Positions 1 to 64,000 of a stretch of DNA of 64,000 bases are shown one piece after another. The position numbers were made by a program, and so were the translations under genes. The notes below the pieces were generated by a model. The model was not told where the DNA came from. It did not search any database and was given only the letters and a program-made list of their open reading frames with translations. Source of the stretch: Paragordius varius (taxonomy: Eukaryota; Animalia; Nematomorpha). The stretch spans positions 12,710,001 through 12,774,000 of the forward strand of contig OZ176051.1 of the NCBI GenBank assembly GCA_964247055.1, in the 5' to 3' direction. The number at the start of each line of letters is the position of its first letter. The stretch's first letter is position 1.

Positions 1-1294
1 ACAATTTTCCGGAGAACGTGTTGAACCATTCAATTTCAAATATAATTTTTGTTTACTTATTTTCGATTGCGCCGAACATAGTCGAGCCACTTTTTTGATT
101 TAGGCCCTCTTTTTACCCGCTCCCCCCGTAAAATACCATTTTTTTCAAAAAACAAAGTCCACAAAAATAATTTTCTAAATCGATTTTTCGCCCTAAGTAT
201 GAGACCGTAAAAATTCAATAAAGATTCCACGTATTGCCTTTAAAAGGCAAAAATTTTAGTCAGGCGTTTCTTTGATGATAGCTGCTGAGTAAGGAGTCAC
301 ATTTTTGATTTAGGCCCTCTTTTTACCCGCTACCCCCGTAAAATGCCATTTTTTTCAAAAAAAACAAAGTCCACAAAAATATTTTTTTGATTGTATTTTT
401 TTGTCCACGGTATGAGACTGTAAAAATTCGAGAAAGATTTTTCGTATTGCCTGTTAAAAGGCAAAAATTTTAGTCAGCGTTTCTTTGATGATAGCTGGTA
501 AGGAGTATCTATCATATGTATAGCATGTTAAAAGATATATGGATATTAATACATTATTTATCCTCATCTATATATTTATAAAAATGGAAAATGCTGGCTT
601 TGTGATCTGGTACAGGAAAACCGGTAGACCCAATCAAATCCAAATATCGAAAAAATATAATCATTAATAAATGTCCCGACAATAGCTTCGCCCTTTTTTT
701 GAAATAGGACCCCAGTTCGGGCCCACCCCGTATGAAAAATGGGTTTTTTTTGAAAACAGAAGTCCACAAAATCGTGTTTTTGAGACAATTTTCCGGAGAA
801 CGTGTTGGACCATTCAATTTCAAATATAATTTTTGTTTACTTATTTTCGATTGCGCCGAACATAGTCGAGCCACTTTTTTGATTTAGGCCCTCTTTTTAC
901 CCGCTCCCCCCGTAAAATGCCATTTTTTTCAAAAAACAAAGTCCACAAAAATAATTTTCTAAATCGATTTTTCGCCCTAGGTATGAGACCGTAAAAATTC
1001 AATAAAGATTCCACGTATTCCCGTTAAAAGGCAAAAATTTTAGTCAAGCGTTTCTTTGATGATAGCTGCTGAGTAAAGAGTATCTATCATATGTATAGCA
1101 TGTTAAAAGATATATGGATATTAAAACATTATTTATGGTAATCTATATATTTATAAAAATGGAAAATGCTGGCTTTGTGATCTACAGGAAAAACGGTAGA
1201 CCCATTCAAATCCAAACTTCGACCCCCCCCCCCCCCCCCCCCAGAAGTCCGAAGGACTTCCTCGGGCTGCGTAGCAGCACGAGATTCACGCTAG
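1..1294 (+). mobile_element. Head-to-tail array of non-autonomous Helitron units (family A); left end lies outside the window
   Basis: The head motif TCTATATATTTATAAAAATGG recurs at 567 and 1142 (575-bp period), and position 1 corresponds to 785. The array ends ...GAGATTCACG-CTAG|T at 1291-1295, preceded by hairpins at 1244-1260 and 1266-1278. It is homologous to 41643-42696 (-) and to the first ~500 bp of 2251-4347. Confidence 0.8.
1142..1294 (+). mobile_element. 153-bp minimal Helitron unit (5' head joined directly to the 3' tail)
   Basis: A|TCTATATA at 1141/1142. After ~75 bp of head it jumps, at a TCGA microhomology, to the C20 tract, two hairpins and CTAG|T. Confidence 0.7.
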
Positions 1295-2250
1295 TAAGTG
1301 TATAATTTGGTTAAAATATGTAAATGATTATCTTTAGTAAGCTTCAATGTTACATTTCAACTGAAAAAACTTTATATTTATTAATTTAGCTGTTTAGTTA
1401 GCCGTATTTGGAATACCAATTTTATCCTCTAAAAGTTACTAAAAGGTTAAAAATACAATTTTTACTAGCGAACAGTTTTTGATAATTAGATTTCAACCAC
1501 AATAAATTTTAAAACAAAAATTTATTTACGAGATTGAGCTTTAGGAATTCCCCCATATTCTGGGACAAAAAAGTGATAATAAGTGTAAACAGTCCATTAC
1601 CTTCTGGGGAATTTTATATTCGAGAGCGAATTGAAATTTGCAAATATATTTTAAATTAATAATATATTGGATGGTTTAGCTTAAAACGATCAAGAAACAG
1701 CTGATCTCTTTAAAACTGCTCATATTTTCGGTCAATATAATCGATATTCCTTACAAAATGCTAATTAAACTTTTCAAAATATTTTAAATATATAAACTTT
1801 AATACAACAAAATTTTCCTTCAATAACATTTTGATTCGAATTGGGGTATCTAAATACCCCAGACAATAATTGATATTTTTAAAAACTAGTGAAAGAAACA
1901 GTCACAATTTAAATTTATGCTTCTTTCCTCATAAAAATTATATAAAAACGCCGAAATGTCTCAATATAGTTTTGAAAAAAAGTTCCGCATCAACCTACTT
2001 GGGTGCCATTTTTATTTTGCACCGTTTTTACAAAATATCTTTGATTCTAAGCCTAAAATTTAGCTTACTTTTTATTAAAATCACATTTAACATTGATAAA
2101 TTAAGAAAAAGTGGTATATTTTGCTTTCTTTTAATATTTAGCTTATGCACACACATGATGTAGGCTAAATTTTTACCTTAGTATTATACCTCTGAAAATG
2201 CAATATAAAGAATTTTTGAATCATTATATTATTATATTTTGCTTCATTAA

Positions 2251-4347
2251 TCTATATATTTATAAAAATGGAAAGTGGTGGCTTTGTGATCTGTTTCCGG
2301 AACGGTAAACCCATTCAAATCCAAATAACAAAAAATATAATCATCAATGAATCCCCCGACAATAGCTTCGCCCTTTTTTGAAATAGGCTCCCAGTTGGGG
2401 CCCACCCCGCGCAAAAAAGTTTTTTTTGAAAACTGAAGTCCACAAACATCGTGACAATTTTCCGGAAAACGTGTTGGACCATTCGATTTCAAATATGATT
2501 TTTATACTTATTTTCGATTGCGTCGAATATAGTCGGCTTGCATTTTTATTTAGGCCATCTTTTTACCTGACCCGCCCCTCTTCCCATAAAATGCCATTTT
2601 TTCGAAAAAACTATCCGCAAAATTTTTTGAATCTATTTCTCCAAGGGTATGAGACCGTAAAAATTCACTGAGGATTCCAGGTATTCCCTGTTAAAAGGTA
2701 AAAATTTTAGTCGTCCGTTTTTTTATATTGGCTGCTGGGTAAGGAGCTACCCGATAAAAACTGATCCATCATATCGAAATAGCGTGCTTTTGGGGCTAAA
2801 TTTCAGAAAACCTATCGGGCCATATGAGGTCAATCCGTGCTTAAAATATTACCCCGCAAGGCAAAAATTTAGGTCGTGCGTTTTATTTTTTGAAATTAGC
2901 CGTTAATTAGACCCTTCACGCCCTGAAATGCGCCACCATAGAATATTTTTTTGTTTTGAGGTAATTTTTTTATAAACTAATGAGAACATATGGAATCAGA
3001 TTCCAGGTATTCTCCGTAAATAAATATCTTAATCCAGCGCTTTTTTGTATCAGTCTCTGTATAGGGAAGCTATTCGCCTAAAACTGCCCCACCATATCTA
3101 AATTGCGTTGTTTAGTAGTTAATATTCAGAAAACTTATCAGGACACATAAGTTTTAGGGCCTGAAATATTACTTGTAAAAAGGCAAAAATTTAAATCGGA
3201 CGGATTTTTTAAATTAGCTGTTAAATAGGCCCTTCAAAATTTTTTATCGAGCGTCTTTTTATTGGCCTCTGGGTAGAGGGCTACTCTCCTACAATAGGGC
3301 CACCCTATCGATACATCGTGACTTTGGAGGCAAATTTTAGAAAACTTATCAGGCCACATGAGTTTAATACTTGAAATATTACCCGTAAGAAGGCAATTAA
3401 GTAGAGCGGTTTTATTAAATAACCCCTTAATTAGGCCCTTGCCCTGAAAATGCGCCACCATAGAATGACTTTTTGCTTTTGATGCAATTTTTCGAAAATC
3501 CCACGAGAGCATATGGGATTAATCATCATTCCAGGTATTACCCGAATTAAGGTAAAAATTTTAATCGAGCGTTTTTTTGTTTCGCCAATGGTTAGGGGGC
3601 TACCTGCATATAGCCGCGTCACCATATCGATACAGCATGCCTTTGGAGCCAAATTTCAGAAAATCTATGAAACTGATAGGAACATATGGAATCCATGATA
3701 ATTCCAGATATTCACCAAATAAAGGCAAAAATTAAGTCTAACCCTTTTTATACCTGCCCCTGGGTAAGGACCTACACGCCAAAAACTGGGCCACTATATA
3801 ACAAATGCGTTATTTTGGAGCTAATTTACAGAAATGAAGCCATATGAGCTCATTAAAAGCTTGAAATAATACCCGTAACTAGGTAAAATATAAGGTCAGC
3901 CGTTTGTTATTAGCCGTTAATTTGGGGCCTTTATGTTCTAAAAATGCGCCATCATATAATGATTATTTAGTGTCAGAGGGGAATTTGTATAATATGATTC
4001 TTTCCTTTAAAAGGGGTCACAAACTTACACTTCATATACCTTGATCCCAGCTGTGTGAACACAATTTCAAAATAAAACTTTTAACCATGATTTTGTAACA
4101 CGAAAATTTTAAAATAAATCCAATGATACTTTATAATATTAACTTCAATAAAGGACATTTTAAATGTGGTAAATTTTAAGTTAACAATTTTTAGGCCCTA
4201 CAAAAATCCGTAAAAGAATTATTTAACACATTTTTATTAAATATGCTTTTAATTATTTGTTATCTCCATTATCTCTATTTATTGCAAATTAATAAGAATA
4301 ATTATCGGTGATGCTACGTCACAGCGAAGCGTTACAGGGCCAGCTAG
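2251..4347 (+). mobile_element. Complete non-autonomous Helitron (family A 5' end, family B 3' end) with internal tandem repeats
   Basis: A|TCTATATATTTATAAAAATGG at 2250/2251. 3' hairpin GTCAC-A-GC-GAA-GC-GTTAC (4318-4335), then AGGGCCAG-CTAG|T (CTAG 4344-4347). No TSD; the empty A|T site is visible in the intact host-MITE copy. Confidence 0.85.
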
Positions 4348-4478
4348 TGTTATATAAATGCACACTTTTGCCATGGTTTTAATTTAAACCATATTTTTTA
4401 AAATATTTAATTATAAACAAGCCTGGGGAATCTAATACACCAATTAGAATCAAAGGACTAAAATGAATGTGTTGTATC

Positions 4479-5071
4479 TAGGGTTGTGCTGACCAAGTCA
4501 ATACCAGGTCAATGACAATTTATTTTTTGACCATGGTCATTTAAAAAAACAGCCGTTTTTTAAAAAATTGCTGGTATTGTACAATATAAAATTGTTGAAA
4601 CTACATCCTTATAACATTATCATTTAGCATATCCATTTATTTTGAAAAACAATCCAGTTTGCAAAATATGCGATTATTCAATATATATATGAACCAATAA
4701 AATGTAAAAACATTTTATAATTGGATATTTCAATGATGAAAGAAAGTGTAAAACAAACTAGGTAATATTTTATTTGAAATATCCAGTATTAAAAGCTATG
4801 AATTTGAATCAGAAGGCCACAAGAATGTGACAAAATTATTTTAAAACTAAATTGATTAAATTTGATTGAATATATTGTAAATACAAAAAAATGTATAATA
4901 TAAACTTTTAAGAAAAAACATGACATTATTAGTTAAATAAGTGTCGTTCGAACATTATTATCATACTCCAATATCGCATGGTATTTACTTAGGTAAAGTG
5001 GTCATGACCGTGGTCGGGTCTGACCGGGTCTGACCGGACTTTTTTGAAAAAGCAGTCAAATGCACACCCAA
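4479..5071. mobile_element. hAT-like MITE with 8-bp TSD
   Basis: Imperfect TIRs TAGGGTTGTGC / GCACACCCAA; flanks GTTGTATC (4471-4478) and GTTGTATT (5072-5079); clustered TGACC/GGTCA subterminal motifs at both ends. The intact host MITE has a single GTTGTATC. Confidence 0.75.
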
Positions 5072-5525
5072 GTTGTATTTAAGTAATTAGGAAAAAAATA
5101 TCTGTTTTGACTTTTTAAAAATATTAGATTTTTTTAGTATAAAACAATAAAAGATAAACTTGGATTAATTTTTATCTATTAATATTTTATAGACTGAGAA
5201 AATACTTAGCACAAAACCAAAATATCAAAACATTAGCTCAACAACGATATTCAATTAAACAAAATGAATCAACTCGACACAAAATACATATTGACAGAAA
5301 ATAAAGAATAATTTAATTAGACAAAGATACTGAATATTTATAATGTAAATAAAATAAATAACTTGAATATATTATGATTTGTATAAATTAAAAAATATAA
5401 ATATATAACCTGCCCTATCCCCCCACCCTAAAGAGAAAAAAAATTAAAAAATATTTAAGTCCAAAATTTTCTTTTGAGCGTCCGAGTGTAAGAATGCTTA
5501 AATAAAAATTTTGAACTTATAAACC

Positions 5526-6098
5526 CTATTTCACACGATTGGGAAAAACAACTCTCTTAATAACAAGAGTTGATTTTCCCCAAAGAAGTAAATGTTCTCC
5601 CATTAGAGAGTCATTTGCACTAAATCTCCACAAGTAAAATGGATGTACATTCAAGCCGAATGAGATGCTCGCATGCCTGTTGTAATCAATCGACCCAGGC
5701 GCGATTTGTCATTCTCTCCATCGCCTTGTGGGCTGTTAAGTAATGGACGTCCAAGAGCTTCGTTTCAACTGGTGCCTCCTCCCCTTAAGTTTACCTACTA
5801 ATACGTAGGTTCCTTTTCCTGTGTGCATCTCGTTCATGTGTCCTCCCATAAATGAGTCAGTCCCGAATCCCCCGTATTCGATCCTTGCGGGAGTTGTGGA
5901 ATCAGCTATGTACGCCTTTCCCATAGAGTTAATCCCAATAGACCTAAATAATACATTAATCTCGTAATGAGCAGGTCCATTTCTGTTCGGTCCTTCATTC
6001 ACGTACGAATTAGTCTTGTCTCACGTCTTCATCCCTGGTAGCCATTCGAGAAGAAGGCCTAAAGCCTTCAAATTCGATTTTCCAACCAGCCTTCCCAT
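5526..6098 (-). pseudogene. Decayed reading frame of unknown origin (191 codons, 3 internal stops)
   Basis: Island visibly GC-richer than its flanks. One frame reads MGRLVGKSNLKALGLLLEWLPGMKT*DKTNSYVNEGPNRNGPAHYEINVLFRSIG...GGFGTDSFMGGH...*...*QIAPGSIDYNRHASISFGLNVHPFYLWRF...; it includes track ORF 5736..6002. No family recognised. Confidence 0.45.
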
Positions 6099-6254
6099 AT
6101 ATATTTTTTTCTAATTGAATCATAGGAGTTTAGATTACTTAATACATCCATATATGTACTCTTGTTTTCCAAATGGAAAATTACAGAAACAAAGAATTTT
6201 ATGAACACCAAAGCTTGTCCTTAGATTTTTTTTTAAAATAATTTTGCTTTATTC

Positions 6255-9200
6255 TATATTATATGCTCTCTTTATCCATTTAATCAGCGGAATTGGTTGA
6301 AACAGCCTAAATTTACATGGGTGTGCTATATATGTATTGCCTGCATGAAACAAGATATATTTTGCGCATGGAAGCACAATTTAGGATTAATGTAAAATTC
6401 TGAGTTTAACTAAATATAGTTTTTCTCTTAAATGCAGGACTTATTTAATAATAAATAAATTGAAGGATTATAGTTGCGCATGACAGTGTAGATAATAATT
6501 TAATATAGCCTTTTTTAGCATTAGTAAACGTATCAAATGGATATGAATAGAATCTGGAGTCTATTACAAAAGACAACCACACATACCTTGATTTGTTTAT
6601 AACACAGTGATTATATGTACAACAATTACGTATTTTACAATTATCAAATGATTTTCTTAGATTAATTTTAGTAAAAAGGATGGTAGTCTTTTGAAAAAGA
6701 AATTGTCTTTATATTTTACGTTATGACCGTATAATTTCAATTTTACTGGCAATCGACAATATTTAAAAAACTAACAATGTATAATACATTGTATAAAGGT
6801 GAAGTAACTTATTGATTTCAAAAATGGTCGTATGTTATACTAAAAATATTGATTTAATTAAATATTTTTTAGAAAATAAAATAGTTTTTTTACAGACCGG
6901 GGGATCAATAAAGGAGCCAATTTAATAATGATTTAATTACCTTTGGCCCATTTATATATGAGGAAAAAGTATGATGGGATTTGAATAAGGCTGCACGTTG
7001 AACTAAAAAATTTCTTGGCATTTAATTGCTCAAAAGTCTATTTTTAGGGACATGTAGACGAACATAGGTCTAATTTATAAAAATAACCATAACCCTTGGC
7101 ACTTTTTCAAAGAGATGGTTTACAATATTTTTAATCTGGTTTTCAGTATTGTTACTATGTCAACCACTATATAATACAAAATTTCTACACAAACCCTTAC
7201 TTGATAAAGTCTTCAGAAAAGAAGGATATTGAGTTATTTTAATAAAATTATTTTTTGAATTATAATCGCATTAGATAATATTTGACGTTGTAGTCATTCT
7301 AAATAACTTTTGGTAATCAAATAAATTAATAATTTATTTTACAATATTTTTCGAATAATGATATTAACAAACGTAAATGCTTTTTACCATATTTTAACAT
7401 TTAAAAAATTATTTACAATTTTGGAATTCAAATTCACCCTCAATATTCTTAAACAATTCGAATTGACCAAAAATAAATTATGGGTTTTCGGGCTAATATT
7501 ACTCATCATAAATATAAAATATATCTTAATGGCATAGTTTATTATTTTTTCAGTATGATTTTAATTTACAAAATTTTATTTTTTAAAAATATAATAAAAT
7601 ATAGGTAGTTTTCAATTTTAAAAACACATAATTTATTTTGGGTTATGAATTGTTCAAGGGTGAATATTAAATTAAGGCTGTCTTAGTTATATTCCGCCGA
7701 TTTGATAATGAATTAAGTTTGAGATTCGCCTTTAAATTCATTGAATCAGTCTTAATAATTTTGAAATAATTAAAAGTTTTAAATTAATCAACTCAATAAT
7801 GTCATATTAAATGTACAGTATAAAAATTGATTATTTTTTCTAAAAACGACCATATATATTTATGAATCATTTTGATGTACAGTCATGTAGACTTTATATT
7901 GTTAAAGATTTACTTTTTTTCGTTAATTGGGTATTAATATTTGGTAAAGAATATAAAAACAAGAGCAATATGGTATTACCATATCATATTCTTTAAAACA
8001 GTAAAAAATGAAGGGGAAGGGCGTCGGAAATCTTTAGTAAAAAAATAAAAATACACTAACTACTAACCCTTCACTTAAATTTGATGAATATTTTGTAATG
8101 TTAAATTTTGAGAATATTATAGCATTTTATGTTAACATTTGAAATATTGTTGTTACGTATTTAGATGCGGAATTTTGTGGGTTTTTATCTTTAATAATTT
8201 AATAAATAGTAAAATGGGTACTATTTTTCAACATGATAAATACCTGTATTAATCGATATTGGTATTATTTTATATAGTTGTTATTAGTAATTAAAATACA
8301 GGTTATATATTAGTTAAAATTTAAGTAGATTTTGAATTGTTTTTGTTTTTATGTTATTCATTGTCAATTTTTATGTATTGACATTTTAATCAGGTAAAAA
8401 TTGCGGTTTCTAAATTTAGTCAAATTTAATTTTTTTGTTTTTTATTTAATATTGTTAATTGTAATTAATTACATATTGTAATTTTAATAATTACAGGTGA
8501 AAATTGTGGTTTTTAATAAATTTAGTCAAATTTAATTTTTTTGTTTTTTAGGATTTGCATTGTTAATTGTAATTAATTACTACATATTGGAAATTTTAAA
8601 AAAACAGGTAAAAATGGGGGTTTCAAATTTTTTTATTGTTAATTGTAATTAATTACATATTGTGGACATTTTAATAATTACAGGTAAAAATTGCAGTTTT
8701 TAATAAATTTAATAAAAATTGAATTTTTGTTTTTTAGGATTTGCATTGTTAATTGTAATTAATTTATTTGGTCATTTTAATAAATACAGGTAAAAATTGC
8801 GGTTTTTAACAAATTTCAAATTTATTTTTTTTATTTTGTATCATTGTTAATTGTAATTAATTACTACATATTTTGGACATTTTAAATACAGGTGAAAATG
8901 GCAGTTTTTTAAATTTAACATTTTTTGTATCATTGTTATTTGTTATTAATTAATAAATATTTGGACATTTAAAAACAGGTGAAAATTGCGGTTTTTAATA
9001 AATTAGTAAAATTTTTAATGTTTTGTTCAACTTCGCTAATTTATTATGTATTATATATTTTTGATACATTGATATCAGGTAAAAATTACTATCATTTGAA
9101 TAAATTAGCAAGGTTGAACAAAACATTAAAAATTTAAATTTTATTTAAAACCGCAATTTTCACATGTTTTTTAAATGTCGAAAATATTTGATAATTAATA

Positions 9201-9473
9201 ACTAATAACAATGATACAAAAAAAATTAAATTTGAATTTTGTTAAAAACCGCCATTTTTACCTGTATTTTTTAAAATTTCCAAATATGTAGTAATTAATT
9301 ACAATTAACAATGTTAAATAAAAAACAAAAAAATTAAATTTGACTAAATTTAAAAACCGCAATTTTTACCTGATTAAAATGTCAATACATAAAAATTGAC
9401 AATGAATAACATAAAAACAAAAACAATCCAAAATCTACTTAAATTTTAACAAATATATAACCTGTATTTTAAT
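6255..9473 (+). repeat. Arm A of a 3219-bp near-perfect inverted repeat
   Basis: Reverse complement of 10989-14207. The coordinate sum is 20462 at both ends and at the internal checkpoints (6901/13561, 7880/12582). Substitutions seen at 6366/14096 and 6422/14040. Confidence 0.95.
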
Positions 9474-9916
9474 TACTAATAACAATATAAAATAATACCA
9501 ATATCGATTAATACAGGTATTTATCATGTTGAAAAATAGTAATTATTGAATTTAATTATAAACCATAAATAATAAAATACCCATTTTACTATTTATTAAA
9601 TTATTAAAGATAAAAACCCACAAAATTCCGCATCTAAATACGTAACAACAATATTTCAAATGTTAACATAAATTGCTAAAATATTCTCAAATTTAACATT
9701 AAAAATATCCATCAAATTTAAGTGAAGAGTTAGTAGTTAGTGTATTTTCATTTTTTTACTAAAGATTTCCGACGCCCCTCCCCTTCATTTTTTACTTTTT
9801 TAAAGAATATGATATGGTAATACCATATTGCTCTTGTTTTTATATTCTTTACCAAATATTAATACCCAATTAACGAAAAAAAGTAAATCTTTAACAATAT
9901 AAAGTCTACATGACTG
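7880..9916. mobile_element. 2037-bp foldback-type element with long modular TIRs, TA-flanked, CAGT termini (Tc1/mariner-like ends)
   Basis: TA|CAGTCATGTAGAC...GTCTACATGACTG|TA. About 580 bp of each arm is inverted, followed by ~80-110-bp CAGGT(A/G)AAAATTGCGGTTT repeats (7 in the left arm at 8391-8976, 3 inverted in the right arm at ~9150-9375). No ORF. Confidence 0.8.
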
Positions 9917-10331
9917 TAAATTAAATAATTTAAAATATAAATTGTGTTATCAATTTACACCTCTACTTTTGCTGACAATAGTAATTACTAAAAAAGCAAA
10001 TTTAAAAAATAGAGCGGTCATTTGAATGAAGAGTTGTCTTTAGGTTTTTAGATTTTATCTGGATATTTCTGCATATTCAATTATACATACTGAAAACAGT
10101 TTGCTTTTAACTAATTTATTCAACTGAACCTTAAAGGAGAAAACGTAAAAAATAAAGATTAATATTTTCAAACACCAGTGTACTTTCTATATCTTTATTT
10201 TTTTGAATTGTCATTAAATTGCCAAGTAGGTAATATGCATATATGATAAATTATGTATTTTAATTGTAAACCTATTTATAATGTTTTTAAATATAAATTA
10301 TTTTTTTATTTACAAAAGGATTACAGTTTAA

Positions 10332-10904
10332 CACTTGGATACAACACACTCATAGTCCTTCGATTCAAATTGGGGTAGTTGGATACCCCAGGCCTGTTAA
10401 AAATTAAATTCTTTAAAAAATATAGAAGGAATCAGAACCATGGCAAAATTTTGCACTTATCTAACATTAATAAGCCGAATTATATAAAAAATATTATTCA
10501 AAAATACTTGATATTACTTATTTTAAGCTAAAACCAAAAGGTAAAATTTCGTCAACCTGACATGTGTCAAATTGTAAACTTGAAAAATTTTACAAACTAA
10601 ACAGCTTTTTCTATTTCTATCAATGTTAGATGTAATTTATATAAAAAATTAGCTTTAGTTTTACCCTTAAAATATAGAACGATATTTTGCAAAAAAATTT
10701 TAAAATAAAAATGGCGTCGAAGTAGTTTGAGATGGAGCTTTTTTTCAAAACAAAATTTTATCAAGGTATTTTGGCATATTTTTATAATATTTATCAGGAT
10801 AGAAGCATAAATTAAAATTGGGACCGTTTCCTTCAGTAGTTTTTTAAAAATTTTAATTTAAATTTTGTCTGGGGTATTTAGATACCCCAATTTGAATCGA
10901 AGTG
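10332..10904. mobile_element. TTAA-flanked (piggyBac-like) MITE, 573 bp
   Basis: TTAA|CACTTGGATAC...GAATCGAAGTG|TTAA; inner inverted repeat TTCGATTCAAATTGGGGTA and a GGGGTA-nnnnn-ATACCCC palindrome at each end. Confidence 0.75.
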
Positions 10905-10988
10905 TTAAAATTGTTCACGCACCCATATCTATATAAAAACTATAAATACCTTAAAAAAGTACAATAAAAATTAATATTATACAAACAT

Positions 10989-13900
10989 ATTAAAATACAG
11001 GTTATATATTTGTTAAAATTTAAGTAGATTTTGGATTGTTTTTGTTTTTATGTTATTCATTGTCAATTTTTATGTATTGACATTTTAATCAGGTAAAAAT
11101 TGCGGTTTTTAAATTTAGTCAAATTTAATTTTTTTGTTTTTTATTTAACATTGTTAATTGTAATTAATTACTACATATTTGGAAATTTTAAAAAATACAG
11201 GTAAAAATGGCGGTTTTTAACAAAATTCAAATTTAATTTTTTTTGTATCATTGTTATTAGTTATTAATTATCAAATATTTTCGACATTTAAAAAACATGT
11301 GAAAATTGCGGTTTTAAATAAAATTTAAATTTTTAATGTTTTGTTCAACCTTGCTAATTTATTCAAATGATAGTAATTTTTACCTGATATCAATGTATCA
11401 AAAATATATAATACATAATAAATTAGCGAAGTTGAACAAAACATTAAAAATTTTACTAATTTATTAAAAACCGCAATTTTCACCTGTTTTTAAATGTCCA
11501 AATATTTATTAATTAATAACAAATAACAATGATACAAAAAATGTTAAATTTAAAAAACTGCCATTTTCACCTGTATTTAAAATGTCCAAAATATGTAGTA
11601 ATTAATTACAATTAACAATGATACAAAATAAAAAAAATAAATTTGAAATTTGTTAAAAACCGCAATTTTTACCTGTATTTATTAAAATGACCAAATAAAT
11701 TAATTACAATTAACAATGCAAATCCTAAAAAACAAAAATTCAATTTTTATTAAATTTATTAAAAACTGCAATTTTTACCTGTAATTATTAAAATGTCCAC
11801 AATATGTAATTAATTACAATTAACAATAAAAAAATTTGAAACCCCCATTTTTACCTGTTTTTTTAAAATTTCCAATATGTAGTAATTAATTACAATTAAC
11901 AATGCAAATCCTAAAAAACAAAAAAATTAAATTTGACTAAATTTATTAAAAACCACAATTTTCACCTGTAATTATTAAAATTACAATATGTAATTAATTA
12001 CAATTAACAATATTAAATAAAAAACAAAAAAATTAAATTTGACTAAATTTAGAAACCGCAATTTTTACCTGATTAAAATGTCAATACATAAAAATTGACA
12101 ATGAATAACATAAAAACAAAAACAATTCAAAATCTACTTAAATTTTAACTAATATATAACCTGTATTTTAATTACTAATAACAACTATATAAAATAATAC
12201 CAATATCGATTAATACAGGTATTTATCATGTTGAAAAATAGTACCCATTTTACTATTTATTAAATTATTAAAGATAAAAACCCACAAAATTCCGCATCTA
12301 AATACGTAACAACAATATTTCAAATGTTAACATAAAATGCTATAATATTCTCAAAATTTAACATTACAAAATATTCATCAAATTTAAGTGAAGGGTTAGT
12401 AGTTAGTGTATTTTTATTTTTTTACTAAAGATTTCCGACGCCCTTCCCCTTCATTTTTTACTGTTTTAAAGAATATGATATGGTAATACCATATTGCTCT
12501 TGTTTTTATATTCTTTACCAAATATTAATACCCAATTAACGAAAAAAAGTAAATCTTTAACAATATAAAGTCTACATGACTGTACATCAAAATGATTCAT
12601 AAATATATATGGTCGTTTTTAGAAAAAATAATCAATTTTTATACTGTACATTTAATATGACATTATTGAGTTGATTAATTTAAAACTTTTAATTATTTCA
12701 AAATTATTAAGACTGATTCAATGAATTTAAAGGCGAATCTCAAACTTAATTCATTATCAAATCGGCGGAATATAACTAAGACAGCCTTAATTTAATATTC
12801 ACCCTTGAACAATTCATAACCCAAAATAAATTATGTGTTTTTAAAATTGAAAACTACCTATATTTTATTATATTTTTAAAAAATAAAATTTTGTAAATTA
12901 AAATCATACTGAAAAAATAATAAACTATGCCATTAAGATATATTTTATATTTATGATGAGTAATATTAGCCCGAAAACCCATAATTTATTTTTGGTCAAT
13001 TCGAATTGTTTAAGAATATTGAGGGTGAATTTGAATTCCAAAATTGTAAATAATTTTTTAAATGTTAAAATATGGTAAAAAGCATTTACGTTTGTTAATA
13101 TCATTATTCGAAAAATATTGTAAAATAAATTATTAATTTATTTGATTACCAAAAGTTATTTAGAATGACTACAACGTCAAATATTATCTAATGCGATTAT
13201 AATTCAAAAAATAATTTTATTAAAATAACTCAATATCCTTCTTTTCTGAAGACTTTATCAAGTAAGGGTTTGTGTAGAAATTTTGTATTATATAGTGGTT
13301 GACATAGTAACAATACTGAAAACCAGATTAAAAATATTGTAAACCATCTCTTTGAAAAAGTGCCAAGGGTTATGGTTATTTTTATAAATTAGACCTATGT
13401 TCGTCTACATGTCCCTAAAAATAGACTTTTGAGCAATTAAATGCCAAGAAATTTTTTAGTTCAACGTGCAGCCTTATTCAAATCCCATCATACTTTTTCC
13501 TCATATATAAATGGGCCAAAGGTAATTAAATCATTATTAAATTGGCTCCTTTATTGATCCCCCGGTCTGTAAAAAAACTATTTTATTTTCTAAAAAATAT
13601 TTAATTAAATCAATATTTTTAGTATAACATACGACCATTTTTGAAATCAATAAGTTACTTCACCTTTATACAATGTATTATACATTGTTAGTTTTTTAAA
13701 TATTGTCGATTGCCAGTAAAATTGAAATTATACGGTCATAACGTAAAATATAAAGACAATTTCTTTTTCAAAAGACTACCATCCTTTTTACTAAAATTAA
13801 TCTAAGAAAATCATTTGATAATTGTAAAATACGTAATTGTTGTACATATAATCACTGTGTTATAAACAAATCAAGGTATGTGTGGTTGTCTTTTGTAATA

Positions 13901-14207
13901 GACTCCAGATTCTATTCATATCCATTTGATACGTTTACTAATGCTAAAAAAGGCTATATTAAATTATTATCTACACTGTCATGCGCAACTATAATCCTTC
14001 AATTTATTTATTATTAAATAAGTCCTGCATTTAAGAGAATAACTATATTTAGTTAAACTCAGAATTTTACATTAATCCTAAATTGTGCTTCCATGTGCAA
14101 AATATATCTTGTTTCATGCAGGCAATACATATATAGCACACCCATGTAAATTTAGGCTGTTTCAACCAATTCCGCTGATTAAATGGATAAAGAGAGCATA
14201 TAATATA
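10989..14207 (-). repeat. Arm A' (inverted copy of 6255-9473)
   Basis: Direct reverse-complement comparison; includes a truncated inverted copy of the foldback element ending at 12582. Confidence 0.95.
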
Positions 14208-14405
14208 TGGTAATTCTTATACTTTTTTGACGAAAATGATATTATTATTACCATATAGCTCTTGTTTTTCCATTCTTTACCAAATATTTATATCCATTTA
14301 ACAAAAGATAATAAATTTTTTATAAAATAAAGGATACAACACTGTAAATTTATACATTATGAATGAGGGTTTTTGTACTTTAGAAAAAATACTGTTTTTT
14401 AGCAT
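14206..14405 (-). repeat. Segment C: inverted copy of 15927-16126 (200 bp)
   Basis: Coordinate sum is 30332 at both ends. It carries only half of the MITE that is intact at 15988-16215. Confidence 0.9.
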
Positions 14406-14411
14406 TTATGT

Positions 14412-15927
14412 TGTTTGTATAATATTAATTTTTATTGTACTTTTTTAAGGTATTTATAGTTTTTATATAGATATGGGTGCGTGAACAATTTTAACACTTC
14501 GATTCAAATTGGGGTATCTAAATACCCCAGACAAAATTTAAATTAAAATTTTTAAAAAACTACTGAAGGAAACGGTCCCAATTTTAATTTATGCTTCTAT
14601 CCTGATAAATATTATAAAAATATGCCAAAATACCTTGATAAAATTTTGTTTTGAAAAAAAAGCTCCATCTCAAACTACTTCGACGCCATTTTTATTTTAA
14701 AATTTTTTTGCAAAATATCGTTCTATTTTATTTTAAGGGTAAAACTAAAGCTAATTTTTTATATAAATTACATCTAACATTGATAGAAATAGAAAAAGCT
14801 GTTTAGTTTGTAAAATTTTTCAAGTTTACAATTTGACACATGTCAGGTTGACGAAATTTTACCTTTTGGTTTTAGCTTAAAATAAGTAATATCAAGTATT
14901 TTTGAATAATATTTTTTATATAATTCGGCTTATTAATGTTAGATAAGTGCAAAATTTTGCCATGGTTCTGATTCCTTCTATATTTTTTAAAGAATTTAAT
15001 TTTTAACAGGCCTGGGGTATCCAACTACCCCAATTTGAATCGAAGGACTATGAGTGTGTTGTATCCAAGTGTTAAACTGTAATCCTTTTGTAAATAAAAA
15101 AATAATTTATATTTAAAAACATTATAAATAGGTTTACAATTAAAATACATAATTTATCATATATGCATATTACCTACTTGGCAATTTAATGACAATTCAA
15201 AAAAATAAAGATATAGAAAGTACACTGGTGTTTGAAAATATTAATCTTTATTTTTTACGTTTTCTCCTTTAAGGTTCAGTTGAATAAATTAGTTAAAAGC
15301 AAACTGTTTTCAGTATGTATAATTGAATATGCAGAAATATCCAGATAAAATCTAAAAACCTAAAGACAACTCTTCATTCAAATGACCGCTCTATTTTTTA
15401 AATTTGCTTTTTTAGTAATTACTATTGTCAGCAAAAGTAGAGGTGTAAATTGATAACACAATTTATATTTTAAATTATTTAATTTACAGTCATGTAGACT
15501 TTATATTGTTAAAGATTTACTTTTTTTCGTTAATTGGGTATTAATATTTGGTAAAGAATATAAAAACAAGAGCAATATGGTATTACCATATCATATTCTT
15601 TAAAAAAGTAAAAAATGAAGGGGAGGGGCGTCGGAAATCTTTAGTAAAAAAATGAAAATACACTAACTACTAACTCTTCACTTAAATTTGATGGATATTT
15701 TTAATGTTAAATTTTGAGAATATTTTAGCAATTTATGTTAACATTTGAAATATTGTTGTTACGTATTTAGATGCGGAATTTTGTGGGTTTTTATCTTTAA
15801 TAATTTAATAAATAGTAAAATGGGTATTTTATTATTTATGGTTTATAATTAAATTCAATAATTACTATTTTTCAACATGATAAATACCTGTATTAATCGA
15901 TATTGGTATTATTTTATATTGTTATTA
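14412..15927 (-). repeat. Segment B': inverted copy of 9477-10987
   Basis: Reverse complement of the spacer between arms A and A'. It differs by small indels (a 1-bp homopolymer change near 14660, a 3-bp insertion near 14717). Contains the MITE copy at 14495-15071. Confidence 0.9.
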
Positions 15928-15987
15928 TGCTAAAAAACAGTATTTTTTCTAAAGTACAAAAACCCTCATTCATAATGTATAAATTTA

Positions 15988-16215
15988 CAGTGTTGTATCC
16001 TTTATTTTATAAAAAATTTATTATCTTTTGTTAAATGGATATAAATATTTGGTAAAGAATGGAAAAACAAGAGCTATATGGTAATAATAATATCATTTTC
16101 GTCAAAAAAGTATAAGAATTACCATAGAGCTCTTGTTTTTACCATTCTTTACCAAATATATATACCCATTTAACAAAAGATATAAATTTTTGATAAAATA
16201 AAGGATACATGACTG
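15988..16215. mobile_element. 228-bp TA-flanked MITE, short relative of the foldback element
   Basis: TA|CAGTGTTGTATCC...GGATACATGACTG|TA; shares the subterminal ATATTTGGTAAAGAAT..AAAAACAAGAGC.ATATGGTA with 7880-9916. Confidence 0.75.
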
Positions 16216-16654
16216 TAGTCATTGTAATTATATACCAGGAAAAGTATTTAATATGTTTGCAAACATTTATTGATTAAATGACATCGAAATTAAGCATATT
16301 TAATTATTAAGGAAAGAATTGAATATTGCATATTTATTTATAATGGTCTGGGACTAACATCACATCCATTCAAGCAAGCAATCTGTTCAGTAGTAAATGA
16401 TATTATACGGATGGAATTAAAAAATAAATCATCACACACAGCCATATTTTTAAAACTTGATTTTTCAATTGGATTGTAGATGAAGAAATAAAAAGTTAAT
16501 GTTGAAATAATTAAAGCTTAAAAAAGTATGGCTGTCTTTATAAGGAAATAGTTTTTATATTTTTACATGTTGTTGTTTGATATCAATTTTACTGTCAAAT
16601 ATAAGAAAACTTTGTTTAAACTTAAACATTATTTAATATAATCCTTATTTATCA

Positions 16655-16928
16655 CAGTAAAAATTGAAATTATACGGACAAAAGGTACAAATATAAAGAC
16701 AAAATTATCTAAAATACAGCCATACTTTTTAAATCTATTTTTGTTAAAATATAACACTTTAAAGGCCAAAGTATCGAATAGAGATGGATATTGGTAATAC
16801 AATCAATTACATATTTTACGATTGTTATTAAATGTTTATAGGATAAATTAGGGTTTGAAAAGGTATGCTTGTCTTTTAAAAAAATTTTGTATTTTTACGT
16901 TTTGTCCGTATTATTTCAATTTTTACTG
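16655..16928. mobile_element. CAGTAAAAATTG-type MITE (Tc1/mariner-like)
   Basis: TIR CAGTAAAAATTGAAATTATACGGACAAAA... / ...TTTTGTCCGTATTATTTCAATTTTTACTG|TA. Confidence 0.75.
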
Positions 16929-17649
16929 TAAATAGTTATTTATCAAGTAAGAAGTCCTTAACTTTTATAGTGGCCTAATTTTTAGACATTAATTTTATGG
17001 CTATTGTTTTTAATTTGTGCAATACAATAAAAATAACTCAGGGCTTATTTGATTAAATATTTTAAAATTATTGATAAAAAACTAAAAATAATTTATAAGC
17101 TTTTGGGGACGAATTTACTAAAAAAATGATGAGTGTACGGCTGTTTAAATAAAAAAGAATCAAATGGCTTTTTTATAAACAGTATGCCCATCAATGTTGA
17201 ACGATCAACAATACACTAGCGTATGGGTTACAGACAAAAAATGATTGAATGTACATTTTTTCTTCTATCGTATTACATTTAAATTTTATTAGTTATAAAT
17301 AAAATTTGTATTATATCATACGCTACTGTATGACCAACTGGTCAACACTGATGTCAATCGACCACATTAATATACATCCTCCATAAAAAGACCTTTAATT
17401 ATAGGATAAATGTGATAATTTTATTCAAATTAAACTTAATCACAGCAAAAAGTACCTTCAAAACGACATCATCATCCTTTGTTAGTTTGTAGATGACTTG
17501 AGCACCCGAACTTTTTTTTTAACTTCGATCCCGTCAAATTTTTCATTATGAATATGGGATATTTTCTTTTCCATTAACTTTTGTTTATTTTTCATGATGG
17601 CTAAACATTATAATTTTTTTTGATAATTTCATATAATATTGGCACTTTA

Positions 17650-17861
17650 CAGTAAAAACTCAAATTATACGGACAAAACGTAAAAATATAAAGACAAATA
17701 TATTTTTTTGAAAAGACAACCATAAGCCTTAATTTCTATATTATAATTTGTAGTTTAAAACAGTGAGTATTCAAAAAAATCAAGATATATGGTTGTCTTT
17801 TAGAAAAATATATATGTTTTTAAATTTTTACGTCTTGTCCGTATAATTTTAATTTTTACTG
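17650..17861. mobile_element. CAGTAAAAATTG-type MITE, complete with TA TSD
   Basis: TA|CAGTAAAAACTCAAATTATACGGACAAAACG...CGTCTTGTCCGTATAATTTTAATTTTTACTG|TA. Confidence 0.85.
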
Positions 17862-18137
17862 TAAGTTATGTTCGCTTTTAAGGTTGCGAGTAGCCCATTT
17901 ATAACCTCCTGCGAATTCTTTCAAAAGTACCAGAAAATTTATTAATAAATTTATTAATAAATGGCAAAACAAAAATAAAATAAACAATTTTTATTTTATA
18001 TTATACTGTTGGCGTTAATTTCTTTTCAATATATTAAAATTAATTTTGCGCTTTTTTTTAACAAATTCGGAGTTTGGAACCGGATGGGATTCAAATTTAA
18101 ATTTAAAAATGATTTTAAGATTATATCCTCTTGTATA

Positions 18138-18267
18138 CAGTAAAAAATGAATTTTAAAAGACAAATCTAAAATACAAAAAACCAAATATTTTTGTAAAAA
18201 AGGCAACCATACTTTTTTAACTTTGTTTTCCCAATTAAATAGTTTTGCCTTTCAAAACTAAGAACAG

Positions 18268-18299
<32 letters not shown>

Positions 18300-20165
18300 T
18301 TATAATTTTAATTAAATAGTTTATGTGGGAAAAATTAAAAAGTGTAGGTCGTCATTCCCCCGAATAAATAATTGTCTTTTATGCTGTCAGTATAATTTTA
18401 ATTTTTGCTACAAGTTAAATTCTCATTTAAAATAATCAAGGTTAAAAATGGTTTTTTGGCTTTTCTTTTCAAAAAAATATATTAGTCTTTTAATTTTTTT
18501 GTGTTTTGCCTCTATATACTTATAAATTTTTATTACTTAATTTTCCAGCATTGAAATAAAGGTCTCCATCACAGCTTCCCAAGGCGTTTGGCTTAATAGT
18601 TATATCCATGTCGTGAAAAACATGTTTTTTAGAGTTTAAATTACCGTGTTTGGTTTTAACAATGCAATCTATATATGGAAATATTCCCCCATACAGACAA
18701 AACGTAAAAATTTAAATACAAATACCTTATGCTAAAAACAACCATACTTTTAGATCTTCATTTTTTTGTATGCAAAGTGTGAAACTAAAACAATCTATGT
18801 GATATTCTACCATCGTTATTAAATAGCCTATGGAAAAATTTAGTTAAAATATGGTTGTCTTTAAAAATATTTGTCTTTATATTTTTACGTTTTGTCCGTA
18901 AAATTTCATTTTTATTGTGTATACATTATTTTTTTTCTTGATTTAAATACCATTCTTTGATTTTTACAGTAAAAATTGGAATTATACAGAAATCTAAAAG
19001 CAAATATTTAAAAGACCGCTTTAATTATTTAATCTTAATTTTATAAATTGTTTTAAAGAGTAAAATATGGTGTTAAGAGGTATATACGCAACACAAATAG
19101 TTTTAAATCAAGCTTTTAAAGATTATGATTATCTAAAAAAAATAATTTTTATGTTTTTTTGGTTTTGTCTCTGTATAATTTCATTTTTAATGTATATGTA
19201 TAAAAAGACTGACCTGATCTAACCATCACTGCAATTGACGCCAACACAAATATGGACAAAACCATTTTGTTAAGATTAACAAGGAAGCGAGACATTTTCT
19301 TTTTCAAAATAAATAGTAATGAGATTAAAAAATGTTTAATATAAAAAAATACTGGCCTTTTATAGTTATTCAAGTCCTATAAACATATTTTTGATGCCTA
19401 ATTCTTGTAATGCACTTATACATTATTTCGATGAATTGCAAGATTTTTTCGAATTAGCTGACTGTGCAAATATTTTGTAAAACTTATAAAAAATTGAGTA
19501 TGAATCTTCTAAGAATAGATTGCCAAAATTTGTTGAAATTTACAATAATAATAAGAAGCGGCACCATCTAAGTCAACACAGCAGGATCCTATTTTATAAA
19601 TATTATTTATATTATTTCTTATTTTTATCAATAATCATTGGGAAAATTGGCTCTCAAATAGCGAGAAAGCCTCCCAAGTGTGAATAGATTGCTTGTTAAC
19701 ATCTTTTCCAAAAATATTTTCGCTTATCACGCAAACTAATACTTTTATCTCATTTTTATAATTAATTTAAACAGCATAATAATTTTTACTATAAACATTC
19801 TAACATTACAAAATTAATCAAAGTGTTCCCATATGAATAATAATTGGATAATGGAACAATTAGCTTATTTTAGTTTTGGAAAGGTTAGTTACAGTAACAT
19901 TTGATATTATACAGACGAAAGGCAAAAATAAAATAAATATGTCATATGATTACACTTTGTGGTTTTTACTCCGTATCGCTATTAGCTCACTTATGGAAGC
20001 TAAATGCCTCATTCTGAAACATTATTCTATATTCTATGATGTATAAACTCCGAAAGTATTACACGACTATAAAATGAGCTACCTAAATGCAAACAAACAA
20101 CCATGTTTGGTTAATAAATTTACCAGATTATGACATCAAAATCAATTTATATTTAACTTTAAGCT

Positions 20166-20209
<44 letters not shown>

Positions 20210-20510
20210 TAAAAGCTAGTAAATTGCATTTGTGTATTATAATACTGGTATACGGACAAAACATAAAAATATAAGGACAAATATTTTTTATAAAAGACAA
20301 CCATACTTTTTTAAACCTTAATTTTCCAAAAATAACTTATTGTTTTTAAACTATTAAGTCTGAGGTTATTGGTAACACAATCCAATTAATTTGCAGTTTA
20401 AAACCAGATATATAAAAATTATTCAAGATTTAAAAACATGGTTGTCTTTTAGAAAAAAATATTTGTCTTTATATTTTACGTTTAGTCCGCATAATTTTCA
20501 TTTTTATTAT
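18138..20510. mobile_element. Cluster of further diverged copies of the same MITE (18138-~18410, ~18690-18917, 18967-19192, ~20245-20510)
   Basis: Each carries the ATACGGACAAAACGTAAAAATATAAAGACAAATA.../ACAACCATACTT TIR motifs in inverted orientation; outer ends are partly eroded. Confidence 0.65.
18537..19295 (-). CDS. Exons 1-2 of a candidate orphan secreted protein (19295-19214, 18668-18537)
   Basis: Exon 1 MSRFLVNLNKMVLSIFVLASIAVMVRS resembles a signal peptide and ends at donor G|GTCAGT (phase 1). Exon 2 follows acceptor ATATATAG and is open in the matching phase: DCIVKTKHGNLNSKKHVFHDMDITIKPNALGSCDGDLYFNAGKL, donor A|GTAATA. Downstream exons are uncertain. Confidence 0.4.
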
Positions 20511-20659
20511 AATTCCTAAAATATGCCCTAGATATAAATTAAAATTGAATTATTTAGTTTTCGTCCTATGCTCGACTGTGATAAACAAGGTAACCTCTGT
20601 ATAATTTCATGCAAAAACGCTAAGAAATCAACCTAAAAAAAGCCAATCGTCTTACCTGT

Positions 20660-21008
20660 TAATAACTGGGGACGACAATGTAAAGGTAACGGTAAATAAA
20701 TTTATTATATATTGTATATCACAAACACAATGCTTTATATCATGATCTATATATATATATATATATATATCTAAGATTTAGGTTTAATGTATTCACATAT
20801 ATCAAGGTGAGATGTTTGCTTATATCCAATTATCTCAAGGTATAATAATAATATTCACAAGTGGTGGGGAGGTTATAATAATATAAAAATAGTACACAGA
20901 TAAGTTAATAGGTTCATGTACTAATATATAACGAATGTTGTTTGTGTGGTTAATCTAATCGTGTAATAACAGGTCTATTCAAATTAGCCTGTCAGTTACA
21001 CTCTAACA
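20660..21008 (-). repeat. 3' LTR (349 bp)
   Basis: Direct repeat of 24927-25296 with about 8 substitutions plus indels; contains a (TA)n tract. Confidence 0.95.
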
Positions 21009-21026
21009 TCACTTCCCCCCCCCCCT
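21009..21026 (-). promoter_or_regulatory. Polypurine tract overlapping the integrase stop codon
   Basis: The - strand reads AGGGGGGGGGGGAAGTGA immediately before the 3' LTR (TGTTAGAG). Confidence 0.8.
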
Positions 21027-24000
21027 AACGAAAGCGGGCAGGTTTCTGCCGACTTCTTGTCGGGTACCGTCGTTCTTGTTTTTTAGCGGGGGAGTAGATT
21101 GTCTCAGGTTTCTGGGTATTATCATTATTTGGACTTTCGGCTGTCGGAGTATTGGTTCGATTTCGTCCCTTGAATTGATCGTGTTTGGTTGCATTTCAGC
21201 GATTGTTCCAACATCCGTGGCAGTGGTTACCTCCTCCTCATTTGTGTTGCTGGCAGTGGTCGGCTGTGGTTGTGGTTGTTGTACTATTTGGTCAGCGTGT
21301 TTCCTCACAACTTTATCTCGGTCCTTGTCCCATACCTTGTATGAAAATAACCCTGTACGGTCCGTAATCTCTCCGGCGCGCCACCCTGGACTTAATTCAT
21401 TTTTAATCATTACCTGGTCATTCATGGCAAACTGCCGTCGAGAGGTCGGTGCATCTAACAATCTCTCCCTACTATTTAACCAGGTTAAGGGCGTATGGGG
21501 GGTACGCTTGAACATTAACTGGGCCGGGGTTTCTTTCGTTGTTGAGTGTATAGAATTTCTATACGCCCATAAGCTAGTGTTAAACGCTTCGGGGGTGGAT
21601 AACCCATTGTTTTTTATTCTTTTGTATTTATTTTTTATTGTACCTACTAACCTTTCTACCATCCCATTACTCTTAGGGTGGTATGGGGTAACCTTAATAT
21701 GTTTCACCCCTAACGTACTTAATGTTGACGTAAAGTACTCGTTACTGAAATATGAAGCGTTATCGCTCACAATCTCTCTTGCAAAGCCAAACCTTGCAAA
21801 CGTTTCTTCTAATTTGTGGATTATTTTGGCTGCGGTTACCTTTTTCAAAATAAATCCTTCTGCCCATTTCGAGGCACTATCAATTATCAACAACCAATAC
21901 AAACCGTCTACCGGTCCGGCTATATCAATATGCAAACGCTCGCACACAGCAACATTATGATCCCACTGATACGTGGAATTCTGAGTATCATTCGGCCTAC
22001 TACGTTGGCACGATTCGCATTGACTACTGGCTTTAACCAGGTCATTTTCTAATTCTGACTAATAACACGTAAATCTGGCCATCGCTTTCATGGTCTCTAC
22101 GTTGTTATGCCCGCTGTGTAGGTATCTCACCACCTCTTTTTGGAGGGGCTTCGGAATTACTATCCGATCATTTAAACTTAATAAGCCATATTGATATGCT
22201 AACTCGTCTTTACGGTTTACAAACTTTTATAATTCTGGAGAACTCCAGTCATGGTTGTTTAACGCTTTAATTACTTATTGTAATACTGAATCTAATGCGG
22301 TTTCTTTTCGAATTTCATCTCTGCTTAACCGCACATTATGACAATTCAAAAATCTCAAATATCTGGTAACCGCATAATCTTCATCATAGGCAAAATCGGC
22401 CATCTCGATAAATGATCAGCTCTATTTTGAACCCCTTTTTGATGACTTATTTCAAAGTCGTATTCATTTATCATATTAATCCACCTTAGTATTTTAGCAT
22501 TATGTATCTCTTTTAAATTTCGACTATTTATTAACTTTACTAAAGGTAAATGGTCAGTTAATATTATAAATTTTCTACCATATATGAAATTATGAAACTT
22601 TCGTAACGCAAATAATATTGCTTTTAATTCCTTCTCTATAGTGGAATAATTCCTTTCAGCGTTGCTACACTTTTGTGAGGCATACGCTATCGGTAACCTT
22701 TCACTATTAACTTCATGACTTAGAATACATCCATATCCTAAATCTGACGCATCAGTTTCTATTATCAATTTCCTATTCGAATTATATGGTGTTAAAAACA
22801 CTTTTTCGCTTAACAAATTCTTAGCTGCTAACCAGCTTTTCTCATGTTTCTCGGTCCAACACCACGTATTCATACTAGTTAATTCATGTAAGGGGCCGAC
22901 TATCATTTGTAATTTTGGTATAAAGCGTTCATGAAATGTCAAAAAACCTAAAAAACTACGTAACGACTTTTTATCTACCGGCCTTTTTCTTAATTGCTTT
23001 GATTTTGCTTTCACACGGGCTTATACCCTTTTTCGATATTTCAAACCTTAAATAGTTTACTGATTCTGCGCTTATCATTATTTTATCTTGTCTTAATTTA
23101 AATCCGGCCTTATCGAGACGACTTAATACGTTATTTAAATTGTTAATGTGCTCATTTTCCGTCCTAGCAGTCACTAGGACGTCATCTAAATATACGCAAG
23201 TTCCCGGACTTTCAGCCAGCACTTGTTCCATCACTCTTTGGAAGATGATAGGTGCCGTGGCCGGTCCAAACGGCATGCGTTTGTATCTAAAAAAACCTTA
23301 TGTGTTGAGATAGTTAACAATTCTTGACACTCCTCTGCCACTGGCATCTGGAGGTAAGCATCTTTTAAATCAATTTTCGTGATTGTGATACCTTCACCTA
23401 TTTTCGTCACCAACTCATCAAACGTGGGGATTATGTGGGAGTCTTCTTGCAACCACTTATTAATCGTTACCCGAAAATCACTACATATTCTTAATTCGCC
23501 ATTCGGTTTAAGTACATTAACCGTAGGCGTGGCCCATGTCACAGGTGTGGTGTTACGATCAACCGGTTCTAAAATGCCTAACTTTTCTAGCCTCGTCAGC
23601 TCTTTCTCCACCTTTTCTCTTAATGGAAAAGGCACCCTGCGACATGGCCATACTTTCGGGATCGCATTCGCTGCAATTTACAGGGTCCTTATAACACCCT
23701 AACTTATTTTCGAATAAATTTTTAAAATTTTCACAAATTCATTCAATTTAAGATAATTAACTTTAACCTGTGGCATCTCAATCTGGAATTTCGCCATCCA
23801 GTCCAGTCCACAGATAAGCGGGGCCATCCCCATCGTTTTGAATAGGACACATATGTCCCCGACCATTTGTTTACCATTTACCTGGACCTTGACACTTGCT
23901 GTCCCCATAGCACTGCGGTATTGTTGTACGATTTTACTGGGGGTGTCGGACTCAGCTTGGGTTTACCGATTTGGTCCCATGTGGCAAAGTTTAATACACT

Positions 24001-24900
24001 AATGTCCGAACCGGTATCATAGATAAAGTCTTTTTTTAACCCGTTTATTACTAGTGTTATCAGTAAGGGAGTTAGCGCCTTATGACCCACGTTAACTTCC
24101 TTCAAAAATTGCCTATTGAAGTTGGTCTTTGTCTTTTGGCCACACACATTCTCGCAAAATGGTTTAGCTTTCCGCATTTGTTCCAGGATCGTCTCCAGGC
24201 TGGACACTTGTTGGGTGGGTGTGTGGTGCCGCAATATTTACATGTAGGTTTTATTATTGTTTGTCTATTGGATTTATTATGTTGTAACCGATTGATATTA
24301 TTATTGCTGTTACTGTATCGATTGCTATTATTACTATTATTGTTATTCTGTAATCCAGCCTCAGACTCATGTGCTAGTGCGAGATCTACGATTGTTTCTA
24401 GTGGAACTACCGTTTATCAAAGCATCTGGATACCTGGAAGGATATCCATCTCTAGTTGAGCCTGTCGCAGTCCTCTTACGAATGCATCACGAATACGTTG
24501 TTCTATGGCTTCAGTAAATTGAGCTTCTTCAGCTCCTATCTTGACACGCTCAAGCAATTGGGTAAAACTTTCACCCTCGTTGCGTACCAAACTATAAAAT
24601 TCAAAACGACTTTGGAATTTTGATTTTGTCGGGTTGAATATTTTTTTGCCTGTTTCCGTGATCTCCGCCCATGTGGCGTCTTTTATTTTTTTGGATAGGT
24701 GTTGGTTAATCTTTCGTACTATCATGAATCCGCCATATGCTAGTATCGTTGATTTAAGCGTTCTTTCGGTTACTGGAGTATCCTTTGCCTCGAGTACGTT
24801 GCTAATATACTCGAGGTACTCTTCAAATTTATTATTATCGATTTTTCTATGGCTAAATTCGCAATACTAGTATGAGGAGCTGTGGTGTTCATTGGTTCGT
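21009..24900 (-). pseudogene. Disrupted gag-pol (track ORFs 24417-24725, 23878-24234, 23231-23635, 22971-23276, 22355-23014, 21009-21947)
   Basis: Conserved retroelement motifs are split across several frames. Confidence 0.9.
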
Positions 24901-24916
24901 CTGCCATATCTTGTTT

Positions 24917-24925
24917 TGGCCACCA
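24917..24925 (-). promoter_or_regulatory. Primer-binding site TGGTGGCCA (tRNA-Ile-like)
   Basis: Lies 1 nt inside the 5' LTR on the - strand and starts with TGG. The tRNA identity is from recalled tRNA-Ile(AAU) 3' ends and was not searched. Confidence 0.6.
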
Positions 24926-24926
24926 A

Positions 24927-25020
24927 TAATAACTGGGGACGACAATGTAAAGGTAATGGTAAATAAATTTATTATATATTGTATATCACAAAAACAATGC
25001 TTTATATCATGATCTATCTA

Positions 25021-25061
<41 letters not shown>

Positions 25062-25296
25062 AAGATAATTAGGTTTAATGTATTCACATATATCAAGGTG
25101 AGATGTTTGCTTTTATCCAATTATCTCAAGGTATAATAATAATATTCACAAGTGGTGGGGAGGTTATAATAATATAATAATAGTACACAAATAAATTAAT
25201 AGGTTAATGTACTAATATATAACGGTTGTTTGTGTGGTTAATCTAATCGTGTAATAACAGGTCTATTCAAATTAGCCTGTCAGTTACACTCTAACA
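24927..25296 (-). repeat. 5' LTR (370 bp)
   Basis: Direct repeat of 20660-21008 with a longer TA/TCTA microsatellite. Confidence 0.95.
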
Positions 25297-26559
25297 CCTG
25301 TCAAGCATCCTTATAACCAACATTAACCTTTTTAAAAAGATGCATATTAACGCTTGGAATCATTTGTGTATACCTATTAGAGTGATCTAGGTTTGACGGA
25401 AAAATCGTTAAAATTATAAAACCATCCACTTATGTCATGCTGTCTACATTTTTCCTTTGTAAACTGCCACTCATAATTTGGTGCATACCTAATAATATTT
25501 TAAAATTTAAAAATTATTTAATTTTAAACAAGCGTGTCGTCAATTATCCTATTTTGAACCGAAGCACATTTATTGTCTCTTATTCAAAATACATGATATA
25601 TGCATAAATATTAAATGACAGAATTATTAAACAGCAATCCTAGCCCTTCCCGGATCTAAAAAATATATTAACCAACTTATTTTATTTTTTTTAATAAAAA
25701 AACAAAAAAATAAACTCCACTTTGTTACTATATTAATGAATCGAATAAAAAATAATCTTAACTCAATGTGAATATCATTGAGAAAATTATTGATTCTCCT
25801 CCAAATTGAAATTATATGGACAAACCGTAAAAATATAAGGACAAATATTTTTTTCTAAAATGCAACCATACTTTTCTATACCTTGATTTTTTTAAAAATA
25901 ACCCATTATTTTAATTCCAAATTTATAAATTGATATGTATATTGGTAACACAATCATTTACATATTTTACGATCGTTATTAAATGAGTTTAATAATATAA
26001 ATTAAGGTTAAAAAAAGTATACTAGTCTTTTGGAAAATAAAATTCCTTTATGTTTTTACGTTTTGTCCGTTTAATTTTTATTTTTATTGTAATATCTTAA
26101 ACGGATATTAAACTATCACAAAATTGGGTCCTTTTTTACGCGGGAATCTAAATTTTTATAAATTAAGGTGAATAATTTAGGGCTATACGGCACTTTTAGG
26201 GTCACGGTTGGATTATTACTGATTTACTCTTAGCTGTTATGATGTAACATATAACCGAGTTTGGAAATGGAAATTTTCGACAACTGTTTTGATAAGTTTG
26301 AAATTATTTCTATGTTCTAAAGTATTAAAATTAACATGAGTTTTTATAGGCCCTGTTTGTAGAATGAATGGTAAGGAGATTAAGAAAAATAAAATGCCTA
26401 ATTCATATTTCTATTGAGTTTTATAAAGGTTTTACTCTTAAAAGCGCATATTAGAGCTCGTGAAAGCTATCTTTCACACCTTTTGGAGAGGGGGGCGAAT
26501 TCGAGGAAGTGATTTGAGATTTAATTTTAATTTCTACTCCCGCACACCATATATAATTA

Positions 26560-26845
26560 CAGTGAAAATTAAAATTATACGGACAAACATAAAATTTTTA
26601 AAACAATTTTTTTTTAAAAAACAATCATACTTTTTAAAATTTGATTCATTTAAATAAAACTCATCCTTAAAAGAGTATGCAATAGAGATGTAGTTGGTAT
26701 AATACAATTAATTACATATTTTACAATTTTAACTAAATAGTATTTATATAGTGAAAATTAAATTTTTAAACAGTATGATTGTCTTTTGAAAAAAATATTG
26801 TCTCGATATTTTTACTTTTTGTCCGTATAATTTCGATTTTTACGG
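26560..26845. mobile_element. CAGTAAAAATTG-type MITE (another eroded copy at ~25803-26092)
   Basis: TA|CAGTGAAAATTAAAATTATACGGACAAAC...TTTTGTCCGTATAATTTCGATTTTTACGG|TA. Confidence 0.75.
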
Positions 26846-27049
26846 TATTTTCAAGTTGAATGGAACTATCTTTATAACATTATCTAAGAAACTAGCTTAA
26901 AACTGTGAACAAGAAGCAAAATGCTAATTCTGTTTACAGGATTGAATATGAGGAAGGGAACAACAAGTAAATATTGGTGTTATATAGCTCCAATTAAAAT
27001 ATCTAATTTAATGGCTATGAATTTTATTTTTTCATTTATATCTCAAAAT

Positions 27050-30000
27050 TATTACTTATAACAATTCTTATTACTTATAACAATTATTATAATTATCATT
27101 GTTATCTATTTATTTTCCAAGTTTATTCTATCTTTTATCAGTTTTTCTCATTCATTCAAAAATGCACGAAATTACCTTAGTATTCCAATTCAATAGGATT
27201 CGTATTTTATTTTATTTCATTTTTACTAATTGATATATATTTATGTATTTCTTTTTTAATTATTATTATTATTATATTTTTGGTTAAAATTTTTGATTCT
27301 TTTTTAGATTATTATTATTATTATATTTTTGGTTAAAAATTTTTTTTTGATTCTTTTTTGTTGCTTTACATATTAGTTACTATATATCTTAGTGTTTATT
27401 ATCTATATTATTCTTCTTTATTGTATTTTTGTTTTTTATGAGTGTTTTTTGTAAGGCGTGCAGGCCCCCGGCCAGTCGCTGCACAGAAGTAGGGGCCAAT
27501 AGGGATAAGGAAGGTTGTAGAATGTGTTTTGCCAGTATAAATGTTGGTTCGTTAAAAAGTAAGTTATATGATTTAGTTGAAACTATGAGGGTAAAAAAAG
27601 TAAATTTTTTGTGCATTCAGGAGACCAGATACCGTGGAAATGGTACTAAGACGTTAGAGGGTAATTATAAAATGTTTTATTCAGGTTCTACGGATGGTTA
27701 CTCTGGGGTTGCCATAATAGTGTGCCCAAGATTTGCCAATCAAGTAATTGAGGTTAGACGTGCTGACAGTAGAATCATAAGTGTCGACCTATTGTTAAAT
27801 AAGAGGGTTTTTACTATCTTTAGCGTTTATGCCCCCCAGATAGGTTTAACTAAACCGGAGAAAGATAAATTCTATGATTTGTTAGACGCAGAAATGACTT
27901 CATTAACGAAAGACAGAGAAATTATATTTTGTGGTGATTTCAACGGGCACGTGGGACAAAATAGGAGAGGTTTTGAGCCTTGGCACGGCGGAAAAGGTTA
28001 TGGGGTTATAAATGAAGAAGGAGCTAGTTTATTAAGATTTGCCCAATCTTATAACTTTGCTACAACAAATACTTTTTTTACGAAAAGGGATAGCCACTTA
28101 ATTACCTACGAAAGTGGAAATAAGAAGTCACAAATTGATTATATTCTAGTGCCACGAAAGTCTTTAAAGTTTGTTTTGGACTGCAAAGTGATACCTAACT
28201 TGCAGATTAGCACACAACACAATTTAATTATGTGTAAATATATGACAGATATACCAATAAATGCCAAAAAGCCTAAGCTTATAGCGCCGAAGGTAATTAA
28301 ATGGGATTCTCTAAGAAACAGTAAAGAAAGATTTGTAGAAACGGTAGGCATACTAGACAGGAACAGTGATCCAGAAAGTGTTTGATCTCAGGTGGCAAAA
28401 AAAATAAGAGAGGCGGGAGTTAAGGTGTGCGGAATGAAAGGTGGCAGAAATCAGGTTTATAGAGAGGCATGGCTGAAAGACGAAAAAATAATTCTGAAAT
28501 CGCGAGAGAAAAGAAAAGCTTTTAAAATGTGGAGGTTTACCCACCAAGCAGAAGACAAGGAAAAATATAAAAGGATTAATAAGGAACTTAAAAGGCTTGT
28601 AAGATTGGTCAAAAAAGAAAAGACGGCATCATTATATGAAGAGTTGAACAGTAAGCAAGGTCTAAACAAAGTTTTTAAAATTGCTCGACAAAGACACAGA
28701 AGAAAGCTGGACTTGCCCCCTTACGCGACAGCTATTAAAGATAAAGGCAAATTACTCGTTGAGGAAGCGAAAATATTGAAAAGGTGGAAAGAATATTTCC
28801 AGGATCTTGAATTGGGCGTCAGTGAAACAAGTTTACCCGAAACACCAGATTATAAATCTGCGCATATTGAAAGTATAACAAAAGAAGAAGTCCAGGCTGG
28901 TTTAGAAGAGATGTCAATAAATAAGGCTGCAGGTCCAGACGATATTAACATAAACTGTTGGAAAATATTGTCAGAGAAAGGTATTGAATTTTTAGCGGAT
29001 ATTTTTAATAATGTAGTTACTACAGGTATGATACCAACCGAATGGAAGGAGAGTTTCACTGTTCCCATTTTCAAGGGTAAAGGAGATATTAATGATTGTA
29101 ATAATTACAGAGGGCTAAGATTGATGTCGCATACAATGAAGTTATTTGAGAAAGTACTAGAGAAAAGAATAAGAAAAATGGTTAGTATAGAGGGTAATCA
29201 ATTTGGTTTTATTCCAGGAAAATCCACCATTGATCCAATTCACGCAGTAAGAAGGCTAATCAAGAAGCATATAGAAATGAAAAAGGAGTTGCATGGTATT
29301 TGTATTGATATTGAAAAGGCATTTGACAGAATACCTCGGAGCACAATATGGTGGAGCTTAAGACGGAAAAAGGTCCCTGAAAGTTACATAAAGATTTTAA
29401 AAAGCATGTACGAATCACACCAAACCAAAATTAAAACACACCAGGAAATATCAGGTCCTATTAAAATAAACGAAGGGGTCTATCAGGGGTCTGCAAGCAG
29501 CCCGTTATTATTTATAATATGCATGGACGAAATTTCAAAAGAAGTAGGACAACATGATGGCTGGTATTTTCTTTATGCAGACGACATAAAAGTGCTGTCC
29601 GACGAGTTGCATGAATTAAAAGAATCTGTGGGTAAATGGATTGATGTGTTACGACGATGCGGATTAAAAGTTAACAAAAAGAAAACGGAACTGATAAATT
29701 TTGGCGGGAAAAAACGAGAAATAGAATTAGAAGAAGGGTGGGTATTAAAAGGCCAGGAAGAATGCAAATATTTAGGAACGATATTAGCAGCTGATGGATC
29801 TTTAACACTTGATATTAATTTAAGAATTCGAAATAGTTGGGCAAATTACAAAAAGATCTCAAGTGTTTTGTGCGACAAAAATATTGACTTAAAAGTAAAG
29901 GGTAAGATTTACAGTGCTGTTGTACAACCAACAATGATGTACAACTCACAGACATGGGCAATAAAGAAATCAGAAGAGAGGTACTTTGAGGTTACTGAAA

Positions 30001-30361
30001 TGAGAATGCTTAGATTGATGTGCGGTGTAACGAGGAATGACAAGGTGAAGAATGTCTACATAAGAGGAGGCACGGAAATCAAATCGGTAACGCAAAAAAT
30101 GATGGTAAATCGTTTAAGATGGTTTGGACATGTGGAAAGAAGAGATAAAAATTACATTGGTAAAAAGATTGATGATTATATTGTAAAAGGCAAGAGGGGA
30201 AAAGGGCGCCCTAAAACGCGATGGATAGATACAGTTAAGAGGGACATGGCAAAACTGAACCTAAAACGCGAAGACGCCTTAGACAGGGTTCTATGGCGAA
30301 ATAGTTTACGGATATGACCGCTCGAAAGAGTGATATCATATAATGTAATTATTATTATTAT
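27050..30361 (+). mobile_element. Near full-length RTE-clade LINE (~3.3 kb)
   Basis: APE-RT ORF; (ATT)n tail at ~30346-30362; candidate 11-bp TSD TATCTCAAAAT at 27039-27049 and 30362-30372. The 5' boundary is less certain than the 3'. Confidence 0.8.
27438..30317 (+). pseudogene. RTE endonuclease + reverse transcriptase ORF with one in-frame TGA (28383-28385)
   Basis: EN motifs: LCIQET, VYAPQ, GDFNGHVG, QIDYILV. RT motifs: QFGF..GKST, DIEKAFD, YADD. RTE C-terminus LRWFGHVERR..GRPKTRW. Track ORFs 27429-28385 and 28392-30317 are in the same frame. Confidence 0.93.
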
Positions 30362-31744
30362 TATCTCAAAATAATATCAAAGCTTGAATAAATGGAAATT
30401 CTAGTATATTTACAACAATATTTTTTAATATAACATTATGGCTTTGCATAAAAAATTAAGGTTAAGCCAATTTTATTTTGCCAATCATTTAGTGTGTCAT
30501 TTGATCCGTCTAACAAGTCGGTGAGTAAAAATCCGCTCGGTAGAATTTTGGATTTTTCTCATCACATCACATAGAATCGAATTATCCAGACAGAATGACA
30601 CAAATATTAAACCTGAGGTAAAATTTAAATAAAATTTAAACATTATCATCAAATAAATATGATAATCGAATTTTCGTATAAAAAAGATGAAACCTTATGC
30701 TTGATAATTATTTGCAAAAAACACATCATATATCTGAAAGTGATATTTTGGGTTCTTGATCTTATTAACGCTTTTACAATGTTTCGTCGAAATATACTAC
30801 ATGTAGTTTACTTAATGTAAATTCTAAATATTTCAAATGTAACATTAATAAATTATAAAACAAACTGTTATGACAATGATAAAATATTGTCATTTTAAAT
30901 ACGGTGGGTGGTTATATATAATTCTTTCAGACTCAATATTTTTACTCATAGTTGCTTTAGCTATCGGGGTTATTTTGAACCCCAGCGCGAGTTCAACTAA
31001 AATCTTGCATTCAGCTTTCTAAGGAATGAATCAAAATTTTCTTATAAAATATAATTGTAAAAATCCTCATCCCAGTCTTTTTAGCCGCCTTTTTTTTATT
31101 TTTATAAAAAGCCATAGCAAATGTATCTATATTATGGTTTTAAATTAACTTCAAAACTTTCAAGGACAGTTTACCAGCAGATTTTAAATAATAATTTATT
31201 TTATGATCAGCTGTTTGTTTCAAGGGTTTCAAAACAAGCTTGTTTGAGAATCGTAACTCATTATTATATCATAAATCTCAATTTCGGACTCTATAAGTTA
31301 TTATACGCTTTTATTTTAAGAATGATAGTAGAAAGTAAACCAGAACAAATCTACCCAAAAACGATAGTCAAAAAATGAAAGGATAGAAAAAAATTGCCGC
31401 AATAAATATGATATATTTTTCAAATAGAATTAATTGTGTCCACAAACAGTGTCATTGACATCGTTTGGACAGAGTTAAGACAGTTAATTAAAAGATATAT
31501 TTTAATCATCTCTTCAATACTGATTAATATTTGGTAAATTTAAAGTACACTATCCAAAGTTTTTATAATCATATTTGAAATCTTTTAACGATAATCGCTA
31601 TAAAACTGAATTTTTATGGATAAACGCTAAATTTGGTTAAGATTCTCGCATTTATAAATGATGCCAGGATAATTGAAATTCTGTAAGTTTTTACCGGGTT
31701 TTTTAGCAAAATACTTATTTATGAAAAGGTATCTTTTATTTAAT

Positions 31745-32160
31745 TTTTGAAAAGATTTTCCATCAACATCCACTATTTCGCCCATCTCTCAGATAATATT
31801 AAAATGCCATATGAGAGAAACTGATTATCTTTTCCGCAAAACATTCGTCAATTTTAGCTTAGGATCTCCAAAATAAGCAAATCATCGCCCGTCCGAATCT
31901 GATGCAAAAAAATTTTATCGCGACGTTGAAGCGGGATTTTACAACTCACGTTGCGATTTTCGATTTGTAGTTCATATAAATGTGAGGGACCTTTTTAGTG
32001 ATTTAATCAGTTTTTCTAGTATCGTAAAAGTTTACTGATTGCTATTAGTAATACATTGCGTCTGCCAATTTCAGTTTGAGTTGAGTCATCATCTTGTAAT
32101 TCAGGCATTTTGTTATAGCTCTGTGGTCTACTAGAGCGCCCCTTTTTCAAATAAAAATCA
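31745..32160 (-). pseudogene. Internally deleted mariner (Mos1-like) transposase remnant
   Basis: Across frameshifts the - strand gives GRSSRP...VPH..E.QIENR.VSC.I.LQRR..HQIRTGDE, followed almost directly by the C-terminal DECFAEK..GIL.LSERWAKIVDVDGK. Confidence 0.7.
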
Positions 32161-33288
32161 TGATTAACTTCATTTTCACAACTCTATGCTATTAATTAAC
32201 TTGAGAAAGCTTTCAAGTTACACTTTACCTCAATTTTTTTATGTTTTTTAAGATGTTTGTTACAAGATCTGGATCTTTCTTAATTTCGGACTCTAGAAGT
32301 TAAAAGGTCTAAAATTTATATGTTCTTTATCTAATACAGTAGAAGAGTGTTCATAAAATTTTTAACAAAGATATTAAAACAGTAATTTGTTTACTTTTTA
32401 TGTGTTAAAAACACTATTAAAGAATAAGCCATATTTATAATTTTTTGAGTGTTTTACGATGATTTTTTCTTAACGCTGTACAGCCTATATACACAGTTTC
32501 CACAAAAATAATGTCAAAATATTATATTTTGATAGAAAATGTTACAGGATTATCATGGTACTATTAGTTTTGGCCTTTACGATTAATTAAGGAAAGTTAA
32601 AATAGACTTTTATAGTAAGAGCTCCTACACAAAAAACCGCAAACTTTGGGCATTTTTAATAACTTTTTTGGTGAAGTTAAATGCTTCATTATAAAAAAAT
32701 CACTTATGAATTTTATAAAAGCCGAAAATATTTATTTGAAATTTTATAGATGTGGGCTTAAGTTGCTCTTCTAAAATGGCCTAATCCTTTTAAAATTAAC
32801 CCAACGCCGAGATTGTGTGAAAATTTTAAATATATGCAAATTTTGACATCAAAGAGAATTTTTCCGAAAAAAGGAATGTTTCGTATATTTGAAATTTGTG
32901 TAAAAGTTGTTGTTTTGTATTAATATGGAAACGTAACAAAAAAGATTATATATAAACACGTTTATTTCAGAATTTTAATTTTAAGATTTTTGCTTTCGAA
33001 TTTGGTAAAATCCGGTTATAAAAAGCAATTTTTCATTTATTATAGCTTTACGAAAGAATTAATCGTAATCTGAGGTGATAGAAATGTCCATTAGTAAATT
33101 ATTTAAAAAAATGCAATATCTTATTGAATTTTCCCGTTTTCATCATGCCTATATGAAGTACGCTTTAAACAAAGTATGCATGAAAAATATTTTTATGCCA
33201 TTATCTATGTAATTTGTCCATTTTAAAAGGGAGAAAATATTTAGGACTTTTGGAGCCCACATCTAAATATTAAAATTTTATAAAAATA

Positions 33289-33915
33289 CTAGCTGGCCCT
33301 GTCACGCTTCGCTATGAAGTAGTCTCATTCTTAATAATTCGCAATAAATAGAGGTAAGAATAATAATAAATATATTTAATAAATTTTTTTTATTCTTTTA
33401 CGGGTTTTTGCATAGCCTTAAATATTGTTTACTCGAAATCCATATTTAAACTGTCCCTTATTAAAGTTATTATTTAACTATCATTGGTTTTATTTGAAGA
33501 TTTTCGTTTTACGAAATTATGGTTAAAAGTATTATTTTGAAATTGTGTTCACACAGCTGGGATCAATAAAAAGTAAATCATTTATGGTCCTTTTTTAAAG
33601 AAAAGAATGATATCATACGAATTCCCAGAAATGTGTTTAACTGAACTCTTATGGCTTCTAGGTTATTTGAAAATTCAAAACCATACCCTTTTTTTTATGG
33701 CGTCCCAGTTTTAAACCGGTAGACCCCTACCCATAGACCTATATGGAAAAAGCGCTGAGTTGAATAAAGTATACTTATTTAGCCCGCTAGGCGCTTTATA
33801 CAACAAAAGTTTTTTAAAATTGATAAATTTTTAAAAAACCCTGATTTCAAACTTTTTTGCCGCCATTTTTTTCTAAGAATTTTTTAAATCGCCATAAATA
33901 AATATATATTATAGA
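33289..33915 (-). mobile_element. 627-bp non-autonomous Helitron (family B 3' end, different 5' end)
   Basis: The - strand ends AGCGAAGCGTGACAGGGCCAG-CTAG|T (CTAG 33289-33292). 33289-33630 is homologous to ~3975-4347. Putative head A|TCTATAATATATA at 33915. Confidence 0.7.
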
Positions 33916-34348
33916 TAGAAATGTAAATTATTATCTTTAAAAAGCTTCAGATTACATTTTAACTGCCAATGTCCCATTTTAGACTCTAGAAGTCACAAGC
34001 GTAAAAAATTTAAGCTCTATATGTAATGCATGATCACGAGTTTTAAAATCTAAAATTAACTCTTAAAAGAGTTGTTAATTTACAAAATGGAGCTTTGGGA
34101 TATAAAATTACCTCAAAAGATAAAAAAAATAGTGAGGCGATGAGTATTAATCGGAAAACGTTATAAATTTTTTAAAATATAAAATTTTTTTAGAAACACT
34201 TCTATGGATATATAATTTGGTTGCGCTATTTTATAATGTATCGAATTCCTATATTTATAATGATAAAAATTAAATAATTTAATTTTATTATCATGTCATA
34301 ACTTAGGGTGACTTTCACATGTTTTGTTATTAGTTAGTACTGATACTG

Positions 34349-37791
<3,443 letters not shown>

Positions 37792-39349
37792 TAATATGCC
37801 ACACATAATATCTTTGAAACTTCGTATAAAAAACAATATAACTTGGGATTGTGAAAGGTGTAAAATTATTTAGGGTATCATAAACAGCCTAAGTTATATA
37901 AATCTTTTTAAAAAAATTATTGTAAATTATGTGGACAATTATATTTTTTTGTTTTTTTTCTAATTCAATTTATCCACTTTGAATCCAAGTTAAAAAAATA
38001 TATAACTCCGATATATACATAAATGCGTTTCATCTTGATTTCTCAATTAAATTAAATGACCAATATATCCAATACCATAGCTGTTTTCTGTATCACTAAT
38101 TGTGTCATAATGGTCTCCGCAAAATATAATTTATAAGATTATTCTAGTATTTATTATATTCACTTGACAAATAATTCAAATTATTTTTGGCTATTACATA
38201 TTTAGTAAATTCCTAGATTATTCAAAGCACTTTATCTGTATATTTTGTAAATTATATGTGCCTATATATAAAAAATTATCTGTGTTTTTATTGTTATATC
38301 AATTATTGCCTTATAGCAATTATAATAATAAAATAGTGCCTTATGAATACATTTAACCAAATTTATTTAGTGTGCAAATAATGAGTAAATCAAATTTTAT
38401 AATTTACACTCATCTGGATAACAAAACGACTAAAATAAATTTAGGAAGAATGAAAATTAACATAAAACATTTCAAAAGAAATATGTTTTTTGAAAAATGC
38501 CCAAAAAAATGAAATCGATATAATCAATCAATTACTGGTAAGAAAATTTTCTTAATCAAAAAAGTCAACCTATAGTTGTTTTTTGCATCGAATAAGAAAA
38601 ATACTTGTAATATATGCATTGGACGTTTTTAAAAATTGTACGCTATTTTTGGTCCAAATTATCAAAAAATTCGTTTATTATATGAGGCTTAAATATCTTA
38701 TATTTGCTAAACTAAAATATATAGTATGTTAGTTAAAATTAAAAAATGCATAATAACAGTTTATTTGATTTATATTTCAGGTCAAAGTGTGATTATTCCA
38801 GGTCTTTTAAGAACCTTAAATAAATCTTTATCCTATTTTCCATATAGGATTATCTTTATGGTACATAGTAACGAATAAAATTTTGTGTACATTTTTTTCT
38901 ATTGTATAGTTACTCGACTAATGTTCGACAAAATTTTATTTGATTATTAATTAAAAAATTAAAAAAGATTTTAACATTAACCGCATTTATTATTCGATCT
39001 TCATTATCCTAGAGTTATCAAGGAAATGATAACACTCTGTACAAAATCAAGGATAGCAGTATGTCCATATCAAACAAATTTTTGCACATTATGGTAAATA
39101 ATATTTTTTGAATAAGGTTAAATGCTTCATGAAAAAAATGATTAACATATTCTCTAAATGATGTAATCGTCGTAAAATAACGTAAAAATAAAATATAATT
39201 TATTGGTTCTCATATTTTCATCATGTACATGATCAGGATATACAGTTTAGAAAAATATAAAAACCACAAAGAAACCGTTATACTAAAAAAACAGATGTTC
39301 TTAATTAATCATAATGCACATTCAAGTAAATAAAACAACAAATAAGCAT

Positions 39350-40300
39350 TAAACAAAATAAAACTATTAAAAATTCAATTATATTTAAACTGTACAACGA
39401 GTTATGATAGAAAATGTGATATTTATAATAAATGATTTGGTCTGGTTGATGTTCATTTCTTCCATCTTTTGAACTCTGTATAAAGAGCGCTTCTTTTGTT
39501 AACCTTGACCCGATGGCTAAAATTTCAATTGTTTTTGAGCACTCATTATTGTTATCCAGCAATGCAGAAACATTGCCGAATTTTCTTTGATTCCTTAAAT
39601 CTTACTTTATTATTTCGATTGGTGTACATTACTGGGCAATTCTTGCATTTTGACTTATACATCATATTTTTTATTTCTGTAACCTAAGAATTTAACATCT
39701 CAATTAACAACAGTTTATAAACCACACAATAGATGCTTAAAAAGTAATAAAATTTATATATATTTTCAGATTTAGTGCAAAAGAACCATTTGTCCCGTTT
39801 TAAATGGGTTTTATATCGCATTGCATAATGTATGCTATTTGACCACAAAAAAAGTTTTTTAAATGAATATTTTGTTTGAAAATTTCATTTATATAGAATT
39901 GATAAATCAGATTGTATCTTGAAAAAGGTGAAAACATCAAAAAATGTGAAGATATTATAAAAACACTTTTTAATATAATTCAATTATCTGAATATTTCTA
40001 CATTCTTCGATTTAAAAATACGTTTGAGTTGAATTTATTAAACATAATATATAACTTACGCTTCACCAAAATATTTTTGCAAATTTAATTAATTAAAAAT
40101 TGTCGCTAATAGGATATAATGATTGAAGCCTTTAATTTTACCTAAAATATATTTTATTTAACAAGAGCATAATGCCATTTTCTGATATGGAGCAGTACAA
40201 AAGAGCAAAAGAAGACCCCCTCCCATACCAAAGATAAGAGCCTAAAATTAACTCTACATTTGACCCGACATAGACCTTTGACATTACTTTCCGGAGTAAT
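39350..40300 (-). pseudogene. Highly decayed Penelope-like element (GIY-YIG endonuclease and traces of RT)
   Basis: The - strand has KNMMYKSKCKNC..Y.. followed by KTIEILAIGSRLTKEALFIQ, resembling the Penelope GIY-YIG C-terminal pattern. RT traces upstream are weak. Confidence 0.45.
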
Positions 40301-40369
40301 CAAACCCTGTTCGGTTATTTAAACTCAAATATTGCTTTTACCTACTTAACAAGGCGAAATTAACATTTC

Positions 40370-40408
<39 letters not shown>

Positions 40409-41642
40409 AACTCCCATTAACACATCTAACATGAAGGCTTTTATTTATGTATGTAGATACTAACGGCAAACCCAACCTCCGATGTGTTTCCCCTCTCTGA
40501 AGCTCAATGCATAACGGGTAAATAGGGATTGCCTTGACGGCAGGTGGCCGACGATCTTCCGACGTTACACCCTTTACTTGTTTACAAAAGTGGTATTTCC
40601 TATATCACTCTTAAGGTCCGAAACTCAAAAGAATTATGTGGAATCCTGATTATGCTTTGTATATGGTTTATAAAAAAAATTTTGATAACCATTTTCGCCG
40701 CGTATTGAGACGAATTAACATACAGAGTCTCCACAAATATCCTGAAGAAATATATATATTCTGATGAGAAAAATAAGTAACATGATGTTTTTGGTTTTAC
40801 AAGTGTTGTGAGAAAGTTATTTACACTTTTGTATTAACTACTCTATATTAGAAAATGCAAAACTTGCCTATGTTAAACTAAATTTTTTGGTGAAGATGGA
40901 TCGGTTCATTCTAAAGAATTAGCATTAAAACATATAAAAAGCAAAACTATATTTTTTATAAATATTTAATTATCTGATGTAGGCATCGAAAGAACCAAGT
41001 TTTTTTGCACCTCTAAAATGGGCTTGTCCTACTAAAATAATCACAAAAATACCAAGAATGCCTGACAGAAAATTAACATATATGCTAAATTATGACATAA
41101 AAATTGTTTTCCCGAAAAATAGATTTTAATTTATATTAAAAATTTGTGGAGGCATACTTTAGCTGAACATATTCCTCATTGATTATCTTAAAATTTATGT
41201 TTATAAATTGTTATTTTTACATAACATCCAAATTTAGAAGCAAACAAACCTTAAAAATATTCTGAGGTTATAAAAATGTTTAGCATTCAATATAAAAGCA
41301 TTTTCGCATCTCAAACCTTATGCCTTACTGTCATGACTCAAACTAGTAGCGCATTTCAGAAAAAATTTGCTTTAAATTAAATTTTTAAGCAATTCCCGTT
41401 TTCGGTAAAAATATTGATGCAGTACCATTTGACAGTTAAACCTTTTAACGAGCAATCTTGGCATGATGTTTATTTTAGGAGAACTACAATTTAAAAGAGT
41501 AAAAAATTAGGGAATTCGGAGCCCACATTTTTACAAAAATATTGTAATGTAAAATTTTATAAATTTGCACTTCAAGGGTGTCGTTGAACACTTCAAGATG
41601 GTCCTACAACACTGGTCCTTAAAATTTTTGATTTATTTAAAA

Positions 41643-42696
41643 CTAGCGTGAATCTCATGCTTCTGGGGGGGGGAGTTCGAATGCTATACATATGATAGAT
41701 ACTCCTTACTCAGCATCTATCATCAAGGAAACGCTTGACTAAAATTTTTGCCTTTTAACAGGCAATACGAAAAATCTTTCTCGAATTTTTACAGTCTCAT
41801 ACCATGGGCAAAAAAATACAATCAAAAAAATATTTTTGTGGACTTTGTTTTTTTTTGAAAAAATGGCATTTTACGGGGGGAGCGGGTAAAAAGAGGGCCT
41901 AAATCAAAAAAGTGACTCGACTATGTTCGGCGCAATCGAAAATAAGTAAACAAAAATCATATTTGAAATTGAATGGTCCAACACGTTCTCCAAAAAATTG
42001 ACTTAACCCATTTTTCACACGGGGTGGGCCCAAACTGGGGACCTAATTCCAAAAAAGGGCGAAGCTATTGTCGGGGCATTCATTAATGATTAAATTTTTT
42101 CGATGTTTGGATTTGATTGGGTTCACCGGTTTTCCGGAAACAGATCACAAAGTTATATGAAAAATCAGTTTTTAGCGGGTAGCTCCTTACCCAGCAGCTA
42201 TCATCAAATAAACGGTAGACTAAAATTTTTGCCTTTTAACAGGGAATACGTGGAATCCATATAGAATTTTTACGGTCTCATACCTAGGGCGAAAAATCGA
42301 TTTAAAAAATTATTTTTGTGGACTTTGTTTTTTGAAAAAGGTGGCATTTTACGGGGGGAGCGGGTAAAAAGAGGGCCTAAATCAAAAAAGTGGCTCGGCT
42401 ATGTTCGGCGCAATCGAAAATAAGTAAACAATAATCATATTTGAAATTGAATGGTCCAACACGTTCTCCGGAAAATTGTCTCAAAGACACGATTTTTGTG
42501 GACTTCTGTTTTTTAAAAAAACCCGTTTTTCATACGGGGTGGGCCCGAACTGGGGGCCTATTTCAAAAAGGGCGAAGCTATTGTCGGGACATTTATTAAT
42601 GATTATATTTTTTCGATATTTGGATTTGATTGGGTCTACCGGTTTTCCTGTACCAGATCACAAAGCCAGCATTTTCCATTTTTATAAATATATAGA
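41643..42696 (-). mobile_element. 1054-bp family A Helitron with two tandem internal units
   Basis: A|TCTATATATTTATAAAAATGG at 42696; ends GAGATTCACG-CTAG|T at 41643; no TSD; reverse complement of the 1-1294 family. Confidence 0.85.
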
Positions 42697-45600
42697 TAAT
42701 ACTTATTTATAGCGCATAAGATTTTAATATAACATTTTATAACTTTTTCAATTATTTTCGCTTTAAATTATAATAATTAGTATTCCCATGCCTGTATATC
42801 ATATATTTCAAAAATGTTTATTCGAATCATGGCAAATTTAATTTATATAACATTGAAACCGAAATATAAAAAAATATTTATATATAATGCCATTTTTATG
42901 GACCTTAAGGTATAGTATAGCCAATATGATGTGATTAGCTAGATATAAAAAGGCACAATAGACCAAATCGTTTATGTTTTTGTTAAAATTATGAATAAAT
43001 TTAGCATTAATGTCAAAAAGCACGATATTTTGCAAAAATGTTTAATGAAAAGGCCTGTTTTAGAGGTATATTTTATTATATTTTGACTCATTTTTATAAT
43101 AGGATAGAAGCCAGATTTAAAGTTCATCGCTTTCAGTAGTTTTTATAATAAAATCATATCTAGGGTCATTAGCTGCTTAATTTTAAATTAAAGTTTTAAA
43201 TTTAAATAGGCCTATACGTTACCTGGAAAATTGCTTCACACTTTTTTCAGGGTTACGGATGAGATAAGGGAATGATAAAAATGGTTCAGTCAGTGATCAG
43301 AGGCGTGCCAAGACCTAAGCAGGCAGCTGTTGCCGACACATCCTCACTGGTTTATGGATCATCAGGGACCTCATCTTGAACATTAGCAAAGTGAATTTGC
43401 AACACCCTTTTTTAATTGCCGTACCTTTACCATCAAATTGTCTCACAACATTCTCCGGCGCCATTTTTCGAATAAGCTTCTTTCTTTCCCCTATCGCCCT
43501 AAGAACGTGAAAATTTTGCTTAAAATTTACGATGAACGGGTAGGCCTATACGCATGAAAGATTATTTTATGTTTAATACGTGCTCAGCGCTCTCGGTCAC
43601 TTTTTAGCCGCTGTAAAAGCAGGTTTTACGCAAAAAATTATATCTCCTAAAAATCATTAAAAGATTTGTAGCAAGCGTATGATAGAAACCGTTCATCTAA
43701 ATGCTAAGCGTTTTGATTAGGCGATAGATAAGCGTCCGCCATTTATAAATATACGCCTCGACACAAGATTATGGTAAACACATTTATCGGATTCTTTATA
43801 ACATTGTGCTTATACGTTCCCTTTATAACTATGATCATGATCGGAGATACTCTTTTGCCCATTAATAGCTCCATCATATGTGTAAAATATGATATAATAA
43901 AATTTTAAATACTTTGAGTAATCACAATGATGAAAGGGTAACCTATGGTTAAAGGCACACTGTTAATTTAAAATATATAAATTTTTATCCTGTTATCTCT
44001 TTTTAATTTTTGCCATTTTTTATTGGGCCGATTATGTATTATCTGTCAGATTAGTCACAGATATAAAAAGTAATTATTTGTAGATGAATGGTCTTACTAG
44101 CCCCTTTTTAATTTACCCCTATGTTTAACGTTCTTCCGTATTGAAAAATCTGGTCCTATTTTTTATAAGTGAATATAAATACTAATGGTCCTTAGCATTT
44201 TTCTTATGTCAGTAGAGATTTAGACTAACTCATTGTAATTGAAATTATTGTAGACCACCCGATAGAGAATACATATCTAATTGGAAAATAGATTCTATTA
44301 AAAAATTTCCAGACCTCCATATAATGTCATATTTGCCGATCATGGTGGAAGCGCTTTCAATATGCCCCTGTGGTATCCTTATCTATACATAATCATATAT
44401 GGTACAGTTAGTTATGATATCGTTATCTGATGTGAGAAATATATAAAATTAATCACTTTGTCACTACAATCATTTATCCACAGTTTTTAAAACGGAGGCT
44501 ATTGGTTTTGGAGTTAGCCCTTTGGTAATTTATGATCAAATTAACATACACTGTAAAATATTTTTTGTCAAAATAAAGACTCTATTTAAAATGTTTTTTT
44601 AAATTTTAAATCAAATTATTAAATCCTATAAACAAGTGTTGGCTAAAGTTTTGAATCTCATCTAAAATGGGCATAAAACGCAAAGAAGGCAAAATAATTT
44701 TTTATGCTAGATTAAAACATAAATTGTTTTATTCAAAACAATGGTAAAATATAAAAGCGTAATAATATTTTGATAAGGGTAACTGGATAAAAAAACTTTA
44801 AAAACTTTTATATTTTAATGCTGAATTTTTAAAATGTAATCATCATATTACAAATAAAAAAGCAGTGATTGTAAACTTCCTTATCCTTTGAGGTAGTTTT
44901 GTACCCCACTGCAATTTAGTCTTTTTAACAGGAATATTTAGGCTCATATTGGTTATATATAATAAATCCTATTCTCAAACTTTAAAGGTTGGTTGAAATA
45001 CATTCCACAAATAAAATCTGGTAGAAAATCGATATATGCTAATTAGATTTCAATAGTTTTAAATTAAAATATAATTTGAATTACTATATACTTTTAAATA
45101 TGATTCATATGATACCCGTTTGGGTTTAACATATTGAATATAATTTAGATAAAAATTTATGAAAATTATTATGGGGATTTTCTGAAGCCCTATTGTATTT
45201 TTGGATAGGAGTTTTAAACAAACAATAATAAATAAAACTATGTATACTAAAATATATAGCTTACAAAATACATGATATTATCATTATTAAGGCATGTGGC
45301 ATAATTAAAATGTTATATGTTTCTAATTAAACCGAACCGTAACGAAACTAAACGCTGTCTTCTGGGAAAAAACAATGTAAGAAAGCGTTTATTATATTAG
45401 CTATGTCTTTCAAATTTGTGACTTTTTCTACAAAACAATACATAAGAAATTAATTAACCTATATATACATTAAAGAAATATTATATAATTAAGAAATTAT
45501 TTTGAAATTATTATATTTATTTCCCATTCGAACAAGATTCATGAATTGCTGTTGGTTTTTAATTATATAGATATTTTAGATTTATGTTAATTTATTCGTG

Positions 45601-45800
45601 GTGTGTGATGAATTAACTATAAATTCACCTGTCACCAAATATTATAATTTTATACTGCATTAACCTAATCAGAAAGAACTTCCCTTTTTTCAGGTATTTT
45701 TATATAGATATGATATCTAATCAGAAAATATGTTAATGAATTTGATCACAATATATATTTAATTATATTGTATATATGCATGATGATAAATGCTATTTAA

Positions 45801-46328
45801 CATTTGGCAACAATACATTCATTTCAGTCCTTCGATTCAAATTGGGGTAGCTGGATACCTGAGGCCTAAATTAAATACCATGGAAGTAATAACTATGGCA
45901 AAAGTTTGCACTTACATAAAATTGATGACCGAATAATAAACATTTAATTAAATAACCTTGAATATTACTTATTTTATGGTTAAACCGAACGTAAAATTAA
46001 GCCAACATGACATATGTGCATTAGATAAATATATAAATAATGCATAATATTTTTTATGAATTTTGGATATATTTTATAAAAATTATTTAATTTTAGCCTT
46101 AGAATCAAGTTAAGATATTTTGCAAAAATGTTGTAAAAGAAAAATGGCGTCGAAGTAGTTTGATATGGAACATTTTTTTAAAAAAACTATATTTTATTTG
46201 AATATTTCGAGACTTATTTATATAATTTTTATAGAAGCATTAAATTGGGACTGCTTCAGTATTTTTTTAAATAATATCAACTTAAATATATGGAATATAT
46301 TATTATCCCAATTTGAATCTTCGAAGTG
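45801..46328. mobile_element. TTAA-flanked MITE, diverged copy of 10332-10904
   Basis: TTAA|CATTTGG...AGTCCTTCGATTCAAATTGGGGTAGC...CGAAGTG|TTAA. Confidence 0.75.
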
Positions 46329-48861
46329 TTAAATAAAAACTATTATTGGCAAACTCTATTTCTAAAATTTTGCTTGGCCCTTACATTAGGAGTATTCAAT
46401 TGATCGAATCGCCTTGTTGTTTCGCAATATTATATATAATTTTTAGGTTTAGTTTATTTTTTTCAATCTATATCGGTAACTTTTGTTTAATTTGTTATTT
46501 TTTATGATAAGCCTTACACTTCAAGAATATAAAATATGTTAAATTTTAAGGCTTGTCTGGCGAAAATATCGAATTTGCTTCCATATTATTCGATAAATAT
46601 CTTATTTATATTTTTCTAACTAGATGCCCCCTATCTATCTCTGCTACTTGGTCGAAACCAATATTACTGAATAATATATAATATGTTTTTTTTAAGAATA
46701 CAAAAAATTATTAGTCCAGCAATAAACGTTTTTTTGTTTATCAGCGGCATATATAATATGGGGTAGGGTGTTCTCACGAACTTAAATAGGTGATTGATTA
46801 TTTTACGGAAAATACAAAACCTAAATTCATATAGACTAATATTTTTGAATCGGATTATTATTTTATGGCGATGTATTTTACAGAGGGTATAGATACCAAC
46901 AAGTTACGCCGACAAAAATGGTTGCTTTTATATAGTAAATACCTAAACCCCATTTCAATTTATGTGGTCTAATAATGAACCAAAATATCATACCTTTAAA
47001 TCTGGTTATCTATGGTGGGGCATTTAACCGAGATGCCTAGCACATATCAAAATATTTACCTTTATGTAGGAATTTTTAAAATATTAGTAGTAAATCCAAA
47101 ATGTCTGCTTTAGAGCCCTACCCATTGGTACAAAAAAGCGCTTAAGTAAATTTTTTACCATTATATTGGAAGTGAAAAAACTTATTCATATGGTCTCTAA
47201 AAGTTAAAAAGCTTGCTTCTAACTTAAAAAAGCTAAGGATAATTCTGCTTTATAAGTAACTATATATTTTGTATAGTTTCACAACTTGGACGACAAAAAT
47301 TTAATTTAGGGACTAATGTGTGTTTTTTCAAAAAAGTATTTTAGAGGGAATGATTTGCCCCGACTATGTTCGGGGCATCTTTGTAAAAACTAAAAAATAA
47401 ACGATATGAATTTCGGACAGACCTGCACGCTAAAAACGATTTGAAAAATACTTGAAAACTTATATTTTTTGCGATTCGCGGATTAATTGATGTGCTAAAT
47501 CAAATTAACATCGGCGCATTTTTTTACCTTTAATTGAATATACAAGTTTTTTGGCAAAAATCAAACATTCTACATTAATATATACCATTTTCAATTCAAA
47601 TTCACCCTTGAACAATTTAAATTGCTTAAAGTAAATTATTTTTTTCGGACAAATGAAATATATTATATCTTAGTTTATTATTTTTTCCATATTATTTTTA
47701 AAACAAAATTTCTATTTTAAAAATATAAAAAAATTTAATAATATTTAATCTTAAAAAACAGATAATTTATTTTAGGGCGAATTCGAATTAGTGTGTATTT
47801 GAATTGTTAAAGTGTGAATTTGAATTGAAGAGTGAATTTGAATTGTTAAAGGTGAATTTATAAATGATATATAAACCTGTGTCTCATTCATCCTAAGACT
47901 TATCGATGACTAATAAATTGATTATACATTTTTTCTGCTATAAACTGTTAAATTAGTATAAATCATTCAATCATATAAAAATTAAAACGCTTTAAATCAT
48001 TGGTTAGCCATTCCACTATATTTTAATCGGTTTTTATTAAATAAATCAAAAACCAGAGAAATCTTATATTTGCCTAACTTCACATAATAAGGATTTTTAC
48101 GGATTGTAAAAGGCTTTCTAAATGATATACTTCCAAAGACCCGACTATAACTAATTATAAATGATAAAAAATTTATTATTGGCTTACATATGCCAACCGG
48201 AAAATTATTTTGAATACACGATTTTGAACTCTTAATTTTTAAAAACTCCTATTTAGGGAGTTAAACCAAATTGGAAAAAATGAATAATCTTAGCGCATTA
48301 TAAATATTAATGAATTTATATATTTTTTGTGAAAATGTTTAATTATAAATTATGGATTTAGTATTTTTAATATTGTAATTTAATATGGATTTTAAAAAAA
48401 AAATACATTCTCCTTAATGATGAAATTGCACAAATGGTTTTATTGCCTTTAATATTACGAGATAATTTATAAGAATTATATTATATATGTGTGTATGAAG
48501 AAAATTTCACTATTTTGTAAATGAATTGACCTTAAAAATTGATTTATGAACTATATTGACAGAGACAATAGTAATTTTATAACTTTTTAATGAACATTTT
48601 TATTTAAATTGCTATATAACAATTATAACAATTATTAATATTTAAATAATTTCTACTATTTTATACTAAACATGTCGTATTAAATTTATATGTTTTAAAT
48701 ATAAAAATAAAATTTTATACATTTATACACATATAAAATTATTTTGCATATGAAAAAATATATTTGCATTTTACAGAATGAGAATCTCATACTTTTTAAC
48801 ATGAGACAAAAGGTAATACAGGTATACCGAGAGCAGAGTGAATTAATTATAATAATTATAA

Positions 48862-48898
<37 letters not shown>

Positions 48899-49181
48899 TA
48901 AGTTAAAAAAAATATATCGAATGATATCAGGTAAGGCATGCTCGCATGCATCAATGTTTTCTGATTATTCATTTTGTAATTGCATTCACAAACAAAATGT
49001 TATGTATAAATTATCTACTAGAATATCTCGCATTATATCTGCAAATATTACTTAATCTCTTATTATATGCATAATACACCGGATAAATATAGAAGTTTAA
49101 GCTTTTATTGTCTTTTCGGTAAACTTACATGAACTGATATCTTATTTTCGACATAAAAAAATATATTTTTTTGATACAAAT

Positions 49182-52100
49182 ATGGTTATAGACTCGTCAT
49201 CGCTTTTAAATTATCCAACCATCAATGGTGCCATCAACGGCAATGTTGATGTTCATGATTTCTCCCTTAAAATTCTGAAAGGAAGGTTGAAAAATGGATT
49301 TGAACAAACGAAAAAAAATGATTTCCTGAATGGTAGACATTATACTGATAAAAATGGCGATATTAAAGTTGCTAAATTTAATGGCCATATACAAAACGGT
49401 AATGGTGTGGAATGTTCATTTTCACATTTAAGCGAGCAACGAAATCAAAATTCAATCAACCATAAGACAATTATTGAGGCCGATGTTAAAAAATCTGTCC
49501 CAAATTTATCAATTTCACCCAATTCAATGCAAATGAAATTTCAACAAATACTCCAAGATGTTTATCACAAAAATAGTGCTGATGCTGTAATTAACGAAAA
49601 TGGATTAACTACTACTGCGCCTTTGAACAATATAGTTAAAAAGCATAATACTAATAGGGTACCTATGCCCTTCACGAATTCAAAAGATGAAATTAAGGAG
49701 GAAAGTATGGATGACACTTCACCAATATTATTACCCAAAAATTTGAGTTCCTTTTCGCCGACCATATTTTCCAACTTTAATTCCAATTCAAAGGATACAG
49801 TTCAAAAAACAAATGGCAGCCCTATTGATTACAAGCTTACTAATGGTCACCATCTTGTAACATCTGCATCGCCGATAAAACAACAATTAGACGAAATGGG
49901 CATTGGTTTAAAATCCGTAAATGGCATGAAAATTGGCCATTATATAACTCAAACCTCACAATCGCACATAAATTTGCCAAGCCTGTTCTCGCCTAAGATG
50001 GGGGAATCAAATATATCCATATCTTCTCTCAAAGATTTTCATAATAATATGCGTACACCATCACCAAAGCAATCGTCTGACTTAACTGGCAATCACATTA
50101 GTGTTAATAATAAAAATAATTTCTTATTGTCGCAACATAAAAGCACAGCATATAAAAGTGTAAAAGGAGAAAATGGTCCTGACGTTAGGACAACCGCCAA
50201 AACTAATCCGACAGTGGCAAATAGTTGGAAGCCTAAGTTTCACATTTCCTCCAAATTACAAGAGAGAATTATGGAAGCTAATAAAGGTCTTCAGCAAGAA
50301 CCTGAAAATCAAACTACTTTAAAAATGGACACTTTGCAAAAATTATCTCCCATTACCACCAGCAATGAACTTAATAGAATAAATATTACGGGCACGCGAT
50401 TAAACTCATCTGTCAGCCTATCCAAATTTTTGCTTGATAACAAAATTAACTCAAATAAAATTGTCCTCCCTTCTAATAATTTCAATTCTAAATCTCAGTA
50501 TTCAAAAACTTGTAATACCTCAAAAGATGAAGAAAATACTACAGATAAGGGACAATCACAACAATTACAGGATGATTTGGTCAATAAGCTTTCTTCATTG
50601 GATACAACAAATGTTCATGATTTCAATAACATGGCCCAATTACATAACGATAATAAAAATACGAAAGTTGACCATATAGAAAATCTATTTAAAAATGGAC
50701 CCACACAAAACACTACAGATAAAAAGGGTCTAAATTGTTATAAATCTCGGTTGGATAATCGATACTTTAAATCAAACAATTTCTTGACACAATCTAGTAT
50801 TACAGATTTGGATGATATGAATTTACAATATTCCACTTATCATCATAACAATCAAACGAATTTTACCAAACCTCATGAACCTAATGTTGAAAGGTATTTA
50901 TTGTCTTGTATTTATAAAAATAATTTGATCCAATAACGTTTCATAAGTATGACTGAATCTCTTTGAACTTACCAGGAATCTCAAATTTAGATTAGTAGAT
51001 TAATGTTAGAAATTAATAGTTCAGAAGGATTTAATTGTTAAACTACGCTACAAGATTTTTTAAATTTCGTTTTCCGGGTAATTGATTAATTTCATGGCAT
51101 TGTACACCAAATCACAAATACCACTATTTTTATATTTAAAAAAAATGGAAAATATATAACGTTAATTTTTGGCGAAATTGTTCGAAAAAATTTGTTATAC
51201 CAAAAAAATTTGAGTAAGTAAAGTATAAACTATAAATTTTGTATCAAAATTTTCCTCGTACAAATATATTTCATTTTGGATATAAGCCTTATAAAGGGTC
51301 TGCCTCTGTTTTTAAAAGTTTATCTATTATTTCTATGGCGTTAACTTCTTACACCTATGAATATTCCTGAAAAGTTAAGTTTAAGCTGATTAAAACTCAA
51401 ACTGCCCCCCTAAAGTGCTTTACAACTGGCCCTGTATTATTTATTAAATTTTTTCATGGACTTATTTAGAATATAAGCATCTACAAATGTGTCAAACAGC
51501 TTTAATATTTAAAAATTATATGGGTATTATAATTAAATTTTCTGCTCGAATACATATTTATGCCGTTTTTTACAAGATGTCAAATTTTTATAATTATCAA
51601 ATTAACCAAGTATTTTTTGGCAGACTTAACGAAATGTCTAAAATTAGTTTAATCTGTTCTCATAAGTGTTAATTTAATTACTTGAAGTTATGAATATAAA
51701 AGGCTCACATGTAATTTTTTCAGCTATTTCATAACCGTAATTTTTAAAATTAAATTGTAATAATTAAATACAGAAAGTTATATTGCATGCATAAATGATC
51801 AAAGAAAAAAAATATTTTGTTTAAAATGACATAATAATTAAAATTAAGTGTATTATTTTGATTCAACATATTTTTTAAATATCCAAAACTTTAACCAACA
51901 ACAAACAGCAAATATTCGAAATGATGTAAGATATGAATATTTATAATTATGTTATATTTTAATAAAATTTGGGCATATATTGAGCTATTTGTTAAAAATT
52001 AGTCAAATAAAATAAAAATTATATAAAATAAAGTATAATTGGAGGAGGAATAATACGAATTAAGACAATTCGATAAGTCTTATACAGTAAATACTAAAAT

Positions 52101-55100
52101 TGCACACAAATTTCAAAAGACAAATATACTTTTTTAATCTTACAAAATCATTTATTTACAATAAGGAAATACATAATGGATTTTGCTACCAATTTACATC
52201 TCTATTTTATATTTTAAAACAATTAGTTATAATTGTTTTAAAATTTTAAAAGTATAGTTGTGTTTTGGAAAAATATTTGTTTTTATATTTTTAAGTTTTA
52301 TCCGTATAACTTCAATTTTTACTGTATTTAACTCAAAACCAAAAATTGAATTAAATTTCCGTAGAAATGATGAATTTTTAGCATCAGAAAATTAAAATTT
52401 AAATGAAATTGGAAACCTTTCGTCAATAGTTGCAGATTTACCCCGAATATTAGCACTTATCACTACAATACAATTATTTGACTTGGTTTTCAAGGAGATT
52501 TCGTAAAAATATTCAACTTTAAAGTTTTGTGGAGTATATAGAACGAGGTTAAACTAAAAATATGGGATAAACACCAGGTTACACCCTACATTTTAAATAT
52601 AGCTATTTCGGGATTTATTTGATAATTAGAACATAAACAGCACTTCGGGATTTTGATAATGCTTTTCTGGGCCTTAGTCATTTTAGAAGGATATTTCCAC
52701 TTTAATGAAAATTGCTCCATGTTAAAAATTTAAAATTAGCGCATATTATGAAATTTTATTGGTGGAAAAAAGCTTCACACCAAATTTTTTTGAGTAAAAA
52801 TATTTAAAAGTAAAATGAAATAATAATTAAAATAAACTTATATTTTTATATATGATCTCCTAAGATCTCATTCTTCGCTAAATTAAGTATATTTTAAAAT
52901 AAACGCAAAACAGCCGAAATCACAAAATTATTAGAAATGGTATATTTATCCGAAATCCTTTTTTTAAAAAAAATTTCCTTACTTTAAAATTTTAGCCTGT
53001 TTTGAAGGATGTTAACGGTATAAAAATATTTTAAGACGAAATTCGATGATGCTGAAAATTTTTATGACCTCAATACCTTGATTGAATATTCATTCGTTTT
53101 AGGTAAATTTTTTGTGAATATTATAACTTGGATTTGTTTAAATCTTATTTTTATTAGTCTAACATTTTAAATATTAAGCCTATTCTATTGTCTTTTGAAT
53201 TAATCAACTTTGCAAACAAGATGCTAATAATCTTAATTAAATGCAATGGAACCCCCATTTTTTCTTTTTTTCATGCAACAAAATTTTAAAACTACATATT
53301 TAACTTAAATTTATTTTAACAAAGGTATGTATATATTCCTTAAAGTACCAAGTTAACTCTTTTTATTAGAAAATTTAAATGTTTAGTTTAATTATATATT
53401 TTATAATATTTTTACTTCAGAAATTAAAGTAGGTGGTTATAAATATTTTTAATCAATTCAAAGTTGTGCGAGGAAATCCTCCTATGCACATTGTTCATAA
53501 CCTAACAATGTAATTTATGTACTGATAGAACTTATAATTATATAATTTTGATTGATTTTATTATTAAGGTGTACTCCTTCAGTTTTCATGATACCTGAAT
53601 ATTAGTTTATATTGTTCTCGGTTTATATGACCTAAAAAAATGTGTTTTAAAGTTAAACAATAAATAAAGTTGTATTTTTCAATAATACTTAATTAAGATT
53701 TAAACTATCTCCTATGTAATTAAATAAAATATAATTCTATTGTTATAAGGCAAAAAACGAATTTATCATCTTATTTTTCAGTAAATACCTGTTGCACTTT
53801 GATCCGACTTTATAATTTATTTGATGTTTAATTATTTTTTTGTTGCTTCCGATTATAAAATATAGCTTCTTAAACTACTGCATGTTAATAAGTTAAAAAC
53901 ATTAATAAAATTATACAATGTAAAAAATTATGTAACATACATATAATTTAATGTCGCGTATGTCAACTGTAGCGTACTCTATGATTTACCAACCATTATT
54001 GTTTATACTATGTGTCGGAAATATTAAGAGTTAGCTGATAAAAATAAATTTTTGATAATCAAATCTTAATTAAATTTTAACGTTCTAATAACAGGTTTCT
54101 ACAATTTTTTAAAGATTGATTCAAGTCGTGATTAATTTATGAATAATCCAATTAATAAGCACAGTGCTCACAAAAAATATGATGAAATGTTGTTATCTGA
54201 CAGAAAATTCATTAGGATTTTATAGTGCTTTTGGTTTTGGGCCTTGCGATTTAAGAAAGTTTTTATAACTTCCGTATCTCCATATCAAAAAATGGTGATT
54301 GCACGCATGCCAAATAAAAGTTTTTTGGTAAAAATGTTTTATTCCCAAAAAATATTATTAACATAACTATGTAAAAGACCACAATTTATTTAGAAAGTTT
54401 TATAATTAGATGGCGGTTCTGGAATAATATAAAACCAAATGTCTAGTAACCACAATAATAATCTAAATATGTTGGTTTATAACAGGGGTGTCCGACACAA
54501 AGGGTTTAAAGAGGCACCTTTTCGACCTCAAAATTCCAAAGAGCCACTTTTTATTTATATATATATATATATATAGACCATTGGTAACAAATAAATTTAT
54601 TATATTAACATATAAATGTGCTAATTTTTATATCATAAAAAATATAAACAGTATAAATATAAAATGTGCTAATTAAATTATATCAATGTGTATAAAAAAG
54701 ATAAAAATACATGGATATGGTAAGCTTATTGCAATTCAATAGTATGACTAGAGTAGACTGTGAATTTAATCGCCAAAATGTAACCTTATTTATTCAGACA
54801 GCGAGTTTATCAAGAGTTACGTACATGAAATTATAAAATGTGTTTTAAGTATTTCGCGCGATACAAGATCACGATGAATCAAGCAATGAACTTGTCTTAA
54901 AAGAAAGTACATAAAAGCACATATATCCTCAATTGATAGTCTCTACAAAATTAATGTTACCTACTTAAAGGGACATGATATTCATGCAATTTGAAATGTA
55001 TCGAGTTAAATATGAGCGTGTCTTGTTTGATAACATCCTATGCTTCAAAGCATGAGATATTATAAAATTAACTACTTTAATAACAACGGTCGTCCATTGT

Positions 55101-55143
55101 CAGAGCATGTGCGTAGAGATTTTCACGGTGAATCATGCAATGC

Positions 55144-55184
<41 letters not shown>

Positions 55185-58100
55185 GGTCAATATTACCATC
55201 GGATTCCATCTTATTTAACAATAATTTCACGGTTCCCTTGTTTTTCCCCATCATAGGTGGGGCACCATCTGTTGTCAAACAAGATAGCGCCGATATTTAA
55301 TTTATTTTCCTCAATACAATTTAAAGCTTGAAACATATCATCTCCCTTAGTTGGATTTTTCATCGAAAGTAAGCCTAACATATCTTCGTTATATTAAAAA
55401 ATTCATTTATCCCTTGAATAAAGACTAACAATTGTGATATGTTGCTTATATCTGTGCTTTCATCAAATGGCAAGGAAAACGCCACAAAATTTTGAATTCT
55501 TTCTTTTAGGGAAAGTTGAATTTCTTCTGCGATGTCTGCGATTCGTCGACACATAATATTGCGCGAAAGACTTATACTGGATATTAATTCAACTTTATTA
55601 GGCAAAACACAATTTATAATTTCCAGTACGCATTCCTTTACAAACTCACCATCAGAATAAGGCTTCATTTTTTTGGGAAGTAAATTGGCAACAATATAAC
55701 TTGCCTTTACTATCGGATAATGTTGCGTGAAAGAAATTGTTCGTTGGAGATTATTAATATTTTTTAAAGATTTTTATTTTTTTATTTTCATTTCTGTAGT
55801 CATATCAATAAAATCCAAATGCATGGTATTGGCATGTCCTTTAAATTATATTCGCGAAACCCATTTGCCGTGAATTTGCAAATAAGGCACTCCGCTTTGT
55901 TGAAAATTTGAGTAAACCCCTATTTTAAATCCCAGTCGGGATTGTAATTTCTAGTTACTTTTTTAGATCTATGCATATTGAAGCTAAATAAATTATTTTA
56001 AATACCTATTTTTGAAAGTAATTTAATGTTTTAATTTAATGTGAAAGTTATCATCTTGAAGTTGATGCAGGAAAAAATGTTTTTTATAAATGATTAAATG
56101 AATGCGATGATAGATATTATAAAGAATTTTGTTAAAAGTTTCTACAAATAATTTAAAATAAAAATGCATAATTTACATAGAATTTTTTAAAAAAATTAGA
56201 AATTTTTTTATTTAAATTTTCAAAGAATTGAAAATTTTCAATGAGCCACTAGTGGCTTGCGTGTTGGACGCCCCTGGTTTACAACATAAAAAATATTTTC
56301 GATAAAATTCATTTGAAACAAATCTTGTGTGAGTGTATTTGATAATTGCTGATTTTTATCCCTTGAGGATTATAATATCTGTTCATCTTCATATTTCAAT
56401 ATATTATTTCTTAAACGCATTTTATCAATTAAACAAGAGTTATTTGTTTATCCGAGTCATAATTTTAGCATAAATTTATATAAATATAATGTTATAATAT
56501 GCTTGGTTTCTATACCGTTTTCATCATGCTTCAAAATACCATAATAATACCAGCTTCAACAAACTTTTGCTTTAAATTAAATTTTTAGCAACAATATTGC
56601 TTTTTTAAAACTTTTTTCTATTTCAAAATTTAGCATATGCTTAAAATATTTATTGCGCAATCTGGGTATTTTTACGACAAAACTTTGAAATTTTCTTAGC
56701 CTAATTCTCAAAATTATTTTTATAAATACCGTTTTGCTTTTTAACTATATTATATAATGTGGTTAAATAATATTTTTTGGATTACCAAAAAAAAGTTAGG
56801 AATTCGCCAGATTTTTTGGAGAGCTACCACCAAAATACTAATAACTAACTAATATCACTAAGATGGTCCAAAACTAAAGGCACCATGAGAATCCTAAAGC
56901 ATTTTGGTATCAGAAATTATATTTCAGAAAAAAAATAAAAAAGTTAAAAGTTCATTCTAAGCTAAGGTCTCTAATTAACGCAAAAAGCCGTTATTGCGCG
57001 ATAGAATAGTTATATGCTCAATTAGTAATCAATAATTGCATTCGGAAAAAATAATTTTCGGTTATAAGCTGTTTAACATACGTATAAATACATTATTTAT
57101 CTATATTCAAACTATGACTATAATTACCTCAATATGCATCGACAAAAAATTTAATTTGAAATTATCGCTGTGTTATATGAAATTAATTGTTGAAATTAAA
57201 CATCGACTTGAGCACGGTTGTATTTAATCCACTTGTTGTTTTTTACGGGAGTCGATATAATTAATTTTGATAGTTGTTAAATATCTAAATATCCAATATA
57301 TAATAATCGGCAAATATACCTTGTGTGTGTATTGCTACAGTCGAGGTCGACTTAATAAAACTTCTCCATGCTGTTGAATAAATATATCATTATAGAGAGA
57401 TAATTTAGGCGATCATTGTTTTTCGCTTAATTAGAATAAAATACGATATAAATTTTTTATATTTTGCAATAATTATTATAGTGAACAACACGGGGATCAA
57501 GGTATTGAAGATACTAGTTGTCCTTCTTTATCCGACTGTTCCATGAGTCCAGAAATATCTAAGCCAACTTCTGTAATAATAAGACAAGCATCTACCGCTT
57601 TCGAGTTGGATGAAAATAATGTGGAAAAAGTTGACATTCATGATATATTTAACTCATCGAGAGCGTTGGAAGGGGATACCTCATCCCTTATAACCAGTTT
57701 AACGTATCAAAATCCGATTTATAATGTTCCTTCAAATTATTTAATTACCGTTTCTGCAAACAACAATACCACAGAAAAAAGTAAAATTAATTCAACTTGC
57801 AATGAACAAAAGGAGCATTATGGTAAAAAGGCCCATACGAATGTCGAAACAAATTTGGGCGCTATAAGTGGTAAAAAATTAAATTCCATAAATGAAATAT
57901 GTTCCACATTTTTTCAAACACAAAATTCTAATCATGAAATAGTTTCCAATAATTGGCCGATGAATAGAGCGAAACCTCTGAAAAATAATAGTGATATTGA
58001 TAATAAAACGGGGATTTTAACTAATCATCAGCATGATTCAGCCCCTAAGAAATGCATTGTTAGTAAAAAAAATCTTAACGCCAAATTGAATAAGGAGGTC

Positions 58101-61100
58101 ACTTTCAGTGAAGATTTCCAAGTTAATTTCAATTTTATAATATTAAAATCATTATTTTACAAAATATAAGTAATGTTGGTAAAACACATTAATATACATC
58201 CATTTGGTTGTTTAGATTTTCGACACTTTTTCGATGCTTGAGTATGATAGGAGGAATGAAGATATTAACCCCTTTTTGGCAGCAGCCGAATATGAATTGG
58301 AAAAACGCATCGAAAAAATGGATATTTTCAATGTTGACTTGGTTCGAAGTTAGTTTTCTCTCTTTACTCTCTAAATGAAATATCATACATTTTTATATTT
58401 ATTAAACAATTATGTGTAATTGATGTAATTTCATACATACAGTTACATATTTTAGTTTTTGGCAATATTAAGAAATTAATAATGAATATAATTGATAATT
58501 ATTTATTAGATGGTGAAGGATTGGGTATCAATATCATAGGACTAGGTGTTGGGTCCGAGTTTGGACTTCAAAAGCTGGGAATTTTTGTGAAAGCCTTAAC
58601 TCCAAACGGACCAGCTGCTCTTGACGGCAGGTTAATACATATTTTAATTTTTTAGTTTTTTTATATACTAAGATCCTCTGCTTTTCTATTTTCTTGTTAA
58701 ATATTTGATTTGTGGGAATATATTTTAAGTTTTATCACTAATATATTTTTTGCATACAAAATTTAGAATTCAACCATACGATCAAATCATAGAGGTTGAT
58801 GGGCAAAGTCTAGTGGGTGTCACACAAGAATATGCCGCAACCCTGTTAACTAATACAGGTAGACATGTCTCCTTTAAAATGGGCCGAGAACGTGAAGATG
58901 TTGTCTCTATATCCTCAAATACAATTATTGAAGAGCCTTTAGGGGATGAAGATGTTTATTGCGAAAAAATATCTGGTAAACCTGATAGCAAAGATATAAA
59001 AAGGCGACAAAGTGCAAATTTAAAAAATGATATTATAACCTTTCCGAGGCCCAAAAATGTTAAGCGACAGGAGTCTTTCAAAGATATAATTCTCCGTTCC
59101 TCCGTTGTACAAAAACAACCTTTTGAATTTGAAAACACGATGGATTTAAAATCTGGGGAACAAGTTACAAACACAACAATTAAATCTTCTAATGGGCCAT
59201 GCAATAATGATTTTAATACCAATACCATTGGTCAAATCAACTCCTCGGACGAATTGAGTAGATCTAATAAAACCAAAAAAGAGACTTTGAAAAATGATTG
59301 TACGGTAGAGACAGATCCCAATCTTGACTCTCAATTTGATGGGATGGAAGAAACCCCAACATTTATGAGATGTGAGTCTCCAGGTATGAGTATTTATTAC
59401 AAAGCTGCAACCAATTATAATCACAATAATAATAATAACAATAATAATACCCAAGATATATTGTCGTTGAATGGCGGTGATCAAATATCACTTTCTGACC
59501 CAAAAGATCATTATAAAAATCAAAGTGGAACAACCATTGAATATAATAAAACAAATGAAATTTATAAACAATTGACACCAGATATTCTAGAACGGTTAGA
59601 TGGTTTAAAGCTAAAATCAAATCGATTTACATTTGCATCCTTGAATGCAAAAAAACTATCTTGTGAGTCAGCCAACAAAACCACTAATAATAATCAATCA
59701 ACGTCCAACAATGTTAAAGGAAATGAAATGGACAATATCCCACCTAAATCAAATATTGTACAGGTAGTTAATAATAACTTTATTGTGGGGATGCATGCAT
59801 AAAAATTATTTAGTATTATTTTTTATTATTATAAATATAGATGAAAATATAATTTACTCATATAGTTTGAGCACAAATTCAATACATCAATAAGCAATAT
59901 CAAGGAATGGTCAAAGGAATCGCTAAAATCCTTGGGTTCATTGAGCCGCAAGCAAGGTTGTGAACTAATTCAACATATGAAACACAATGTTGTCCCATTA
60001 AATGCTATCCTACATAAACTATCTTCAAATTTTAGCCCAAACCATGGTAGGAGTTGTATGAGTTTTAAGTTTAATAAATTTATTAAATAGTTGCATGCTC
60101 CTCTTCTTATCTATGATATATTAATTGATATGCACAGTCGATATAGCAATCTATTTCATTTTTACATTTTTTAGATAAAAATTCGGAATTCATTCCACAA
60201 TCCTGTTATTACGATAATGATACGCTTACAACCAAATATGAATCAGCTAAGACATTAGTGAGTGAATATCAAAATAAGCATAAAACCTTATTAAATGATT
60301 TCAATCAACAGAACAAACAGTACGAAGATATGATTAAATCTCTAGAAAATCGGGTATATCGTAGAAAAAATTTCCTTTGTTATATTTTTATATCAAACTT
60401 TTAAACATTGTTTGTTATTAGGTAAAAGATCTTGAAGCGTTTATCAAAGAAATTCCACCCGAATACCTAAAAAATCAAAAAAACTTTGGATCTATTAGCT
60501 CACATAATAAAAGTATAATATTACAAATTATTAAACCGTTATATTTCATAACTGACCATCAGCGCCAAGTTTTATTTTGATTAATACATATATATCAAAC
60601 CAAATCTATTATTATGCATCCTATGGTTTTCTAAACGCGATTCTGAACTTTTGGCCACCATTTTTTACCTTTCTTACATAGTAAAACATATGCGAATATT
60701 ATAATAAGATTAATAATATAATTTAGTTTGACCAGGAGCTAATTAAATGTAATAAATAAACCATATTTTATTTAAAGATGACTGATATACCTTGTGATGA
60801 AGCAACTTAAATATTTTAATTTATATTTTATGAATATTAAATCCATGCGGTTGAGTTTGAAAAATGTTCTCTCCAAAAAAAATATTATGTTATCAAGTGT
60901 TGATTTTATTTTTGTTATAATAAATTTGGATGCAAATTTTATATAGGAAGAGAGATCATTCCTGAATATTTAAGAGATTTATACGCAATCTTAGATCTTA
61001 CGATTCCATATTATTTAACTTTCTTTTGAAAATTAAATCGAAAATGTTTTGTCATTTAAATTTAAAAAATATTTTTAATTAGTTAACTGCTTATTTTTCA

Positions 61101-63963
61101 GGGTTTGCCATTTCGAAATCAACCCAAAAATGGAAATCTTTTCAACGCTCTATGGAAAGCATATGCAGTTCAGAAAATTCAATTAATCATCGATGGTTTG
61201 ATTTGGGTACGTAATAATTATAATTTATATTAATTATTTAAGGATTAAAACACAATATGGTTTTTCCGCCCCATTTTTAATGAAAAAATATATGGCCATT
61301 AATAAATATTTTATTAATTTCCATAAGAGGAAAATTTATACGAAAACAATATATGCAAATAGTGGAATTTCAAATTTATTTAATTGATAAAATTTTTAGA
61401 CCCTACACTAGACGCAACGCCCCTGGTGTCAAACCTTAAAATATATATAGTATTTTCGTTAACTTTTTTCAACTTCGCTTATTAGTCATATTCCATATAT
61501 TATATAATATTAAGATGAATTTTCTTTTTACATACTTAGAAACGTCATTTTCATCAATGCACAAAAAACGACGATTTTTGCTTGCCTTAAATGAAAAAAT
61601 GATCAAAATTTGGCGAAAAAAGGAATTTCTTATGCGAAAAATCCGTCAAAACGATCAACAACACATAACAAAAATACCCGGTAAATATATAACATTTATT
61701 AAAAAATGACCATAGCGGATTAGACCAAAGCTGTTGCTAAAAGACATGTTTTGTTTTCCATAACTTATATAGTTGCAGAATTGGGTTCAGATGATTCTCA
61801 AATTGGACGTTTGTTTTGATTTTTGTATTATAGCGATTTCAATTTTATTGAATTAACTTGCAAGTTTTTTTAAAAGGATTAACAAATAAATAAAATAATC
61901 ACATGTTATATAATTAAAGATGCTGCTGGTGTAAATAATATATTTGAAAGAATAAATTAAAAGGGAAGCGAACAGCTAAACATTATACAATATAATAATG
62001 CATCAAAGTTGAAGAAAATGCGCCTTTCTTTATTTAAAACAATGCAACAAAAATAATTATTGGACAACTATAGAATACCCACAAATAATCGTCAAAAACA
62101 GCTAACTGGTGAAAATAATTTTTTGGACTTTTATATGCACTTGACCATTTTTTCTGAGAGTAGTTTCTCTAAAAATTAAAAAAAATCGAGGTCCAAAATT
62201 GACACATTTAAATCTACTTTTGCCAGATTAATGTCTTATGTTTCAGCTTTTATCTTCCCAAAAATTACTAGATTGCTGTTATTAAAAAAATTTTATTCTT
62301 TGGCTTTAAAGGATGTTTCGTTTCCTTAATACCCATTAACCCATAAACCATTTGGAGGACTCAGTTTCTGATATTCAAGTAAAATGTATAGACCATGTTG
62401 ATTGTAGTTTTTCTAAAAAATACTCATAGTTTCACAATTTTAAATCAACCCTATTCTTATATAATTAATGAGAACTAACTTGATCCATTAACCCTCGAAA
62501 AACAACTGTGTTTAAGACTTCTAGACAGCTGGCTTTGTTATAATTAAGTAATCAAAAAATGAAATAAAGGCCATGGAAAAAGCGCTACATCAATCAGCAA
62601 GGAGAATATTTAGTTACATGTTTTACCGGTTTTCTTTTCGTGGCTAATTAAGTTCTCCTTAAACAATTATACAACTTTCAAAAGTAACGCATCTTAACAA
62701 TAATGAAATTGGTAGATGGTTAAACGCGTAAATTTTTTAAGTCTATAATGACACCATGATAAATCTTTGACATGATCTTTGTTACTTTTTGTTGTGTAGA
62801 CATCAAGAAAATCATACAATATATCCAAGGGTTGCACTTTAAGCTCCGCAAAATTATATATATATATGTGTATATATATGATTGTTTGTTTTAGGTGCTA
62901 ATAATTTTACCACAACCATTTCATGTGATGACGGACTCAATAAAGCCTTGGATATAAGCAGCTCTTCCTTATTTGAAAATTCCAGAAATCCAACTGGAAT
63001 GACAAAAAGTTTTACCGGTGATTTCAAAATTCCAATATCTTCTCCAATATGTAATTCACACGAATTAGATCGTCAAAATCAAAAGGTATCTATTTTTTAT
63101 TGGTAATCGCAACTCTAATCAAAATTTATATTTAGGTAGTTTTAAGCCAAGGATATTTGTTTTATATAGACAAATAAATAACTTGGCCTTATTTACTTTA
63201 TAACCTTGCTATTCAATATATATATAAAAACACCCCTTTTCATTTTACTTTCGGGATATATACCTTTAAAAACTAAAAAAAACCCATTTCAATTATCTTC
63301 CTTTGCTTAAAAATAATTTTATCGATTTATTAGTAAAGTCAATCTACATTTTGAAAACATTTAGCCGTTATATCGATTTCTTTTACAGTTATGTGTTTTT
63401 AAAGAATTTACTTACAAAACGTTGTACATAAGTACTTTTTGATATCAAAACATTAAATGGTTTAAAAGTATACAATTCCCTTAAAAGGTAATTAAGTGAA
63501 ATTAACTTGTTACTGTTATCATATTTTCACTTTTTTACCATAGCCAAATGGAAAATTGAATGATAAAGAAACAACATTAATAACCCCTACCAATAACAAA
63601 TCCCAATTAAAACCAAATAGATTTTCTACAATTTCTACGGATTGCTTTGAAAAAATTCCTGCGATAACCTCTACCTTAAACGATAGCATCAATATAAAAG
63701 ATAAACAAAATGGTTGTTTAGCTTCAAATGATAATTCTAAAAGCACAGATACGATATCTATAACCAATCGTGTCGAAAAGAATATTGAATCAGAAACTTT
63801 TAGGACTAAAACATGTTCTGATTCCGATATTGATACCAAAAATTTAACGGGCAGTAGTATTGATTTGGAAAATACTGAAAATTCGGAAAAAGATATTAAT
63901 ATCAGTGAAACAACAACTCAAAAAAATGATGCACATACTTTGTGTGACAATGAATCTTCAGAG
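49182..63963 (+). CDS. Neurabin/spinophilin (PPP1R9)-like PP1-targeting PDZ protein; continues past the window. Exons 49182-50893, 57482-58121, 58216-58348, 58510-58630, 58767-59763, 59866-60046, 60175-60353, 60422-60512, 61102-61206, 62895-63085, 63544-63963
   Basis: Phase-compatible GT-AG chain. RVxF-type KEVTF, then [44 protein letters not shown]; [13 protein letters not shown]...QKLGIFVK...[27 protein letters not shown]; coiled-coil [15 protein letters not shown]. The start codon and the N- and C-terminal exons are less certain. Confidence 0.85.
52085..52324. mobile_element. CAGTAAAAATTG-type MITE in the neurabin-like intron
   Basis: TA|CAGTAAATACT...CCGTATAACTTCAATTTTTACTG|TA. Confidence 0.65.
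54483..56276 (-). mobile_element. hAT (Buster/SPIN, GTF2IRD2-like) DNA transposon, decayed
   Basis: TIRs CAGGGGTGTCCGACAC / CAGGGGCGTCCAACAC; TSD GTTTATAA / GTTTACAA (nnnTAnnn). Transposase remnants [43 protein letters not shown] on the - strand. Confidence 0.9.
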
Positions 63964-64000
63964 GTAATCATAAATCCACACTAAACATTTATGGATCAAA

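Follow-up and report, generated by a model that had tools for sequence, protein, structure and literature searches.

The question raised by this locus is how a 4.9-kb stretch of the Paragordius varius genome came to stand two times in the assembly, with the added copy inverted and permuted inside its own source, and whether a DNA circle has to be invoked to explain it. The window is the whole 64,000-nucleotide stretch that was analysed, and all coordinates below refer to it.

Structure of the duplicated segment

Self-BLAST together with a read-out of the junctions in the assembly sequence gave the order L-a-b / a'-c'-x'-b' / c-R, where L and R are the flanks and primes denote inverted copies. 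The extra DNA comprises 4,939 bases and appears to be non-coding; it brings in three new junctions, and the copies differ at five places. The features are as follows.

6255..9473, plus strand: segment a, resident copy (3,219 bp), carrying the foldback element's left arm, its centre and some of its right arm
7880..9916, no strand: non-autonomous foldback element of ~2.04 kb, TA on both sides, CAGT-type ends
9474..9476, plus strand: three bases occurring once, the gap between the reciprocal breakpoints at the a end and the b start
9477..10987, plus strand: segment b, forward copy (1,511 bp)
10324..10913, no strand: MITE-like element in b, with relatives at about 1824-2251 and 45796-46333
10988..10989, no strand: J1, b end to a end, tail to tail
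10989..14207, minus strand: inverted a copy, two substitutions 111 and 167 bp from the J2 end
14206..14207, no strand: J2, c end to a start, 2-bp TA overlap
14206..14405, minus strand: inverted c copy (200 bp, identical)
14406..14411, minus strand: x, native b-x-c join, the gap between the reciprocal breakpoints at the b end and the c start
14412..15927, minus strand: inverted b copy (1,516 bp), three indels, five bases longer than the forward copy
15927..15927, no strand: J3, b start to c start, head to head, 1-bp overlap
15927..16126, plus strand: segment c, forward copy, running straight into the right flank
15988..16215, no strand: hairpin MITE of 228 bp, TA on both sides, its first ~137 bp common to the foldback end

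The two copies of a are 99.94% identical with 2 substitutions, those of b 99.67% identical with 3 indels of 1, 3 and 1 bp, in all of which the forward copy has the shorter version, and those of c 100% identical. Matches of 1.5-3.2 kb at >99.6% are far above chance, and the duplicated, permuted and inverted structure is confirmed as present in the assembly sequence. Reverse-complemented, 10989-15927 gives b-x-c-a, the permuted block order with the donor ends joined and the donor interior opened. The three bases at 9474-9476 are missing from the extra copy, and the six bases of x occur only once. The anatomy given in the earlier note, with its permuted and inverted extra copy, was thus recovered, as were the substitutions in a and the small indels in b that it listed.

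Mobile elements and gene content

The outer 0.6 kb of the foldback arms are 98% identical excluding 44 gap columns, and the interior carries tandem repeats of ~90-106 bp; from the type of its ends we take the element to belong to the Tc1/mariner type. The breaks at 6255, 9473/9477, 10987/15927 and 16126 were compared with the element ends at 7880, 9916, about 10324, about 10913, 15988 and 16215, and none of them lies at a transposon end. The breakpoint at the c end is found inside the stem of the 15988-16215 MITE, ~9 bp from the loop. The proposal that the foldback element provoked the event is not supported, since no break coincides with an element end and the two of four break sites that lie inside hairpin elements are set against elements covering 56% of the span. 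A transposition product was rejected because the junctions coincide with no element terminus. Alternative transposition is a rearrangement mode of Tc1/mariner-type elements, and the locus resembles it in the TA-flanked hairpins of the span and in the TA overlap at J2, but differs in having no junction at an element end.

The ORF listing gave only short AT-rich ORFs and no genes in the span, where genes with tiny introns may escape such a listing; there were no Rfam matches in the span, and exact-protein look-ups of three window ORFs returned no match. With no gene detected there, the span offers no functional effect that could be tested. The best hit for LCMT1, Gordionus sp. m RMFG-2023, reaches only 61%, so the genome is probably that of another nematomorph and not of Gordionus montsenyensis, and the unamplified nanopore method used for the latter cannot be assumed here.

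Junctions and ancestral order

The a-b join is ancestral, because the same join is present uninterrupted in the left arm of the foldback element, and so is the c-R join, because the MITE hairpin continues across it; both readings are drawn from the sequence and agree with the ancestral order proposed earlier. At J1 one base (10988) belongs to neither segment, or there is a 1-bp overlap minus one 3-bp repeat unit. J2 is a junction of the tandem-duplication or circle-closing type. The breakpoints form two reciprocal pairs with gaps of 3 and 6 bp, and the scars already described, namely TA at J2, 3 bp lost at a/b, and about 6 bp lost with a 1-bp overlap, were found again. There is no long homology at any junction (overlaps of 0-1, 2 and 1 bp), and overlaps of 0-2 bp are at chance level, random joins in the region averaging 1.0 bp and reaching 2 bp or more in 26% of cases. 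The same junctions are shared by six segment orders, the window order and five others. The derived allele retains all four ancestral joins, so an empty allele would have no junction private to it.

Differences between the copies

All five differences are located at most 313 bp from a junction (P 0.002-0.04 depending on the counting, post hoc), and the inner 3.05 kb of a are identical. Error-prone repair would leave differences close to junctions, and the clustering is explained equally by read anchoring in polishing. The indels sit in short runs. For the indel at 9689 the left arm of the foldback agrees with the inverted copy; this is the only difference with an outside comparison, the remaining MITE copies being too diverged. 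The window is depleted of A/T runs of at least 9 (6 observed against 21-36 expected), compared with 40 observed and 31-40 expected in the Gordionus control. The junction clustering and this depletion mean that the differences prove neither reality nor age, and the argument that they speak against an artefact is therefore not supported.

Origin of the extra copy

We tentatively place in front a duplication that is recent, real and local and that arose through breakage of the DNA and joining of its ends; no circle is needed for it, and its leading version is a single event. One strand would have been cut at b/c and the other ~200 nt away at the c end, giving a staggered break. The opposite strand would then have been trimmed over ~4.9 kb and freed as two adjoining pieces, c'x'b' and a', and these, or corresponding linear fragments from the sister chromatid, would have been ligated between both broken ends and filled in. 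Such a capture of strands would explain at one stroke why the copy is inverted, why it lies within its source and close to one end of the span, and why the pieces are 3 bp apart. Strand bookkeeping along this path rebuilds the window minus the five differences, with each ancestral strand used once and all pieces running 5'-to-3'. The two reciprocal breakpoint pairs with their 3- and 6-bp gaps support it, as do the overlaps of 0-2 bp, which are like those of random joins, and the clustering of the copy differences near junctions that error-prone repair would leave; against it counts that five further orders and several histories have identical junctions. We infer that it may have taken place in vivo, as one event and by the proposed route.

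A close parallel is breakage-replication/fusion, where tiled insertions are found beside resected break ends and the tiling is regarded as incompatible with random template switching (PMC12807874). As there, the pieces tile with a tiny gap (3 bp at the origin, zero overlap), adjoin the break and are end-joined; they cover 4.7 kb to the left and 0.2 kb to the right of b/c, and their origin thus lies within 10 kb of the break. Some of the published insertions reach 20 kb and most are short, with a median of 184 bp, whereas the pieces here measure 3.2 and 1.7 kb and re-enter their own locus. The published insertions often have >2 bp overlap and alternate between strands, unlike the present case with overlaps of at most 2 bp and only two pieces, both from the same strand; a single G-to-A change at a CpG can be read in either direction. 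According to the supplement of that paper, the capture of cleaved flaps lacks experimental demonstration.

Strand capture would leave no necessary role for a circle, as ordinary break-and-rejoin repair explains the order just as well. By simulation and strand bookkeeping two circle-free histories rebuild the window except for the five differences, and by our own count a permuted order also comes out in 2 of the 8 arrangements open to a pair of linear fragments caught in a break. The earlier note was right that a plain inverted duplication cannot yield the window order, but its step from permutation to a circle does not carry over to the inside of a source locus, where a crossover between inverted b copies gives a second inversion. 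For a copy in or beside its source, permutation is no evidence of a circle, because inverted-copy crossover or linear capture gives the same order. In the circular version, which we consider distinctly unlikely, excision or copying of a-b-x-c would yield a 4.94-kb circle sealed at J2, and after a cut at a/b this DNA would be inserted inverted at its own b/c break. It accounts for the 3-bp adjacency of the a end and the b start, and the order, the 0-2 bp scars and the small deletions agree with published circular-intermediate cases. These are the human cSDPs, cattle KIT, tilapia vasa and a yeast gene cluster (PMC7450558), which have the permuted order, 1-2 bp overlaps and short junction losses as here; their copies are non-tandem, at least 22 kb, and lie 0.09-58 Mb away or on another chromosome, whereas here the acceptor lies within the donor and circle-free routes suffice. 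A free circle would land in its own 4.9 kb with a chance of ~2e-5 for a genome of 200-290 Mb, so a circle event must have been tethered and local. Re-entry of a circle by homology gives a plain tandem duplication instead. The sole distinction between a tethered circle and linear capture is whether or not J2 was made before the a/b cut, and the circle leaves the inversion and the site near the segment end unexplained. A circle precedent sought in C. elegans chromoanasynthesis was discarded, the word 'circular' being absent from PMC4199376.

A stepwise history is possible, though we would not expect it. J2 would come from a tandem duplication of 4.9 kb, and J1 and J3, with their losses of 3 and about 6 bp, from a plain inversion of the 1.5-kb segment b, either in one of the copies or on one homologue; a crossover between the inverted b copies would then flip the spacer and add zero new junctions. 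Simulation gives the window apart from the five differences, both reciprocal pairs become the two ends of one inversion, and DUP-TRP/INV-DUP alleles are a precedent for junction-sharing orders that differ in orientation (PMC11293582), but three events at one locus are needed within at most 0.1% divergence, and such local clusters in cancers are argued to be mostly single events (PMC7025897). An identical product would result if break-induced replication had switched template three times (MMBIR/FoSTeS), going from b-x-c to a and from there back to b, with the differences shortly after the putative switches if synthesis went from right to left, and local n-jumps have been taken as copy-and-paste events (PMC7025897). 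The a copy must then end no more than 3 bp from where the b copy begins, which has a chance of ~0.0014 if the site is random in the span, and this is why this path, earlier put on a par with the circle, cannot keep that rank. Independent switches should leave large gaps or overlaps at the origin, where a 3-bp gap is found, microhomology is not above chance, and tiling is argued to be incompatible with MMBIR (PMC12807874). The reciprocal gaps of 3 and 6 bp argue against random template switching, which is very improbable here. That the structure is an assembly or read chimera, either of J2-joined fold-back paths through a heterozygous 1.5-kb inversion or with one of the five other orders being the true one, seems rather unlikely. 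The path L-a-b-a' plus c'-x'-b'-c-R consists of exactly two fold-back walks through an inversion heterozygote, the identical inner part of a and the A/T-run depletion fit it, and inverted chimeric reads are known from nanopore ligation libraries (PMC13141652); set against this, three clean junctions with zero N and two reciprocal pairs are hard to obtain from one chimeric read, and reads over ~10 kb would cover the whole structure. In amplification chimeras the overlap length peaks at 7 nt (PMC9984789), compared with 0-2 here, and an MDA chimera, expected to have 5-8 nt at inverted junctions, was rejected as the two inverting junctions have 0-1 and 1 bp.

Relation to known rearrangements

The locus belongs to a known class, the local complex rearrangements. 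With the local n-jump clusters (PMC7025897), among which it would be a three-junction case with low copy gain, it shares a single derivative, a local duplication, mixed inverted and non-inverted junctions and several solutions; it differs in spanning only 5 kb, in coming from an invertebrate assembly and not a tumour, and in its two reciprocal breakpoint pairs. The conformers of DUP-TRP/INV-DUP (PMC11293582) likewise have the same junctions with orientation varied through inverted repeats, and call for long molecules, but here there is no triplicated segment, the junctions are three and not two, and none lies within a pre-existing inverted-repeat pair.

An inherited single event, in which both strands of a broken duplex, or a tethered circle, were joined serially into their own locus, is unlikely; if true, it would show at base resolution and over 5 kb, in a natural animal case, how break-end fragments or eccDNA return to their source break, a step described as undemonstrated in the literature cited here. 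As a lesson of method, circular permutation loses its value as evidence for a circle where the copy is in or beside its source. If real, the structure would be a compact and fully resolved local three-junction duplication in a scarcely studied animal phylum, and if it were confirmed by reads and many gap-free, tiled inverted duplications were found in the genome, a recurrent repair route would be indicated and the finding would matter more.

Organization of the duplicated locus

Self-BLAST of the window gave three inverted matches, 6255–9473 against 14207–10989 (99.94% identity), 9477–10987 against 15927–14412 (99.67%) and 14206–14405 against 16126–15927 (100%). The forward copies are called segments a (6255–9473), b (9477–10987) and c (15927–16126), primes denote reverse-complement copies, L and R are the flanks, and x is the six bases (14406–14411) at the native join of b and c. 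The assembled order is L a (3 bp) b, J1, a', J2, c' x' b', J3, c R, where J1 (10988/10989) joins the end of b to the end of a, J2 (14206–14207) the end of c to the start of a, and J3 (15927) the start of b to the start of c. Self-BLAST and the junction read-out agree on this order, which had been proposed in the earlier note, and the extra block, 4,939 bases long, gives b, x, c, a when reverse-complemented. The window has a GC content of 27.8% and contains the following features.

Features of the window
1–1222, 2250–2774 and 41681–42697: GC-richer repeat family, direct and inverted copies, 80–98% identity
7880–9916: foldback element, 2 kb, TA-flanked, CAGT-type ends, outer arms 98% identical
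15988–16215: MITE, 228-bp hairpin, TA-flanked, CAGT-type ends
16654–16931, 17647–17864, 20249–20520, 25803–26101 and 26555–26850: second hairpin MITE family, TA-flanked, ACAGT-type ends
20660–25296, minus strand: LTR-retrotransposon-like element, direct repeats and broken frames
27429–30317: LINE-like element, endonuclease and reverse transcriptase frames with a stop between
34349–37782: LCMT1, five aligned blocks
49182–50936 (584 aa) and 58750–59802 (350 aa): long low-complexity ORFs

The a–b join is present unbroken within the left arm of the foldback and the 228-bp MITE spans the c–R join, so the ancestral order is backed by evidence within the window. The b–x–c join is retained only once, in the extra block. 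No genes or RNAs were found in the duplicated span, and hairpin-type transposon DNA makes up 56% of it. The foldback and the 228-bp MITE have their first ~137 bp in common and, by their sequences, appear to belong to one non-autonomous family as its long and short forms, and the near identity of the foldback arms suggests recent activity or arm-to-arm conversion. The ACAGT-type family has many copies, including a decayed one within segment a at ~6620–6780. The direct repeats of the LTR-like element (20660–21008 and 24927–25296) are 91% identical and enclose broken RNase H-like and integrase frames.

An LCMT1 exon shows 61% identity to Gordionus sp. m RMFG-2023, with the next matches at ~48% or below, which points to a source that is probably a horsehair worm other than G. 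montsenyensis; the introns total ~2.5 kb here, and the G. montsenyensis gene covers 22.6 kb. ORFs of 164 and 182 aa are LCMT1 exons extended into probable introns. The ORF at 58750–59802 starts with a PDZ fragment, and the two low-complexity ORFs may be exons of a single scaffold-protein gene.

Junctions and breakpoints

The overlap is 2 bp (TA) at J2 and one base at J3, and J1 can be read either with a single unassigned base or with one base of overlap plus a 3-bp slip. Random joins in the same region overlap by 1.0 bp on average and by at least 2 bp in 26% of cases, indicating that J1–J3 carry no microhomology signal. The most informative feature of the locus is the reciprocal pairing of the four inner breakpoints: the end of a and the start of b are 3 bp apart, the end of b and the start of c 6 bp apart, and thus both sides of two breaks were retained. 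The insertion site is close to an end of the duplicated span, at a distance of ~200 bp (8% by chance). When all breakpoints were compared with element ends none coincided with a transposon end, and two of the four break sites are in hairpin elements, as 56% coverage predicts. At J2 (14206–14215) the joined sequence fits the other arm of the MITE for two bases more than it fits the broken arm, and the break is located at a mismatch of the MITE stem close to the loop; this may be chance.

Origin of the extra block

On our analysis the locus behaves as a local three-junction, low-copy-gain cluster made by end joining, a class described in PMC7025897. The probabilities attached to the five explanations below are a matter of judgement. 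We tentatively favour a one-event linear capture by end joining, with no circle. A staggered cut 200 nt wide in a single ancestral duplex would open the top strand at b/c and the bottom strand where c ends. The bottom strand would be released leftwards as two pieces, a' and c' x' b', and these would be joined, in this order, between the top-strand stretches L a b and c R. Linear fragments of the sister chromatid would serve equally. In strand bookkeeping all pieces stay 5'-to-3', each strand is used once and the window is rebuilt, and the route explains the inversion, the placement in its own locus, the tiling of the pieces and an insertion site near the end of the span. The rebuild proves this model consistent, not true, since a circle predicts the identical sequence. 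The route resembles the tiled insertions described beside resected ends, although those are mostly short and capture of such pieces lacks experimental demonstration (PMC12807874).

The earlier note proposed as a candidate origin of the extra block a ~4.94-kb circle (a–b–x–c closed at J2, opened at a/b) re-inserted inverted into its own locus, which we regard as improbable. Of the features of circular-intermediate duplications, the permuted order and the short junction overlaps are present but the diagnostic one, a non-tandem acceptor, is not, and the chance that a free circle re-enters its own 4.9 kb is ~2 × 10−5. Circle and linear sister-fragment capture differ only in whether J2 predated the a/b cut. 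Nor did the permutation hold up as a pointer to a circle. Full enumeration of the paths using the same joins gave six segment orders, two of which are a plain tandem duplication in which one copy of b is inverted. A simulated crossover between the inverted b copies converts one of these to the assembled order without creating a further junction, and its product is the window sequence apart from five copy differences. Homologous recombination within the donor locus can supply the needed inversion, and identical junction sequences in orders differing only by orientation are documented for DUP-TRP/INV-DUP (PMC11293582). This stepwise history of tandem duplication, b inversion and crossover is a possible but rather doubtful origin. 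Template switching is very unlikely: with independent switches the 3-bp adjacency of the end of a and the start of b has a chance of ~0.0014, and tiling was also held against random switching in PMC12807874. An assembly or read artefact is unlikely. Two fold-back walks through a 1.5-kb inversion in the heterozygous state, linked at J2, would produce exactly the assembled path, and inverted chimeras arise in nanopore libraries (PMC13141652); against this, the three junctions are clean, the breakpoints are reciprocal, and the overlaps are far below the 5–8 nt of amplification chimeras (PMC9984789). Exact look-ups with the proteins of three ORFs of the window found no independent contigs.

Differences between the copies

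Segment a differs between the copies by two substitutions and segment b by three indels, all 111–313 bp from a copy-distinguishing junction; over its inner 3.05 kb, segment a shows no difference. The clustering near junctions has a post hoc P of 0.002–0.009 for five sites, or 0.03–0.04 if close pairs are counted as one event. Error-prone repair near ends would yield differences clustered at junctions, and we infer that short-read polishing from the other homologue, anchoring uniquely only near junctions, would cluster them equally. All three b indels are located in short runs, and each time it is the forward copy that is shorter. A/T runs of at least 9 number 6 in the window against 21–36 expected, whereas a G. 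montsenyensis locus has 40 against 31–40 expected and no deficit; the deficit may be consensus under-calling or a species trait. Since repair and polishing both explain the clustering and indels may be under-called, the copy differences are neither a clock nor proof that the structure is real. The A/T-run deficit matters for every indel-based claim in the P. varius genome.
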